The translations under genes were made by a program, and so were the position numbers. From positions 4,304 through 68,303 of the forward strand of contig CAWAEN010000004.1 of the NCBI GenBank assembly GCA_963781035.1: a stretch of DNA of 64,000 nt, written 5' to 3'. How positions within the stretch are numbered: the stretch's first letter is position 1; each line of letters opens with the position of its first letter. This document shows positions 1 through 64,000 of the stretch, one piece after another. Below the pieces are notes generated by a model. That model made no database searches. It saw only the letters and a program-made list of their open reading frames with translations, and had not been told where the DNA came from. This DNA is from an uncultured Acidimicrobiia bacterium. Its GTDB lineage: Bacteria; Actinomycetota; Acidimicrobiia; Acidimicrobiales; SZUA-35.

Positions 1-457
1 AGCGAGATAGTCGACCCCGGCTTGGATCTGATCGAGCTTCTTCTCGATCCCGGCCATCTGCTGTTGAACGGCGACGCCGCTCATCAGACTTGGCAGACTG
101 GTGGCGACTGCGGCGCCCGGCTTGAGGAACTTGAGCTGGTGGACGATCTTCCCGTCGGCATCCCTCAGCACGCCGAGAATGGCCCCACCGGTCTCGATCG
201 GGTCGTAGTTGGCGAGCATCCGCCTTGACTCTTCGGTGAGGTGGAGCACAGCGCCGGTTGCGCTCTGTGATCGCGATCAGGGGGCCTGACGCTGCGAGGG
301 CCGCTTGGACTGCCCTCACGAAGGGTTTCGGAATCAGTTCAGTCACATTGCCGAGCAGCTCGAGGGCCGACGTGTCACCAAAGGCGACGAGATCGCCTGT
401 AGCCAAACGCGCAACATAAACGGGCAGGACTTCTGGGTTCTTCCGCAGTTTTCGCAA
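1..457 (-). CDS. hypothetical protein, 5' part (gene runs off the window start); paralog of 24556..25833; apparent frame change near 265-285
   Basis: Absent from the ORF track because there is no stop in the window. Minus-strand reading from TTG at 457 (GAGAGG 5 nt upstream) gives LRKLRKNPEVLPVYVARLATGDLVAFGDTSALELLGNV. Below about 270 the protein-like, GC3-rich frame is VLHLTEESRRMLANYDPIETGGAILGVLRDADGKIVHQLKFLKPG...QQQMAGIEKKLDQIQAGVDYLA. This aligns by eye with IRHTPSSRLLLEQHGAIPAGGGSFRSMVHDGRGIAGNLDW...VEVAVERVEDKVDHVI of the ORF at 24556. Confidence 0.4.
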   Translation of the reverse strand, partial: MRKLRKNPEVLPVYVARLATGDLVAFGDTSALELLGNVTELIPKPFVRAVQAALAASGPLIAITERNRRCAPPHRRVKADARQLRPDRDRWGHSRRAEGCRREDRPPAQVPQAGRRSRHQSAKSDERRRRSTADGRDREEARSDPSRGRLSR

Positions 458-653
458 GGCAACCTCTCAATCTGTACATCGGTCGGTCACCACAAAGCTG
501 GAGAGCTCCCCGGATTCTTTGGCTGATGGTCGAGGCGATGGAACGCTTTCATCAGGCACTCGACCCTTTCGTCCGCAAGCTCGACTTCTCAGTGGAGTAG
601 GACGCGAGCCGCCTTCGGGGTGTGATGGGTATGGCTGGTCTGTTGGTCAGCGG

Positions 654-2337
654 TCACCGTCGCCGGGAGTGGGCGAGTTCGTCCCAATAGGCGTCGCGGT
701 CGCCGAGTCGCTCGCTGCGAGGCTTCGCCCGCCAGTTGGCGGTGGCGTGTGAGAGTTCGCTGTACATCTGTCGGACCCCGTCGGCGTCGGCGGCGACGTT
801 GCGGCCGGCCGTGCGGGCCATGCCGAGCCCGTGGGCGACATCGAATGCATCCTGGTTGGCGCCGAGGAACACGAACGTCCAGCCGCGATCGCGTAGCCGG
901 CCGATACGGCGGTTGATCGTGCGACCGTCAGTCTTGGATGCGTTCTCGTGGCCATCGGTGAAGATGACGACGAGTTGGTCGGCGTCGTGTGCCCCGGAGC
1001 TCTCGGCAACGTCGAGGAGGCGGTCGATGGCGTCGTAGAGCGGGGTCATGCCCCGGGGTTCGAACCGGCCTGCCATGGTCGGGACCTCTCGCGAGCGGCC
1101 GTCGGTCGACCAGGACGTCGTGGAGGTCCTGGTCGTCGAACTGGACCACGGTGCACGTGAGGTCGGCGCCGGAGGTGCGCTGATCGGCGAAGAAGGCGTC
1201 GAAGCCTCCCTCGACGTCGTCGCGGATCGAATACATCGAGCTGGACCGATCGAGCAGGAACCACAGGTGCGGTTCCCCCTTGGTCCCGGAATCATCCGAC
1301 CCGTTGTCCGGTCGGGCCGCCGATTCGGTTGCGGTGGCTCGTAGGTCTCGAGCGGAGCGGGCGAGACGGCCGGAGCGTTCGGCATGGCTCCAGTGCTCGG
1401 GGATCCACCCGGTGCCGTGGGCGGCGCCGAGGATGCCGCCACCGATCGCGGCGATGGTGTCGCTGTCACCGTCAACGGTGGCCAGCGCGGCCAATGCCAT
1501 CACGGGGTCGTCGATGTGGGTGAGGACGCAGCACAAGACCGAAAGGGTGGACGGCAGCGAAGGATGGAGGCCGAGGCGCTCGAGCGCATCGTGGTCGAGG
1601 GGTGCGGCCAGCCCGGCCTCGAGGTGGTCTCGGATCAGACCGTCGGTGTGAGCGACTGCTTCGCGGATCACGGAGGCGACGGTCGCCGTGGATGGGCGTG
1701 TGGCGAGCATCACGGCGGTATCGGCGAGGAACGCGGCACCTGCGGTGGCCAGGGGAGTGGCGTGGGTGACCGCGGCATCGACGGCTGCGGCGAGCGTGCG
1801 TGCCTCGGGGTCGTTGGCGAACGCGATGGCCGGAGCGAACGCTCGGGTCGCGGCGCCGTTGCCGTAGGAGGCGACGCCGGCCTCGAACCAGGGTGTCCCA
1901 TTGCGCCGGTTCTGGACTGTGGCGAGCACGGCTCGCCCCGGGGTTCGCAGACGGGAGGCCCGTCGGACGATTGCGTCGCTGAGAAGAATCGGCGCCTCCC
2001 ACCCCGCAGTGGACCAGGCGCGGGCGGACTGGAGGGCGAGCTGGGCTTCGGCGAGGGTGCGCCGTGCCGGACCCTCGAGGCGGTGCCGGCGCCGGTCTTG
2101 GGCCCGGTCCATCCAGTCAGAATCGGAGTGGTCGTCTCCGGCGCGGCTTGGGGCGGTCGGGACGTCGGCCCGTCCCAGGGCGTTGCCGACGGCGATGCCG
2201 ACGAGCATGCCGACGGCCCGGTCGTCGGGGAGGACGCCTGCGGCGTCGCTGTGTCGGAGGGGGAGGAGGCCTCGAGCGCTGAGGCTGAGGATGGCGTCGT
2301 GTCCGATGGCGGACTGGAGATCGTCGAGTGCGGTCAT
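654..2337 (-). CDS. ADP-ribosylglycohydrolase (ARH/DraG-like) fused to a C-terminal vWA (MIDAS) domain; frame broken once near 1085-1092
   Basis: ORF 928..2394 read from the internal ATG at 2337 (GAAGGA upstream). ARH-like segments are GMLVGIAVGNALG and DSDTIAAIGGGILGAAHGTGWIPEHW, followed by HLWFLLDRSSSMYSIRDDV (DxSxS MIDAS). The continuation EVPTMAGRFEPRGMTPLYDAI...VVIFTDGHENASK...FVFLGANQDAF lies in the ORF 654..1475 frame (one extra nt). The vWA half is colinear with the stand-alone vWA at 6738..7415. Confidence 0.75.
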
Positions 2338-2381
2338 GATGAATCCTTCGGTTAAGGTCAATATGACAATAAGGGGCAAGA

Positions 2382-2408
2382 CTGTATTTGTCAAATTGAC
2401 AAGAACAG
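2382..2408. promoter_or_regulatory. candidate operator: perfect 15-bp palindrome TTGTCAAATTGACAA (2388..2402) with extended CTGT/ACAG arms, in the AT-rich divergent promoter region
   Basis: Read directly from the sequence. The 76-109 bp spacer between the ARH-vWA start (2337) and the Nudix regulator start (2414 or 2447) is strikingly AT-rich for this genome. A second weaker site, GTCAATATGAC (GTCA/TGAC arms), lies at 2357..2367. Confidence 0.5.
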
Positions 2409-2446
2409 GTACAGTGGATCCGTGCCCACCGACCGACCCGGCCCCG

Positions 2447-3169
2447 ATGTGTCGAACGAGTACGACCCGTCCGCGTTACCCGACCTTCGCCGTGACCGTC
2501 GACATCGTGCTGCTGACCGTCACCGATGGGACCCTCCAGGTCCTCCTCATCAAGCGTGCGGGCGAGCCCTTCCTCGGAGCGTGGGCGCTACCGGGCGGGT
2601 TCAAGACCCCTCACGAGACACTCGATCAGGCCGCCGCCCGCGAGCTCGAGGAGGAAACCGGCGTCGCCGCTCCGGCTCACCTGAAACAGCTGGGTACCTA
2701 CGGTGACCCCGGCCGCGATCCCCGCATGAACGTGGTCACCGTCGCATACACGGCCGTCGTGCCCGTGGCCGCTGCGACATCCGCAGGCACCGACGCGGCC
2801 GAAGCCGAGTGGTGGCCCGTCTCCTCGATCCAGTCCGAGTCACCGGCGCTGGCGTTCGACCACCGCACCCTCGTGCTCGATGCCGTCGAGCGGGCCCGGA
2901 CCGACCTCGAACACACGAACCTGGTGAGCGCCTTCGTCGGGCCGGCATTCACCCTCTCCGAGCTCCAGCAGATCTACGAGGCGGTATGGGGCGAGCACCT
3001 CGATGCGGCCAACTTCCGTCGCGCCCTCAGGGCCAAGGACGAAAGCACCTGGGTCAAGGGCACCGGCCGCCGGCGCCAGAGTCAGAGCGGCGGTGGCCGA
3101 CCAGCCGAGGAGTACGAGCTCGGCGAAGGCTGGGAGAGCGAGCCGCCACCAGTCAGCCGCCCCCGCTGA
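2447..3169 (+). CDS. nrtR: NrtR-family Nudix-related transcriptional regulator (Nudix domain plus C-terminal winged helix)
   Basis: Frame of ORF 1901..3169, starting at ATG 2447 (GTG 2414 is also in frame). The Nudix box GGFKTPHETLDQAAARELEEETGV is intact (Gx5Ex7REUxEExGU). The C-terminal FTLSELQQIYEAVWGEHLDAANFRRAL matches the NrtR-type DNA-binding domain as I remember it. Confidence 0.7.
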   Translation: MCRTSTTRPRYPTFAVTVDIVLLTVTDGTLQVLLIKRAGEPFLGAWALPGGFKTPHETLDQAAARELEEETGVAAPAHLKQLGTYGDPGRDPRMNVVTVAYTAVVPVAAATSAGTDAAEAEWWPVSSIQSESPALAFDHRTLVLDAVERARTDLEHTNLVSAFVGPAFTLSELQQIYEAVWGEHLDAANFRRALRAKDESTWVKGTGRRRQSQSGGGRPAEEYELGEGWESEPPPVSRPR

Positions 3170-5349
3170 ACCGACGCTCCATTGGGAGGCCGGCCGGGGC
3201 CGGCGGGCCGAGTGAGTAGCGACGTATGAGTTCGCTCTGATCGTCGACGCCGAGCACGGCGATCACCCGCTCCGGGGTCATCGTCGTGAATCTGTCGAGA
3301 TCGATCATCGCTGCCGTCTCGCGCCAGCGGCGGTGCATGGACTGGTGACCGGCGGGGGCGGTCAGAGCGACGAGGCATTCATCGAGCTCGCCTGCCTCCT
3401 CCAGGGCGGCGGCAAGGGCGGCGAGGCGCATCGGCTGATTTCGGTGCCGGAACCAACAGCCGGAAGACACCTCGCTGTCGGCACTGGCCGCTGTCGACGT
3501 CGAGATGTGCAGGACCTCGTCGTACCTGCGGCGTTCACCGTTCTCGCGGTTGCGAAGCTGCCAGCACCGGTCGCTGTCGTTGCCGAACGGCCCGTTCTGG
3601 GAGCAGATCTGCCGGCTCTCGGGAGGCGCGGCTTCGGCGTGGGAACAACCGCCGAAACCGGTCTCGGTGAGTTTGACCTCGACGAGCACTCCGACGGATC
3701 GTCGATCGAGGGTGGTGCCGCGGAGGAAGACGTCGACCTGAGTCTTGAACGGACGCGTGGTGGTGGCTTCTCGGAGATGATCGTTGGGGTCGCTCCACTC
3801 GAAGGCAGGCAGTTGCACCGTCCGCATCGAGCCGAACAGCGGTGTGAGAAGGGCTCGGACACCGTCTTCGTCGAGCGGGCCGAACAGGTTGAGGGCGAAC
3901 CGCTGGGAGCTGTGGGCTGCGCCGACGAAGGCGTGCAGGTCGCCCGCGGCGGCGACCTGTTCTGCTGCGCCGGCCGCGTTCGAGAGCAGGCCTGCGAGGG
4001 GGCCGATGTCTTGTGCGTCGGTGGGTGGTGTGAGCTGCGCTGCCGATCGAGTGTGGGCCCGCATGCGATCGACGAAACGAGCTTGGGCATTGGTCGTTCG
4101 GCGATCGAGCACGCGGAAACGCACGTCGTTTCCGAGACCCAGCTCGGCACGGTAGACGCGGAGTGGTACCGATCGAGCCAGATGATCGGCGATGTGGCGA
4201 TTCTTGCGCTGCAGCATCGCTCCTTCGCCGGCGGGGAGGATCACGACCGCCAGGCCCGTTTGGAGCGTGCGGTCCGCGCCCAGCTCCTCGGCGAGCCGCT
4301 CCCGGTTGGCCTCGGCCCAGATCCAGTAGTCGAGTGCCTGGAGCAGAACGGTGGGCTCGGAGCCGCCGACCTTCGTCTCGACGATGTGAAGCCTGCTGTC
4401 ACCGTCGACCCCGAGGAAGTCGATCGATCCGGCGGCCTGTCGCGAAGGCCCCGCCCGTTCCGCCGGGTATTCAGGGACGAGGACCTCGAGACCGAGACGA
4501 TGTGTCGGTGGTATCGACAACATGCGAGCCTGGAAGCGGTGTTCGACGTGTGAATCATCGCTGCCGGCAAGACGGTTGCTGATTGCCTGACGCACCGCAG
4601 CGCGGATCGGTTCGGGGGTCTTGAGCGGACCACCGAGCTCGACCTTGATGCCGCTCCGTTTCGGCGACTTCGAACCCGGCCGGACTCCGGCTTCGACACG
4701 AACCCTGTTGCCCCTGGCTCGGGAAATCTTCAGCACGAGCCGACCGTCGGCTTGCCAGCCGAGATATCCCGGACCGGTGGCTCGAGATGAGGTGCGGATG
4801 ACCGTCGGCCCAAGGGATGACTTCGTCGAGCCAGCCCTGATGTTCTGCGGAGAGCTCGTAATGGCCGGATGCCATCTCGCTCGATCGGAGCCAGTCGAGG
4901 ACCTCGGATCGCGTCGGGATCGGGTGTTCGGTGACAACCGATTTGTTGTGGGTGAAGACCCGACAGTGTTGTTCGATCCACGGGAGCCTGACGAGAAACG
5001 ACCAGTGAGTCTTCTCGGGAACCACGATCACGAGATCTCGCTCTCCGACATGCTCCAAGGAGTAGGCGAGGGCGAGTTCGATGTGCTTTGCCGGCTCGTG
5101 CCCCCCGACGACCACGACGAGCTCATCCTCGGTGGCGAAGAGGACGGTCCGCAACGACACCTGAGTGTTGGGTCGATGGGCGGCGACCAGGCGATGGGGA
5201 AGAGCAGCTTCGGCCAGTCCTGGGGCCGCGAAGCGTGCGAAGTCGTATCGAGCTCGGTGGACACTGCCTTCGACTCCAGCCGAGGCGTGGGGATCACCGA
5301 AACGCCACTGCATCCATTCCGTCGGATGATCCGGTTCGCCCACGCTCAT
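3153..5349 (-). CDS. large (~730 aa) protein with two restriction-endonuclease-like (PD-(D/E)xK) motifs; frame broken once near 4781-4790
   Basis: ATG at 5349 opens the last 264 aa of ORF 4555..6600 (MSVGEPDHPTEW...GHPHLISSHR). The protein continues in the ORF 3153..4937 frame (ATGPGYLGWQADGRLVLK...). Nuclease-like motifs are SHVEHRFQARML...SIDFLGVDGDSRLHIVETKVG (D..ExK) and RSVGVLVEVKLTETGFGGC. I recognise no other domain. Confidence 0.6.
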
Positions 5350-5436
5350 GCTTCGAAGGTAGTCGAGTGCCGTGACAGGGGTTCCGCCTGACACCGCCTG
5401 CTTGACGCGACGCCAGGATCCTGATCCGATCCACCG

Positions 5437-6172
5437 ATGCCGAGCCGAACCGATGACACCGCACGCGTGCTCACGTGGAATCTCGAGCGCAAGCGGCCCG
5501 ACTCGGAGCTCGGCGCGCTGGGTGTCGATCGCCTCTTCGGTCACCAGCCCGACGTCATGGCGCTCACCGAGGTCCGCACCTCGTTCCCCGGTCGGCACGG
5601 GCCATGGCCTGTGGTGCGAGCCGCCGACCGGCGACTGGTTCGCCGAGGATGAGCGCGAGGTCATGATCTGGTCGTCGCAACCCTGGCGCGACGTCGATCG
5701 CGTCGGCATCGATGGACTGGACCAGACCCGGTTCATCTCGGCGACCACCGACACGCCGATCGGGCCACTACGAGTGCTCGGAGTCTGCATTCCCTGGCAC
5801 ATGGCCGAAGTCCAGTACCCCATCGACGTCAAGCGCAGGCCGTGGGAGCTGCACATCCGCTTCCTCGAGCGACTGGCGGAGCTGCTCGCCGCCTCCGACG
5901 TGCCGACGGTCGTCGCCGGCGACTTCAACCAACAGGTCCCTCGCATCAAGTACGGAAACCGGGAGGCAGCCGAGGCCATGGCCGAGGCCTTCCGAACGTT
6001 CGACATCGTGACGCAAGGCCAGCTCGACGGGTGTTCACGTCCCGGCATCGACCACGTCGCCATCAGCTCCCACCTGCAGGCTGCAGCAACATGGGGCTGG
6101 CCCAACATGTCCGAGGGACGACGACTGTCCGACCACGACGGCGCCGCGGTCGACCTCGTCAGCCTGTCGTAG
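5437..6172 (+). CDS. endonuclease/exonuclease/phosphatase (EEP) family protein; frame broken once near 5590-5600
   Basis: The N-terminus lies in ORF 5437..5652 (ARVLTWNLERKRPD...DVMALTEVR). The rest lies in the ORF 5372..6172 frame (PLRVLGVCIPWH, VVAGDFNQ, GIDHVAISSHL, RLSDHDGAAVDL). These match the conserved EEP catalytic motifs. Confidence 0.7.
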
Positions 6173-6273
6173 CTGCGGCTGCCGTTCACCCAGTTGTCAC
6201 AGCAACTGCCCACAGCGCAGGTGAGGGAGAACGGTTCTCCCACGGCGACCACGGAGAGAGGATCGAACAGAGC

Positions 6274-6663
6274 ATGTGGCCTTGGCAGCGCCCAGTGAGT
6301 ATCGAAGCCATCAAGGAAGCAGCCGACTGCTCGACACGCGGGCTCAACGTCTGGATCAACGCCTTGATCTCTCACGGACTTCGGCCGGTCGACGACCAGA
6401 TCCCGCTCTCCCACGCAGTGGCCGTCGGTGCCGCTTTGCACTTTCGATCGAACGGTGTGAGCAAGGCTCGGGCTGATCGGATCTTCAGGCAGCTCTTGCG
6501 CGACCCACCTGACTACGTCGGTTGGGTCCTCGTCGATCACCGGGACCGCTATCCGATCGACCTCGAGCTCCCGCCCATCTCGATCTCCTTGAAGTATCAC
6601 GCTCGCAAGGCACCGATCGTCTTCGATCCGACGCCCTTCATCGAACGGCTCGGCATCGACTGA
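6274..6663 (+). CDS. hypothetical protein (129 aa) with a possible N-terminal helix-turn-helix
   Basis: Internal ATG of ORF 5842..6663; the upstream part of that ORF is Arg/Pro-rich shadow. SIEAIKEAADCSTRGLNVWINALISHGL looks HTH-like. No family recognised. Confidence 0.5.
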   Translation: MWPWQRPVSIEAIKEAADCSTRGLNVWINALISHGLRPVDDQIPLSHAVAVGAALHFRSNGVSKARADRIFRQLLRDPPDYVGWVLVDHRDRYPIDLELPPISISLKYHARKAPIVFDPTPFIERLGID

Positions 6664-6737
6664 CCTCAGCCGGCGTTGCTGTCACGGCTGCGCTCTACAA
6701 GGAGGGTGAGAAGCAACCAACGGCGAGGAGCCCGGCC

Positions 6738-7415
6738 ATGAACGAGAACAAGAAGACAGAGAACGACAGCGCCACCAACGACGTCGTGCACGCACAAATC
6801 GTGCTCGACCGATCGGGCAGCATGACGCCCATCGCGTTCGCGACGATCGACGCACTGAACGGCTTCCTCGCCAAGCAGCGAGTCCTGCCTGGCGTGCTTC
6901 GGGTGACCCTTGCCGACTTCGACAGCCAGGAACCCTTCCGGATCGTCACCGATGCCATCCCCGTGGCAGAGATGGTCGATCTCACCCCGTCCGACTACGA
7001 GCCTCGCGGCGCAACGCCGCTGTTCGATGCGATCGGCCTGGCCGTCGAACGCTGCGACGCACGGGTCAAAGCTGATCCTGATGAAGACCAGGTGCTCGTG
7101 ATCATCACCGACGGTCTCGAGAACGCCAGCACCGACTTCGACGGCCCCAAGATCGCCGCCCTCCTCGAGGCGCGGCAGGAAGCCGGCTGGGCCGTGCTGT
7201 TCCTCGGCGCCAACCAAGACAGCTTCGCCACAGGCCAGGGCATGCAGATGCGGGGCGGCAACGTTCGCAACTTCGCTGCCAGTGATGCGGGCATCCACGA
7301 CGCACTGTCCAAGGCGAGTGACGCAATCATCGATCACCGCACGACCGCCCGCAGTGAACGACGGCTCCTGAAGGACGAACTCTTCGACCGAACCGACCCG
7401 TCAGGCTCACGATGA
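6738..7415 (+). CDS. stand-alone vWA (von Willebrand factor A, MIDAS) domain protein
   Basis: ATG at 6738 with GAGGAG 7 nt upstream. Motifs are VLDRSGSM (DxSxS), VLVIITDGLENAS and AVLFLGANQDSF. It is colinear with the vWA half of 654..2337, and both end with an ...ARSER... tail. Confidence 0.8.
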   Translation: MNENKKTENDSATNDVVHAQIVLDRSGSMTPIAFATIDALNGFLAKQRVLPGVLRVTLADFDSQEPFRIVTDAIPVAEMVDLTPSDYEPRGATPLFDAIGLAVERCDARVKADPDEDQVLVIITDGLENASTDFDGPKIAALLEARQEAGWAVLFLGANQDSFATGQGMQMRGGNVRNFAASDAGIHDALSKASDAIIDHRTTARSERRLLKDELFDRTDPSGSR

Positions 7416-7461
7416 CGGGCACGGGAGTTCACAGGTTCGGTCGACATGACAAGCTGGTCCC

Positions 7462-8136
7462 ATGACTGACGAGGCTCCGCAACTCTCCGACCGCATGACG
7501 GCAGCGTTCGACATGGCCCGCGAAGTGCACAACGGTCAGGCGCTCAAGGAGACCGACCTGCCCTACCTGCTGCACCTCCTCGACGCGTGTTCCATCGCCC
7601 TCCGCCACGGCGCCGACGAGGAGGTCGCCATCGCAACGCTTCTCCACGATGTCGTCGAAGACGGCGGCGGCGAAAGGAAGGCCGACGAAATCGGCGCCGC
7701 CTTCGGCGAACGGGTGAAGCAGATCGTCCTGGACTGTTCTGACAGCCTCGTCGAGGACCCGGCTGGCAAGCCGCCTTGGTGGGATCGCAAGATCCAATAC
7801 CTCGATCACCTGCACCTCGCCACAGAAGACACGGCCATGGTGTCGGCTGCCGACAAGCTCTCGAACGCTCGATCGATCGTGGCGGATGTCACCGAACACG
7901 GTGATGCGTTCTGGAAGAGGTTCACGACCGGCCGGGTGGGGTCGCTCTGGTACTACCGCCGCATCGCCGAGATCCTCCCGAGCCGTCTGCCGGAGACCGA
8001 CCGAGCCCAGCGGCTCGGCCGATCGTTGGAGGCCGCGGTGGCGGACATGTTCAAGTTGGTGAGTGTCGACCAAGCCAAGGCCGACTGGCACGCCGCCTTT
8101 GCCGAGGAGCAACGGGTTCGGGAATCCCTCGGCTGA
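7462..8136 (+). CDS. HD-domain metal-dependent phosphohydrolase (RelA/SpoT-type hydrolase domain only)
   Basis: Intact 224-aa ORF. LLHLLDACSIALRHG...ATLLHDVVEDGG gives the H..HD site, and SAADKLSNARS is also present. There is no synthetase domain. Confidence 0.8.
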   Translation: MTDEAPQLSDRMTAAFDMAREVHNGQALKETDLPYLLHLLDACSIALRHGADEEVAIATLLHDVVEDGGGERKADEIGAAFGERVKQIVLDCSDSLVEDPAGKPPWWDRKIQYLDHLHLATEDTAMVSAADKLSNARSIVADVTEHGDAFWKRFTTGRVGSLWYYRRIAEILPSRLPETDRAQRLGRSLEAAVADMFKLVSVDQAKADWHAAFAEEQRVRESLG

Positions 8137-8265
8137 GCGCCGAGTTGCCAGCTCACAACTGCCCCTGCAACCACCCTCAGCGAGCACTGTCACACCCCGT
8201 GGTCATGCTGGTTCTTGTCTCGCCGCCCGATTGTCCGGGCGGCCCAGGAACCAGGAGGTCGTGAC

Positions 8266-9079
8266 ATGGAAGCGACTCGCCGCAAGATGCTCGAGGAGGT
8301 GATGCGTCGATTGATCGAGGGTGAGCTCGCCATGGTGTGGGCCCTGTCCACCGAGTTCGGTGAGGACCTCGCCCGAGTGATCCGTCGCCACCTCCGCTCG
8401 ATGGGCCGCTCGGAGGTGATCACCGAGCCCGGCCGGGTCGAAGGCCTCGTGATCGACGTTGCGCTCTGGTTCCTCGACCACGGAACCGCATACGACCCTT
8501 CGGCTTCGTTGCCCTGGGTGTGGGCCGACAAGCCGATTCGCTCGCTCGTGGCGGCCGAGATCGGCCATCGCACGGTCGAGTTCGAGCCGGCACTGGCCGA
8601 GGGCGAGGCGCCGTCGCTCGATCCGGCCGTCGTCGAGCTTCGATCCCTGGCCGATCGTGAACCCGACGGTCGCCCTGCTGATCGAAGCCGCCGAGGAGGT
8701 CGGCTCCGCCCGCGACGCCGGCGTCCATCTCGAGTACCGAGTGCAGCTCGCACTCGGGGATCCGAGCCCATCGCATACGGTTGCCGACATGGTCGGACTG
8801 CAAGCGGCGAACATTCGCCAGATCGACACCCGGATGCGCAAGAAGGTGGCTCGCCTGGTCGATGTCGATCGACCGCTTCGGTCCGTTGAAGGAATTGGCA
8901 TGGCTGAAGTGAGCGCTCCGATCGGCACCACCGACGAGTCCCGTCGCCATCTTCTCGAGCAGTTCGCAGAGCGGCTGAACCGTCGAGGCATCAAACGCCC
9001 CGATGTTTCCGCCGTTGTGTCTGCTGCTCGAGCAGAAGCCTTCCTCGCCGAGTTCGAAGCCGACAACGAGCCGGGCTGA
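8266..9079 (+). CDS. sigma-70/ECF-like HTH protein; frame broken once near 8660-8670
   Basis: ATG at 8266 with AGGAGG 7 nt upstream. The ORF 8215..8889 frame is used to about 8664 (VIDVALWFLDHG, WVWADKPIRSLV). The ORF 8459..9079 frame follows (PTVALLIEAAEEVGSARD...SHTVADMVGLQAANIRQIDTRMRKKVARL, a region-4-like HTH). Confidence 0.5.
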
Positions 9080-9171
9080 TCTGGTCGCGATCTCGGCGGG
9101 CCCGCCGGTCAGAAACCGATCCCCGGTGCCGTCGCGGGACTTGTGGCGGCAGGCGCTCGGGATCTCCGGCG

Positions 9172-10467
9172 CTATCCGGCGTCTCGGACGAGGCGGATGA
9201 AGTTGTAGTAGCGCTCGCCGCCTTCGCCGTCGGGTCCGTCCTCGGTCTTGGTGTCGAAACGGACCGCGCCGGCACCGTGGGAGTCCTCGCCGCTGCCGTC
9301 GACGGCTCGGCCGAACGCGACGTACCAGGCGTAGTAGTAGGGCTCGCCGCCTGCTGAACTGTGCCGAGGTGCTGGACCAGTAGTAGCCGTAGTCGCTGTC
9401 GCCGGCTTCGTTGGTGATCTCGGTGGCGGAGAACAGCTCGTCGATGGCCGGTCCGACCGCGGAGGCGTCGGTGGCCGAGGGGGATCGGGAGTAGTCGACG
9501 ATGCTCTGCAGCTCCTTCACGTTCGGCAGCCGCCAGTCGGTGAAACCGGCCAGCTCGGAGTCCTCCGCGTAGGCCAACGCGTCTTGCCAGTCGAGTTCGA
9601 CACCGTCATCGTCTTGCGCCCACATGAGGCCGGTGGCGCTGTCGGTGATCGTGCCGTCGCCGTTGTCGACGAGGTCGTTGATGCCGTACTCGTCGCCTCG
9701 GACCACCCGCACGTAGTTGCCGCCGGCGGGGCCGCGGGCCACGGCTGGGTAGGCCTTGATGTGGCCGGTGACGTGGTTGACGCCGAACGCAGCTTCCGAA
9801 CCGCCCTCGGTCGTGGTGCCGACGTAGTAGTTGCTGGTCCAGTACTGCTCGTCCTTGGTGACCTCGCCGCTGGCCAGGGTGAAGTACGTCGGTGTCGAGA
9901 TAGGGCCAGCTGAGACCGAAGTCGCTGATCGTGAACAGCTCCTTGGCCGATGGCAGTCGCCAATCGTCGTAGCCGGCGAGCTCGAGCTCGTCGGCGTAGT
10001 CGACGGCCTCCTGCCAGGTGAAGCCATCCGAGGACGGAACCTGCTGCCAGGTCAATCCGGTGTTGGGGTCGGTGACGGTTCCGTCACCGTTGTCCTCGAA
10101 CGACATCGCCGACCCGGCCAAGTAGTCGGCGTCCTGGCCGTACAAGTCTTCACCGTCGGCCGGCACAGGTCATCTCCTCACCGTCGACGTCGTAACAAGC
10201 CGTCTGTCCGGTGGCGACAACCACAGACGTGGACGCTGCCCCGGTGTCGGTGTCGGTGTCGGAGCCGGTGTCCGCGCTGGACTGCGTCGTTTCGACCTCG
10301 GTTGCGTCGGCTGCGGTGTCGGTGTCATCGGACCCGCACACGCTCGCCACCAGCGCCATGACCGCGACGGCGACGAGCCAACGCCGCGCGGGACGTGGTC
10401 GAGTCGGTGTGACCGGCGAAGCGTTGTCGGTCGTTGATGGAGTTGGGGATTTCCGGGAGTAGGTCAT
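9172..10467 (-). pseudogene. secreted/lipo-protein with two DUF1566-like (Lcl C-terminal) domains; at least 3 frame breaks (about 10160, 9890, 9350)
   Basis: The signal-peptide part is ORF 10150..10467 (RRWLVAVAVMALVASVCGS...TGQTACYDVDGEEMTC). Next comes ORF 9606..10166 (FEDNGDGTVTDPNTGLTWQQ...AGYDDWRLPSAKEL). Then the ORF 8420..10027 frame (DNGDGTITDSATGLMWAQ...AGFTDWRLPNVKELQS). The Met-less tail GEPYYYAWYVAFGRAVDG...YYNFIRLVRDAG ends at the TAG at 9172. Confidence 0.7.
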
Positions 10468-10878
10468 GCGAGAGGTCCCTTCAGTGGCACGCAGCAGCTC
10501 GGCCTGTCGAAGCGACCGGAGGCCTGCTGTGATTCGAGCCTGGTGCGCGAACCTGTGAGTCGACTGTGAAAATCGGACAAAGGGACCTTGGTCCCGGCAC
10601 GGGATCGAGCGACCCGCCGACAGGACCGTTAGCTCGCCGGGAGCGCGGCCATGGTCTCTGGGACGAGTTCGTTGTGCATGCCGCCGGTTGGGTGTTCGGG
10701 CACAGGTCTAGATCATGACGCAGCCGACTGATCGTCGGGCTCGAACCCGAACGTGGCTTGGGTTGATCTGATCGGGCTGCCGCCGATGAGAGGGTCGTGG
10801 CACCATGGAGCGAATGAGCCTGCGAGCTCGAACCGAACGCCGACGCTCCAGCCACCGAGGACAGAGTCTGAGGCAGCC

Positions 10879-11202
10879 ATGACGATCTACGAACTCTTCA
10901 TTCAGGATCAGTCGACCGACCGTCGGCTCGAGGTGCCCGTGCACGGGCTTCCGCATTCCGCCGCTCTGTTGTCCCGTATGGATGAGCTCGTGGCCGCCGG
11001 TGAAGCCGAGAGTTGTCCTGGCTGGCCGCCGACGATCCGATTCGATTCCGTGGACACGCTCGGCCGCCTCATCGCCGGCGAGCGGGAGCTGACCCTGGGA
11101 ACGGCCGGAAACCCGGCGCCCGGTCGACCCATCTCGGCCGACGCTGCGCTCACGCAACTCGGCGACGGCGGCCCGTTCGAGGCTGTCCACTACGAGATCT
11201 GA
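10879..11202 (+). CDS. hypothetical protein (107 aa)
   Basis: Internal ATG of ORF 10753..11202 with GAGG 5 nt upstream (MTIYELFIQDQSTDRRLEV...). No family recognised. Confidence 0.5.
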   Translation: MTIYELFIQDQSTDRRLEVPVHGLPHSAALLSRMDELVAAGEAESCPGWPPTIRFDSVDTLGRLIAGERELTLGTAGNPAPGRPISADAALTQLGDGGPFEAVHYEI

Positions 11203-11217
11203 AACCCCGTGGATTGC

Positions 11218-11397
11218 TCAGTACTTGCCCCTGAAGGCAAAGGGCTTCTTCAGGTCGTCTTTGTCGAACCCGTCTTCACGCTCCGGGTTCTGCGCGATCT
11301 CGGCCCGGGTCAGGGCGATTCCTCCGGCCATGACGGCGCCGTAGACCGTGATGGCGAAGACGATCATTCCTACGATGAAGATCGCTGTCTGGCTCAT
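11218..11397 (-). CDS. small membrane protein (59 aa, one TM helix)
   Basis: C-terminal part of ORF 11218..11925: MSQTAIFIVGMIVFAITVYGAVMAGGIAL. Its start overlaps the stop of the upstream small gene (ATGA at 11394-11397). Confidence 0.6.
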   Translation of the reverse strand: MSQTAIFIVGMIVFAITVYGAVMAGGIALTRAEIAQNPEREDGFDKDDLKKPFAFRGKY

Positions 11398-11615
11398 GAC
11401 GAGACCTTCTCGGTCTGAGCAATCGGCGCAGGCGTGTCGACGGAGCCGAGCAGGAGCGTGCCGAGCGAGTGGATCGACGGCACCCAGAGGCCAACGAAGA
11501 TCCCGGCCATCTGCTCGTCCTGGACGAAGTACAGGTAGACCGAGAAGAGGAACGAGGCGAACCCGGCAATGATGAACGGGAGCTTCAGTCGTACGTCTTG
11601 GGGAAGGTTGGTCAT
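11394..11615 (-). CDS. small membrane protein (73 aa, two TM helices)
   Basis: ORF 11394..11615: LKLPFIIAGFASFLFSVYLYFV and MAGIFVGLWVPSIHSLGTLLLG. It appears translationally coupled to 11218..11397. Confidence 0.6.
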   Translation of the reverse strand: MTNLPQDVRLKLPFIIAGFASFLFSVYLYFVQDEQMAGIFVGLWVPSIHSLGTLLLGSVDTPAPIAQTEKVSS

Positions 11616-11779
11616 GTCGGTTTCCTCCGATGTGTAGGGCGTCGATCACTACTTCGTCTGTCAGCGCAATTTGGATGCGCTTCGACGTTGTTCCATGCGT
11701 GACATGCGGCATGAAGGCAAGCCGCCTCCGTAGGACCTTGTCCTCTGACTGATTGCTGCCCGTAGACGACCATGCAGAC

Positions 11780-13906
11780 ATGGCCACTGCCTTCAGAACC
11801 TGGCTTTTTCCCATGGTTCTCTTGGTCGCGCTGGGGTTGGGCATCCTGACCGGCTGCGTCAACGACGACGACGGTGCGGAGACCACGTCACTCCCGGCAA
11901 CCACCGAGCCCTCCACCCCAGCCACCAGCCCACCTACGTTGGTCGAGCCGGCCTTCGGGAGTACAGAAGTTCAGACGTCTTCGGTCCTGCCGCTCCTGCG
12001 AATGGAGTGGACATCGGTCGACCTCGAGGCTCCCGAAACCGACGGCTGGTTGCTGGGATTGACCACGCTCGGCGAGGAGTTCGTTGCCGTCGGCTCGAGT
12101 TGGACTGCGGGTGAATCCGCATTCGCACCGGGCACCCAGACCGTCAGGCAGTGGCGCTCATCCGATGGCCTCAGCTGGGATCTCGCCGATACGAAATCCA
12201 TCGACGGCTGGATGGACAGAATCGTGGTGGTCGATGACCACCTCCTCGCCATGGGAAGCAGAACGGATGAATCAGGGCGTGCTCTTCCGATGATCTGGAT
12301 CGACGACGGCTCGGGATGGGTGGAGACCGAGGTTGGTTGGTCCGGCGACGAGTCGCAGTCTCTCTACTTGTCCGCCGTGGCGTCGACACCGGCCGGTGTC
12401 GTGATGGCCGGCAACGTCCAACCGTTCTATCGAAACGACCCGATGGTGTTGTCGGTCGGTGGGTTCCGCATCGTGATCGACGACTTCGACGGCACCTACG
12501 TGGTCACCGAGGATGCCACGCAACGCACGGTCGCCGAAGGGTCGATCAGCGACATCTACCGGTGGAGCGAAGAAGGCCAACTCCTGTTCGACAACGACAC
12601 CGGTGACATCCTCACAACGGTGCCGTGGGAGGTGTGGGACGACCTCTACCCGGCTTCTTCACCACTGCCGATCTACTTCCCCACCCCTCCCGGCGACGAC
12701 ATCGGCTCGATCGAATGGGACGGCTATCGAGTCACGGTCGAGGGTCTTGTCGACGGGTACGAGCTCGGCACCTATGCGATCACCGATCTCGATACCGGCC
12801 GAGTGATCGCCGGACCACTCGACGAGCTCTACCGAGGGCCGGGCCCACGCTTCTTCGATCGAGCCACAGGCGAACTGGCGCTGGCCTTTGATTGGGACGA
12901 ATGGGATCGACTCACCAACGAGTGGTGGGAAGCCTCCTACGAGCCCCATGAGCCTCACGACGCCGAGGTTGTCGTGCTCTTCAGCGACGACCTCACCGCT
13001 GATCCGCCCATCTGGCGACAACAGACGTTGGCCTTGTCACCGGACAGCCACCTCGAGTCGTTGGTGGCGGTGGACGACCACTTCGTCGCCACGGTGCAAG
13101 AACACTACGAGTACTTGGGCAACCGGATCGCCTTCGTATCCGACGACGGGGTGACGTGGGAGCAGGCCGTGAGCCGGGGTGCGGACTACCTCCATCAGCT
13201 CGTGCCGACGTCGGATGGTGTGATGGCGTTGTCCAGCGGCGAGCAGGGGTCGATCGGCGGTGTTCCTCCAGCGACGGGCTCATCTGGCACGACGAGCTCT
13301 CGATCGGGCCCCAGAGCGACGGCAGTGATGCCTGGCTCGAGCTGATGGGTGCCGGCCCGATGGGCACCGTCGTCACCGCCGTTGTTCACGGACGGATATG
13401 AGCCTCAGGTACTGGAGATCACGGTCGACGAACTCACCGCTCGTTTCGGTGAACAGTTCGCGGTGGAGATCGTCGACTCGACCGGCGAGACGCGCCTGAC
13501 CCTCACCTGGGAAGAACTCGAGCAGCCCACCCCCGGAGATCAGAACTGGGCGACCTACACCGACGGCGCGACCCACTTCTGGAATGCCGAAGGCGAACTG
13601 GTGATGACCATTCCCGACGAGACCGTGTGGGCCGCCTATGAAGACCAGTCGGCTGGCGCCGGCGAGGAACCCCAGACTGCGGTGTTCATCCGGCTCGAAG
13701 GAGGCGCGTGGTTCGAAACGACCCCGCCCACAACCATCGAGCCAGGCTCCAATCAGATCGTGACGCTCGGAGTCGACAAGGTCGTCATCGCACGGACGGT
13801 CTTCGATGACACCGGAACGCGGTACGAGGAGGAAGGCGAGTTCGCCGGTCACATCGAGTTCCTCGTCGGCACCGTGACCGAGAAACCGAGCCAAGACCAA
13901 TCGTGA
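11780..13906 (+). CDS. lipoprotein with BNR/Asp-box-like repeats; 2 frame breaks (about 13255-13265 and 13385-13395)
   Basis: ATG at 11780: MATAFRTWLFPMVLLVALGLGILTGC (lipobox). Asp-box-like SSDGLSWD, SDDGVTWEQ and SSDGLIWHD are present. The protein continues through the ORF 13156..13401 frame into ORF 13349..13906. Confidence 0.65.
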
Positions 13907-14854
13907 CTGAGTGGCAAGAATTCCCCTGGCCGGCGCCGTCCACCGATCAGCGTCTCGATCGCCTCTGCGTCGAAACCACCGACCCGCTGCGCCCGGACTG
14001 CCGGATCGAAGGAGCGAACTTCATCTCGACGCCGGCGCCGCCGGGAGACGAGGTCGTCGTGTGCGCCTACAACGTCGAGCGAGGGCTACGTCTGGATGAC
14101 CAGCTGGAAGCGTCTCGCCGGCGCCTCTGGCATGCCCTCACCCGACATCCTCCTGCTCAGCGAAGCCGACCGCGGATGCACGCGCAGCGATGGACGCAAC
14201 GTTGCTCGGGCCTACGCAGAGCGGCTGGGCATGTGTTACGTCTACGGCGTCGAGTTCGTCGAGTTGCCGCGGGTGTGGGGACCGGGCGGCGCCATCCGTC
14301 ATCGCTGCGAACACGGCAACGCAATCATTTCGCGTTACCCGCTCGGCAACGTCCGGGTGATCCGCCACCGGGAAACCCGCAGCTGGAACAGCGCGACGCA
14401 GCGCATGCTTCGGCTCGGTCAACCCCGCCACGGCGGGCGTGTCGCCGTGGCGGCCGACGTGCGGATCGGTGACCGGACCCTCCGCGTCTACGCGGTGCAC
14501 TTCGAGTCCGGCCGGCCGGCCGATCGCGACACGATTCGTGAGGCCCAGGCCAGGGAACTGCTGGCCGACGCCGCGGGGGTGAGCTCAGGAGTGGTCATCG
14601 GTGGCGACATGAACGTCGTTCGATACACGGGATCGGCCGAGAGTGACCCGACCGTGGGCGCACTGCTCGCCGATGGTTTCCACGATGCCCACGTCGCACT
14701 CGCGCCGAGCGAACGGATCACCACGGACTCGGGAGTCGTCATCGACCTGATCGTCGGTCGCAGCATGCAGATCATCGATGCCGGTGTCGGTCCTCGAGCG
14801 ACATGGCACGACCTGTCCGACCACCTCCCGGTCTGGGCCCGCTTCCGATGGTGA
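13903..14854 (+). CDS. endonuclease/exonuclease/phosphatase (EEP) family protein; frame broken once near 14110-14120
   Basis: The GTG at 13903 overlaps the upstream stop (GTGA). The N-terminus VVVCAYNVERG lies in ORF 13903..14472. The rest lies in ORF 14096..14854 (ILLLSEADRGC, GNAIISRYPL, VYAVHFES, VIGGDMN, LSDHLPVWARF). Confidence 0.75.
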
Positions 14855-14876
14855 GCGCCGCCCCGGCGGGGCCGCC

Positions 14877-15770
14877 ATGAGCGCCGAACAAAGCCTGACA
14901 CGGGTTCGCACCAACGTGATGCTGTGGCTGTTCGTTGTGGTGTTCGCCCGGCTCTACACGGTCGTGCTCTGCCACGTGCCACGGCTCGTATTCGATTCCG
15001 ATCCGGTCTGCGACACCTGGTTCCGGGGTATTGCGGGCTATCTCTGGGTGGAGCTGGTCTTCTACGGCCCGGTCATGTGGTTCGCCCTCCACCAGATCAG
15101 CTCCGACGTGTTCGGCGACGTGCCGACCGAGGCCCGAGCACTGCAGCTTCACCGTCGCCGACATCTGGTGGCAGAGGCAGCGATCGCTGTCCTCTTCTAT
15201 GGCATCGGCGTTCATGTCGCCGACACGGTCGAGGTGTTCTCGCGGCTGAGCGAGGGTGTGACCGATGGTCCGATCTACGAGCTCGTCTACTTCATCGACG
15301 AGGGGGTGTCGCACTACATCCAGTTCGTCTCGCTGATCTTCGTCCTCGGGTGGATCGTGATCTTCGATCGACGGGGCCGGACCGCCCATTCCTCGCTGGC
15401 CCTGTTCCTGGGTACTGCGCACGGCCTCGAGCGGAGCGTCGGCATCATCGAAGGCGAGAAGTGGTTCATCGGGCCGGCGGTCATGGCCTGGATGGCGGCC
15501 GCCGTCGTGCTTCGATGGCGGCGTGTCGGGTCGGAGGCGGTGACAGAGTTCTTCGTTCGCTACGCGGTGGCCTTCGTGGCGGTCGTCCCCATCGCGCAGG
15601 TGCTCTACTACGCGTGGCTCGGAAGTTTCACGCCGCCGTCGGAGCTGTCCGAGTCGGAATACGCCGAGCTGGCTGTCGGCATGATCATCCTGTCGGTGGT
15701 GGGGACGTCGGTCGCTCTGGCGGTCGATCGCTGGCGGCTGCTCAGGCGCCCCAGTACCGGGTCGGGTTGA
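14877..15770 (+). CDS. integral membrane protein, unknown function
   Basis: Internal ATG of ORF 14778..15770. Multiple hydrophobic helices are present (VMLWLFVVVFARLY, YLWVELVFYGPVMWF, FVSLIFVLGWIVIF, ...). Confidence 0.65.
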   Translation: MSAEQSLTRVRTNVMLWLFVVVFARLYTVVLCHVPRLVFDSDPVCDTWFRGIAGYLWVELVFYGPVMWFALHQISSDVFGDVPTEARALQLHRRRHLVAEAAIAVLFYGIGVHVADTVEVFSRLSEGVTDGPIYELVYFIDEGVSHYIQFVSLIFVLGWIVIFDRRGRTAHSSLALFLGTAHGLERSVGIIEGEKWFIGPAVMAWMAAAVVLRWRRVGSEAVTEFFVRYAVAFVAVVPIAQVLYYAWLGSFTPPSELSESEYAELAVGMIILSVVGTSVALAVDRWRLLRRPSTGSG

Positions 15771-15821
15771 CGGACACCGGCGCCGGATCGGGCCCTTCGG
15801 ACGGATCCGGATCATCCCCGC

Positions 15822-17216
15822 GTGACTATGGTGACCCGGGTGCCCGACGCTGACGCTCCTGCATCCGCTGAGGGTTGGACCAGTCGCTCGGGGTTCATTC
15901 TCGCCACCATCGGATCCGCGGTCGGGGTCGGCAGCATCTGGAAGTTCCCGTACGAGGTGGGGGCCAACGGCGGTGGCGCATTCGTGCTGGTGTACATGCT
16001 CGGCCTCGTGTTGGTGGTCGTGCCACTCATGCTCGCCGAGTTCGCCATCGGCCATCGGGGGCAGGCCGACGCTGCCACCAGCATGGAAATCGTTGCCGGC
16101 GAAGAGTCGGCCTCGACTCGGTGGCGTGTGTTCGGACTCTTGGGGGCGGTCACCGCGTTCCTCATCCTCAGCTTCTACGCAGTGGTCGGCGGATGGACCC
16201 TGACCTACGCGTACGACACGCTGGTCGACGGCCTGCCCGGGGGCGCCGGCGAGGCGAGCGGCGGCTTCGATGATCTCCTGGCCTCGCCCGGGCGGATGAT
16301 GCTCTTCCAGGCTTTGTTCCTCGGACTCGTCGCCGCTGTCGTGGTTCGTGGTGTGCAGAACGGCATCGAGTCGGCCATGAAGATCCTCATGCCCCTCATG
16401 GCTCTGCTGCTCACCGCCATCGCCATCTACTCAATGCGCAACGGCGCCGCCTCGGCGACCCTTCGTTTCCTCTTCGTCCCCGATTTCGACGACCTGACCG
16501 GTCGTGGAGTGCTCGACGCCCTGGGGCTGGGCTTCTTCTCGATCGGGGTGGGGCTGGGCATCCTCCTCACCTACGCGGCGTACAGCCCACCCGGCGTCGA
16601 CCTCAAGACGGTGGCCATCGCGTCGGTCGCGGCCGACACCGTGATCTCGTTCGTGGCCGGGCTCGCGGTCTTCCCGGTGGTCTTCGCCAACAACCTGGAC
16701 GCTGCCAGCGGACCTGGTCTCGTGTTCGAGACGCTGCCGGTGGCGTTCGGGGTCATGCCGGCGGGCCGTTCGGTCGCAGTGGCGTTCTTCGCCCTGCTCG
16801 CCATGGCCGCACTCGGCTCGGCCATTTCCATGCTCGAGGCGGTGGTGGCCGTGCTCGACCGCCGCCTCGGCTGGTCGCGACACAAGTCAGTCGGCGTGGC
16901 CGCCACCTCCTGCTTCGTCGCCGGCATGGCAACCGTGGCGTCGTTCAACGTCTGGAGTGACGTTCACCCGTTCAGCTGGATGGAGCGCTATGAGAACGCG
17001 ACCATCTACGACCTCCTCGACGACGCCACGTCGCAGCTCATGCTGCCCGCCGGCGGATTGGCCATCGCCGTGTTCACCGGATGGGTCCTGTCCGACCGGC
17101 TGCTGCGCGACGAGCTCGGCCTGCGGGGCGTCCCCCTCGTCGCCCTGCGCTGGACGCTGCGGGTGGTTGCTCCCGTGACCATCACGGCCGCGGCCGTCGT
17201 GTCCCTCCTCGGCTGA
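15822..17216 (+). CDS. sodium-dependent transporter, neurotransmitter:sodium symporter (NSS/SNF) family
   Basis: Intact 464-aa ORF. RSGFILATIGSAVGVGSIWKFPYEVGANGGGAFVLVY is the NSS signature region, and about 11-12 TM helices follow. Confidence 0.9.
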   Translation: MTMVTRVPDADAPASAEGWTSRSGFILATIGSAVGVGSIWKFPYEVGANGGGAFVLVYMLGLVLVVVPLMLAEFAIGHRGQADAATSMEIVAGEESASTRWRVFGLLGAVTAFLILSFYAVVGGWTLTYAYDTLVDGLPGGAGEASGGFDDLLASPGRMMLFQALFLGLVAAVVVRGVQNGIESAMKILMPLMALLLTAIAIYSMRNGAASATLRFLFVPDFDDLTGRGVLDALGLGFFSIGVGLGILLTYAAYSPPGVDLKTVAIASVAADTVISFVAGLAVFPVVFANNLDAASGPGLVFETLPVAFGVMPAGRSVAVAFFALLAMAALGSAISMLEAVVAVLDRRLGWSRHKSVGVAATSCFVAGMATVASFNVWSDVHPFSWMERYENATIYDLLDDATSQLMLPAGGLAIAVFTGWVLSDRLLRDELGLRGVPLVALRWTLRVVAPVTITAAAVVSLLG

Positions 17217-17230
17217 GTCGCCGTACTGGG

Positions 17231-19186
17231 TCAGCGGTCCAGTTCGAGCACGGCGAAGTCAGCGGCGAGAGCGGCGACATGGTCGGCCAACTCATCGACC
17301 GGTACCGGGCGACACAGGTAGTAGCCCTGCGCCAGGGTTGCTCCCATGGTCTCCAGTTCTGCCAACTGCACAGCGGTTTCGACACCTTCCATGACCACGC
17401 TGTTGCCGACGACCGTGGCAAGGTCGCGGATGCTTCGCACCAATGCGCTCTGGCGCGGGTCCGAGCCGAGCTTGGCGATGAGACTCAGATCGAGTTTCAC
17501 TGCGTCGATCGGCAGGTTCAAGAGTTGATCGAGGGATGAATACCCGGTCCCGAAATCGTCGATGGCGAATCGCACACCGAGCGCATGGAGGGCGTGGAAC
17601 TGGTCGAGATCGCTCTCGTCGCCGATCAGCTCATGGGACTCGGTGAGCTCGAGGAAGAGCTGGCCCGGCTGGATGCCGAACTCGGCGATGGTGTCGGCAA
17701 CCGACTGCACCAACCGTCCCCTGGCGAACTCGACCGAGGAGACGTTGACCGTGACGCTGCTTTCCCGCAGGAGCGGGTCGTCCGACCAGACGGCAAGCAT
17801 CCTGCCGGCGGTCCGAAGCATGTGGCGGGTGAGATCGCTGATGAGGCCGATCTCCTCGGCCAGCGGGATGAACACACTGGGGGGAACCATCGCCCCACTC
17901 GGGAGCCGCCATCTCGCCAGCAGCTCGACAGCGCGGATGCTCCCGCTCGGGATCGCGAAGATGGGCTGGGCGTGTGCCTCGAACGACTCCGCTCGGACCG
18001 CTCGACGCAGGTGTGTCTCGAGGCCGCTGCGCTCGTGGAGCTCGTTTCTGAGCTCGTCGTCGAAGTGGACGACCTGCCGGCGCCCCGTCTTCTTCGCCCG
18101 GTACATCGCATGATCGGCATTGAGGAGCAGGCGCTCCGGGGTCGCCATCGACGGCGGGAGTGTGGCGATGCCGACGCTGGCCGAGAGGTAGATCTCGTCG
18201 TTGTTCGTCGATGCCATGGGCCGCTCGAGGTCATCGATGATGCGGTTCGCCAGCCGAGTCGAGGTGGGCCTGTCGTATGTTCCGTCGAGCAGGACGACGA
18301 ACTCGTCTCCGCCGAGCCGCCCGATCACATCCACCGCTCGGAGAGAGGACCGGAGCCGTTCTGCGGTCTCGCCCAGAGCCAGGTCGCCTCCGGCGTGCCC
18401 GAACCGGTCGTTGATCTCCTTGAAGTGGTCGAGGTCGATGAACATCAGGGTGATGGGCTCACCGAGCGAACGTGCTCGGTGGGTCAGCTGTTGCATGACG
18501 CCGGCACGGTTCAGCAGCCTGGTGAGAGGGTCGTGGGTGGCAGCCCACAGGTTGTCCTCGGCGATGCGACCGGAACGAATTCGGAGCTCGATCAGCTCGG
18601 TCCAGAGCCGGTCGTTCCGCTTCAGGCTCTGGACGGTGATGGCAGCGAAGGTGACGACCGCGAGAGCCAAGAGCGGTTGCCCGGCGACGATCAGGGCCGA
18701 CGCAGCACCAAGGCACATCGGAATGATGAACACCTTGCCGAGCGAGTTGACACCGGAGATCCCCGACATCGCTCCGGCGCTGACCGCGAAGATCATTCCG
18801 AGGGTGATCCACCGGAAATCCGAGTCGCTCGTGAGTGAGAGGTCGAGCCACAGCAATGCGCCGTAGCCGGCCCCGGCCAGGACCTGGAACCATGGAGCGG
18901 ACTTCGGCAGGCCCTCATCGTTGAGTGCGTTGGCCAACCTCGGGACGACCACGGCTGCGATCTGCATCACCAGCACGACGAACATGGCGACCACCCACCA
19001 CATGAGACCCTGTGGTGACCGATCGGCCGCGGTGACGACCGCGGTGTAGAAGGAGACGGTGGCGATCGTTCCGATGGGCGCCCCCCAGCGGTTGGCGAAG
19101 AAGAAGCGCGAGCGTTCGTTTCTGATCGCAGAAGCCAACCCGGGGTCGTCGGCGTCCAGCGGCGGCATCGCGAAAGTGTCGACCAA
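17231..19186 (-). CDS. membrane-anchored GGDEF-EAL protein (diguanylate cyclase/phosphodiesterase)
   Basis: Intact 651-aa ORF with N-terminal TM helices. GGDEF side: DPLTRLLNR...FIDLDHFKEINDRFGHAGGD...RLGGDEFVVLL. EAL side: VELLARW, ELTES, DDFGTGYSSL, KLD, EGVET. Confidence 0.9.
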   Translation of the reverse strand: MVDTFAMPPLDADDPGLASAIRNERSRFFFANRWGAPIGTIATVSFYTAVVTAADRSPQGLMWWVVAMFVVLVMQIAAVVVPRLANALNDEGLPKSAPWFQVLAGAGYGALLWLDLSLTSDSDFRWITLGMIFAVSAGAMSGISGVNSLGKVFIIPMCLGAASALIVAGQPLLALAVVTFAAITVQSLKRNDRLWTELIELRIRSGRIAEDNLWAATHDPLTRLLNRAGVMQQLTHRARSLGEPITLMFIDLDHFKEINDRFGHAGGDLALGETAERLRSSLRAVDVIGRLGGDEFVVLLDGTYDRPTSTRLANRIIDDLERPMASTNNDEIYLSASVGIATLPPSMATPERLLLNADHAMYRAKKTGRRQVVHFDDELRNELHERSGLETHLRRAVRAESFEAHAQPIFAIPSGSIRAVELLARWRLPSGAMVPPSVFIPLAEEIGLISDLTRHMLRTAGRMLAVWSDDPLLRESSVTVNVSSVEFARGRLVQSVADTIAEFGIQPGQLFLELTESHELIGDESDLDQFHALHALGVRFAIDDFGTGYSSLDQLLNLPIDAVKLDLSLIAKLGSDPRQSALVRSIRDLATVVGNSVVMEGVETAVQLAELETMGATLAQGYYLCRPVPVDELADHVAALAADFAVLELDR

Positions 19187-19258
19187 TCTGACGCCTTTGT
19201 GAGGCTCGGAGCCCCCGATACGAGGCGTCCGCCGCCGGTGTCGTAGAGTCCGGCGCAG

Positions 19259-19597
19259 ATGTTGCTGGTCGTGTGTTCGCTCGTTTCCAGCGCCTCATTC
19301 TTCTTTTACGGGTTCGAGACCCTCACGAAGGAACGACTGCGAGCGGAATACCGGCGCTACGGCATGCCGGGCCTGCGAACGTTCGCCGGAACGATGCAGG
19401 TACTCGGCGCGGCCGGTGTGCTCATCGGTCTGGGGTTCGCACCCCTGGGAGCGACCGCCGCCGGTGGTCTGGCCCTGATGATGTTCCTCGGGCTGCTCGT
19501 CCGGCTCAGCATCGGTGATGCGTTGCGACTGATGATTCCGGCAGCCTCGCTCTGCGTGATCAACACCGTTCTGTTGGTGCTGTTCCTCCTGCGCTGA
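19259..19597 (+). CDS. DoxX-like family membrane protein
   Basis: Intact 112-aa ORF with 4 helices. FFFYGFETLTKERLRAEYRRYGMPGLRTFAGTMQVLGAAGVLIG is typical of the DoxX-like family. Confidence 0.7.
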   Translation: MLLVVCSLVSSASFFFYGFETLTKERLRAEYRRYGMPGLRTFAGTMQVLGAAGVLIGLGFAPLGATAAGGLALMMFLGLLVRLSIGDALRLMIPAASLCVINTVLLVLFLLR

Positions 19598-19615
19598 GGC
19601 TCGGGTGAACCTTGC

Positions 19616-19990
19616 TCAGTCGTCGCGGTGCAGGATCGCCGAGATGGCAGAAAGGGAGAAGACGGTGATCGCCGGCATGGCCCGCTTGATCGGGTCCTTG
19701 ACCTTCACGTGCATGCCGATGGCACCAAGCATGAACATGGCAAGACCGGCGGATGCGGGCCGCACGAGCTTCGGGAACCAGTGACCGGCCAGCATCATGC
19801 TCGCCAGGCTCACCTTCGTCGCCCCGACGGCGTACATGGTGTTCTCCGACATCCCGTACTCGGCGAACTCCTCCTTCATGTTCGTTGCGTCACCGCCGCG
19901 ATATCCGGTGTCCTTGTTGAACCGGTTGAACCAGACGTTCAGGATCCACAGGCCGGCAACTGTTCGAGCAATCGTTCCGATGTTCTGCAT
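19616..19990 (-). CDS. DoxX family membrane protein
   Basis: Last 124 aa of ORF 19616..20473, from ATG at 19990: MQNIGTIARTVAGLWILNVW...MKEEFAEYGMSENTMYAVGATKVSLASMML. Confidence 0.7.
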   Translation of the reverse strand: MQNIGTIARTVAGLWILNVWFNRFNKDTGYRGGDATNMKEEFAEYGMSENTMYAVGATKVSLASMMLAGHWFPKLVRPASAGLAMFMLGAIGMHVKVKDPIKRAMPAITVFSLSAISAILHRDD

Positions 19991-20115
19991 GAGTTCTACG
20001 TTCCCCTCGATTGGACGCCGCAAACCGGCGTCCTCCGCATTCTCCCGCAGACGCTCACTCTTTGAAGCATCGAGCGAGCCGGGGTCTTCGCCCCGGCTCG
20101 CCCTCCCTCCGGTCG

Positions 20116-20604
20116 TCACGCCATGGGCGGTCCGATGATGTCGCAGTTGTGCTGGGCGGCGTGGGCCGTGAGCGCCGGCCCGTCCACCGGCTGCGGCGTC
20201 GGCAGATAGCCACCGGAGGTGACAGCCCGGCTGCCCTCGAGGTGGAAGTCCTCGAACCCGGCCGGTGTGATCACCTCGAGGTAGTGCGCCTCGTCGCTGT
20301 CGATCCGGAACGAGTGAGGAACGTCGCGGGGCAGCCACGCCATCTCGCCAGGACCGCACGTCTTCTCCTCGCCGTCGAGCAGCACCGTGAGCCGGCCCTC
20401 GATGACGTACATCGCCGTGTCCTCGTCGTGATGCACGTGGAGCGGCGGCGAGAATCCCTGGCCGCCCCGCCACTCGATCGTGGCCAGCTTGCCGTCGGTC
20501 GTACCGCCGTCATTGATGATCCGCATCCAGGTGTCGAGGAACCAGCGCCCGTCTTCGGGTGCGGTTGCCGCCCCGGTCGTCGCTGTCGCCGTTGTCTCCG
20601 TCAT
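20116..20604 (-). CDS. cupin domain protein
   Basis: Intact 162-aa ORF with cupin motifs GFSPPLHVHHDEDTAMYVIEG and GEMAWLPRDVPHSF. Confidence 0.8.
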   Translation of the reverse strand: MTETTATATTGAATAPEDGRWFLDTWMRIINDGGTTDGKLATIEWRGGQGFSPPLHVHHDEDTAMYVIEGRLTVLLDGEEKTCGPGEMAWLPRDVPHSFRIDSDEAHYLEVITPAGFEDFHLEGSRAVTSGGYLPTPQPVDGPALTAHAAQHNCDIIGPPMA

Positions 20605-20638
20605 GATGTGCCTTTCGTTTGGTGGTTGGTGTTCTGTC

Positions 20639-21065
20639 TCAGCTGCCGTCGTCGGCGAGCTGGGCGGTGATGGCGGGATGGTCGAGCCAGACGTTCTCGC
20701 GGGTGATCAGGCCGTCGTCGTCGAACTCCATGACGTGCAGGATCCGGAACCGGAGTGGCCGGTTCATGCCGGGGACGCCGAGCGGAGCCGACGGCCCGAC
20801 CGATCCAGAGGCTCTCGTCGGTCAGACAGTTGTGGCCGTAGTAGCGGTGCAGGGTCTCGACTCGTTCCCCGGCGAGATCGGCGAAGACCTGTTCGTAGGT
20901 CGGTCGGGTCTCGTCGTGGCCGATCGTGGGGCCGTCGGGGCACCGACGATGTCGTGCACGACGTCTGGTGACGAGCGTGGCGAGCACGCCGTCGACGTCG
21001 TCGGCCATCTCGAAGGCGAAATGGCGGTCCATGAGCTCGTCCATCTGGGCTGGAGTCAGTGACAT
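20639..21065 (-). CDS. SnoaL-like / ester-cyclase (NTF2-fold) protein; frame break near 20775-20790, plus a possible compensated indel pair at 20930-20975
   Basis: ATG at 21065 (MSLTPAQMDELMDRHFAFEMADDVDGVLATLV...GHDETRPTYEQVFADLAGERVETLHRYYGHNCLTDESLWIGRAVGS) in ORF 20601..21089. The tail LGVPGMNRPLRFRILHVMEFDDDGLITRENVWLDHPAITAQL lies in another frame and ends at the TGA at 20639. Confidence 0.6.
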
Positions 21066-21081
21066 GTCCGGCCTCGTCCGG

Positions 21082-21544
21082 TCAGGCACCGAAGGCGATC
21101 AGCTCGAGCTGGATGCCGTCCGGGTCGTAGAAGGTCAGGAGCGAGATCGGCGTGCCCTGCATCGGGTACACGCCGGAGATGCGTGACGCCGTGGCCATCG
21201 AGATGGATCGCCCACGCGCCGAGGGCGCCGACGTCGGCGACCTGGAAGCAGAGGTGGTCCAGACCGGTGCGGGTCGGATCGAATCCGTCGTCGTCACGGG
21301 CCGGGTGATGGTCGAGGCCGACGTTCATCGACATGTCCGGCGTGCCCATCACGACGGCGAAGCCGCCTTCATCGCTGTGGTGATGGGCTTCTTCGAATTG
21401 GCGCTCCAGTCCCAGCACCCGCCCGTACCACTCGGCGCTCGCTTCCACATCACGCACCGTCAAACCGACGTGCTGGATTCCGGTGAGTGTCGGCCTGGTG
21501 GTCGCCGCCCCCGCCTCGGTGGTGATCTCGGTCGTGGTCATCAT
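21082..21544 (-). CDS. VOC/glyoxalase-family protein (possible ring-cleavage dioxygenase type); frame broken once near 21175-21190
   Basis: ATG at 21544 with AAGGAG upstream: TGIQHVGLTVRDVEASAEWYGRVLGL...GLDHLCFQV in ORF 21056..21718. The C-terminus SRISGVYPMQGTPISLLTFYDPDGIQLELIAF lies in ORF 21082..21297. Confidence 0.75.
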
Positions 21545-21647
21545 CAATCTCCTTCTGCGTGGTGCTGCGTCTTCGGGTTGAAGACGAACGGTAAAGACGG
21601 TCGACCGGCCGGTGAATCCCTTGCGACGGGTGTTGTTGCTGCCGGCT

Positions 21648-21667
21648 GAGGGGGTCGACACCCCCTC
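21648..21667. promoter_or_regulatory. hairpin/inverted repeat GAGGGGGT-CGAC-ACCCCCTC in the divergent VOC-operon/LuxR promoter region
   Basis: Read directly from the sequence: 8-bp arms with a 4-nt loop. A second repeat, GTCTTC-GGGTT-GAAGAC, lies about 80 bp upstream (around 21568-21584). No function is shown. Confidence 0.3.
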
Positions 21668-21711
21668 ATCGGGGGATCGACCAGCCGAACGCCGCCACCT
21701 AACGTCAGGCC

Positions 21712-22789
21712 ATGGCAATTGGTGACTTCACTCGTGCCCGCGACCGGATCCGGGCGCTCGATGACGAGCAGCCCGACCTGACTGCGACCCTCGAGGCGGC
21801 ACAAGCGGCGCTGCACGACGTGTGCGACTTCTCCTGGAGCGCGTTGATGACCGTCGACCCGGTGACGTTGCTGCCGACCGGCGGTCTGGTCGAGGGATTC
21901 TCGGCCGATGCGTGTGCGCCGTTCTGGGACGACGAGCTGCTCGCCCCCGGCTACAACAAGTTCACCGACCTGGCCCGCAGCAACGACAACGGTGGCCACG
22001 CTGTACGACGCAACCGACGGCGACCTGGGCCGGGCACCGATCTACAACAACCTCTACGCCGGCCTCGGCGTCGCCGACGAACTCCGCGCCGCCTTCGTAC
22101 GTCGGGACCACCTGCTGGGGAGTTGTCAGCCTGCTTCGATCAGCCGACGACGGTCCGTTCACCGACGAGGAGTGTCGTCACGTCACGCAACCTCGTGCCG
22201 ATCATCGCCAAGGCTCTTCGGGCCAGCGTGGTCGCCTTGGACATGGAAGCCAAAGGCGCCGCAGCCATGTTGGTCGTCGACGGCGACAACAAGATCGCAG
22301 AACCTCACGATCGAGGCCGGCCGCATGCTCGACGACCTCCGCACCGTCGGCGTCGACGAAACCGGGCTTCCCGCCATCGTGCGAAACGTGGTCACCCGGG
22401 CCAGGGCCAGTCGATCGTCGACACACCTCGCGACCCGCCTCCACGGCACCTCCGGCGTGTGGCGACGCATGACGGCGATCCCCATGGAGGGACCCGATGG
22501 CTCGGTCGCGGTGATGATCGAGCCGGCCCGGGCCGCCGATCTCACCCCGATCCTGCTCGAGGCCTACGGGTTGACCGAACGCGAGATCGACATCGTGATC
22601 CTCCTCGCCCGAGGGCTGGCGACCAAGGACATCGCCGCCGAACTCAGCATCTCGTCGCACACGGTCCGGGACCATGTGAAAGCGATCTTCACCAAGACGG
22701 GGTTCAGCACCCGAGGCGAGCTCATCGCTCGAGTGTTCTCCGACCACCTCCTCGACGGTTTCCACGCTGCAGTGCACCGCGTCGACTGA
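21712..22789 (+). pseudogene. LuxR-family transcriptional regulator (N-terminal sensor domain plus C-terminal HTH); 4 frame breaks (about 21990, 22120, 22190, 22300)
   Basis: The protein runs through three frames. First MAIGDFTRARD...YNKFTDLARSNDN (ORF 21712). Then VATLYDATDGDLGRAPIYNNLYAGLGVADELRAAFVRRDHLL (ORF 21908). Then WGVVSLLRSADDGPFTDEECRHVTQ (ORF 21822). Then NLVPIIAKALRASVVALDMEAKGAAAMLVVDGDNKIAE (ORF 21712). Finally LTIEAGRML...LTEREIDIVILLARGLATKDIAAELSISSHTVRDHVKAIFTKTG (LuxR HTH). Confidence 0.7.
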
Positions 22790-22935
22790 GCCGGCAGCGT
22801 CGGCGACGCGAACGCAATCGAAACGACCTTCGGATGACACGACGGGCGACGTTTGTCCGACTCGGCACAGCGCAAGAACTCGAACAGGCTGTCTCCAGCG
22901 GCTCACCGTGAACCGCACGAACAGAGGAGACCCCA

Positions 22936-23343
22936 ATGACCGCCACCATCCAGACCGAACACGGCTACCAGCAACCGGCCAACCGAGTCAGCGCCCCGGC
23001 GAAACAGTCGGTCATGATCGGCTGCCTCTACGCCCTGATCGTCGCCAACTTGGTCCAGGTCCTCGCCGGGTTCACCGGCGCCGACCCGAGCCCGCCATCA
23101 GCAGTGGTCCCCGGCATCGCTGCAACCGCGCTGCTCGGACTCGGCGCCCTGCCGATGATCCAAGATCGCCATCCGGCCGGCTACAAGCTCGGGATCGCCT
23201 TCTGCCTGGCATCGATGGTGGGAATGGGCCCACACAAACTGTTCATGGAGAACGGCGGCGTGATCGCCCCGATGGCACTCGTCGGTTTCGCCTTCGAAGT
23301 CGTCTTCATCATCCACGCAGTCCGAGCGCTCCGGTCCAATTGA
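22936..23343 (+). CDS. membrane protein (135 aa, ~4 TM helices), unknown function
   Basis: Intact ORF with GAGGAG upstream. Helices include VMIGCLYALIVANLVQVLAGF and GIAFCLASMVGMG. Confidence 0.65.
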   Translation: MTATIQTEHGYQQPANRVSAPAKQSVMIGCLYALIVANLVQVLAGFTGADPSPPSAVVPGIAATALLGLGALPMIQDRHPAGYKLGIAFCLASMVGMGPHKLFMENGGVIAPMALVGFAFEVVFIIHAVRALRSN

Positions 23344-23353
23344 TCGCCACACT

Positions 23354-24031
23354 GTGCAGATGACAGACGGACCGACCTCCAACGAGCACGGACATGACGG
23401 GCACGGCCATCACAACGACCGGGGTCTCGCCGGGGCCGTCCGCTATCTGCGATGGCTTCCCCAATTGTGGCGGTCCGAGATCAACGACGCTGTGGTCGCC
23501 CTGGTGGCGCCCCGATCGGGTGAGCGAACGGTCGACGTCGGTGCCGGGATCGGTGCCGGCGCGTTCCCGGCTGCAGCAGCCGGCGCCCACGTCCTGGCCG
23601 TGGAACCGACGCCGTTCCTGCGACGAGCGTTCCAGCTCCGTCGGGCGATCAGCCGCCACCGCAGCTCGATCGACATCGCCGACGGCGCGGCCGAACAGAT
23701 CCCGGCCGGTGACAGCACGATCGATGCGGTGTGGGCGGTGAACACGATGCACCACTGGGTCGACGTCGAGCGCGGTGTCACCGAGATCGCCCGGGTCCTC
23801 ACCCCCGGCGGGCGGGTGGTGCTGGTCGACGAAGACTTCACGGACCCGACCCACCCCGAACACGAGCAGTTCGGCGATGACCACGGCCCCGCGCATCACG
23901 GATTCACGATGGTCGAGGCCTCGGCCATGGCAGATCTGCTGCGAGCGGTCGGACTCACCGAGGTCGACACCTCACTCGACACCGTCGTCGGCCGCCCCGT
24001 GCTCGCCGTCACCGCCCGCAAGCCGAGCTGA
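23354..24031 (+). CDS. class I SAM-dependent methyltransferase
   Basis: Intact 225-aa ORF. Motif I is VDVGAGIGAGAF, followed by VLAVEP and IDAVWAVNTMHHWVD...LTPGGRVVLVDE. Confidence 0.85.
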   Translation: MQMTDGPTSNEHGHDGHGHHNDRGLAGAVRYLRWLPQLWRSEINDAVVALVAPRSGERTVDVGAGIGAGAFPAAAAGAHVLAVEPTPFLRRAFQLRRAISRHRSSIDIADGAAEQIPAGDSTIDAVWAVNTMHHWVDVERGVTEIARVLTPGGRVVLVDEDFTDPTHPEHEQFGDDHGPAHHGFTMVEASAMADLLRAVGLTEVDTSLDTVVGRPVLAVTARKPS

Positions 24032-24036
24032 CCGGG

Positions 24037-24423
24037 CTACATCCCACCGAGAACGGCGAAGCTGCCGACGGCAGTGACGATCTCCTTGTCGCCGACACGG
24101 GCCACGGCGTCGATGTGGATGATGCGTCGACCGGCCCGACGGACCACGGCCTCCACCTCGATCGTGCCCTCGGCGCGGGCCGACAGGTAGCGGGTGTGGA
24201 TGTCGATCGTGGCGCACAAGAGGCCCTCGTCCAGCACGCTCATCGCCGCCGCTCCCATCGCCGTGTCGATCATGGCGAACGGCACCGAACCGTGGACGAC
24301 CCCGTTCGGATTCAGGTGTCGGTGTTCGATCACGAGCGACGCTCGACCGACACCATCCGCCCCCTCGACGGTGAACCCGAGCAGGTCCTTCAGCGGGAAG
24401 TCATGGCCGGCCTGCTCACTCAT
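24037..24423 (-). CDS. PaaI-family (hotdog fold) thioesterase
   Basis: Last 128 aa of ORF 24037..24897, from ATG at 24423: LNPNGVVHGSVPFAMIDTAMGAAAMS...VEAVVRRAGRRIIHIDAVA. Confidence 0.85.
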   Translation of the reverse strand: MSEQAGHDFPLKDLLGFTVEGADGVGRASLVIEHRHLNPNGVVHGSVPFAMIDTAMGAAAMSVLDEGLLCATIDIHTRYLSARAEGTIEVEAVVRRAGRRIIHIDAVARVGDKEIVTAVGSFAVLGGM

Positions 24424-24555
24424 GGCAAGCAAGCTAGGCGAGACCGACAGAAGACAGCGAGGCTGGTGACCAAGCCGGCTGGGATGGTGGCACCATTGAG
24501 CGATGCGCCAGTCGTCCACCCCTCGCCGCACCGTCGGTCGGGCGCGGGTCGTCGT

Positions 24556-25833
24556 ATGACCGGATGGTTCCGGCGTGGAGCCGAGGAGGACGAGCCGGTC
24601 GCTGCTTCTGCCGAGGACGGCGAGCTCGTCTACTGCGGGGACGACGGCAACGGGCTGCTGCTGACCGGCCCGACCGCGGCGGTGGCCGAGATCGTCGATC
24701 GGCTCCAACGGATCGGCGGGACGGCGATCGTCGCCTCGCCGGTGGTGCCGACCGAGGCCTTGGCCGTGTTCGCCACCGGCTTCGCCGACGGTGCCACCTC
24801 GAGCCAGTACATCCGCCACACCCCGTCCAGTCGTCTGCTCCTGGAACAGCACGGAGCCATTCCCGCCGGCGGCGGTTCGTTCCGATCGATGGTCCACGAC
24901 GGACGCGGCATTGCCGGCAATCTCGACTGGGAAGTCGTGAACTCCGGTCCCGAGCGAGCACTCGCTTTCCAGTCAGCGGCCATCGGCCTGGCCTTGCGCA
25001 CGGCAATCAAGAACGTCGAGGTCGCGGTCGAGCGGGTCGAGGACAAAGTCGACCATGTCATCGCCATGCTCCGTTCCGAGCGGCTCGGCAGTGTGCTCGG
25101 CGACCGGCGCACGCTCGACGGGTTGGTCGGCCACCTCGATGCCGGCGATGCGCTGACCGCGGCCGACTGGAGCTCCGTCGCCGCGCTCGGCCCCGCCATC
25201 ACCCGCGACCTCGAGAAGCTCCGAGCCCATCTCCGGACCCAGCTCGAAGAAGCCGAATCGAGTTGGAGGCCGCGGCAGCGGGCCAAGGCGGCAGATCAGC
25301 TGCTGGCCGACGAGCTGCTGTCCGAGACCCTGGCCCTCCTCCTCGTTGCCGAACACAACTTCTCGCAGTGGCAGCAGCTCCGCGTCCGGCGGATCGCCAA
25401 CGATGAACCCGAGCATCTCGAGGCCGCCGTCCGTCAAGCGCAAGCGGCGATGCGGGAGCACCTCGATCAAGACCAGGCGTTCCTCGATCAGTTCCTTCGG
25501 GCCCAAGCACACCTGCTCGAACCGAAGGCCATCGATGTCCTGGCCCCATTCCAGAGCCGAGCACTCGGTCGGGCCGAAAGTGAGCTCACCGCGCTGGCCG
25601 AATGGTTCGCAGAACAGCGGCTGCTGGAGTTCGAAGCCGCCGATCGCCAAGAGCGCCCAACGCTCCCCAAAACCGTCGGAGCCATCCTCGAGGCGGGGCG
25701 TGACCGAGTCCCCGGCTGGAAGTCAGAGGAACCCGATCTGCCGGACGACTACGACCTGCCCGACCCCGGTGACACTGCAAGCCTGCGCGACATGACCGAG
25801 TACGACTTCGACCCAGCTTCCGGGGACGAGTAG
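24556..25833 (+). CDS. hypothetical protein (425 aa), helical/coiled-coil C-terminal half; paralog of the partial gene at 1..457
   Basis: Internal ATG of ORF 24115..25833 (MTGWFRRGAEEDEP...). Segments include GLLLTGPTAAVAEIVDRLQRIGG and IRHTPSSRLLLEQHGAIPAGGGSFRSMVHDGRGIAGNLDWEV, followed by long helical segments. No family recognised. Confidence 0.65.
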   Translation: MTGWFRRGAEEDEPVAASAEDGELVYCGDDGNGLLLTGPTAAVAEIVDRLQRIGGTAIVASPVVPTEALAVFATGFADGATSSQYIRHTPSSRLLLEQHGAIPAGGGSFRSMVHDGRGIAGNLDWEVVNSGPERALAFQSAAIGLALRTAIKNVEVAVERVEDKVDHVIAMLRSERLGSVLGDRRTLDGLVGHLDAGDALTAADWSSVAALGPAITRDLEKLRAHLRTQLEEAESSWRPRQRAKAADQLLADELLSETLALLLVAEHNFSQWQQLRVRRIANDEPEHLEAAVRQAQAAMREHLDQDQAFLDQFLRAQAHLLEPKAIDVLAPFQSRALGRAESELTALAEWFAEQRLLEFEAADRQERPTLPKTVGAILEAGRDRVPGWKSEEPDLPDDYDLPDPGDTASLRDMTEYDFDPASGDE

Positions 25834-25844
25834 TTTTCGTCCCG

Positions 25845-27043
25845 GTGAACGAGCTTCCGTATGGAGTCGTCGGTGGAGGAATCGTCGGACTCGCGATCGC
25901 CCGCGAATTCACTCGCCGACATCCGGGGCGCGAGGTCCTCGTCTTCGAGAAGGAAGCGGAGCTGGCAACGCACCAGACGGGACACAACTCCGGCGTCGTC
26001 CATGCGGGCATCTACTACAAACCCGGGAGCCTGAAAGCCGAACTCTGCACACGGGGCCGCGAACTTCTCCGAGACTTCTGCGGGGAACACGACGTCGACT
26101 ACGTCGAGTGCGGGAAGCTGGTTGTGGCGCTCGATGATTCCGAGCTGGACCGACTCGATGCCCTGGAACGATCAGCGACCGAGAACGGCGTGCCGAACCT
26201 CCGGCGGGTGGACGGTGCAGAGATTCGAGAGATCGAACCGCACGCCGCTGGAATCGCCGCGCTGCACTCACCGGCAACGGCGATCACGGACTACGGAGCC
26301 GTCGCCCAGGCGTACGCCAACGACATCGAGGCGGCCGGCGGCCGGATCCATCTCTCCTCGCCGGTCAGCGGGATCGACCGAACGGGCAGCGGGATCACCG
26401 TCACGACCGCTGAGCGGCACGTTCCAGGTTGCGAAACTCGTGATCTGTGCCGGCCTCCAAGCTGACCGCGTCTCCCGGCGCGGGGCAGAACGCACAGGGG
26501 CTCGAATCGTGCCCTTCCGCGGCGAGTACATGGACATCAAACCCGAGAAGCGTGACCTGGTGCGCGGCCTGATCTACCCCGTGCCCGACCCCCGTTATCC
26601 CTTCCTCGGGGTGCACTTCACCAGACGGGTCAGCGGCGTGGTCGACGTCGGACCGAACGCCGTGCTCGCCCTGGACCGGGAGGGGTACGGACGCATGAGT
26701 GCGCGAGGACAGGGACGTGCGCGACATCGTGACCTGGCCAGGGTTCTGGCGCATGGCATCGCAGCACTGGCGAACGGGCGCGAAGGAGGTCTACGGCTCG
26801 TTGTCCACCCGTGCGTACATGAAGGGTGCCAGCCGGTACGTTCCCGAGATCGGAGCCGACGATGTGGTCCGAGGGACGGTCGGCGTGCGTGCCCAGGCCG
26901 TCGACCGCGACGGCTCACTCGTCGACGACTTTCGGATCGACGAGGAGGACGGCATCGTCAGTGTGCGCAACGCGCCATCACCGGCAGCGACGTCGAGCCT
27001 TGCCATCGCGGAGTACGTCGTCGACGCAAGCGAGGGTCGCTGA
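25845..27043 (+). CDS. lhgO: L-2-hydroxyglutarate oxidase-like FAD-dependent oxidoreductase; 2 frame breaks (about 26410-26420 and 26695-26715)
   Basis: GTG at 25845: [17 protein letters not shown]...[26 protein letters not shown] (the LhgO-type N-terminus as I recall it). The protein continues [18 protein letters not shown]...[11 protein letters not shown]...[17 protein letters not shown] (ORF 26122 frame). It ends [12 protein letters not shown]...[18 protein letters not shown]...[19 protein letters not shown] (ORF 26699..27043). Confidence 0.8.
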
Positions 27044-27152
27044 TCAGCCCCAGCAGTCCTCGCGACCCCGCTGGCTCGACACGATGTTGATTCCGAGATC
27101 AAGCCCGTCGGCGCTGTCGGTCACGACCAGTTCTCCTTTCGAGATGTAGCAG

Positions 27153-27168
27153 CGCCGGTTCGAACCGG
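27153..27168. other. perfect 16-nt palindrome GCCGGTTCGAACCGGC (hairpin, terminator or operator candidate)
   Basis: Read directly from the sequence. It lies in the 148-bp gap between lhgO and the next gene. No U-tract follows it. Confidence 0.3.
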
Positions 27169-27190
27169 CACGATCCTGTGTCCCTCGTTC

Positions 27191-27817
27191 GTGTTCCCTG
27201 CCTGCTCAGCAGCGGTTGGCTCGGCAAGACTGTGCGACGTGCTTCGTGTGAACACCACCGTTGTTGCTGTCGTGACGGCCGATGAGCAGTTGGTCGAGCG
27301 GTCCGTGGCGCCGAACGTTGCGATTGGTCGTCCTGATCCCGAGCTGCCGGTGCTCGATCGATCGGCGGCGGCATGGTCGGCGGCGAAGCGGACGGGTCGC
27401 ACGTACTTCGTGCACGATGCCGATCCGCTGGCCGAGGTGGCAGAGGCCTGGACCGAGTTCTTCGATGGCTCGGCCCCGCACGGTTCGATCGAGGTGGCTC
27501 GTGAGTCGGTGTTGGCCAGGTGGCGTGCCGGCTCGGTGGCGCTACCCGACTACTACCTGCTGGATGCGCCAGATGACCTGACGCCGACCATGCGCCATTG
27601 GTACCTCGGGGTCTTGGCCGGTGCTGCCCTGACCCGGGTGGTGGCCCTCGAACCCGACCGTTCGATCGGTGACCACTTGGGTTCCCTGCCGGCAGGCCGC
27701 TGGTGGCCACCGCTCGATCAACTGCTCGAAGGGATCGAGCACGTCGTCCCCGATCGGGTGGAGCACGTCAGCCACGTCAGCGAGCCTGGCACGCCGGGGA
27801 TCGTCGTTCGCTCCTGA
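27191..27817 (+). CDS. hypothetical protein (start may be GTG 27248)
   Basis: Intact ORF with protein-like composition (TYFVHDADPLAEVAEAWTEFFDG...LPDYYLLDAPDDLTPTMRHWYLGVLAG). No family recognised. Confidence 0.55.
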   Translation: MFPACSAAVGSARLCDVLRVNTTVVAVVTADEQLVERSVAPNVAIGRPDPELPVLDRSAAAWSAAKRTGRTYFVHDADPLAEVAEAWTEFFDGSAPHGSIEVARESVLARWRAGSVALPDYYLLDAPDDLTPTMRHWYLGVLAGAALTRVVALEPDRSIGDHLGSLPAGRWWPPLDQLLEGIEHVVPDRVEHVSHVSEPGTPGIVVRS

Positions 27818-27827
27818 ACCGGTCGAT

Positions 27828-28664
27828 TCACCCGGGTCGGCTTGCGGGTGGGTGATCGACAAGGCGTGCTCGGACGAGGTCGGTTTCGGGAGAGCTCAGC
27901 TGGCGATTTGCCTTGACGCTGACCGTGACGGTGTCGGCAGTGGCCTCGTTGAGGGAACGGTGGGCCTCGATGTCGCGCAAGAACACCAGACCGGTCAGAC
28001 CGACGTCGTTGGATGACCCGGTCAGGCGGTCGACCGCGCCACTCTCGTTGGCGGACGCCCACTCCTCGATCGACATGGTGATGTCGCTGACGACGGGCAC
28101 CTGTGACAGGTTGGTCACCGACTCGATCGCATGATGCCCCGCGTGCCAGGTGGCGCCGTCGAGCGTGCGAAGCCGAACCGACGCGGCTCCTATCAGGTCG
28201 ACGGTGCCCTTCTCCTCGCTGCCGGAGACTCGCAGCACGACCTCGTCGCCGATTGCGTACCGGTCCTCGAGGAGCGCCCGGCTTCCGGCCAGGAGGTCTT
28301 TCACGAGATCCTGACCGCTCAACGCGATCGCCAGGCCGATGAAGCCTGCACTCGAGATGGCAAACACCGGGTCGACACCAAGGCGCTTGAGCGCCACCAA
28401 CGTGGCCACCGCGAAGATCATCAGCGTGATGATGTGGCCCAACATCCCCGCCACCGCATCAGCGCGTTGCCGCCGACGTACGTCGGCTTGGCCGTTGTCG
28501 CCGCGACGATCGAGGCGAACCCGCCACGACCCTCCGGTGCGTTGGGCACGGCGAACGGCCCGTCGCGTGAGGGTGCGGATCGTCGTGCGGGCGCACCACG
28601 ATGCAGCGACCGCAACGGGGAGCAGCATCAGTGCTTCGGTCAGCGAAGCGAACCGGGAATACAT
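27828..28664 (-). CDS. mechanosensitive ion channel (MscS family)
   Basis: Intact 278-aa ORF with TM helices. FIGLAIALSGQDLVKDLLAGSRALLEDRYAIGDEVVL...GTVDLIGAASVRLRTLDG matches the MscS pore and beta-domain signature. Confidence 0.85.
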   Translation of the reverse strand: MYSRFASLTEALMLLPVAVAASWCARTTIRTLTRRAVRRAQRTGGSWRVRLDRRGDNGQADVRRRQRADAVAGMLGHIITLMIFAVATLVALKRLGVDPVFAISSAGFIGLAIALSGQDLVKDLLAGSRALLEDRYAIGDEVVLRVSGSEEKGTVDLIGAASVRLRTLDGATWHAGHHAIESVTNLSQVPVVSDITMSIEEWASANESGAVDRLTGSSNDVGLTGLVFLRDIEAHRSLNEATADTVTVSVKANRQLSSPETDLVRARLVDHPPASRPG

Positions 28665-28692
28665 GAGAAGTCGGCCTCCGAGGACGATGGGT

Positions 28693-28707
28693 CAAATGTT
28701 TCATTTG
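28693..28707. promoter_or_regulatory. inverted repeat CAAATG-TTT-CATTTG in the AT-rich divergent region between MscS and 28891
   Basis: Read directly from the sequence. It sits in the only AT-rich patch of this intergenic region. Confidence 0.3.
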
Positions 28708-28890
28708 TATGACGGCCGGTATCGTGCCACGAGATCGGGTGGATGCGATGTCGCGGTGTCGGGGGACACAGACTGCGGCGCCGTCGTAGAGCCGTGGCCA
28801 TTGCTGCGTCCAGCCGGCATCCCACTGACAAACGCAATCGCTGTTGCACCGATCTAGTCTCTGACCGAACACCGAAGCCGAGGGGACACC

Positions 28891-29892
28891 ATGAGCACGA
28901 ACGCAACAACCGAGAGTTCGGAGTTGAAGGCCACGCTGAACCTTCAGCGCAAGGCGGCAATCACCGGCGGCGGTGCCTTTGATCACGCAGGCAAGGTCCG
29001 GGTCGAGCGCTTGGTCGACTTCGACATGAAGCGCACCATCTTCGGTGCGCTCGAAGGCGTGCCGAAGATGTTCATGACCGAGAAGCTGGCCAAGGAACCC
29101 GTCTGGAACGACGCCCCCGCCGCCGAGGTCGAAGCCGCCTACGCCGAGCTCGAAGCGGCGCAGCCGATCCCCAAGATCGACCAGCGCCTCATCGACTTCA
29201 TGGTCGAGGAGTGCGACTTCAGCATGGAACACGCCGACGGCACGTTCCTGGAGCACCTCGTCTTCTGCCACGACTACGCGGCCCGCCACTATCCCGAGCA
29301 CTCGCCCAACGTGGCCCTGCTGCACTCGATCCTCGGCACGGCCACCAACACCTTCGCCATGGACGCAGCGAAGATCCCGAAGCTGAAAGCGCTACTCACC
29401 GACTTCGAAGCACTGCACGTCGAGAGCTTCCCTTCCGTGCTCCGGCTCTTCTACAACGGCGACTTCCTCGACGAACTCGAAGCCAACCTGCACCGGCTCG
29501 ACCAGCTCGAAGCGCTGCACCTCCATCGTGTGATCGACAACGAGCCGCTCACGATCGACGCCGAGAACTTGTGGATCAACCTCAACTTCCACCTGATGCA
29601 CTTCGTCGACTTCATGCCGTCGGCCAACTGGTCATCCCAACGGGCCGATCCGCTCATGCAGATGTTCCACCGCCTCTCTGACCTGCTCGACCGCGCCGGC
29701 AAACGCGAGGCGGCGGTCACCGTCTCCTTCCCGACCGACAAGGTGGCGCCGATCGACGAAGAGCGCACCCTGGTCGGTCGCATCATCGGGCTGTTGCCCG
29801 CGTCGATCACGATGAAGCTGGCGAAGAAGTCGATCCAGGAGTACTCCGCCGAGGCCGGCCACGACCTGTCCTACCGCCTCACCTGGACCTAG
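28891..29892 (+). CDS. hypothetical protein (333 aa)
   Basis: Intact ORF with GAGGGGA upstream and well-balanced composition (MEHADGTFLEHLVFCHDYAARHYPEHSPNVALLHSILGTATN...). No family recognised. Confidence 0.7.
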   Translation: MSTNATTESSELKATLNLQRKAAITGGGAFDHAGKVRVERLVDFDMKRTIFGALEGVPKMFMTEKLAKEPVWNDAPAAEVEAAYAELEAAQPIPKIDQRLIDFMVEECDFSMEHADGTFLEHLVFCHDYAARHYPEHSPNVALLHSILGTATNTFAMDAAKIPKLKALLTDFEALHVESFPSVLRLFYNGDFLDELEANLHRLDQLEALHLHRVIDNEPLTIDAENLWINLNFHLMHFVDFMPSANWSSQRADPLMQMFHRLSDLLDRAGKREAAVTVSFPTDKVAPIDEERTLVGRIIGLLPASITMKLAKKSIQEYSAEAGHDLSYRLTWT

Positions 29893-29913
29893 CATTCCGT
29901 CTGGCCTGACACG

Positions 29914-31628
29914 GTGCCGATCGTTACCTTTGGCGACGTGCCAACGATTCATTACGACCGATATCCGGACTTCGACGAGCTCACCGGCTGGTTGGAGAGC
30001 TTCGCATCCGACCACCCCGACCTCGTCCGCCTCAGCTCGATCGGTTCGTCGTACGAAGGCCGCGACCTCTGGCTGTTGACGATCACGAACCACGCCGTTG
30101 GCGAAGCGTCGGAGAAGCCGGCGATCTGGATCGACGGCAACATCCACGCCACCGAAGTCACCGCAACGATGGCGATCGTCCATCTCGTCGACCAGCTCAC
30201 CAGCGGCTTCGGCACCGATGCCGACATCACCCGAGCACTCGACACCCGCACCTTCTACCTCGTCCCGCGAGTCAACCCGGACGGGGCTGAGCTGGCCGTT
30301 GCCGAGGTCCCGAGGCCGGTGCGGGGCAGCGTGCACGCATGGCCGCGAACCGAACAGCTCGACGGCCTCGTGGCCGAGGACATCGACAAGGACGGTCGAA
30401 TCCTGCAGATGCGCGTCGAGGATTCGAACGGTGCATGGAAGCCGTACCCCAACGACCCCCGGCTGCTGATCGCTCGCGAGCCGGACGAGGAGGCGACGGC
30501 CCGTACTACCGACTCCTGGGTGAGGGGATGATCCAGAACTACGACGGCGTGCTCGTGCCGTCCGCCCCGCTCCTCGAAGGCATCGACCCGAACCGCCAGT
30601 TCCCCTACAACTGGGAGCGCAAGGTCGAGGGGCCCTGGGATGCCGGCGAGTTCCCCGGCAGCGAACCCGAGATCGGCGCCCTGCTCGCCGCCATCACCGA
30701 ACGCAAGAACATCTGCGCCTACTTCGCCTATCACACCTTCGCCGGTGTCCACATCCGTGCCTACAGCGATCAGCCGGACGAGTCGATGGCGGCCGACGAC
30801 CTCTGGACCTACGACGTCCTCGGTCAGATGGCGACCGACCTCACCGGCTACCCGACCATCTCGGGCTATCACGATTTCCGCTACCACCCGAAGAGCGTCA
30901 TCCACGGTGTCGGCACCGACTGGGCCTTCGACCATCTCGGCGTCTACGGATGGACGACGGAGTTCTGGAACGTCCTGGGCGCCGCCGGACTCGACGACGC
31001 CGATCCGCTCGAGTGGTACCGAACGCACAGCCTCGACGACGAACTCCAACTCCTTGCCTGGGTCGACGACAACGTGCCCGCCGGCTACGTCGATTGGTAC
31101 GAGTACGACCATCCCCAACTCGGTCGGGTCGAACTCGGTGGCTGGCACAGCGAGCTGGTCTTCAGGAACCCGCCGCCTGCGCTGCTTGCTGACGAGATCC
31201 GCCCTCATTCGGCCCTGGCGGTGCGTATTGCGCTCTCCTCGCCGATGCTTCGGCACCGCGACACGCTCGTCGAGTCGGTCGGCGATGACACGTGGCGGGT
31301 TCGGGTCGTGGTCGAGAACGCCGGCTGGATGAAGACCGCCGTCACCCAACGAGGCCTCGACAGCGGCTACGTGCAACCGCTCGTCGGCACGATCACGCTG
31401 CCAGAAGGAGCATCACTGGTCACGGGCAGTGAACGCGTCGACCTCGGCCAACTCGCCGGTCGGGCGCTGAAGCAGAACGCGGTTCGCTCGTTCGCCCGCA
31501 GCTCGGATGGCACCGAAGATCGCGCCGTCGCCGAGTGGATCGTTCGAGCCCCCTCCGGCACCACATGCCCGGTCGAGATCGCCCACGACCGAGCGGGCGT
31601 GGTCCGCGTCGACGTACCGCTCGCCTGA
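29914..31628 (+). CDS. M14-family zinc carboxypeptidase-like protein; frame broken once near 30490-30500
   Basis: ORF 29914..30531 gives SYEGRDLWLLTITN...PAIWIDGNIHATEV (HxxE zinc site) and FYLVPRVNPDG. The protein continues in ORF 30339..31628 (GPYYRLLGEG...DPNRQFPYNW...GSEPEIGAL...YFAYHTFAG...TTEFW). Confidence 0.8.
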
Positions 31629-31652
31629 ACACGGACGAGGCAGAGAACCGGC

Positions 31653-32837
31653 TCAGGCCGGGAGGCCGGCCGGCATCGAAGCACCCATCAGGTCGACCAT
31701 GTTGAGCGAGTAGAAGCGCTCGAGCTCTTCGTCTGTGCAGCCCTCCAGCGACTCGCCGAAACGCTTCAGCGGATTCCGGCCGCCCTCGACGTGGGGATAG
31801 TCGGAGGAGAACAAACAGATCTCGGGCCCCGAGTTCTTGACGATCCAGCCCGTGTCCTCGTGGGGATACGGCGTGACCCGGACTTGCCGACGAACGATCT
31901 CGCTCGGTGTCGCCGACAGCGATTGCAGCCGCTCCTCGTTCTTGAAGAACGCCCGGTAGGCGGAGTCCATGTAGCGCATCCAGCCCGGCAGCCAGCTGGC
32001 TCCCTGCTCGATGATGCCGAGCCGGAGGTTCTCGTGACGGTCGAACACGCCGTCGAAGATCATCGTCGCCGTCGTCTGCATCGGGTTGGTGGGAATCGCC
32101 ATGTAATCGATCGACCGGAAGTTCTCGGCGCCACCGTGGAAGTCCGGCACCTCGGGCAAGCCGTTGACGAAGTAGCTCGGCGACAGGAGCTGGCCGCCGC
32201 CACCGACGTGCATCACGATCGGCACCCCCGCCTCGGCCGCTGATGCCCAGACGGGATCCAGATCGACGTGGCTCGGTGAATGGGTTCGTGGACACGCCGA
32301 CGCAATCAGCAACGCGTTCGCACCGTCGGCGATCGCCTGTCGAGCCGTGGCCAGGGCCCGGGCCGGGTCGGCCAGCGGTACGTAACAGACGCTCAACAAC
32401 CGCTCGTCGACCGAGCAGAAGTCGAGCATGCCCCGGTTGTGGGCGTCGGCCATCGCGTAGGTGAAGTCATGATCCAGGCCGTGCTCGGCGGCCTGCAGCA
32501 CTCCACTCGCCCACGTGTTGTAGACGAACTGGCTGGCAAACCCGAGCTGGTCCAGCGCTTGCGAACGATGATCGCGCTCGAAGGAACCGACCGCGTCGTA
32601 GTTCTTGCGCAACATCAGTTGCGACTCGTCGGCCCGGTAGTCGGGGTCCATGTGCAGCGGGCAGGTGGCAGCGCGCCAGTCGACCGGGGGTGCACCCTCG
32701 GGCGCTCCGATCGCTGAAGTGCCGAGTAGCGGCATCCGATCTCGCCACTCGGCGGTGGCGTGTTCCTGCAACCAGTCACGGGGTTCCATGATGTGGCTGT
32801 CGGCGTCGTGGAAGATGCGTCCCGATGCATACGGCAT
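31653..32837 (-). CDS. amidohydrolase-2 (ACMSD-like) metal-dependent hydrolase
   Basis: ORF 31653..32948 read from ATG at 32837. Motifs are MPYASGRIFHDADSHIMEP, VPIVMHVGGGG and LFSSDYPHVEG. Confidence 0.8.
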   Translation of the reverse strand: MPYASGRIFHDADSHIMEPRDWLQEHATAEWRDRMPLLGTSAIGAPEGAPPVDWRAATCPLHMDPDYRADESQLMLRKNYDAVGSFERDHRSQALDQLGFASQFVYNTWASGVLQAAEHGLDHDFTYAMADAHNRGMLDFCSVDERLLSVCYVPLADPARALATARQAIADGANALLIASACPRTHSPSHVDLDPVWASAAEAGVPIVMHVGGGGQLLSPSYFVNGLPEVPDFHGGAENFRSIDYMAIPTNPMQTTATMIFDGVFDRHENLRLGIIEQGASWLPGWMRYMDSAYRAFFKNEERLQSLSATPSEIVRRQVRVTPYPHEDTGWIVKNSGPEICLFSSDYPHVEGGRNPLKRFGESLEGCTDEELERFYSLNMVDLMGASMPAGLPA

Positions 32838-32937
32838 GCGATCACGCTCCCAGAGCCAGGTGGTGTTGCGCAAGATCGGTCGTGAGCAAGGTCGGTAATG
32901 AGCAGGGTCGTTGTTCTTGTCACACCGTGCGATGAGA

Positions 32938-33282
32938 ATGTCTGACATGGCATTCGGACAGCAGTCTGGTCACCCGGCCACAGGTCGACAGGTCAACGAG
33001 CTCCTCGAGCTGTTGAACCAGGCGGGGCACACCGACTTTCGCGACGCCCGAGGCCCGATGGGGTTCACGCAGCGTCAGGCCGGCGGCAAGTTCACCGCCG
33101 ACGAGGCGACGGCCTTCATCGACCAACTCAACGAGGAGCTCTTCGGGCCAGGCGACCAGCCTGCTCCGGCTGCCACGCCCGTGGCCAAGCTGACCGCAGC
33201 CGAGCGTGCGGTCCGAGAGATCCCCGACGCGACACTGGCCGCCGAGCTGCAACGCCGCGGCTGGATCGTGGTCGAGCCGTAG
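32938..33282 (+). CDS. hypothetical small protein
   Basis: ORF 32911..33282 read from ATG at 32938 (or 32947): GRQVNELLELLNQAGHTDFRDARGPMGFTQRQAGGKFTADEATAFIDQLNEE. Confidence 0.5.
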   Translation: MSDMAFGQQSGHPATGRQVNELLELLNQAGHTDFRDARGPMGFTQRQAGGKFTADEATAFIDQLNEELFGPGDQPAPAATPVAKLTAAERAVREIPDATLAAELQRRGWIVVEP

Positions 33283-33341
33283 TTCACAGTCATGACCAGT
33301 TCTGTACCAGCACACCCCGCTCTCCGCCGCTGACTCCCGGA

Positions 33342-34917
33342 CTACTCCATGAAGGCGTCGTCGAGTTCGCCCTCAGAAGCGGCATCGTGTTCTACCGGGT
33401 CCACATCGGGCTGGTCCATCGGATCGATGTAGATCATCTCCTCGGCATCCGCGATGTCGAACTGCGGTTCGGTGTAGTCCTCGCCGTAGTCGACCCCGTC
33501 GTACTCGGTCGTCTCGTCGTCACCGTTCTCGGGCATGTCGGCGTACTGAACCTCCCCGGTGCGCTCCGCCTCGGCACCGATCCCGAAATGCGTGTCGGCG
33601 ATCTCGGGATCCATGGTCGGACTGGTCGGGGCCGGAGCGCTGTCGGGGTCGTAGTCCTCGGTCTCGGTTTCCGTTGCAGGCTCATCCTTGAACCAGCTGG
33701 CGACCCAGTCCAACCAGCCTCCGTCCCCGTAGTAGTCCTCCTCGGCATCCTGCTCTTCCTTCGCCGCCTCTCCGCGCCGCGGCCTCGACTCGTTCCTCGC
33801 CCATGGTCGTGCGGTCCGGGTCTACCTCTCCCTCCTTGAGCTTCACATAGCCATCAATCGGGTCCCACTTGTATCCTTTGACGGGGTTGGCATTTGTCAT
33901 GCCCTCGCTGGGGCCGTCGCCCGTCTCGTTGCCGCTCAGGTCGTACTCGCCCGGTACCTCCTCGCCAGTGGCTACCGGATCGTCCAGCGGGTTCTCGAAC
34001 GGGTCGTCGCCGAGATCGTCGAGTATCCCCTGTTCGTGTTCGCTCAGGTTGCCGGTCTCGGTCCGCCCGTCGAGGTCCGGGGCGATGTCGAACGGATCAT
34101 CGGTGGACTCATCGTCCGAGCCGTGGGCCATCCCGAGATCGATGCCGGGTGAGATGTCGGCGGCGGTGCTGGGACCTCCGCCCGGGCCCTCGTCCTCATC
34201 ATCGGACGGCTGCGGTTCCTCGTCGGTCGGGAGGAGGTCCTGATGGTGCTCTGTGGCCATACCCCCGCCGACTCCGGGGTCGTCGTTGAAGCCGTCGGGC
34301 CGCTCCGGCGCGAGGTCGACCTCGACCTCCTCCTGCACCACGGCATCCGTGATGTCCATCGTGTCAGTGTCTGCCTCGGCATTCGCAGCGTCGCCCCGTC
34401 TGGTGTCGGCGGTCAGCACTTCGTCATCGAGGGCAATCGGATCGACGTCGGCCGCTTCCTCTCGCGGGCTCGGTTCGGGGGCCTGCGGCCTCGGAGCGGC
34501 ATCAGCGGTCGGAACGTCCGGTGCCGGTGCGGCGGCCGATGGCTCGTCATCCTGCTCCGGAGGTCGGGCCCCTCCCTCCAAGGGCCCGACCTCTGCCGGT
34601 GTTTCGGCTTGGACCGGTCGCTCGTCGGTCAAGTCGACCACTGCGTCCGGCTGGTCACCCGGCGCATCGTCCTCGACGCGCTGTTCGTCGCGCCGAGGGA
34701 TCTCCGCGGCCTCGTCCTCGACGATCGGGATCGGCTCGGCCGGTGGTTCGCCACTGCCCTCGTCGACCTCGAATGGGAACTCCCGGATTTCGGCTTCGGC
34801 GACCGGTTCCGCTGTCCGGACGGTCGGTGTCTCGGACAAGCCGGGTCGGCTTGCGGGCCGTTCGCCGCTCCCGCCGTCGCGCTCGGCGGCAATCGTTGGT
34901 GTCGTTCTGTCAGCCAC
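33342..34917 (-). CDS. hyper-acidic (D/E/P-rich) ~524-aa protein of unknown function; frame broken once near 33765-33785
   Basis: GTG at 34917 with GGAGGG 8 nt upstream, within ORF 33682..35175: VADRTTPTIAAERDGG... Long D/E-rich low-complexity stretches surround ordered patches (NPVKGYKWDPIDGYVKLKEGE). It continues as EEDYYGDGGWLDWVASWFKDE... into ORF 33342..33713. Confidence 0.6.
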
Positions 34918-34975
34918 TGCTCTTTCCCTCCATCGTTGCGGTGGGAGCAGCCTGACGAAGACGACTAACGGTTCA

Positions 34976-37865
34976 CTAACGAGACACCGAGAGCACCTCG
35001 ACGAGCCCCGCCAAGCCATTGATCGCGCCGTCGGACCGAAGCGCGGCCCACCGGTCGGGATCGAGCACCGTCGAGGCCGTGGCTTCGGCAGCCGATGCGA
35101 TTCGTTCCGACTCCGCCGGGAGGTACATCCCTGTTGCTGCGCACACGCCGCGCAACCATCCCGTGATCCTTGCAACGTTCTCCCAGCGACCCTCGCCGGC
35201 CTCGACCGATGCCATCACCGGCGCGGCCACCATCATCGGGTTGCCGTCGAATCGGGTACTCGCTCGCCGCATCGCGCCCAGTGCGTCCTGACGAGCCGCA
35301 TCGCTGCGCCCGGTCGCCAGATGGATTGCGGAGCGAATAGCCATGGCTTGGGCAGCGCTGCGGTCGTTCTCCCAGTCGTCGATCAAGTCGATCGATTGTT
35401 GACACAGGAGTGCCCCAGACTCGGGCGATCCCTGGTACGCGAGCATCAGGCCCCGACCTCGGATTGCTCTGCCCTGCAGGAAAAGATCACCGGCGGCCGC
35501 CGCGGCTCGTTCCTGTTGGAGGAATCGTTCGATCGCGACCTGATACTCGCCGCCGAACCATCCCGAGTAGGCAGCAACGTCAAGGGCGATCGCTCGTTGC
35601 ATCCCGCCGACCGAATTCGACTCCAGGGCGGACGTGACCCGTTCCTCCACGCCGTCGAGGTCACCTCGAGCCACCAGTTGAGCAGCTTCGAGCAACTCCA
35701 GGCCGGGCATGCCGATTGAACGGAGCACGCCGATCGCTTCCTCCAGGATCACGTCGAGCTGTCGAAACTCTCCGCTGCTGAACGACATCAGACCGGCGGC
35801 GGCCAACGTCACACCTCGCCAGAACGGATCCACGTCGGGATACAGATCGATGGCGGTCTGCATTCGGGCCTGAGCCTCGCGAAGCCTCCCGGCTCGGTAC
35901 CAGTAGGAACCGATGTTGGTGACGAGCTGATGGTGGGTCGGTCCGTCGGACGCCGTGTTCTCCAGATGGTCGAGTGCCCGCCCGATCTCGTCGGCGAGGT
36001 CGGCGATGGTGAGGGTGGCGTCAGGCCGGGGACCCCGACTGGCGGCTGCGGCATGGGCGACCGTGGCGACGTGGCGGTCGCGCCATTCATCGGAGTCGCC
36101 CGCTCGTCTTGTCACACGGCGGGCGTGGGACCGGACCGTTTCGAGGAGACCGAAGACAGTCTCCGGCCTCCCGTTGCAGTTCGAGATCCCTGTCGTGGCG
36201 AGCGAACGATCGACGAGGTCGGAGACGGCACGAGCCACTGCCTCGGCGTTGTGATCGTCGGACAGGATTCGTTGCATCGCCCCAATCGGAACCGGACCGG
36301 CGAAAACGCCGAGCGCGAGCAGGGCGTCGCGGGAAGCGGGTGAGAGCGCCCGAACGCTCCGATCGAGCGCGGCGTCCAGCGATCGTTGTTGGGGTGCCAG
36401 ATCCACAGGGCCGTCGAGGTCGCGCTCCACGACGAGGTCGCGCAACAGTCCGACGGGACCCGCCGACCGCAGTCGGTAGGCGCCGAGTTCGAGGGCGAGG
36501 GGAAGCCCGTCGAGCAACCGGCAGATCTCGGCGATCGGTGCGGCGTCCGCCGAGTCGAATGCCGAACCGGAGCGGTCGATCAACAACCGACAGGCCGGCG
36601 CGGCGAGGACCTCTTCGGCCGTCGCATCCGGTGCCGGTAGCTCCAGCGGCGCAAGCCGGAAGCTGCGTTCGATCGACAGACCCAGGAGTCGACGACTCGT
36701 CGCCAATACCGAGACCATCGGCGAGTCGAGCACAGCCCGGACGACCTCGTTGACTCCTTCGACGAGTTCTTCGCAGTTGTCGAGCACGAGCAGGGTCGGT
36801 TCCAGTCGGAGCGCCGAGGCCAGCGCCATCAGCGTGGGGGTGCCGGGCTCCTCCAAGAGCCCGATGGCGTCAGCGACGGCACGCGCCACTCGTGCGTCGT
36901 CGGCCACGGTCGTCAGATCGATGAAGAACGTGCGTCGCCGGTCGGCCCGCTGGACCACGGCCCGGGCCAGTGTCGTCTTCCCGGCCCCTGCTGCTCCTAC
37001 GACGGTCACGAGTTGCTGCGTGGCAACGAGTTCTCGAAGCTGATCGATCTCCGAGGCCGGCCGATCAGCTCTGGACCATCGCTGGCCGCCATCCTGGGGT
37101 TCGTTGCGCCGACGGGCGCCCGGAAGAGCGTCGGATCGTGCTCGAGGATCGATCGCTCCAGCGTCCGCAGCCGGACCGTCGGCTCCAGACCCAGCTCGCC
37201 TCGGAGGCGCTTGCGGATGGCCTCGTACACTGCCAGCGCCTCGGCCTGTCGTCCCTGGCGGGCCAGGGCCAGCATGAGGAGGCCGGCCAAGCGTTCCTCG
37301 AATGGCCGGCGAGCCAGCTCGAGCTGCAACGACGTCGCAACGAGATCCGCTTCGCCTCGTTCGATGGCGGCCACCGCGTGTCGGGCGATGACGGCCAGGC
37401 GCCGGTCCTCGAGGAGTGTGACGATCGGTCTTGCCCATGACGCACCCTCGAACTCAGCGAGAATCGGCGGAGTCCATTTCGCCTCCAGCGCATCCAGGCT
37501 GCTGTCGGACGGGTCATCGAGCGCGACGTCGATCGTGCGGCGAAGGACGTCGAGATCGAGCTCGTCCTCCGAGATGTCGAGGCTGTACCCGCCGCCCTTG
37601 GTCAGCAGATGTCGGCTCTTCGCTCTCGGCGCCCTGTCCGGCTCCATGAGCTTGCGAAGCTGCGAGATGGTCACCTGCAATGACGTCTCGGCCGAGCTCG
37701 GAGGACCCTCGGGCCAGATCAGGTCGAGGAGCCGAGCGGTGGGGACGACCGGCCCCGGTTGGCAGCCAGAATGGCGAGGACGAGTCGGTGGCGCGGCGAT
37801 GTGAGCGACTTCACCACACCGGTGTCGTCTTGCGGCACGATCGTGCCTAGGACTCGAATAAGCAT
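34976..37865 (-). CDS. AfsR-like regulator: SARP winged-helix + BTAD + NB-ARC (STAND) ATPase + TPR; 2 frame breaks (about 37750-37760 and 37050-37065)
   Basis: ATG at 37865 is in a frame missing from the ORF track: MLIRVLGTIVPQDDTGVVKSLTSPRHRLVLAILAANRG. Next comes ORF 37006..38103 (VVPTARLLDLIWPEGPPSSAETSLQVTISQLRKL...; BTAD: LEDRRLAVIARHAVAAIERGE...ALAVYEAIRKRLRGELGLEP). Then ORF 34976..37438 (EIDQLRELVATQQLVTVVGAAGAGKTTLA, LLVLDNCE, then TPR-like helices). Confidence 0.8.
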
Positions 37866-37887
37866 CCAGGCCGGACACTACTGCCGA

Positions 37888-38085
37888 ATGAGGAAGCCGC
37901 CGAGGCCCTCCTGGCGCAGCGAGGCTCCGCTCCACGCAGAACTCGAAATCACCGAAGACGAGGAGCGTCGTGTCGAGATCGAGGCCAAACTCTCCGCCAT
38001 CTTGGAGCAGTGGGAGCTGGACCGTGGCATCGGCCGTGCGTCCGGACCCGCTGGGGTCCTGTGCGCCGACGAGCTCGTCAGGTGA
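37888..38085 (+). CDS. possible small ORF (65 aa), uncertain
   Basis: Tail of ORF 37759..38085, from ATG at 37888. It has by far the highest third-position G+C of the six frames here (AELEITEDEERRVEIEAKLSAILEQWELDRGIG). However, it starts only 22 bp from the divergent AfsR-like start and has no clear RBS. Confidence 0.3.
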   Translation: MRKPPRPSWRSEAPLHAELEITEDEERRVEIEAKLSAILEQWELDRGIGRASGPAGVLCADELVR

Positions 38086-38425
38086 TGGCAGTGACCCACG
38101 CACCGAGCATCATCGTCGCTCCGAGTTGGCCGGCGAACATGAGCCGCATGTTGGTGACCATCTCGGTACGAAGCCCGGCGATGTCAGATCGAACCTCACC
38201 CCGAAGTTCGGCGAACTCGCCTCGGAGTCCAGCGAACTCGCCTCGGAGCTGTCCGTGGTCGCCGAGGAGTTCGGACCGCAGAGCTTCGAGGTCTCGTTTG
38301 GTGGCGAGTTGTGCGTAATCGATGGGTGGCATGGCTTCCATGGCGATGTCGGCGAAGCGCTTGTTGCTGAAGACCTTCTCGAGTTCCTGACGGAGATCGA
38401 GTCGATCCTTTTCGTTGGTGCTCAT
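38078..38425 (-). CDS. coiled-coil protein with a C-terminal TM anchor (DUF1640-like)
   Basis: Last 115 aa of ORF 38078..38629, from ATG at 38425 with AAGGAG upstream: LRSELLGDHGQLRGEFAGLRGEFAELRGEVRSDIAGLRTEM...FAGQLGATMMLGAWVTAIT. Confidence 0.7.
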   Translation of the reverse strand: MSTNEKDRLDLRQELEKVFSNKRFADIAMEAMPPIDYAQLATKRDLEALRSELLGDHGQLRGEFAGLRGEFAELRGEVRSDIAGLRTEMVTNMRLMFAGQLGATMMLGAWVTAIT

Positions 38426-38723
38426 GATCGGTGCTCCTTCGAGTCCTGGCAAGTGGCGGGAGCACCAGCTCCGATGAAGCGACCGTAGCGATGGCGTGTG
38501 ACAGACGGTCACACCGGTTGAGCGAGTCGGCCCAGTTCGCCGGCTACCGCGCCGATCCGCGACTGATGGTCGGTTCAGCCGTGAGGCGAACAGGCGATCA
38601 CGGCGAGCAGCGACACCGGTCTTGCCCATCAGGACCGTGAGGCGGAACGGTCAGCGAGCTGACGAGTGAGCTCGGCGGATGGCTCGAGAGTCGAGCGCGG
38701 AGCTCGTCTGAAGACGGCGACGG

Positions 38724-41700
38724 CTACGGAGCACACGACGCCGATAGGGCTCGTCGCGTCGGACCCCACTGAGCCCACTCGTCTTCGGTCAGGTTCGAGC
38801 CGGCCGCCCGGCAGGCGATCTCGGGCCACGAGTCGGTGTCGAGGTTCCAGATCAGCGCTCCACGCTCCGTACCGGTGATCAGCTGGAGTCCGTTCTCGCC
38901 GACGTTCGATCCGGGATTCACGCCCTTGAGGTTCGGGAACGGATCACCGATCTGTGCACCCGTCTCGACATCCCACAGCCGGCCAGGTCCGGCGAGATTG
39001 GTGAGCAGCAACCGGTTGTCGTGTGAGAAGAGCAGCGCTCCGTTGCTCCATGTGTTGCCGACACCGAGGCTGCCGACCATGGTCCGGATGCGGCTCGAAC
39101 GTCGTACCGTCGCGCACCGTGACGGCGCCGATCGGGCGACTGCCGTGCGCAGCGAGGGATCCATCGAGGCTCCAGATAGCCGATGGCGACAGTCGCCTCG
39201 CTCGAGAACCTGGTTGTCGAATCGTCTCCCAGCTGGCGGTGTCGAAGAACGTTGCTCGGCCCGTCCGCCCATGCAGCCAGGAGCCGCTCGCCCGAGGGGT
39301 CGAATCGAAGACCGGAGAGACGCGCTTCACCATCTGAATCGGGTTCGGGTAGAACGAACGAGGGTTGTGCGGCGCCCCACTCCCCCACCCCAGCTTCGGT
39401 GCTGCCGACGGCGAGCCATCGGTCGTCCGGGCTCTCGTGCCCCACTTGCCCTCCCGGAGCGGGATCCCATACCGAAGCGGGCTTCACGGTCTCGCCGATC
39501 TCGTAGAACTGGATTCGGGCGCCGGGCGACGAACGTCCTGAGCTGCGCACTTCCCGGATCGAAGCCGACGAAGATCCCCTCGCTCTCCTGAAGTGAGATC
39601 GGGACGAATTCGCCAGCGGCATCTCGTCGGCGAACGTCGTAGGGCGCAGGGAAACCGGATGGCCCCAGCGCCACCAGGTCTCCCTCCTCAGAGATCGACA
39701 CGGGTCGAGGTCATCGCAACGATCGAGCACCGTGGCGATGGGACCCCCACCGAGCAGCGACGTCAGGCCCGTATTCGGTCGCCAGCGACGAACGCGAGAA
39801 CCTCCGCCGCTGGCGATGCCGTTGCTCGCCTGATGCCGATGACGGGGAGAACAGACGAGAGCGTTTCGTCGTGACTCGCAAGATCGAAATCGTTTACGAG
39901 TCCGTCCGATTTCAGGATCCGGACGTCGGTGGTCTGACTGTCCGTGAATGCTGCCAGTGCATCCTCGACCGTCGCCGAACGCCGAGCGTCGGTCGTAGCG
40001 ACCTGTCGGGCCAGGCTCATCCCAATCGATCTGTCGATGCGAAGTCGAGAACTGAGTGCGGGACCCATCCACAACGATCGGTCGTCGACTACCGCCAGAT
40101 CGGTGGGTGCCGGCGCGGGGAGGGCCATAGCCGATCCAGCCGGGCCTCGGGACCTCGAAGACGACGAGGGTGTGCTCCCCTCAGGCCCGTGCCCAATCAA
40201 GGCGGTGCAGTTCGCGCTCCAACGAGACGAGGTACACCCTCCGGAAGGGCGAAAGGAACGATCGAGACTGGGATATCTCATGAAAGATCGAACGGGATCA
40301 CCTCGTTGCCGGCCACCGGCTCTGGCTTGATCGGCCAGGTTTGCCGGCGAGTCGAAGTCTTGACGGACAACCGAATAGTCCCGTCGGTCGTGCGTCGGAG
40401 GACAGCCGTCGAGTGCGACAGCGACCGTCTGCAGCTGAGGCCCGACAGCGATCGCTACAACCGGGGACGCGGAGGCGGGAGGCGTCGGTGCTCCTCGATC
40501 TGCCGACCGCGCCGAAGACCGTCACGCTCCTCCGTCGTGGGCGACAGCCACGGCCCCGTCCGGCATGGAGGCAAGCGATGCCGGTCGAGTGCTCCGTTGT
40601 CTCCGAAGCCATGGCCACGCTGTCGAGGAGTTCACCCGAGTCGGGTTCGAACAGATCGATGCCGTCGGCTCGGGCACCGACGATCAGCCCGTTGTCCAGC
40701 CACACCACATCGACGTAATGCGTGCCCTCTCCGAGCATCGCCAACCCTGGTCCGGAGCGAGTCAGGGCCACCTGCAGGGCACCAAGGGTTTCGGGGGTTT
40801 GTTCGCGTTGATGGGCGGCAACCGCCAGCAAGAGTGCAGCGCGTGGGTTGGTGTCGGCCAGGGCTTGCGCCGTGGCCACCAGGCGACTGGTCTCGGCGTC
40901 GTATGCGGTCTCTCGTGCCGTTTGCCGTTGCTGGAATGCCACGCCACCGGCAACGAGCGCGAGCGCGAGCAACACGGCCACTCCGGAGAGCAGCCGACGC
41001 AACCGTCGATTCGACTTGCCACTCGAACTCCAGGCGTTCGGCCTCTGCCCGCCGCTCGGCATCGGCCCTGGCGGTCGATGCCTCGAGGAACGCATCCAAC
41101 CCCGGCGCGACCTCGCTCTTCGATCGAGCTCGCCAGTCAGACGCTGCTTCGAGCCGGCCCCCTCGATACAGCTCACCGTCCGGTCGCCCGGCTGCATCCC
41201 AATCCCGAGCTGCCGCCAACAGGTGTCTGGCCAGGCGGAGGTCGTCGCGGTCATCGTCGAGCCATTCCCGGAGTCTCGGCCACGACCGGATCAGGGTCTC
41301 GTGGGCCACCTCGACCGTCGGCTCCCGGGTGGCCGGATCGTGGTCGAGGGTGAACAACCTCGCCTTGCTGAAGGCTTCGATCACCTCGGACACTTCGGGT
41401 GTCGTGCCGAGCTCGGATCGTCTGGCTCGCCGGCGGGTGTCCTCGGTTCCTTCTCCGAGGGCCACCAACGATTCCATGACACGGCGCAACGCGCCTCGGG
41501 CGTCGGGATCGAACTGGTCGTGGAGCTCCTCGGCTTTGCCCGACGAGGGCGCCTTCGAGGCCGCCGATCGCGGCGTAGTCGGCGGCGGTGATCGTCCGCC
41601 CATCGCTGCGATCGAAGGCGAGGGTCAACGCGTATTCGAGCAGCGCCAAGCTGCCGGGCTGGTCGGCGGTGTCGGCCATGATCCTGGCGACGAGTCCGGG

Positions 41701-43269
41701 TTCGAAGTCGACGCCGACCGATCGGGCAGGTTCGACGATCACCGCCTCGAGTTCTTCTGGCGACAACGGTGTGACGGCCACGGTCGAACCTTTGAGCAAC
41801 GGAGCGAACCGCTGATGGCGGAGCGGGCGGTCGTAGAAGTCGCCCCGCAGCGTCGCCACCACCCGCAATCGACCGTCCGGCTCGGAGAGGGCAGTCGCCA
41901 GCGCGTCGAGGAACCGGCTGGCCGTAGCGGGCTCGGTGTTGGTGAACAGTTCCTCGAACTGGTCGATGATCAGCAGGAGGCAGCCGTCGCGCTCGGGCAG
42001 CAGCCGCTCGACCGATCGGATCAGCCCGCGTTCGCCGCTCGTCAGCTGCGACAGCAGTTCGCCTGGCGGGTTCACGGCCACTCGTAGCGCCGCCGTCTCC
42101 AGAGATTCGAACGGGTGGGCTCCCGGCGTCATCGAGGTGACGAACCACTCGTCGGATCCCGGCACTGCTCCGGCTCGAAGGGCGGGGAGCAGCCCGGCTC
42201 GCACGACCGACGACTTGCCGGAACCCGATGCTCCGACGACGGTCAGCAGCCGTTGGTTCGGCTGCGACAGCTGGGTCGACCAGTTCATCGACCAGGCCCT
42301 TGCGCCCGTGGAAGTGGCGGGCCGTCGCTTCGTCGAACGATCGCAGACCCTGATACGGATTGACGCCCGGCTCCCGCACCGACGCCGGGCCGGCGTTGCT
42401 GGGCTGAGCGTTGACCAGTCGGGTGTCGGCCCGGCGAACGTGTCCCGGAGTGCGATCGAGGAGTTGTGTGATCGAGGTTGGTCGTCGGTCGGATCCGGAT
42501 TGGTGGCGGCGTCAATGACTTCGCCAACGCCTCGGACAGGTCCGGTCGAAGCGAACCGATGGGTTCCAGCCTCGCAGCGCCGGCCACCTTCTGCTCGACG
42601 ACCGCATCGCTCGACGACGAGGCGAACGGCACCCGGCCGGCGAGCGCCGACCACGCGACCAACGCCAACGAGTACACGTCGGCCGACGGTCCCGGCTGCT
42701 CACCCCGTAGTTGTTCGGGTGCGGCAAACCGAGCCGACGAGTCACTTGCTCGGGAGTCGGGGCCGTGAGCCGGAAGCGCTCTGGTCGATGGCGATGCCGA
42801 AGTCGCCGAGCACGGCCCGCCCCTCGGCGTCGAACAAGATGTTGGCCGGTTTCACGTCGCGATGGATCACGCCCGCCTCGTGTGCAGCAGCCAGGGCAGA
42901 TCCGATGCGCTCGACCAGCGCATCGACGTCGTCGAGTTGCAGCGGACCGGCTTCCAGACGATCCGCCAAGGACCCACCGGGCAGGTACCGCATGACGAGG
43001 TAGGCCTGATCCGGGTCGCGCCAGAAATCGTGCAACGGCACGATTGCGTCGTGTTCCAGCCGAGCCACCACCCGCGCTTCGCGTTCGAACTCACGGACGA
43101 ACGTCGGCTGGGTGGCCAACTCGGCCCGAATGATCTTGATGGCGACCTCACGGCCCAGTGCCGTCTGCGTCGCCCGATGCACTACGGCGAACGCACCAGC
43201 ACCGATCCGCTCGTGCAGCTCATAGCCACCGACCTTCACCGTCGCCGACTGGTCGATCGAACTCGCCAC
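38724..43269 (-). pseudogene. giant Ser/Thr protein kinase - STAND (nSTAND-type P-loop NTPase) - TM-like segment - WD40/beta-propeller protein; many frame breaks (about 42750, 42510, 42390, 42270, 41540, 41025, 40560 and several more below)
   Basis: Kinase: YELHERIGAGAFAVVHRA...VAIKII, HRDVKPANILF, GDFGIA, APEQLRGEQPGPSADVYSLA. STAND: NPYQGLRSFDEATARHFHGRKGLVDELVDQL...LLTVVGASGSGKSSVVRAGLLPAL (Walker A) and LLLIIDQFEELF (Walker B). Helical domain: VEVAHETLIRSWPRLREWL. TM-like: RRLLSGVAVLLALALVAGGVAF. Propeller-like repeats run to ...LWDVETGAQIGDPF...ACRAAGSNLTEDEWAQW. The pieces are spread over ORFs 42742..43269, 42285..42677, 41381..42379, 41251..42654, 40632..41603, 40298..41254, 39763..40281, 38918..40072 and 38724..39272. 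Confidence 0.75.
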
Positions 43270-44033
43270 GGGCGATCGCCTGATCGAGTTCGACGAGCTC
43301 GGGTGACGGATCGAGCCCGACGTCGTCTCGGAGCTGGGTGCGGAAGTCGTGGAACTCCCGCAGCGCCTCGGTCGTTCGGCCGGTCGGCATAGAGCGACCG
43401 CATCAACAGCGCACGTGGATGTTCACGGAGCGGGTGTTCGGCGACGAGGGCCTGCAGACGAGTCACCGCATCGGCGGACCGGCCGACAGACAAAAGCAGC
43501 TCGGCGTGGATCTCGCAAGCGTGGTGGTGGCGCTCTTCGAGGCGGGCCACCTCGGCTCGCGCCCAAGGCTCGAATGCGAACTCGCCGAAGGGTTGGCCCT
43601 CGCCACAGCGCCTCCGCTCGGCTGGCAGCCTCGAGCGCATCGTTGCTCGATCCGCCAGCCCGCAGTCGTTCGGCTGCGTCGACCAATTCGTCGAAACGAT
43701 CGAGGTCGCAGCCGGCATCGGCGAGCGTGATCCGGTAGCCGTCGCCGACCTGTTCGAGCGTCGGCTCCGGTGCCCGAGCACCGATCGGAGTCGAGAGATG
43801 TAGGTGCGGATGTTGTGCTCGGCTCGAGCCGGCGGCTCCGTAGCCCAGGTGATGTCGACGAGACGATCGATCGAGACGACGTCGGGCCGGGCGGCGAGGA
43901 GGGCGGCCAGGATGCGGCGCTGGATGCGCCCGCCGATGGCCACATCCTCTGCCGCGGCAGCTTCAGGTGACGCAGTGATCTCGATCGCGCCGAGGAGCCG
44001 GATTTCCAGCGGGTGGATTGGTTCCCTCTCCAT
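43220..44033 (-). pseudogene. SARP-family regulator (winged helix + BTAD, no ATPase); 3 frame breaks (about 43770, 43590, 43400)
   Basis: MEREPIHPLEIRLLGAIEI...GGRIQRRILAALLAARPDVVSIDRLVDITWATEPPARAEHNIRTYISRLRSVLG (ORF 43236..44156). Then APEPTLEQVGDGYRITLADAGCDLDRFDELVDAAERLRAGG...AEALWRG. Then QPFGEFAFEPWARAEVARLEERHHHACEIHAELLL...ALVAEHPLREHPRALLMRSLYA. Then GRTTEALREFHDFRTQLRDDVGLDPSPELVELDQAI. The stop at 43220 overlaps the kinase start by 50 nt. Confidence 0.7.
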
Positions 44034-44206
44034 GGGCTCAAACATTGAGACCGCCCGTTCGCAAATCGTTCGCAAGGCCGAACTTAGCTCCACGAGTGGG
44101 TTCTCTGCTGGTGAATGACCTTGGTCCGCGTCATCCACGAGCCACTGCGAACGCACTGTGATCGTGCACCGATCCCGCTGCGTACGCCCAGGCGGATGTT
44201 GCGGGC

Positions 44207-44812
44207 ATGGCCCTTCGCATCATCCTCGCTCTCGTCCTCTCGGCTCTCGCCTCCCCCCTCGAATCGGCCGGCACCGAGCCGGCCACCACCGAGCCGGCCA
44301 CCACCGTGGCGGTGTCTGCGGTGTCGCCGGAACCGACGTGGGTCGGGCCACGGCTGGTTGGTCTCGACAACGACCCGGCCCGCTCCGCTGCAGCCCAGGA
44401 CGTGATCGCACGATTCGCCGAAGCCGGGCTCGAGCTGCCGACCGTGACGATCGAGTTCCACGACTCCACCACCGCCTGCAACGGCCACGACGGGCTCATC
44501 CGCTACCTCGAACCGGCCCCGATCATCGAAATCTGCTCCGACCTGCCCTACGTCCTCCCGCACGAACTCGCACACGCCTGGGTCGATGCCAACCTGAACG
44601 ATGACACCAAAGCCGCCTACGTCGAGCAGTGGGACCTCGCCTCCTGGGACGGCGCAGACGACGGCTGGAACGATCGGGGCACCGAACACGCCGCCTTCGT
44701 GATCCAGCAAAACGTCACTGTCGATTCACCACGAATGACCCGTACCTGGCGGGAGCGGGCCGAGGCGTTCGAGATGCTCACCGGCGTCCAGTCGCCCCTG
44801 ACGACGGTCTAG
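44207..44812 (+). CDS. secreted protein with an HExxH motif (putative zinc metalloprotease-like)
   Basis: Intact 201-aa ORF. Signal peptide MALRIILALVLSALASPLESA, a tandem TEPATT repeat, and LPYVLPHELAHAWVD. Confidence 0.65.
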   Translation: MALRIILALVLSALASPLESAGTEPATTEPATTVAVSAVSPEPTWVGPRLVGLDNDPARSAAAQDVIARFAEAGLELPTVTIEFHDSTTACNGHDGLIRYLEPAPIIEICSDLPYVLPHELAHAWVDANLNDDTKAAYVEQWDLASWDGADDGWNDRGTEHAAFVIQQNVTVDSPRMTRTWRERAEAFEMLTGVQSPLTTV

Positions 44813-44820
44813 GGTCGACC

Positions 44821-45216
44821 ATGGACCGATTCGAGGCCAGTGCACTGACCCACTTGCTCGTCGTCTCTGACGCTGCGGCCAGCCGGGACTGGTATGTCCG
44901 GGTGTTGGACGCCGAGGTGACGGGGGAGTACGGCGGGACGTCCGTGGTGCTCGACCTGCTGGGAAACTGGATCCTGCTGGTCACCGGCGGGGGTCCCGAT
45001 GAGGGCAAGCCGACTGTCACGCTCGACGTTCCATCGGACCCGGATCGAGCGGCGGCGCAGATCATCTTCCGCGTCGCCGATTGTCACGGGCTCTACGAGC
45101 TGCTGTCGGGCCGGGGTGCCGATTTCCTGGCCCCGCCGCACGTTCGCGAAGGCGAGACCCGTGCGTTCTTCCGCGACCCGGACGGTCACCTGTTCGAAAT
45201 ATCCGAACTGACCTGA
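44821..45216 (+). CDS. VOC/glyoxalase-family protein
   Basis: Internal ATG of ORF 44629..45216: LTHLLVVSDAAASRDWYVRVLDAEV...IFRVADCHGLYELLSGRGADFLAPP...FFRDPDGHLFEISE. Confidence 0.8.
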   Translation: MDRFEASALTHLLVVSDAAASRDWYVRVLDAEVTGEYGGTSVVLDLLGNWILLVTGGGPDEGKPTVTLDVPSDPDRAAAQIIFRVADCHGLYELLSGRGADFLAPPHVREGETRAFFRDPDGHLFEISELT

Positions 45217-45256
45217 CGAAGCCGAGCTGTCGAACATGCCGAACGCTGCCGATCTC

Positions 45257-45382
45257 TCAGGAGATGGCGGCGACCCAAGCCCCGAGCATCATCATCGTGG
45301 TGAGTTGAGCGGCGAGCATGACTCGCAGGTTGTTGGCGAGGTCGCTCTTCAGTTCGCCGCGCAGCGGCGAGCTCGGCAGCCT
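45257..45382 (-). pseudogene. C-terminal remnant of a DUF1640-like paralog (homolog of 38078..38425), with no start codon of its own
   Basis: Minus-strand reading gives LPSSPLRGELKSDLANNLRVMLAAQLTTMMMLGAWVAAIS-stop. Compare LRGEVRSDIAGLRTEMVTNMRLMFAGQLGATMMLGAWVTAIT-stop. The remnant begins in frame just after the stop codon of 45401..46912. Confidence 0.5.
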
Positions 45383-45400
45383 GAGGCCGATGGGGCGAGC

Positions 45401-46891
45401 TCAGTTGGCGATCGGGACCGAGGTCGAGATCGTCGTGGCGTTGAAGAACAGGGCGCTGTCGGCTGAAGGGCTCCCGACAACGACGGCCTGAGGGTTCAGC
45501 GTGTTCCCGTCCTCGATGTGGATCTCGACGAAGAACGAGTAGGGGGTTCCGACCGTGACCTCGGCGTACAGGATCCAATCCCAGCCCGCAGCCTCGATCG
45601 CCGAGCGATCGCATTGTCCGCCAGCGGGATCGATGACGCGACCTCGGTTCAGAAGGTGGATCGAAGGAGTGTCGAACCCGCTTGTGACGACACCCTCATC
45701 GATCACCGTTGGTGTGAGTTCGCCGAGGATGAAGACACACGACCCGCCGTTGTTGCGACTTGGTGTGCCGGCGACAACCGAGGTGAAGCGACCCTGCCAC
45801 GTCACTCCGTCATACGGCTCCCTGATCTCGAAACCGGCACCGAGTCCCGGCCTCGAGCTGAGGAAGGTGTTCGGGCCCGAAGCGGGCTGAGGTGCGGTCG
45901 GGGTTCCGAGGGTGATGTTGGCGGCGAAGTAGAGGGCGTCGGCTGTCGCAGGGTTGCCAACGGCGATTGCGTCCGGAACTTGGGGTCCGTCGCTCGGGAG
46001 GAAGATCTCCTCGAAGAAGGGATACCCGGTGCCGATCGTGGTGCTCATGTAGAGGCTCCAGCGCCAACCGGCGGCCTTCAAATCATCCCAGACGCAATCG
46101 GCTGCGGTCCGGTTGATTCGCTGCCCGCCGGCAATGAGCGAGACGTCGGGCGTGTCGAAAGACCGAGAGGTGTTGCCAGAGTCGAGCTGTGTCGGCGTGA
46201 AGGTTCCCACCACGAAGAAGCAACGGCCCTGCTCGTTGTTGCCCTCACGGCGTTGGCCCTCGACGAGGCCGAGGATCTGGCCGTCGAACCTCGCATCGCT
46301 GTACCGCTCCGCGACTTCGAACCGGGTTCCGATTGGAAGTGCGTCGCCAGGAGTTCTTCCCGTCGGGACTGGCGTCGACGCCCAACCGTTGCACGTCCAC
46401 GAGGTGCTCAATCCGGCGTTGAACGGGCCCAGAAATGGCTGCACGGTGCCCGAGTTCATGATGTTCTCTGGTGACTCAGCGAAGCGGAGCAACACGGTGC
46501 CGCGGTCCATGCCGAGCGACATCTGCTCGTTCCAGAACGTGACACCACCCTGCTCACCCTCGCGACCCAGGACATTGCGGTAGAGCTGGCGGATGAATCC
46601 GTCCTGCGTGAGCGCGCCGTAGGACCTGTTGAACTCAGGGCTCTGGGCAAAGAACGTCGCCATCTTCGGGAGGCTCCAACGACCCGCTGTGTACTCGGTC
46701 AACCAGAACTCGAAGCCGCCACGCTCCGGCTCGCGTCCGAGCCCGGCGGTGTAGAGGCGGGCGACGCTGTCGCTGTGGTTTTCACACCCAGTCTCGGTGA
46801 AGTCCTTGCCAGGCACTGCTGCACCAACACTGCTCGGTGCTGTGGTCGCCAACGCGAGCACCGCAATCATGACCGCCGCCATCCGCCGCAT
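45401..46891 (-). CDS. secreted DUF4214-domain protein with two tandem ~150-aa C-terminal repeats
   Basis: Intact ORF 45401..46912 with a signal peptide (MRRMAAVMIAVLALATTAPSSVGA). The DUF4214-like part is VARLYTAGLGREPERGGFEFWL...FIRQLYRNVLGREGEQGGVTFWNEQM...LLRFAESPE. Two similar modules follow (GRCFFVVGTFTPTQLDSGNTSRSFDTPDVSL... and GSCVFILGELTPTVIDEGVVTSGFDTPSIHL...). Confidence 0.8.
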   Translation of the reverse strand: MRRMAAVMIAVLALATTAPSSVGAAVPGKDFTETGCENHSDSVARLYTAGLGREPERGGFEFWLTEYTAGRWSLPKMATFFAQSPEFNRSYGALTQDGFIRQLYRNVLGREGEQGGVTFWNEQMSLGMDRGTVLLRFAESPENIMNSGTVQPFLGPFNAGLSTSWTCNGWASTPVPTGRTPGDALPIGTRFEVAERYSDARFDGQILGLVEGQRREGNNEQGRCFFVVGTFTPTQLDSGNTSRSFDTPDVSLIAGGQRINRTAADCVWDDLKAAGWRWSLYMSTTIGTGYPFFEEIFLPSDGPQVPDAIAVGNPATADALYFAANITLGTPTAPQPASGPNTFLSSRPGLGAGFEIREPYDGVTWQGRFTSVVAGTPSRNNGGSCVFILGELTPTVIDEGVVTSGFDTPSIHLLNRGRVIDPAGGQCDRSAIEAAGWDWILYAEVTVGTPYSFFVEIHIEDGNTLNPQAVVVGSPSADSALFFNATTISTSVPIAN

Positions 46892-46988
46892 CGGACCTCC
46901 CAGTTGGACCACCGAACCTACCGTTCCCGAGTCGTTGTGCCGAAATCGATCCCGCCGCGACGGGTGTAATCAGACAGCCCGCGTTCGA

Positions 46989-47282
46989 TCAGTCCGTCGC
47001 CTCGGCCTCGAGCAGCTCTTTCAACCGCTCGTAGTCCTTGCCGACGTTGCGTGCGACCATGCGCTGCATGAGCGGGTCGAAGATCCGGCCAACGCCCTCG
47101 GGACCACCCCGGATCGTGGCCTTCAGCAGCGTTCCGCCGTTTGCGATGGGCGCGACTTCCCTGGTGATGTCCAGCGGGATGGCGCGCCATCGTGGTGAGC
47201 GGCACCCTTGCCGGGACCTTGCCGATTCGCTGCCGGTTGCCTTGCGGCGTCGAGCAATCGTGAGTGCCATGACCAGCACCAT
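46989..47282 (-). pseudogene. probable truncated SRPBCC (polyketide-cyclase-like) protein; only the C-terminal ~65 aa look genuine
   Basis: ORF 46989..47282: ...PLDITREVAPIANGGTLLKATIRGGPEGVGRIFDPLMQRMVARNVGKDYERLKELLEAE resembles an SRPBCC C-terminus. The N-terminal 30 aa are Arg-rich and overlap the divergent gene start at 47269. Confidence 0.4.
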
Positions 47283-47961
47283 CCACGATCAAACGAACCA
47301 GACCGCCCCCAGCGACCGGCTCACGAGTCTCTTCACTACCCGCTTCGCCGGCCAACCGGCTTGGGCCGCCGTCACCGAAGTCTTCATCGGACTCGGATGG
47401 CTCCGGGCTGCAACCTCGAAGGTCATCGACCCGTCCTGGTGGTCCGGAGATCATCTCACCGAGTTCCTGGCCGAACACAGCAACGGCACCCTCGGTTGGT
47501 ACGCCCCCTTCGTCGACGTGATCGTCGCCCCCAACGCCTGGCTGGTCGCCCTCACCGTCCTCATCCTCCAGGTCGTCATCGCCGCCAGCCTGCTGAGCGG
47601 CCGAGCTCGCCCGGTCGGCCTTGGTTTCGGGATCGCCCTCAACCTGCACTTCGTTGCCGCCGGAGCCGTCAACCCGTCGGCCTTCTACCTCCTCGCTCAA
47701 GGCGCACTGCTGTTGTGGACCATCGAACGCTGGTCGGCCCGCCGGACTCGAGCGGTCCTCCCGACCGTGGCTGCCTCCGGGCTCGCCGTCGCCGGATTCA
47801 ACGTCCCCTTCATCCGAACCCTCCACCCAGCCGAGGTCATCGACGACCCGGCCATCATGTTCGCCACCCTCGGGGCGCTCACCTCCCTGGCCTGTGTGAT
47901 CGCCGTCGGTGCCGCCGCCCAGGCCGAGGCCTCGGGGGTCAGGTCGGAAGTCGGAAGCTGA
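47269..47961 (+). CDS. integral membrane protein (possibly DoxX/DoxD-like)
   Basis: Internal ATG of ORF 47038..47961: AAVTEVFIGLGWLRAATSKVIDPSWW...NAWLVALTVLILQVVIAASLL...GFGIALNLHFVAAGAVNPSAFY. Confidence 0.6.
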   Translation: MTSTIHDQTNQTAPSDRLTSLFTTRFAGQPAWAAVTEVFIGLGWLRAATSKVIDPSWWSGDHLTEFLAEHSNGTLGWYAPFVDVIVAPNAWLVALTVLILQVVIAASLLSGRARPVGLGFGIALNLHFVAAGAVNPSAFYLLAQGALLLWTIERWSARRTRAVLPTVAASGLAVAGFNVPFIRTLHPAEVIDDPAIMFATLGALTSLACVIAVGAAAQAEASGVRSEVGS

Positions 47962-49265
47962 ACCGAGCGCCGCCGAGAGGGGAGTCGCCGACGGCGACCG
48001 TCCCGCCGTGCTGCTCGACGATGCCGGCCACGATCGACAGACCGAGTCCCGATCCGGGTTTCGAGCGATCCTCGTCACGCCGGTAGAAGCGCTCGAACAC
48101 CAGCTCCCGCTCCTCGGCGGGAATGCCAGGTCCGGCATCGTCCACCGACACGCCGGCCGGCCCGACCTCCACCGCGATCGGTGCGCCGGCCGGGCTGTAC
48201 TTGTCGGCATTGCTCAACAGGTTGGCGACCGCACGAGCCAACGAGTCGCCGTCACCCAGCACCGTGATCGGCGTCGCCCGCACGCTGACTTCACGAGCGG
48301 AGCGACGCTGGAACCGTTCGACCGCACGCTCGACCACGAGGACCAGATCTGTCGCCACCAGATCGGGCAGGTCGTAGGAATCGGTCGCCAGCTCGATGAT
48401 CTCGGCGATCACGTCGTTCAGCTCTCGCAGCTCGCGGCGAACACCGGTCGAGTGTCTCGCTGCGGGTCTCCGAATCCAACTCGGGGGCTCGCAGCAGCCA
48501 ATCGACGTTGGCCGTGACGCTGGTCAGCGGGGTCCGCAACTCGTGGGCTGCGTCCTGCACCAGCCGCCGCTGCTGTTCCCGCGACGTCTGCAGCGCGCCG
48601 AGCATGCGGTTGAAACCGCGGGCCAGCCGCCCCACCTCGTCGGTTCCGGAGGCGGGCACCGGCACCGAGAAGTCCCCGGTCTCGGCCACCTCGTCGACCG
48701 CGGCGGACAAGGCTCGGAGCGGCCTGGTCGTTCGCTGGGCAACGATCCACCCGACGCCGGCGGCGAGCAGCGCCAACGCGCCGGCCACCACCAACAGGCG
48801 GGTCTGCAGCACATCGAGCAGGCCGGTGGACTCGTCGAGCGAGCGAGCCACCTGCACCGCACCACCACCGTCGAGGTGGGCGGTGATCACGCGGTAGTCC
48901 GTGCCGCTCGATCGAAACCGTTCGCAGAACGGAGCGGTCATCCCGGTCGGCGACTTGCTCGTCGGCATCGCTCACCGGCAACAACAGTCCGGTGTTGGAG
49001 ACCACTTCGCCGTCGCGATCGAGGATCTGGACCTCGGAATCGGCGCTCACCGACACCGACCTGCTGCGCCGGAGTCGCCGTCTCGTCGACCTGACGGCTG
49101 ATCTCGCTGGCCGCCGGTGATCTCGTTGGCCCGCTCCTTCAAGAAGTCGTCGACCTCGGCTGTCACCTGCCGGTCGGTCGCGACATACGACGCACCACCG
49201 ACCAACAACGCAGTTGCCGCCGCCACCCCGGCGAACACGACCGCCAACCTCGCGCCCAACCCCAT
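47939..49265 (-). pseudogene. sensor histidine kinase (TM-HAMP-HisKA-HATPase_c); about 4 frame breaks (about 49110, 49060, 48900, 48410)
   Basis: MGLGARLAVVFAGVAAATALLVGG...KERANEITGG (ORF 49047..49265). Then ASEISRQVDETATPAQQVGV in a third frame. Then VSADSEVQILDRDGEVV... (ORF 48418..49056). Then GTDYRVITAHL...RPLRALSAAVDEVAETGDF...LARGFNRMLGAL...LVQDAAHELRTPLTSV (H-box, ORF 48291..48968). Finally NLLSNADKYSP...DDAGPGIP...GSGLGLSIV (ORF 47939..48412). Confidence 0.8.
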
Positions 49266-49266
49266 C

Positions 49267-49962
49267 TCAGCCCCCAGCCCGCAACACGAACCCGACGCCT
49301 CGGACCGTTTCGATCATGCGCTCGGTCCCGTCGGCCTCGAGCTTGCGCCGCAGATAGCCCACATGGACATCGAGCGATCGGGATGAATCTCCGAAGTCGT
49401 AGCCCCAGATCCGGTCGTACATCACCGATCGTTCGAGCACGATCCCGGCGTTGCGCATCAGCAGCTCGAGAATGGAGAACTCGGTTCGGGTCAGCTCGAC
49501 CTCGCCGCTCGGCCCCGTCACCCGGTGGCGCGGCACGTCGAGGGTGAACGGTCCGGCCTGCAGGACGTCCCCGACTTCGTCGTCGACCCGACGGAGCAAC
49601 GCCCGAACCCGGGCCAGCAGCTCCTCGACTTCGAACGGCTTGGTCACATAGTCGTCGGCGCCGGCGTCCAGCCCGGCCACTCGGTCGCTCAGGTCGTGGC
49701 GGGCCGTCAGCATCAGCACCGGGGTGCGATCGCCCCGCTCCCGCAGTCGCCGACACACACCGAGCCCGTCGACGAACGGCATCATCACATCGAGCAGGAT
49801 CGTGTCGGGCTCGTGTTCACGAACCGCCTCGAGCGCGGCCGCCCCGTCGTTCACGGTGATGACCTCGTAACCCTCGTACGTGAGGATGCGGTCGAGGGCC
49901 AGCCGGATCTCGGCATCGTCTTCGGCGACGAGCAGACGGTGGGTTCGTTCTGGAGAAGTCAC
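49267..49962 (-). CDS. OmpR-family response regulator
   Basis: Intact 231-aa ORF. Receiver domain: LLVAEDDAEIR...DTILLDVMMPFVDG...VLMLTA...DDYVTKPF. Winged helix: LTRTEFSILELL...VDVHVGYLRRKL...ETVRGVGF. Confidence 0.9.
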   Translation of the reverse strand: MTSPERTHRLLVAEDDAEIRLALDRILTYEGYEVITVNDGAAALEAVREHEPDTILLDVMMPFVDGLGVCRRLRERGDRTPVLMLTARHDLSDRVAGLDAGADDYVTKPFEVEELLARVRALLRRVDDEVGDVLQAGPFTLDVPRHRVTGPSGEVELTRTEFSILELLMRNAGIVLERSVMYDRIWGYDFGDSSRSLDVHVGYLRRKLEADGTERMIETVRGVGFVLRAGG

Positions 49963-50015
49963 GAGTTGCTCCGGGGAGGTGTCGAGTGAGTCAGTGTGTC
50001 GTAGAAACGACCGAG

Positions 50016-50042
50016 CTCCGGACCACCAGTGGTGGTCCGGAG
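50016..50042 (-). terminator. strong hairpin CTCCGGACCACC-AGT-GGTGGTCCGGAG downstream of the secreted-protein gene
   Basis: Perfect 12-bp arms read directly, about 65 nt after the stop at 50107 and 54 nt upstream of the response-regulator start. Only a weak T-rich tract (GTTTCT) follows on the minus strand. Confidence 0.35.
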
Positions 50043-50106
50043 CGGGAAGTCCTGCGCTCGACGTGGGGGAGAGGTTGGCGGGTAGAGCGCAGGCCTCGAT
50101 CGGGGA

Positions 50107-50643
50107 TCAGGCTCCAGCAGCTTCCTCCACGCCATTCACCCGATCGGTGATCTTGGCTTCGAGGTCGGCCAGCTTCTCGTCGGCCTCTTCCTGAGTGATG
50201 CGTCCCTCATCGACCTTCTCGGCGATGTGCTCTGCCTTGGCCTCGACCATCGAGTCGATCACGGTGTCGACATCGACCCCGTTGGCCTCGGCCACATCGG
50301 CGATCGTGTCGCCACTCTCGACGGCGGCTCTGAGGTCGGCCTCGTCGATACCGATGGCCTCGGCCGCATCATCGAGGTTGCAGCCGCCTCGGTGGCCTCG
50401 ACGGCCGTTCCGCTCGCCGGGGGTGGCTTCGGCGTCCGGCGTTTCGCCGTCGGCCTCGTCCTGCACGAGGACGATGCTGCCCGGGTCGGTGGTGTCGGCC
50501 TCGACGTTGCTGTCGGTGGTGTCGGACGCCGAGGCGTCCTGGTCACCGCCGTAGCTCTGGGCCGATGCAACCGATGCGACGGAGAGGCCGCCAACGGTGA
50601 GTCCGGCGATCATTGCCAGGGTGAGGACCTTCTTGTTCTTCAT
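50107..50643 (-). CDS. secreted acidic protein, unknown function
   Basis: ORF 50107..50739 read from ATG at 50643. Signal peptide MKNKKVLTLAMIAGLTVGGLSVASVASA, an acidic linker, then a helical C-terminus (ADVAEANGVDVDTVIDSMVEAKAEHIAEKVDEGRITQEEADEKLADLEAKI). Confidence 0.65.
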   Translation of the reverse strand: MKNKKVLTLAMIAGLTVGGLSVASVASAQSYGGDQDASASDTTDSNVEADTTDPGSIVLVQDEADGETPDAEATPGERNGRRGHRGGCNLDDAAEAIGIDEADLRAAVESGDTIADVAEANGVDVDTVIDSMVEAKAEHIAEKVDEGRITQEEADEKLADLEAKITDRVNGVEEAAGA

Positions 50644-50760
50644 TCGCTCATCTCGCTTTCTCTCCTGGGAGAGGTTGGTGGTTGGTGTTGAGGACCACTC
50701 TGCGGCCCGGTCGGCAACGGCTCGGCAGGCCAGTGGCAAGGCTTTGACAAGAACCGGCGG

Positions 50761-52734
50761 TCAGAGCAGGAAGACGTTCGCCGGGAGGTCGGCCAACTCG
50801 GCGTCGCTGTTGGCGGCGATCACCTCGGCCAGCGTTCGCCTGAAGTCGATGCCGTAGGTCTCGTCGATGAACTCGAGCACGGGATCGTTCTCGAAGAAGT
50901 AGCGATCGCCATCTCGTAGTGCGGAGAACTGAGCCGTCCACATCGCCAACTGGAGTTCCCCGAACTCGGTGCCATCGACGTGAGGCTCGGAAACCATCCC
51001 CGTGAACGCATCGACGTCGTCGACATCACCGAACACGGCGCGCAGGCGGGCGGCCAGCGTCGACGCCCGTTCGGCAACAACGGTCTCGGTCGTTGCCGCA
51101 TCGGAACCGGGTTCCAGCACGTTGCCGTCGCGATCGGTCAGCAGCACGAAGTCGAGGATCGCTGGGTCGTCGATGTCGAGGCCGTCGGGGAACACATCGG
51201 ACGCTTCACCCGTCAGCTCGGCAAACGTCTCGACCGGGTCGAGCCCGAACGCTTCCCGAAGGTCGTTGTAGGACGGCATCCCGTGGTCGTAGGAGCGCAC
51301 CACATCGAGCGACCCGAGATCGTTCACACCGGAGAAGCAAGTGGCGATCTCCGGACCGTCGAGGCAGTCGAGCGGATTCTCGGTGTCCGGCCCCGGCAGT
51401 TGGAACAGCACGCTCCGCAGCTGATTGTCGATCTGTTCGTCGTTGGCATAGGCCGCTTCAGACGACAAGCCGACGAGCAGGTTGCCGAGTCCGACCTCGG
51501 TCAGCAGCCCCGGGTTGCCGAACGCCACGGCGAGAGGAATGGCGACCTCGGCGATGCCCTCTTCGGAATCGATCGTGACGGTCACACCGTGCGCCTCCAG
51601 CGAAGCCAGACCGGCCTCGTCGATCGAGTCGAGCGGGATCTCGGCCTCGAACTCACCGTGGATCTGGGAGTGGGCCCGGTAGCCAACGGTGGCGAACTCG
51701 TTGGAGATCGTCGGGTCGACGGTCGAGTCATAGCCGCTGTAGTCGTCCAGCTCGACACCCACCGCAGGCAGGAACTCGGTGTAGGTGATCCACTGCTGGA
51801 GCGCCGACACGACCCGACGGGCCACCTGGAACTTGGTCTCCTCGTCGAGAGTGTCCGGGAGGGCGTCGACGATCCGGTTGTGCTCCCGAACGAACAGGGT
51901 CTGCACCGCAGTCAGCCCGATGTTCTCATTCACCCGCACATCACCGGCGACAACGGCTGCGGTCGGATCACCGAACAGCCGCCCCATGAGATCGGTCGTC
52001 GGTGCCTCGGCATCGGGCCGGGCCGTGACCGTTGGCAGGTAGCCGTCGACGGTCAGGAGCGTGGCCGAGTTGTTGGTGGGATCACCGTCGACCACGCCCT
52101 CCCGCAGCCAGTCCAACCGCTCGGCGCTGCCGCCGTAGACCGCCCACGCATCGATGTAGGAGCTCAGCTGGTTGACCTGCTCCCGGGGTGAGTCGACACC
52201 CGTCCCGTCGGCGGCGGCCGACCGCGTCGTGCTGATGCCGCCGAGGTCGTTGGTGAACGCTTCGAGTGGATCGTCGGCATCGAACTCGATGAGCAGGCTC
52301 TCATCGTCGGTCGTCTCCCGATTGCCGATCGTGTGGTCGATGAACTGGCCCCATACGAACGCCCAGTGGGTCACCCCGTTCTCCGAGAAGATGTTCTGGT
52401 TGGAGTCGTTGAACACCCGATTGCTCAGGTAGCGCTCCGCCGGGCGGTCGGTGAGCTCGCCGATTCCATCGGCGTAGTTCGCTTCGGCGATCCGGGTGTA
52501 GATCGAGCCGGCCTGGCCCAGCGCCGGGTTGTCGAGGTTGTTCCCCGAGCCGTCGAGCGATCGATAGTCGAGCAGGTCCGGCAGTGTCAGCGCGGCCCCG
52601 GTGCTGTCGGCCGCCGTGTCGTCGCCGGCATCGGCCAGGCAGGCGCTGGTCAGTCCCGTGGCCAGCACGGGAAGGGTGAGGAAGCGAACGAGCCGGGTGC
52701 CTCGGCGCGCCGACGGAAGAGGGGATGTGGACAT
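50761..52734 (-). CDS. animal-type heme peroxidase family protein (secreted)
   Basis: ORF 50761..52815 read from ATG at 52734, with a signal peptide. Motifs are LDGSGNNLDNPALGQAGS, HWAFVWGQFIDHTIG (distal His), SYIDAWAVYGGS, GDVRVNENIGLTAVQTLFVREHNRI, VGYRAHSQIHG (proximal His) and YDHGMPSYNDLREAFGL. Confidence 0.85.
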   Translation of the reverse strand: MSTSPLPSARRGTRLVRFLTLPVLATGLTSACLADAGDDTAADSTGAALTLPDLLDYRSLDGSGNNLDNPALGQAGSIYTRIAEANYADGIGELTDRPAERYLSNRVFNDSNQNIFSENGVTHWAFVWGQFIDHTIGNRETTDDESLLIEFDADDPLEAFTNDLGGISTTRSAAADGTGVDSPREQVNQLSSYIDAWAVYGGSAERLDWLREGVVDGDPTNNSATLLTVDGYLPTVTARPDAEAPTTDLMGRLFGDPTAAVVAGDVRVNENIGLTAVQTLFVREHNRIVDALPDTLDEETKFQVARRVVSALQQWITYTEFLPAVGVELDDYSGYDSTVDPTISNEFATVGYRAHSQIHGEFEAEIPLDSIDEAGLASLEAHGVTVTIDSEEGIAEVAIPLAVAFGNPGLLTEVGLGNLLVGLSSEAAYANDEQIDNQLRSVLFQLPGPDTENPLDCLDGPEIATCFSGVNDLGSLDVVRSYDHGMPSYNDLREAFGLDPVETFAELTGEASDVFPDGLDIDDPAILDFVLLTDRDGNVLEPGSDAATTETVVAERASTLAARLRAVFGDVDDVDAFTGMVSEPHVDGTEFGELQLAMWTAQFSALRDGDRYFFENDPVLEFIDETYGIDFRRTLAEVIAANSDAELADLPANVFLL

Positions 52735-52879
52735 GGAGTCTCCTTTTTGGTGGGGACTTCCACGAAGCACGTTCACCGGCAAGCCCGAGTCAGCTGGTCG
52801 ACAATGTTTCGGCAAGAGGAGCCAGCAGATCCGAGGTTGTGACGTCGATCATCGCCCGACCCGATCGGACCGCCCGATG

Positions 52880-54184
52880 TCAGAACGAAACGAGGCCGGT
52901 CGATGGCGGCTCGGTCGCCAGCACCTCGTCGACGGGGCCACCCAGCCAGCGCAGCGCATCGGCGTACAGGTCGATGGCGTTGACGGCGATCGGCAGATCG
53001 CCATCCTCGAGCGAACCGAACTCGTAGCCGCCGGCCACCTGGCCGCCGTTGACACCGCCGCCGAGCAGCAGCTGGGTGCCGGCCCGCCCGTGGTCGGTGC
53101 CGCCCGAGCCGTTCTCTGCCACCCGTCGACCGAACTCCGTCGTCGTCATCACCAGGCAACGATCCCGATCCGCCGGACCGAGCGACTCCCAGAACCCGGC
53201 CAACGAACGGGCCACCTGATCGAGCAGGTTGGCGTGAGTGTTCAGCTGATCGGCATGGGTGTCGAAACCCTCGATCCCGACGGTGACCACCCGCAGACCA
53301 GGACGGGTCGTGATCAAATCGGCGGCCACCTGCAACTGCAGCTCGAGCGCCGCTGCGTTCTGATCGGCGTAGGCATCACCAGCGGCGGAGTCGCCGACGT
53401 CGTCGATGATCTTCTGCGTCGACAGCGCCAACGGCAGCGCCCCTCTGGCCGCCTGGAGCAGTGCCCCTTCATCCATCGCTCCCTGGGACACGGCCAGCAG
53501 GAACGTCTCGAAATCGGCGACGCTCATTCCCGGCGGCGGTTCGAGTCTGAAGTCGGAGGGGTCCTTGACCGCCGCCGCGTCTGACCCGGACAGTGCCCGC
53601 GGTCCGGCACCCAGGGCAATCGCTTCGAGCGGCTCATCCGGCTGATCGATCGCCGCAGCCTCCATCCAACGTGCCAGCCAACCGTCGGCCGAGGCATCAC
53701 TCGTGCCCCGCCACCAGACGTCACGGCTCTCGAAATGGGAGCGGGTCTGGTCGTCGAACCCCACCCCGGCAACCAGCGCCATCGAACCGTCGTCCCACCG
53801 TGGAAGCAGCGGAGCCAGCGACGGATGCAGACCGAGGTCGGTCCGGCCGGCCAACGCCAGCACCTCGCTCTCGTCGATCGCGACCGACGGCCGCGCATCG
53901 CGATACCGGCCATCGAACGGGACCACGGTGTTGAGCGGGTCGTTGCCTCCGAGAAGCTGGACGAGCACCAGAACCCGATCGCTCACGCCCACCCAATCGC
54001 CGGGAGACGGCAGCTCGGTGGTCGGCCGCTCGGTGGTCGGCACGGTCGTGGTCGGGGCCGGCAGCGTCGACGCCGGGGCCGAGAGCTCCTGGCCCCGGCA
54101 TCCGGTGGCCAGCCACATCGCACTCGCCCCACCGATGGTGATGAACCGGCGCCTCGTCACGATCAACCGCTTCGGGCCACTCAT
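52880..54184 (-). CDS. DUF1501-family (sulfatase-like fold) protein with a Tat signal
   Basis: ORF 52880..54424 read from ATG at 54184: LIVTRRRFITIGGASAMWLATGC (twin-arginine)...EGFDTHADQ...TTEFGRRVAENGSGGTDHGRAGTQLLLGGGVNGGQV. Confidence 0.85.
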   Translation of the reverse strand: MSGPKRLIVTRRRFITIGGASAMWLATGCRGQELSAPASTLPAPTTTVPTTERPTTELPSPGDWVGVSDRVLVLVQLLGGNDPLNTVVPFDGRYRDARPSVAIDESEVLALAGRTDLGLHPSLAPLLPRWDDGSMALVAGVGFDDQTRSHFESRDVWWRGTSDASADGWLARWMEAAAIDQPDEPLEAIALGAGPRALSGSDAAAVKDPSDFRLEPPPGMSVADFETFLLAVSQGAMDEGALLQAARGALPLALSTQKIIDDVGDSAAGDAYADQNAAALELQLQVAADLITTRPGLRVVTVGIEGFDTHADQLNTHANLLDQVARSLAGFWESLGPADRDRCLVMTTTEFGRRVAENGSGGTDHGRAGTQLLLGGGVNGGQVAGGYEFGSLEDGDLPIAVNAIDLYADALRWLGGPVDEVLATEPPSTGLVSF

Positions 54185-55527
54185 GCGATCACCATCTCGG
54201 GGCTCGACAGGGCCAGGGCCAGCAGCGACCGTCCGGTCACATCGGCAGCGAGCAGCGCATCGGCCGTGGTCGGACTGAACCCCTCCGGCCTGCCCAGTGC
54301 CCGGGCCAGCCCGTCGAGGTCGCGGGCCGATGCCGCCACCATCGGAGCGCTTCCTTGCCAGGCGGCGTCGGCCAGCACCCGCGAGGTCTCGAGCCGCGCC
54401 ACCGTCGCCGACGAGGTGAGCCAAGCATCACCCGTCGGCCAGCCGGCAACATTCGGCGGCACCATCGGCACCTGCCCCGCCGATCGCAACACGTCGGCCA
54501 GCTCGCGGCGATTGATCGTCGACTCGGTCGTGCGCATGGCACCGACCAGCCACGGAACCGGGGCGAGCACCAACGGTTCGCACTCGCCGGCAACACCGCG
54601 TTCCACCAATCTGCGAAGCAGCGGCGCAACCGCCAGATCATCCGCCGCGAACTGGTCGGCCTCTGCCGCCGAAACGCTCGACGCCAGGCCAGGACCGAGG
54701 ACGACCTCGGCCAATGCCCCGGCGATGAACCGCGAGCAGGCTGGGTCATCGACGACCGCTGCGATCACCGAGTCGACATCGTGGACGTCGTCCCGGCCGA
54801 GGAACGACTGCGGGCTGTCATCGTGGCGTCTGGGCACGAACGTCGCCTGATCGACACTGCGGCGAATGCTCCAGCCGGTGAGCGCACGGGCCGCCGCCAA
54901 CACATCGTCCTCGTCGTAGTTTCCCACCCCGAGGGCGAAGAGCTCGAGCAGTTCCCGCCCGTAGTTCTCGTTCGGGCTGCTGCCGGTGCTGGTGCCGCCG
55001 TCCAGGTAGCGCAACATCGCCGGATCGATCGTGATCGCCCGCAGAAGCGGCTGAACCGGGCCGGCCCCGAGCTCCCGGAAGAGCCGAATCTGATTGACCA
55101 TGCGCAGCGGTGATCGCACCTTGGCGAAAGACGAAACGAGATGGCCGTGCCAGAACCAGGCCAGCCACTCCATCGTCGGCCGTGACGCGAAACGAAAGCG
55201 ATCGAGCCAGGCCGCGATCGACGGCGCCACGTCCCGCGGCGCCTCGAGGATCAGCGGCACGTCGACCCCGGCCCATGGATCACCATCGTCGGGGATGCCG
55301 TGGCCGTCCGGTTCGAAGAGCTCGTCGAGGAAGGCGTCGATGCCGATCTCGGCCGCGTGTTCGAGGTCGGTGACCGTGGCGCCGAACCCGACCCGACGCA
55401 GGATCCACGCCGCCGCCACTTCGACATCAACCGCCGATTCCAGGACCGGATTCGGCCCTTCCGCTGTGATGATCGTGTGTTTCGTTCCCGCTGTGACCGC
55501 CGTCATATCAACATCATCGGTGGCCAA
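54181..55527 (-). CDS. DUF1800-family protein
   Basis: Intact 448-aa ORF: RRVGFGAT...MEWLAWFWHGHLVSS...MLRYLDGGTSTGSSPNENYGRELLELFALGVGNYDEDDVLAAARALTGWS. It overlaps the DUF1501 start by 4 nt. Confidence 0.85.
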   Translation of the reverse strand: MATDDVDMTAVTAGTKHTIITAEGPNPVLESAVDVEVAAAWILRRVGFGATVTDLEHAAEIGIDAFLDELFEPDGHGIPDDGDPWAGVDVPLILEAPRDVAPSIAAWLDRFRFASRPTMEWLAWFWHGHLVSSFAKVRSPLRMVNQIRLFRELGAGPVQPLLRAITIDPAMLRYLDGGTSTGSSPNENYGRELLELFALGVGNYDEDDVLAAARALTGWSIRRSVDQATFVPRRHDDSPQSFLGRDDVHDVDSVIAAVVDDPACSRFIAGALAEVVLGPGLASSVSAAEADQFAADDLAVAPLLRRLVERGVAGECEPLVLAPVPWLVGAMRTTESTINRRELADVLRSAGQVPMVPPNVAGWPTGDAWLTSSATVARLETSRVLADAAWQGSAPMVAASARDLDGLARALGRPEGFSPTTADALLAADVTGRSLLALALSSPEMVIA

Positions 55528-55617
55528 TGTGATGAGCAGATGATGACGAGATTGCGCGATCGGTCACCGAGGTCGGCGCAGCCTCACATCAAGGGGTGCT
55601 GCGCCGACGTGACCGGT

Positions 55618-56501
55618 ATGACCGTGACAACCCCCGCAGGCTGGTACCCGAGCTCGACGAATCCCGGACTCGAGCAGTTCTGGGACGGGGCGACATGGAC
55701 GGATCAACTCCGGCAGCCGGCGGCGGCACCCCCGCCACCGCCTGCCCCGTGCCGGCCCCGGCCCCGGCCATGCAGCCGTTGGCTGAGACCAACGTGAAGA
55801 AGCCGATCTGGAAGCGGAAGATCCTTTGGCCCGTCTACGGGTTCATCGCCTTGGTGATTGCGATCGCGGCCACCGGTGGCGGATCGGGCGACGACGACGT
55901 CGCCGACTCCGACCCGGTGACATCCGAGGACGTCGCAGCAGACGCCGACGGGACCGAGATCGAGGCCGTTGTGGACACCGGTGAAGGAGATTCGGAGGAC
56001 GCAGAAGCAGCCCCGGTCGAGCCCGAACCGGCGGTGGGCGTGGCCACCCGAGACAATCCCATTCCTGTCGGGCAAACGATCGAGCTGACCGCGGAAGCAC
56101 TTGGCGACGCCGGGGGCTCGGTCTGGTCACTGACGGTTGTGGGTCCTGCCCAGGACGTCACCTCGCCCGCGGTGTCGCAAGGGTTCGCGGCCGATCCGAT
56201 CGAGGGGAACATCCTGGTCGGCGTTCCGATCGAGTTGACACTCGTCGCGGCAGGCAAGGAGCCTCTCGCTCCGATCTTCAATCTGGATGTCGAGTTCTTC
56301 TCACCGACGACGGCGACGATTGCCGAGACCCTCTTGCGTTGCGGTTTCTGGGATCAGGCGTTCGACTCCAACACCGAAGCCTTCATCGGGGGCAGCGTCA
56401 CCGGATTGCTGTGTGCCGAAGTCGCCGCCGCCGACCTCGGCAATGGGCTGCTCATCACCGCTGATGAGCAAGGCGACCGGGTGTTCCTCGCTACCGAGTA
56501 G
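55618..56501 (+). CDS. DUF2510-like N-terminus + Pro-rich linker + TM + extracellular domain protein; frame broken once near 55740-55760
   Basis: MTVTTPAGWYPSSTNPGLEQFWDGATWTDQL (tail of ORF 55300..55797). The protein continues in ORF 55596..56501 (PAPAPAMQPLAETNVKKPIWKRKILWPVYGFIALVIAIAATGGG...). Confidence 0.65.
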
Positions 56502-57267
56502 GAGATTGCGAGGACTGACCCGTGTCGCCCTGCCTCGCCCGTATGAGCCACTCCGGGTAGCCACACGAGAGACCAGTCGTGAGTCGTTCCGTCCATCCAC
56601 CGGACCAATCGCCGAGCAAGACGTCAGCGGCGGTCCGGAGGAGGTCCCGATGGGCATGGAGCGGCCCGAACGCACTGAACGCCACACTCCAGGCTGATCG
56701 ACCGTCGAGCGAGACCGCAACGATCTCGGCGTCGCATCCCTGGCCGACCGACACGCGTGTCGTCTCAGAAATCGGCAACTCCTGTCCGTCTGCATCGAAG
56801 CGTCGTTTGAAGATGGCCTTCTCGACATCGACCCACCTTGCGTTCTCGTCGATGTCGACGTACCCATCCGCAGGGCTCCACCGCGTCCACCGCTCCAACT
56901 GGCCGAGGGCTCCGTTTGGGATGGCGAACGACGCGGGCCGTTCTTGGCGACTCTTGAGTTCCAGTGTCGACCCGAAGCGGCGTTTCACCCCGACGTCGAC
57001 TTGGTCGTCGACGCGGTAGCTGTCCATTCGGTGCTGGGTGAGACCCATCGTGTCGGCCGGAGTGAACCAGGTCAGGATCTCCGTCGGGAGCGGGCCGTCG
57101 AAGAACCACCGGAGTTCGCTGGTTTCGTCGATCGTCACGACCGCGTCGTCGACCTCACTCGTCGACGCACTCGTCGGCGCGCTCGGCGCGGGCCGAAGGC
57201 GATCCGGCTCGGTCGGTGTAGCGGTGCAGTCCACGATCTGGGCTCCTCGGCTGAGCGTTCGTCGCAT
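56491..57267 (-). CDS. hypothetical protein (possibly CYTH-like fold)
   Basis: ORF 56491..57606 read from ATG at 57267. SELRWFFDGPLP...RMDSYRV...VGVKRRFGSTLELKSRQ...VDVEKAIFKRRF is weakly reminiscent of CYTH. This is low confidence. Confidence 0.5.
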   Translation of the reverse strand: MRRTLSRGAQIVDCTATPTEPDRLRPAPSAPTSASTSEVDDAVVTIDETSELRWFFDGPLPTEILTWFTPADTMGLTQHRMDSYRVDDQVDVGVKRRFGSTLELKSRQERPASFAIPNGALGQLERWTRWSPADGYVDIDENARWVDVEKAIFKRRFDADGQELPISETTRVSVGQGCDAEIVAVSLDGRSAWSVAFSAFGPLHAHRDLLRTAADVLLGDWSGGWTERLTTGLSCGYPEWLIRARQGDTGQSSQSPTR

Positions 57268-57343
57268 GGACGCGCCGATCGCCCCATGATGGAAACGCAG
57301 TTGCGTGGACCCCGCTAGAGGCGAACGTCCATTCACCCGATCG

Positions 57344-58429
57344 TCATGCCGGTGCCTCGAACACCGATGGGCGGGTCTCGGTGATCCAGGTGTCGATCGC
57401 AGCCCAGTGGTCGAACAGCCAGTCGCCGAACTCGGTCCGATCGGTGGGGATCTCGGCGCTCGGCACCGACCAGTACGCGGCTTGCACGTTTCGACGCAGT
57501 GGCACGTTGCGCCAGATCGCCCCCAACGAGTGGAGGTCGCCCAGGCCGGCGTGCGCCACGAACACCACGGTCGCATCGTCGCAGGCTCGAACCGCGGCCA
57601 GCGCACCGGCGATCCGAGGTGGGAGCACGTTGATCAGCCCGGTGGCGCGCTCGGCGCGCTCCTGGCGTCCGCTGTTGGTCAGTGACTCGATCGACTCAGA
57701 CCGACGGCGAGGCGTCCAGTTCCCACCCTCGGGAAAGATGATCGCCACGCTGTCGCTGTCCATCGTTGCGCACATCTGAGCGATCGCTTCCAGCTCGGAC
57801 GCACTGTCGCTTCCTCGTTGCCCGACGAAGTGATGGGGCAGCCGCAGCATCATGTGGCTCAGGAACGGATCCCACAGGAGTTTGCTGGCACCGAGCATGC
57901 GGAGCTGCCGCTTGTAGTCGCAGATCACAGTCCGGGCGAGCAAGAACGCATCGCCGGGCCCTGCGTGGCGAGCGAAGGTCAGGATCGGACCATCGATGCG
58001 TTCGGTGACGGGCAGGGTGAACTCGAAACCCAGGTAGAACCGCATCGCCCGGGTGACGAGCTCGAGCCAGTGACCGAACATGCGGTTGTGGATTCGCTGC
58101 GAGCGAGGCGACCGGACCCGCAGGCCGAAACCGAACGCGATCCAGAGAACGAACACGGCCAACAGACCGAAGAACTCGGTCACGCACAAGGCAATGCCGA
58201 GGCCTCCGAGACGAGAGAAACGCCAGCGACGACGATCGACGAGGTCGGCAACCGCGAGCAGCACATGCAGGATCGGCGACAGCAGGGTGATGAGGCCGGC
58301 GCCGACGAATACCACCGGAGTGACGAAGACGACGCGCGCCCAGCGGGGCGGCAACCACGCTGCGGCGGTCCTCTTCACCCGGCCCCCTGACGGTCGTTCG
58401 GCGGATTGCTCGTTCGGAGACCAGACCAT
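57344..58429 (-). CDS. lysophospholipid/1-acylglycerol-3-phosphate acyltransferase (PlsC/LPLAT) family membrane protein
   Basis: Intact 361-aa ORF with N-terminal TM helices, FARHAGPGDAF (HX4D) and AIIFPEGGNWTP (FPEGG). Confidence 0.8.
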   Translation of the reverse strand: MVWSPNEQSAERPSGGRVKRTAAAWLPPRWARVVFVTPVVFVGAGLITLLSPILHVLLAVADLVDRRRWRFSRLGGLGIALCVTEFFGLLAVFVLWIAFGFGLRVRSPRSQRIHNRMFGHWLELVTRAMRFYLGFEFTLPVTERIDGPILTFARHAGPGDAFLLARTVICDYKRQLRMLGASKLLWDPFLSHMMLRLPHHFVGQRGSDSASELEAIAQMCATMDSDSVAIIFPEGGNWTPRRRSESIESLTNSGRQERAERATGLINVLPPRIAGALAAVRACDDATVVFVAHAGLGDLHSLGAIWRNVPLRRNVQAAYWSVPSAEIPTDRTEFGDWLFDHWAAIDTWITETRPSVFEAPA

Positions 58430-58470
58430 ACGTGATCACCAACGAGCGGGCCTGTGGCTAGCCTCGCACC

Positions 58471-59331
58471 ATGTCCGAAACCCTCTCGTCTGACGCGTCG
58501 GGAACGGTTGCCTTCGTGCTCGGTGGGGGAGGACTACGCGGTGCCGCCGAGGTCGGAATGATCAAGGCGCTGGCGGAAGCCGAAATCGCACCGGACATGG
58601 TCGTCGGGACCTCGATCGGTTCCATCAACGGTGCGATCGTCGCTTCCGGCCCGATGGGAGCGATGTCCGAGCACCTCATCGGCATGTGGGACGAGCTGGC
58701 CGAGTCCGGCGTGTTGCGGGAGGGCGCCTTCAGTCGGCTGGTGAACATCGCCAGACACCGCACGCACCTCCACAACAACGACTCGATGCGCGACCTCATC
58801 CTCGAATGGCTTCCGTTCGCCACGTTCGAGGAGCTCGTGGTGCCGTTCCAGTGTTCGGCCGCCTGCGTGGAGACATCGGCCGAGTGGTGGTTCCAATCCG
58901 GCGTCCTCATCGACGCACTCCTCAGCTCGTGCGCAGTTCCCGGACTGCTGCCCCCGGTCGAGGTCGACGGAAAACACTTCATCGACGGCGGTGTCGTCAA
59001 CTCCATCCCGATCTCGCGGGCACTCGAACTCGGTGCCACCACCATCTACGTCCTCCACGTCGGCAACATCGATGCCCCCCTCCGGGTGCCTCGCACTGCG
59101 TGGGACGTCGCTTTCGTCGCCTTCGAGATCTCCCGTCGTCATCGGTTCCATCGCGACATCGAGAACCTGCCCGGCGGGGTCGACATCCACGTGCTGCCGA
59201 CAGGCCTCGACGCAAACATGAAGTTCAACGACCCGTCGAAGCTGCGCTACAACCACAGCCGGTCGATCTCGCAGAACATCGAACGTGCGTATGAGGACAC
59301 CCTGGAGTATCTGGAGTCCGTTTCGGTGTGA
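58471..59331 (+). CDS. patatin-like phospholipase
   Basis: Intact 286-aa ORF. Motifs are VLGGGGLRGAAEVG (oxyanion GGxR), VGTSIGSINGA (GxSxG) and FIDGGVVNSIP (DGG catalytic Asp). Confidence 0.9.
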   Translation: MSETLSSDASGTVAFVLGGGGLRGAAEVGMIKALAEAEIAPDMVVGTSIGSINGAIVASGPMGAMSEHLIGMWDELAESGVLREGAFSRLVNIARHRTHLHNNDSMRDLILEWLPFATFEELVVPFQCSAACVETSAEWWFQSGVLIDALLSSCAVPGLLPPVEVDGKHFIDGGVVNSIPISRALELGATTIYVLHVGNIDAPLRVPRTAWDVAFVAFEISRRHRFHRDIENLPGGVDIHVLPTGLDANMKFNDPSKLRYNHSRSISQNIERAYEDTLEYLESVSV

Positions 59332-59486
59332 CGCCGGCTCGCCCTGGCGGACCGCCGGTCGATGGGTGGCGGCTCCGCTCGGGCCGAAGAATTTCTCGGA
59401 GCGTGTGCAATCGGGTGACGAGGTCCGCGTTGTAACCGGGGAACGAGCCGACGGCGGGTTGGCTCGACACACCGAAAGCGAACCTC

Positions 59487-60404
59487 ATGCGACGACTCCT
59501 TCTCTCGGTCGGGCTCGGCCTGACCATCTGCGCCGGACTGGTGGTGCCGGCCGGTGCCCAACGGGACCCGGGCACCGACACTCGACCGGTCCGACCGACC
59601 GTCACTGCGCCGACGGACACTGCTCCGATCGATGCTGCGCCGATCGAGGCGGCGCCGACGCGCCCGATCGACGCCGCTCCGAGCGACGTGCGACCCACTG
59701 ATGTCCGCCCGACGATGTCCGCCCGACCGACGTGCGGCCGATCGAGGCGCTGCGCCTGGCCTGCCACGGCCGGATGTCAGACGCCGGCCGGGCCGCCGTT
59801 GCCTGCGAGTGGTCACCCACGACCAGAGACGCAGCGGCCGGCTACACCCTGATTCGCAGCAACGGCGACACCAGGACCACGGTCTTCTCGACCCGTGACC
59901 TCAGCGTGACGACGGCGGTCGACAGCAACATCCGTCTCGACATCTCCTACACCTACTCCGTCCTCGTCGTTGGACGCCCACGGCAAGACGATCGGCCAGG
60001 GTGGCCCGGTCACCGCCGGCGTCCGGGCACCCGATACCGACATCGAAGTCCTGAAGCTGGAGTGCGCAGCCGCTGACGAGGCCTTTGCCGCCCGCTGCCA
60101 CTGGCGGGCATCGACCAGCGGCAACGCGGTCGGCTACCAACTCTGGCGCATCGTGAATCGTGGCGAGCGTGAGCTCGTGCACCGCGGCGGCCTCGACCAG
60201 ACCTCGGTCGCCGATCGCCTTCCCCGCAACACGATGCTGGTCCGCTACGCCGTCCTCGCGGTCGACGCCGACGGGGAGATCGTCGGGCAATCACGACCGT
60301 TCGTGCTCCGTTTCGACAGCAGCCCCGGCGGCCCGACCATCGACCGCGAGATCGACTCCAGCCCGGCCCGGCCCATCCGTTTCGGGTCCATCTCCTATCG
60401 CTGA
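59487..60404 (+). CDS. secreted protein: signal peptide + Pro/Thr-rich repeats + two Ig/Fn3-like modules; 2 frame breaks (about 59710-59720 and 59960-59975)
   Basis: MRRLLLSVGLGLTICAGLVVPAGAQ, then repeats (ORF 59487..59852). Module 1: IEALRLACHGRMSDAGRAAVACEWSP...AGYTLIRSNGD...SYTYSVLV (ORF 59732..60076). Module 2: IEVLKLECAAADEAFAARCHWRAS...VGYQLWRIVN...RYAVLAVDADGEIVGQS (ORF 59970..60404). Confidence 0.6.
59604..59745 (+). repeat. coding short tandem repeats (APID/APIE units, then DVRPT pentapeptide units x4)
   Basis: TAPTDTAPIDAAPIEAAPTRPIDAAPS is followed by gac gtg cga ccc act / gat gtc cgc ccg acg / (g)at gtc cgc ccg acc / gac gtg cgg ccg atc. One G appears to be missing at the second/third unit junction, which causes the frame break. 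Confidence 0.6.
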
Positions 60405-60467
60405 GCCCAGAGCGATCGTTTGCGAGTGTCCACCCTTGCCCTTGCCGGCCCGGCAACCATCTGCTCT

Positions 60468-61032
60468 GTGAGCAGCCGTGACGACGATCTCCTCAGCGAG
60501 CGAGATCTGGTCGAGCGGGCGAGGGTGGACGCCGACGCGTTCTCCGATCTCTACCGGCGGTTCCTTCCCGCAGGTCCACGCCTACGCACGACGGCGGACC
60601 GGCAGCCCAGAAGCGGCCGAGGACATCTGCTCGGCCACCTTCGAGGCGGCACTGAAGAACCTCCACCGATTCAAGTGGCGGAGCGGCGGTTTCGCCCCGT
60701 GGCTGATGCGGATCGCGGCCAACCAGACGATCGCCCACTACCGGCGGGAGGGCCGGCCATCGACCGACCGGGGGCAGCTGGCCATGTCGAAACTCCACAC
60801 CGGTGAGACGTTCGACGATCTGCCGCTGGAGGACATGGGCCAACTGCGGGCCGCCTTCGACGAACTCCCGGATCGTTACCAGCGGGTGCTCTCCCTCCGC
60901 TACCTCGCCGACCTCGACCCGGCCGAAGCCGCCCAGGCGATGGGGCTGGCCAAACCCGCCCTCGCCGTCGTGTTGTCCAGAGCACTGAAAGCACTACGCC
61001 GCGAACTCGAACGATTGGAGGGTGACCGATGA
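60468..61032 (+). CDS. ECF-type RNA polymerase sigma-70 factor; frame broken once near 60565-60575
   Basis: GTG at 60468 in the ORF 60420..60806 frame (DLVERARVDADAFSDLYRRFLP). ORF 60478..61032 follows (VHAYARRRTGSPEAAEDICSATFEAALKNLHRF...FAPWLMRIAANQTIAHYRR = region 2; LPDRYQRVLSLRYLADLDPAEAAQAMGLAKPALAVVLSRALKALRREL = region 4). Confidence 0.8.
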
Positions 61033-61958
61033 GCAAACCAGACGAGGTCCAGCGCCGACTCGAACAGTGGGGCAACGACGAGCAGCCTTCCGTCGACGGC
61101 GCCTTCGCCAACCGACTCGACAGCGACCTCCGAGCGATGCACCACAGCACTTCCGAAACGAAGCGCCCGTTCTGGCAACCGGCCGTCCTCGCCCTCGCCG
61201 CTCTGCTCGTGGTGGCCGGTGGTGTCTTCGCCTTCACTCGCACTCGAACCGACGACCTCGTCGTTGTCATGGCTGCGGCCACCGAGACCGAGGTCGTGCT
61301 GCCCGATGGCGAGATCGTGAACGGAGCAGCCGGGCTCGAGCTGCCGGACGGGACTCAGATCACCGTCGGCGCCGACGGCTCCGCCGTGATCGCCGGCGTG
61401 GTGCTCGAGGCCGGTACCCAGGCGGTCATCAACGACGGCCAACTCGAGATCCGAACCCAGCCGGACGCAACCGATTCCGAGGTCACGGGGCCGAGCTCGA
61501 CGGTGGCGCCAACGACCACGACCCGCCCATCCGATCGCGATTCGACGACGGCGCCCCCCAGCACCCGGGCGACCACCTCGTCGACGCGCCGCACGACGAC
61601 GAGCACCACGCGTCGCTCCACCACGACCGCGGTCACCACGCCCCAGACCACCTCGCCACCGACCTCCGCCGACCAGCCCTCGACCACGACCGCCGACCTG
61701 GTTGTCGTGCTCGAGTGGGCGGAACGAGACGGCCGGGTGCGACTGACCTGGACGTACGCCGGCCCCGACACGCTCGCCGGCTGGCGGGTGACGGTCACGA
61801 GCGGCGACCGGTTGCGGACGCTCGCCGTGCTGCGTGACCCGGCCGCGAGGGCGATCACCGTCGAGCGGCTCGACGGCGCCGCCAGCTACCGGGTGATCGC
61901 CCTCGATGGCGACGGGGCAGTCATCGCCGAGAGCAACACGGTCGCCGTCCCGGGCTGA
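61029..61958 (+). CDS. putative membrane-anchored anti-sigma factor with an extracytoplasmic Ig/Fn3-like domain
   Basis: Intact 309-aa ORF with an ATGA overlap onto the sigma gene. It has a short cytoplasmic N-terminus, a TM helix (PAVLALAALLVVAGGVFAF) and a Thr/Ser/Pro-rich linker. The C-terminal module is VVVLEWAERDGRVRLTWTYAGPDTLAGWRVTV...SYRVIALDGDGAVIAES. Confidence 0.65.
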   Translation: MSKPDEVQRRLEQWGNDEQPSVDGAFANRLDSDLRAMHHSTSETKRPFWQPAVLALAALLVVAGGVFAFTRTRTDDLVVVMAAATETEVVLPDGEIVNGAAGLELPDGTQITVGADGSAVIAGVVLEAGTQAVINDGQLEIRTQPDATDSEVTGPSSTVAPTTTTRPSDRDSTTAPPSTRATTSSTRRTTTSTTRRSTTTAVTTPQTTSPPTSADQPSTTTADLVVVLEWAERDGRVRLTWTYAGPDTLAGWRVTVTSGDRLRTLAVLRDPAARAITVERLDGAASYRVIALDGDGAVIAESNTVAVPG

Positions 61959-62000
61959 CCGGCATCGTTGCCGTCGGTACCATTCGGCAAGACTGGACGC

Positions 62001-62979
62001 ATGTGGTTTCGCACGCTGACGGGGTTCGACGAGGGTGATGGCGATTCGGTGCGCTCCCAGCTCCGCCTCGACGGTGATCAACTGATCTCGCTGGTCAATG
62101 GCCGTTCGGTCGGAGTCGGGACCCTCACGACACCATCGCTGGGCGACCTTCGTGCGGCCACCGGCGCAACCGGTCAGGGAACGATCAGTGAAGTGGTGGC
62201 CGACGTGGCCGACCTCCACGCCGATCCGGCCAACGCCGGCGCCACGTTCCAGGTCGCCTCGCAGTTCAACCTCCTCGAGATGCCGTCACCACGGGTGACG
62301 CCCGAGGCCGGGGTCGACGGCTACGAACACGACCGCACCCAGGGTCCGGCCTGCGCCGTGGCCTGCGGTGGCGGCACGATCTACCGCAATTGGTTCCACC
62401 CCGTCGGCGGTGGTGTCGGACAAACCACCACCCGGCAGATCGATTGCCTGGCCGATCTCGGCGACGCCCTCGGCAACACGAGCGGCGAGCGATGGGTCAT
62501 GCAGAACGGCTATTGCCTCGCCTCCAGCAGCGGACTCCGACAGATCACGGCCGAGCTCGAGGCTGCATCAGGAGAGGAGCGCGATCACCTTGCCGGGCTG
62601 CTGCGTATCGGTGTGCACACCGACGTCGAGGTCACCAGGAACGCCGCCGGTCATCGAGTGACGCAGGTCTACGGATCAGCGCTCCCTGTCGCATACGGCA
62701 CCCCGTCGGCCGCCGAGTGGGAGCCGTTTGCACGGCTCGTGCTCGACGCCAGCTACGAAGCGACGCTCCGAGTCGCTCACGGCAACGCCGCCGTCACGGC
62801 GAATCCCGACCGTGTTCCTGACGTTGTTGGGCGGTGGAGTGTTCGGCAACCGTGTCGAGTGGATCGAGGACGCCATCGTGCGAGCGGTCCGCCTGTTGGG
62901 CGCGGGTCTCGACATCCGCCTGGTCAGCTACGGCTCGTCCCACCCGGTAGCTCAGCGAATCGCCGCTGCGCTCGGCTGA
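62001..62979 (+). CDS. conserved hypothetical protein, possibly macro/PARG-like; frame broken once near 62805-62820
   Basis: ATG at 62001 in ORF 61968..62993: ATFQVASQFNLLEMPSPRVTPEAGVDGYEHDRTQGPACAVACGGGTIYRNWF... The tail lies in ORF 62728..62979 (TVFLTLLGGGVFGNRVEWIEDAIVRAV). The GGGVFGN motif resembles the C-terminal motif of microbial PARG/macro-like proteins, from memory only. Confidence 0.45.
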
Positions 62980-63106
62980 GCCTGACCCGGTGAGTCTGGA
63001 TCAGATGCTCGTGGTCATCACCTGGTCCACTAGAACAGTGGCGAGAACGGGAGCGAACCATGGATGAGCCAGCGTTGCATCTGACCGATCGAATGACGGC
63101 GGCGAC

Positions 63107-64000
63107 ATGACGGACCTGCACTGGTGGTCGGCGACCGATCTCGCTGCCGCGATTCGCGACCGAGAGGTGTCTGCGAGTGAGGCGCTCGAACACCAGGTCG
63201 ACCGCATCGAACGACTCGATGAGCCCATCAACGCGATCGTGCAGTGGGATCTCGACCGCGCCCGGTCCGCGGCCCGAGCAGCCGACGACGCCGTCGCAGC
63301 AGGCCACGAGGTCGGCCCGCTCCATGGCGTACCGATGACGATCAAGGATTCGTTCCAGACCGAAGGATGTATCACGACGTCGGGGGCGCCAGAACTCGCC
63401 GACTTCGTCCCGACCGAGGACGCAGCGCCAGTTGCTCGACTCCGGGCGGCGGGTGCGATCCCGTTCGCCAAGACGAACCTGCCGATCTTCGCCGGCGACA
63501 TCCAGAGCTTCAACGAGGTGTACGGAACGACCAACAATCCGCACGACGTGGCGCGTACCCCGGGCGGGTCCTCGGGCGGTTCGGCCGCCGCGCTCGCCAT
63601 GGGTTTCACCGCCCTCGAGCTGGGGTCGGACATCGGCGGGTCGATCCGGGTGCCGGCTCACTACTCAGGTGTCTCCGGCCACAAGCCGAGCTACGGCATC
63701 GTGCCGGCCCACGGTCAGATTCCCGGCATGCCCGGCACGCTCAGCCAGGCCGACCTCGCGGTCGCAGGGCCCATGGCTCGATCGGTGCGCGACCTCGAAC
63801 TCGGGCTCGACGTGCTCGTCGGACCCGATCGGTGGAGCGACCCGGCGTGGACGATCGAACTGCCATCGGCGCGCGCCGAATCGCTCTCCGAGCTTCGTAT
63901 CGCGGCATGGCTCGACGACGAGTACTGCCCGGTCGATGCATCGACCCGTCGGGTGCTCGGTGACCTCGTCGCCGAGATCGGTGATGCCGGCGGGCGCGTC
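63107..64000 (+). CDS. amidase (amidase-signature family), 5' part; continues beyond the window end
   Basis: Absent from the ORF track because there is no stop in the window. Reading from ATG at 63107 gives MTDLHWWSATDLAAAIRDREVSASEAL...GPLHGVPMTIKDSFQTEG...FAKTNLP...NNPHDVARTPGGSSGGSAAALAMGF...LGSDIGGSIRVPA, the canonical AS signature. The frame stays open to 64000. Confidence 0.85.
   Translation, partial: MTDLHWWSATDLAAAIRDREVSASEALEHQVDRIERLDEPINAIVQWDLDRARSAARAADDAVAAGHEVGPLHGVPMTIKDSFQTEGCITTSGAPELADFVPTEDAAPVARLRAAGAIPFAKTNLPIFAGDIQSFNEVYGTTNNPHDVARTPGGSSGGSAAALAMGFTALELGSDIGGSIRVPAHYSGVSGHKPSYGIVPAHGQIPGMPGTLSQADLAVAGPMARSVRDLELGLDVLVGPDRWSDPAWTIELPSARAESLSELRIAAWLDDEYCPVDASTRRVLGDLVAEIGDAGGRV

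Follow-up and report, generated by a model that had tools for sequence, protein, structure and literature searches.

The window, the whole stretch of 64,000 nucleotides of DNA that was analysed, was found to contain the following genes and operators in its first 9 kb:

1..457, minus strand: uncharacterised gene lying downstream of ARG–vWA, 5′ part only (three-frame translation), leaving the window at the left
654..2337, minus strand: ARG (ADP-ribosylglycohydrolase)–vWA fusion of ~560 aa (Pfam ADP_ribosyl_GH 4.8e-27; VWA in the second frame)
2352..2372, no strand: NrtR-type operator 2, TTATTGTCATATTGACCTTAA on the minus strand (PWM score 27.6 bits)
2385..2405, no strand: NrtR-type operator 1, containing the perfect palindrome TTGTCAAATTGACAA (2388-2402)
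2447..3169, plus strand: NrtR-like regulator, Nudix domain and winged helix (Pfam, NCBIfam)
3153..5349, minus strand: dual-nuclease protein of ~730 aa (Pfam REase-ARP 2.3e-18, PDDEXK_13 1.4e-12)
5437..6172, plus strand: EEP (endonuclease/exonuclease/phosphatase) protein (Pfam Exo_endo_phos, 1-225 of 225, 1.7e-8, frame-repaired)
6274..6663, plus strand: small ORF of 129 aa, no assignable family (translation, coding score)
6738..7415, plus strand: stand-alone vWA paralog, sharing 37-40% identity with the vWA domain of ARG–vWA
7462..8136, plus strand: small alarmone hydrolase, HD domain of the RelA/SpoT hydrolase type (Pfam HD_4 5e-16)
8266..8912, plus strand: ~214-aa protein with an ECF-sigma-like two-domain fold (homologs; AF2 and Foldseek)

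The genes listed in the preliminary description were found to be present, mostly borne out by Pfam and PDB matches and by frame repair, and its theme of an ADP-ribose-linked, conflict-like locus was supported. The low-G+C stretches noted there were real but modest: G+C was 61-62% at 6200-6900 and 55-56% at 301-600 and 2301-2500, the last two being intergenic or promoter DNA, versus ~66% overall. PADLOC, which had been proposed as a check, recognised no system in the window. At least six frameshifts were found across the genes, near positions 260, 1089, 4770, 5605, 8662 and 8880.

The NrtR-type regulator was confirmed by a Nudix domain (Pfam NUDIX 1.4e-21) followed by a winged helix (NrtR_WHD 6.9e-13). 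Its Nudix box was intact, and its top NCBIfam match was 'ADPR responsive transcriptional repressor' (1.6e-39, under the equivalog cut-off). An NrtR-like gene was found to adjoin ARG–vWA or vWA divergently at 42 loci, and the Nudix signature was kept in 34 of the 42 NrtR-like regulators of homologous loci. Among GTDB genomes, it adjoined 22 of the 24 loci with a full-length ARG–vWA gene and 19 loci with vWA alone, and the two full-length loci without an adjoining NrtR-like gene still contained the operators. Wherever homologs of ARG–vWA had an annotated context, the NrtR-like gene adjoined them divergently, and the pair together with its operators was found across ~40 genomes, mainly of Acidimicrobiia.

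The region between the NrtR-like and ARG–vWA genes was found to contain two 21-bp sites with a GTC-N5-GAC core, and the palindrome reported earlier at 2388-2402 was exact. In the promoter of ARG–vWA, operator 1 spans the −35 box TTGACA (2394-2389) and operator 2 overlaps the −10 box TATTGT (ending at 2366); operator 1 also spans the −35 box TTGTCA (2388-2393) of the divergent nrtR promoter. An independent promoter scan gave 2 promoter-like sites versus 0.1 expected, with the operators overlapping their boxes. The PWM scan of the 64 kb gave only two sites above 12 bits, both within the divergon, and none upstream of the nuclease, EEP, second vWA, HD, small-ORF or downstream genes. The core was present in 35/37 homologous intergenic regions, in at least two copies in 25 of them, at a density of 7.3 per kb versus 0.66 per kb in whole loci (11-fold enrichment). 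The motif predicted in the window fits the NrtR pattern published by Rodionov et al. (2008, PMC2330246), in which a palindrome of 21 bp has GT-N7-AC as its core. In 35/37 genomes the operator was kept upstream of ARG–vWA or vWA genes and not of NAD genes, which supports control of the ARG–vWA gene by the NrtR-like regulator.

The ARG–vWA fusion was found to match the folds of PDB 6dre (2.7e-24) and 2cwc (8e-23); a single frameshift, near 1089, falls within its vWA domain. The preliminary description correctly placed it but did not recognise the fusion, a common architecture that is populated by 89 homolog clusters and measures 520-620 aa when intact. In 28/28 relatives aligned, DxSxS, T and D of the MIDAS were invariant, and a Gly-rich loop, S-[FY]-G-N-[GA]-A, and a THA motif were conserved in the family. 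The loop and THA correspond to the GNGA and TH motifs that belong to characterised ARH enzymes. In ARH1, ARH3 and DraG-type enzymes the vicinal Asp pair of the TDD motif is essential. The TDD catalytic motif was missing in all 28 relatives, the vicinal pair being A-E in the window copy and never D-D among the relatives; DxDT was kept in the window copy and survived in just 8/28 relatives, and the Glu following the GDALG motif was variable. Since TDD is absent throughout and DxDT is rare, the activity of the ARG domain may be other than de-ADP-ribosylation, and the domain may act as an ADP-ribose sensor rather than a remover. Its residue pattern resembles that of non-catalytic ARH members such as ARH2. 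The loss of the catalytic di-Asp throughout the 28 relatives, while the vWA metal site stays constant, is the new point of this analysis.

The dual-nuclease protein contained, from the N- to the C-terminus, an alpha/beta domain, a beta-rich domain, a RecB/Cas4-like PD-(D/E)xK domain 1 with QxxxY and a REase-ARP domain with four conserved Cys. Both nuclease motifs reported earlier were found to align with invariant catalytic residues and are of the catalytic type. The AF2 model of a homolog (P0005; pLDDT 85.5) gave Foldseek matches to SfsA, Exo5, NucS, AdnAB, SduA and Card1/VC1899. The family is rare, with 83 representatives at E≤1e-30 among 1.84 billion, and elsewhere occurs mainly in defence islands. 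The gene contained a frameshift near 4770 and shares 17 nt with nrtR at its 3′ end, and the TY-Chap2 domain present in the nearest relatives was missing. It converges on nrtR and stops at the start point of the relatives' TY-Chap2, which suggests that the nuclease came to lie beside nrtR through rearrangement. The EEP gene, divergent from the nuclease gene and with a frameshift near 5602-5608, was corroborated by a match of its frame-repaired product to the whole Pfam profile. At L089, the locus of the nearest nuclease homolog, an EEP gene was also found to be divergent (27% identity, 5e-12).

The small ORF at 6274..6663 is possibly the protein called HTH-like before; it had no Pfam match, and no homolog was found at other loci. 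The second vWA paralog was borne out by Pfam and by tblastn matches down to 2e-51 to vWA genes of other loci, and the HD hydrolase was identified as a small alarmone hydrolase by PDB 7qoe (2.4e-37) and 7qoc (5.5e-23) and by the N-terminal region of NCBIfam spoT_relA. The sigma-like protein contained frameshifts near 8662 and 8880 and had no Pfam match; its homologs were 65-86% identical and 214-220 aa long. Its AF2 model (pLDDT 83) gave AlgU, sigma-E, sigma-H, SigW and CnrH as top Foldseek matches, and as modelled it is sigma-like at the fold level only. The earlier assignment thus stood for the fold but not for the end, which lies at 8912; an ORF end at 9079 was rejected as frameshift read-through by homolog lengths and the frame map. 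A vWA and sigma-like gene pair was seen at three further loci (L042, L048 and L051). The gene downstream of ARG–vWA, whose presence had been predicted, was found to contain a frameshift near 255-262 and a probable TTG start at 457 after GAGAGG. It had no Pfam match; over 143 aa it shared 40% identity with the N-terminal part of a 529-aa protein at L088 (13851-15440), which sits in a defence island also carrying a REase homolog. The full operon is out of view because the window begins within this gene.

Linkage of the neighbours was searched by tblastn, phmmer or HMM at 82 other loci containing the ARG–vWA or vWA family. Homologs of the REase, EEP, HD, small-ORF and downstream genes were found within ~7 kb of the core at 0/82, and five contexts of REase homologs contained neither ARG nor NrtR. 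The synteny proposed earlier was therefore not found, and the nuclease and EEP, the second vWA, the alarmone hydrolase and the sigma-fold protein are unlinked to the NrtR-like/ARG–vWA pair in other genomes. The neighbours also lack the operator. The 9-kb stretch is probably a mosaic, with the NrtR-like repressor/ARG–vWA divergon as its sole conserved functional unit and the neighbours as separate cargo, in place of the single island of about ten adjacent genes first described.

Going by the NrtR family and by Iyer et al. (2022), the NrtR-like repressor would keep both genes of the divergon silent in the resting state. It would leave the DNA once its Nudix domain bound ADP-ribose in free form or a closely related derivative, which could arise from NAD consumption or from protein ADP-ribosylation, for example by a phage enzyme. 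ARG–vWA would then be produced, its ARG domain binding ADP-ribosylated targets and perhaps stripping ADP-ribose, and its vWA metal site would hold a partner or target protein. The nuclease with the divergent EEP, the second vWA, the alarmone hydrolase and the sigma-fold protein would be cargo of a variable, defence-island-like neighbourhood.

The pair could instead be a housekeeping or stress module for the cell's own reversible ADP-ribosylation or ADP-ribose/NAD turnover, comparable to the nrtR-draG locus of Streptomyces, and not anti-phage, a less likely reading that retains some weight. The nrtR-draG arrangement was assigned to endogenous protein ADP-ribosylation (Rodionov et al. 2008, PMC2330246), the G+C of the island equals the genome background, and the lack of a PADLOC match points the same way. 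The pair was vertically stable, within conserved flanks (TetR, MFS, wax-ester synthase), in 9-10 related species of Acidimicrobiales; in this one clade the module has a stable, syntenic chromosomal setting, and there housekeeping fits better than defence. Against it, no ADP-ribosyltransferase partner was found in the neighbourhoods examined, the neighbours of the pair in other genomes were helicases, GIY-YIG and Mrr-type nucleases, a transposase and a DO-GTPase, and a defence-type nuclease adjoins it in the window.

It is unlikely that all ~10 genes form one conflict system, with the HD hydrolase and the nucleases serving as effectors that are licensed once NrtR and ARG–vWA sense ADP-ribose. 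The genes adjoin one another, one nuclease domain bears the Pfam name REase-ARP, the nuclease relatives carry TY-Chap2, which was defined from ARG neighbourhoods, and the downstream-gene homolog shares the L088 island with a REase homolog. REases, alarmone-type HD phosphatases and vWA are also described as frequent accessories of ARG systems (section 3.8 of PMC9503650). The 0/82 linkage, the REase contexts, the missing operators and the suggested rearrangement at nrtR all argue against a single system.

Least likely is a decaying remnant with real pseudogenising mutations, since the frameshifts, although numerous within 9 kb and outside long homopolymers, split the ARG–vWA gene at differing positions in 14/17 Nanopore-style MAG loci (those with long-read-style contig names) versus 0/9 short-read assemblies, split genes also occur beyond the island (9.3-10.2 kb, ~37 kb and ~53 kb), and the repaired proteins kept all conserved residues and matched full-length profiles. 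The frameshifts are probably Nanopore consensus errors of long-read assembly, the window itself presumably coming from a Nanopore assembly, and the genes are therefore probably intact in the organism; frame repair was needed, as had been stated, but probably for an assembly and not a biological cause.

Among known systems, PD-(D/E)xK nucleases of defence and repair (RecB/Cas4/AddB-type, SfsA, Shedu SduA, Card1) share with the dual nuclease the D...ExK kept in both domains, the QxxxY of domain 1, the four Cys of domain 2 and the occurrence in defence islands; unlike them, it carries two nuclease domains per chain after an uncharacterised alpha/beta N-terminal domain and belongs to no PADLOC system. 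ARG–vWA shares its fold, and in the window copy DxDT, with DraG, Tri1, ARH1 and ARH3, whereas it lacks the vicinal Asp pair and is fused to vWA.

The earlier statement that the set matches no named system did not hold for the core, since the NrtR-like/ARG–vWA pair fits the ARG-centric systems of Iyer, Burroughs, Anantharaman and Aravind (Viruses 2022, PMC9503650, section 3.8), which were predicted from genomes to act against viral ADP-ribosylation. Their components are ARG, a Nudix-HTH regulator, vWA or a TY-Chap chaperone, a fast-evolving REase and an HD phosphatase of the alarmone type. The Pfam name REase-ARP of the nuclease domain agrees with this identity. As described in that section, they share with the locus an ARG domain to which no ADP-ribosyltransferase was found coupled, a one-component repressor of the Nudix-HTH type, a vWA chaperone domain, an HD phosphatase and REase in the vicinity, an actinobacterial host, and a conserved core with variable accessories. 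In contrast, the only demonstrable linkage here is that of ARG–vWA with its regulator, genes for rhodanese-phosphatase, Macro, NADAR or ARPP were not found, and the missing di-Asp motif is a point absent from section 3.8. In the literature on the ARG–vWA module, only this 2022 prediction was found, with no experimental report on ligand, hydrolase activity or phage phenotype.

The nrtR-draG and nrtR<>nrtX-nrtY divergons were already listed by Rodionov et al. (NAR 2008, PMC2330246), with nrtR1-draG and a functionally unassigned nrtR2<>nrtX-nrtY divergon in Streptomyces. The locus shares with these regulons the Nudix and winged-helix regulator, the 21-bp palindromic operator with GT-N7-AC core lying between divergent genes, and the ARG/DraG-type target. 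Unlike them, its regulon is without NAD biosynthesis or salvage genes, and its target is an ARG–vWA fusion with two operators per divergon.

Gene models were built from Pfam scans, three-frame translations and intact homologs mapped onto the window DNA. The G+C content of the window was found to be about 66%, and raw ORF lists therefore contained many spurious frames. By Pfam, translation and homolog maps, the following genes were delimited:

1-457, minus strand, uncharacterised gene truncated by the window edge
654-2337, minus strand, fusion of an ADP-ribosylglycohydrolase (ARG) domain to vWA
2447-3169, plus strand, NrtR-like regulator
3153-5349, minus strand, dual nuclease
5437-6172, plus strand, endonuclease/exonuclease/phosphatase (EEP) enzyme
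6274-6663, plus strand, small ORF
6738-7415, plus strand, second vWA
7462-8136, plus strand, HD hydrolase
8266-8912, plus strand, sigma-fold protein

The preliminary description had observed these genes largely correctly. The end that it gave for the sigma-like gene, 9079, was found to be a wrong-frame read-through; the homologs are 214-220 aa long and their C-terminus, ...PLKELAWLK, corresponds to positions 8883-8909. Six frameshifts were found in five genes (near 260, 1089, 4770, 5605, 8662 and 8880), with no long homopolymers at the frameshift sites. Repair of the frames recovered invariant residues, and the Pfam match of the EEP enzyme was extended from half-length (1.3e-4) to positions 1-225 of 225 (1.7e-8). 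An alternative genetic code, considered because several ORFs with good scores adjoin one another in frame, was rejected, the stops at the junctions being ordinary gene ends.

The frameshifts were examined further by placing an intact ARG–vWA protein on the DNA of 80 loci, each GTDB species being represented by a single genome. The gene was broken into two or three frames in 14 of the 17 loci from metagenome-assembled genomes (MAGs) with long-read-style names ('MFD...', contig_N), at positions that differed between the 14 loci, and in none of the nine short-read assemblies (NODE_, k141_, Logan, JGI). Beyond the island, a Trans_reg_C–BTAD part and a STAND NTPase part were found to share 37.0-37.45 kb, each in its own frame, and the DUF1501 gene of the window matched the second half of its profile only. 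Because ARG–vWA is split in long-read MAGs and other genes are split beyond the island, the frameshifts were treated as consensus errors, which they probably are, a biological origin being improbable. The annotated protein fragments of the window (P0001 and P0126) lie on a contig of 1.35 Mb and carry NCBI and ENA source tags, as do other proteins of long-read-style MAGs; we infer that the assembly is Nanopore-based. The damaged look of the locus is thus probably a feature of a long-read MAG, which is relevant to defence-gene mining of such assemblies.

Immediately outside the reported interval of 1-9079, the Lcl_C/DUF1566 gene (9300-10170, minus strand) is another split gene, lying in at least two frames with matches at 8423-10051 and 9609-10169. 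The Trans_reg_C–BTAD part (37006-38109) and the AAA_22/NACHT/nSTAND1 NTPase part (34976-37453) on the minus strand at 34976-38109 most likely belong to a single large STAND regulator gene broken by a frameshift, as judged from their overlap; an intact protein of 1294 aa with Trans_reg_C, BTAD, nSTAND1 and Bmp domains was found in a locus of another genome (L090). A stretch of about 4 kb (38700-42700) was found to have all six frames open for hundreds of codons, with flat G+C (about 0.65 at each codon position) and low coding scores; it contained no tandem repeats, and its longest ORFs had no Pfam or NCBIfam match. Ordinary genes of the window included a GGDEF–EAL protein (17231-19294, minus strand) and an SNF-family transporter (15771-17216, plus strand). 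The low-G+C stretches noticed earlier by eye do exist, but they either fell in promoter or intergenic DNA or amounted to a modest dip, and the G+C of the island as a whole equalled the window average. No tRNA or Rfam ncRNA landmark of an integrated element was found in the window.

The divergent pair of the NrtR-like gene and ARG–vWA was found to be the conserved core. The fusion family comprised 89 clusters at 90% identity, with an intact length of 520-620 aa. The NrtR-like gene lay divergently upstream of ARG–vWA, 90-100 bp off, in every annotated context, and adjoined it in 22 of the 24 full-length GTDB loci. It was also found next to a stand-alone vWA of the same family in 19 GTDB loci, and a NUDIX plus NrtR_WHD gene was divergent from ARG–vWA or vWA in 42 loci. 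The hosts of the core were mostly Acidimicrobiia, together with Mycolicibacterium, Gordonia, Chloroflexota and one deltaproteobacterium. The scan of genomes gave no locus nearly identical to that of the window, whose best matches point to an Acidimicrobiia-like taxon.

Homologs of the nuclease, EEP, HD, small-ORF and downstream genes were found in none of the 82 other loci (tblastn, phmmer, family HMM). The accessories thus have no linkage to the core in these loci. The proposal of one ADP-ribose-linked conflict island of about ten genes keeps its theme but neither its extent nor its novelty. The neighbourhood is a variable one, in which the conflict and stress genes around the core are probably unrelated to it. 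A recurrent accessory gene was also sought by clustering all flanking ORFs, which yielded clade-specific chromosomal synteny only.

In an Acidimicrobiales clade (loci L004, L011, L012, L018, L021, L022, L028, L030, L033 and L037), the core was found within conserved chromosomal flanks, with TetR, an MFS transporter and a wax-ester synthase on one side and an AMP-binding enzyme on the other, and it is therefore stably inherited there. In another locus (L005, 7712-14309), the core was flanked by an Mrr_N protein, an ARG–DSPc (dual-specificity phosphatase) gene, a GIY-YIG nuclease and a transposase. The vWA family of the fusion (motifs TDGxEN and FLGANQD) was abundant in viral contigs, with 256 relatives (IMG/VR loci L093-L172), some of them in giant-virus MAGs and some in phage contigs as long as 430 kb. 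No ARG domain was found in the vWA-bearing viral contigs, and the search for NrtR in them gave one weak, partial Nudix-region match. A phage-borne origin of the module was thus unsupported, as viral contigs carry the vWA family without ARG.

The palindrome TTGTCAAATTGACAA reported at 2388-2402 was confirmed as exact. The form TGTCA-N-TGACA was rejected as a conserved operator, since the exact palindrome was not kept in other genomes, whereas a looser GTC-N5-GAC core was kept. This core was found in 35 of the 37 homologous intergenic regions, with at least two copies in 25, and its density was 7.3 per kb in the intergenic regions versus 0.66 per kb for these loci taken whole. The operator consensus was TTATnGTCAnnnnGACnAnAA, in agreement with the published NrtR operator, a 21-bp palindrome with a GT-N7-AC core (PMC2330246). 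A weight matrix made from these sites gave two sites above 12 bits in the 64 kb, operator 1 (2385-2405) and operator 2 (2352-2372), and no others; it also gave operators upstream of three ARG–vWA/vWA loci without a detected regulator. An independent promoter scan returned two promoter-like sites versus 0.1 expected:

-35 box TTGACA at 2394-2389 and -10 box TATTGT ending at 2366, minus strand, ARG–vWA promoter
-35 box TTGTCA at 2388-2393 and -10 box TACAGT ending at 2415, plus strand, nrtR promoter

By these mapped boxes, operator 1 lies over both -35 boxes and operator 2 over the -10 box of ARG–vWA, and the predicted layout is that of an autoregulated repressor.

The regulator itself was found to contain an N-terminal Nudix-like domain followed by a C-terminal winged helix (Pfam NUDIX and NrtR_WHD), and its Nudix box was intact in 34 of the 42 loci. 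It matched NCBIfam NF050029 at 1.6e-39, yet with 136 bits versus an equivalog cut-off of 400. As a member of the NrtR family (Rodionov et al. 2008), it would be expected to release its DNA in the presence of ADP-ribose. An ordinary NrtR regulon, with the palindrome solely upstream of NAD genes, had been named as one of three findings that would speak against the island; the sites in the 64 kb were those of nrtR/ARG–vWA only, and no NAD genes were found beside the core in the annotated contexts. The window regulon thus differs from those of the NrtR family in having no NAD biosynthesis or salvage genes. Regulons outside NAD metabolism (draG, pentose) are already known in this family.

The ARG domain of the window was recognised by Pfam ADP_ribosyl_GH (4.8e-27), and the family profile matched the structures of DraG, Tri1 and ARH3 at 1e-18 to 1e-24. 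The catalytic motifs were scored column by column in 28 aligned members. The vicinal Asp pair of T-D-D was missing in all 28, the window copy having L-A-E, and the Glu that follows the GDALG motif was present in 10 members, the window copy not among them. The C-terminal D-x-D-T was complete in 8 of the 28, window included, and the Gly-rich S-[FY]-G-N-[GA]-A loop and the THA motif were nearly invariant among the aligned members. The MIDAS residues of vWA (DxSxS, T, D) were invariant (28/28). In L005, the DxDT of the fusion was lost and a separate ARG–phosphatase gene adjoins.

The Asp pair is needed for the activity of ARH1 and ARH3, and its absence here casts doubt on hydrolysis in much of the family. 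Compared with catalytically active ARH/DraG hydrolases, the window copy does not have the full set of metal-binding residues, and its hydrolysis is uncertain as read from these motifs. One tentative reading, which we hold to be rather less than probable, is that the ARG of ARG–vWA acts as a pseudoenzyme: it would bind ADP-ribose or ADP-ribosylated proteins as a sensor and hand them to the invariant vWA metal site. If so, the module would be a sensor or adaptor and not an eraser of ADP-ribosylation. With the hydrolase site degenerate and the vWA site most strongly constrained, binding assays should be placed ahead of hydrolysis assays.

The dual nuclease (Pfam REase-ARP and PDDEXK_13) was aligned with 12 and with 40 relatives. 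It was found to contain a conserved N-terminal alpha/beta domain, followed by a beta-rich domain, a first PD-(D/E)xK domain and REase-ARP. In the first PD-(D/E)xK domain, E288, D329, E343-x-K345 and Q356xxxY360 were all invariant, and the REase-ARP domain contained D558, E576-x-K578 and four conserved Cys. The nuclease motifs suspected earlier are thus of catalytic type, with a D...(D/E)xK core in both domains and a fold that agrees with nucleases. The AF2 model of a nuclease homolog (P0005) was confident (pLDDT 85.5, pTM 0.76) and in Foldseek matched SfsA (7e-4), Exo5, NucS/EndoMS, AdnAB and Shedu SduA, followed by weak matches to the CARF-nucleases VC1899 and Card1. In a reading weaker than that of the ARG pseudoenzyme, the nuclease could be a ligand-gated effector; faint Card1/VC1899-like fold matches were obtained for its N-terminal alpha/beta domain.

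The nuclease family is a rare one: at E<=1e-30, a set of 1.84 billion proteins contained 83 representatives. TY-Chap2 was fused to the nuclease in 10 of 40 members, and the window copy had no TY-Chap2. The nuclease ORF runs 17 nt into the 3′ end of nrtR (3153-3169) and terminates at a GGG aligned with the first TY-Chap2 residues of the four closest relatives; its 3′ end looks like a recombination junction that would have taken away TY-Chap2. Three of the five contexts of nuclease relatives were defence islands (TerB/BrxCD-like with Gabija-like; MmeI/SNF2/Vsr; AbiE/PIN/Mrr/PLD), one was housekeeping and one was a short contig. In the short contig, an EEP gene was divergent from the nuclease relative, as in the window, and the two EEP proteins were 27% identical (5e-12). 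In our reading, nuclease<>EEP forms a two-gene unit of its own, with one other genome in support. A second EEP gene (13907-14854, plus strand; Exo_endo_phos 2e-9) was found 8 kb from the first and is not closely related to it; the ORFs beside it (11753-13345, 13346-13906 and 14751-15770) had no family or PADLOC match.

The HD protein (7462-8136) matched HD_4 (5e-16) and PDB 7qoe (2.4e-37 over residues 5-173) and contained the motif LLHDVVED; it is a predicted small alarmone hydrolase with a RelA/SpoT-type HD (LLHDxxED). Its gene lies 5 kb from the ARG–vWA core, has no operator and was not found beside the core in other loci. The sigma-like protein (8266-8912) had no Pfam or NCBIfam match. Its AF2 model was confident (pLDDT 83), and the top nine Foldseek matches were ECF sigma factors except for sigma-32 at rank 4, all statistically weak (E 0.08-0.3, TM 0.24-0.43). 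A canonical ECF sigma factor with Sigma70_r2 and r4 was found at 60472-61032 (plus strand), in contrast to this Pfam-silent sigma-fold protein. Close homologs of the latter (65-86% identity) stand alone in unrelated contexts. The family is nevertheless the sole one besides the core found to recur, since its more distant paralogs lie on the flanks of NrtR<>vWA in four loci (L042, L047, L048 and L051). Two sigma-fold paralogs were found to flank this divergon in three marine Actinomycetota MAGs (L042 7322-11378, L048 6484-10335 and L051 7158-10825), and together with it they may correspond to nrtR<>nrtX-nrtY as listed by Rodionov et al. 2008. Pfam gave no match for the small ORF or for the downstream gene; the latter (1-457) has a homolog in a defence island of another genome (L088). 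For the small genes that follow ARG–vWA in other loci, Pfam was silent apart from a sub-threshold NYN hint in L004.

In PADLOC-DB v2, searched with raw and with repaired or intact proteins, weak local matches to PDC-S07, PDC-S11 and PDC-S18 were found (1e-5 to 1e-6, about 45 residues), and no component was recognised as a known anti-phage system. The Pfam name 'Restriction Endonuclease associating with ARP' and the TY-Chap2 of the nuclease relatives led to Iyer et al. 2022 (PMC9503650), section 3.8 of which describes ARG-centric systems of actinobacteria and other lineages, with an ARG domain and no coupled transferase. In this account (PMC9503650), a Nudix- or WYL-sensor HTH one-component repressor adjoins the ARG gene, and the further components are tightly coupled phosphatases (rhodanese-phosphatase, calcineurin-like, alarmone-type HD or HAD), peptide-binding chaperones (vWA, SseB, TY-Chap1-3) and variable effectors, including a fast-evolving REase. 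A phosphatase is given there for about 55% of the systems and is therefore not obligatory as they are described. Their proposed role is to counter viral ADP-ribosylation by stripping virus-placed ADP-ribose from host molecules (PMC9503650); the degenerate catalytic motifs seen here would raise doubt about such removal.

The window resembles these systems in three respects: its ARG protein has no coupled ADP-ribosyltransferase (ART) or sirtuin gene, its NUDIX plus NrtR_WHD repressor adjoins the ARG gene, and it has a vWA chaperone domain, here fused to ARG. For the first, no ART or sirtuin Pfam match was found among the genes identified in 1-9100, where the view to the left ends at the window edge. 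By its gene content, the locus is assigned to the predicted ARG-centric class. The nrtR-draG of Streptomyces and nrtR<>nrtX-nrtY divergons of unassigned role were already listed by Rodionov et al. 2008 (PMC2330246); what the present analysis adds as new is the map of operators and promoters, the non-linkage of the accessories, the diagnosis of the frameshift artefact and the degenerate ARG active site. A full-text literature search found no experimental study of an ARG-centric system. To our knowledge, there has been almost no exploration of how hosts counter phage-driven ADP-ribosylation, and ARG-centric systems are the sole proposed candidates. Among these, the core offers experimenters a compact unit of one repressor, two mapped operators over defined promoter boxes and one effector gene.
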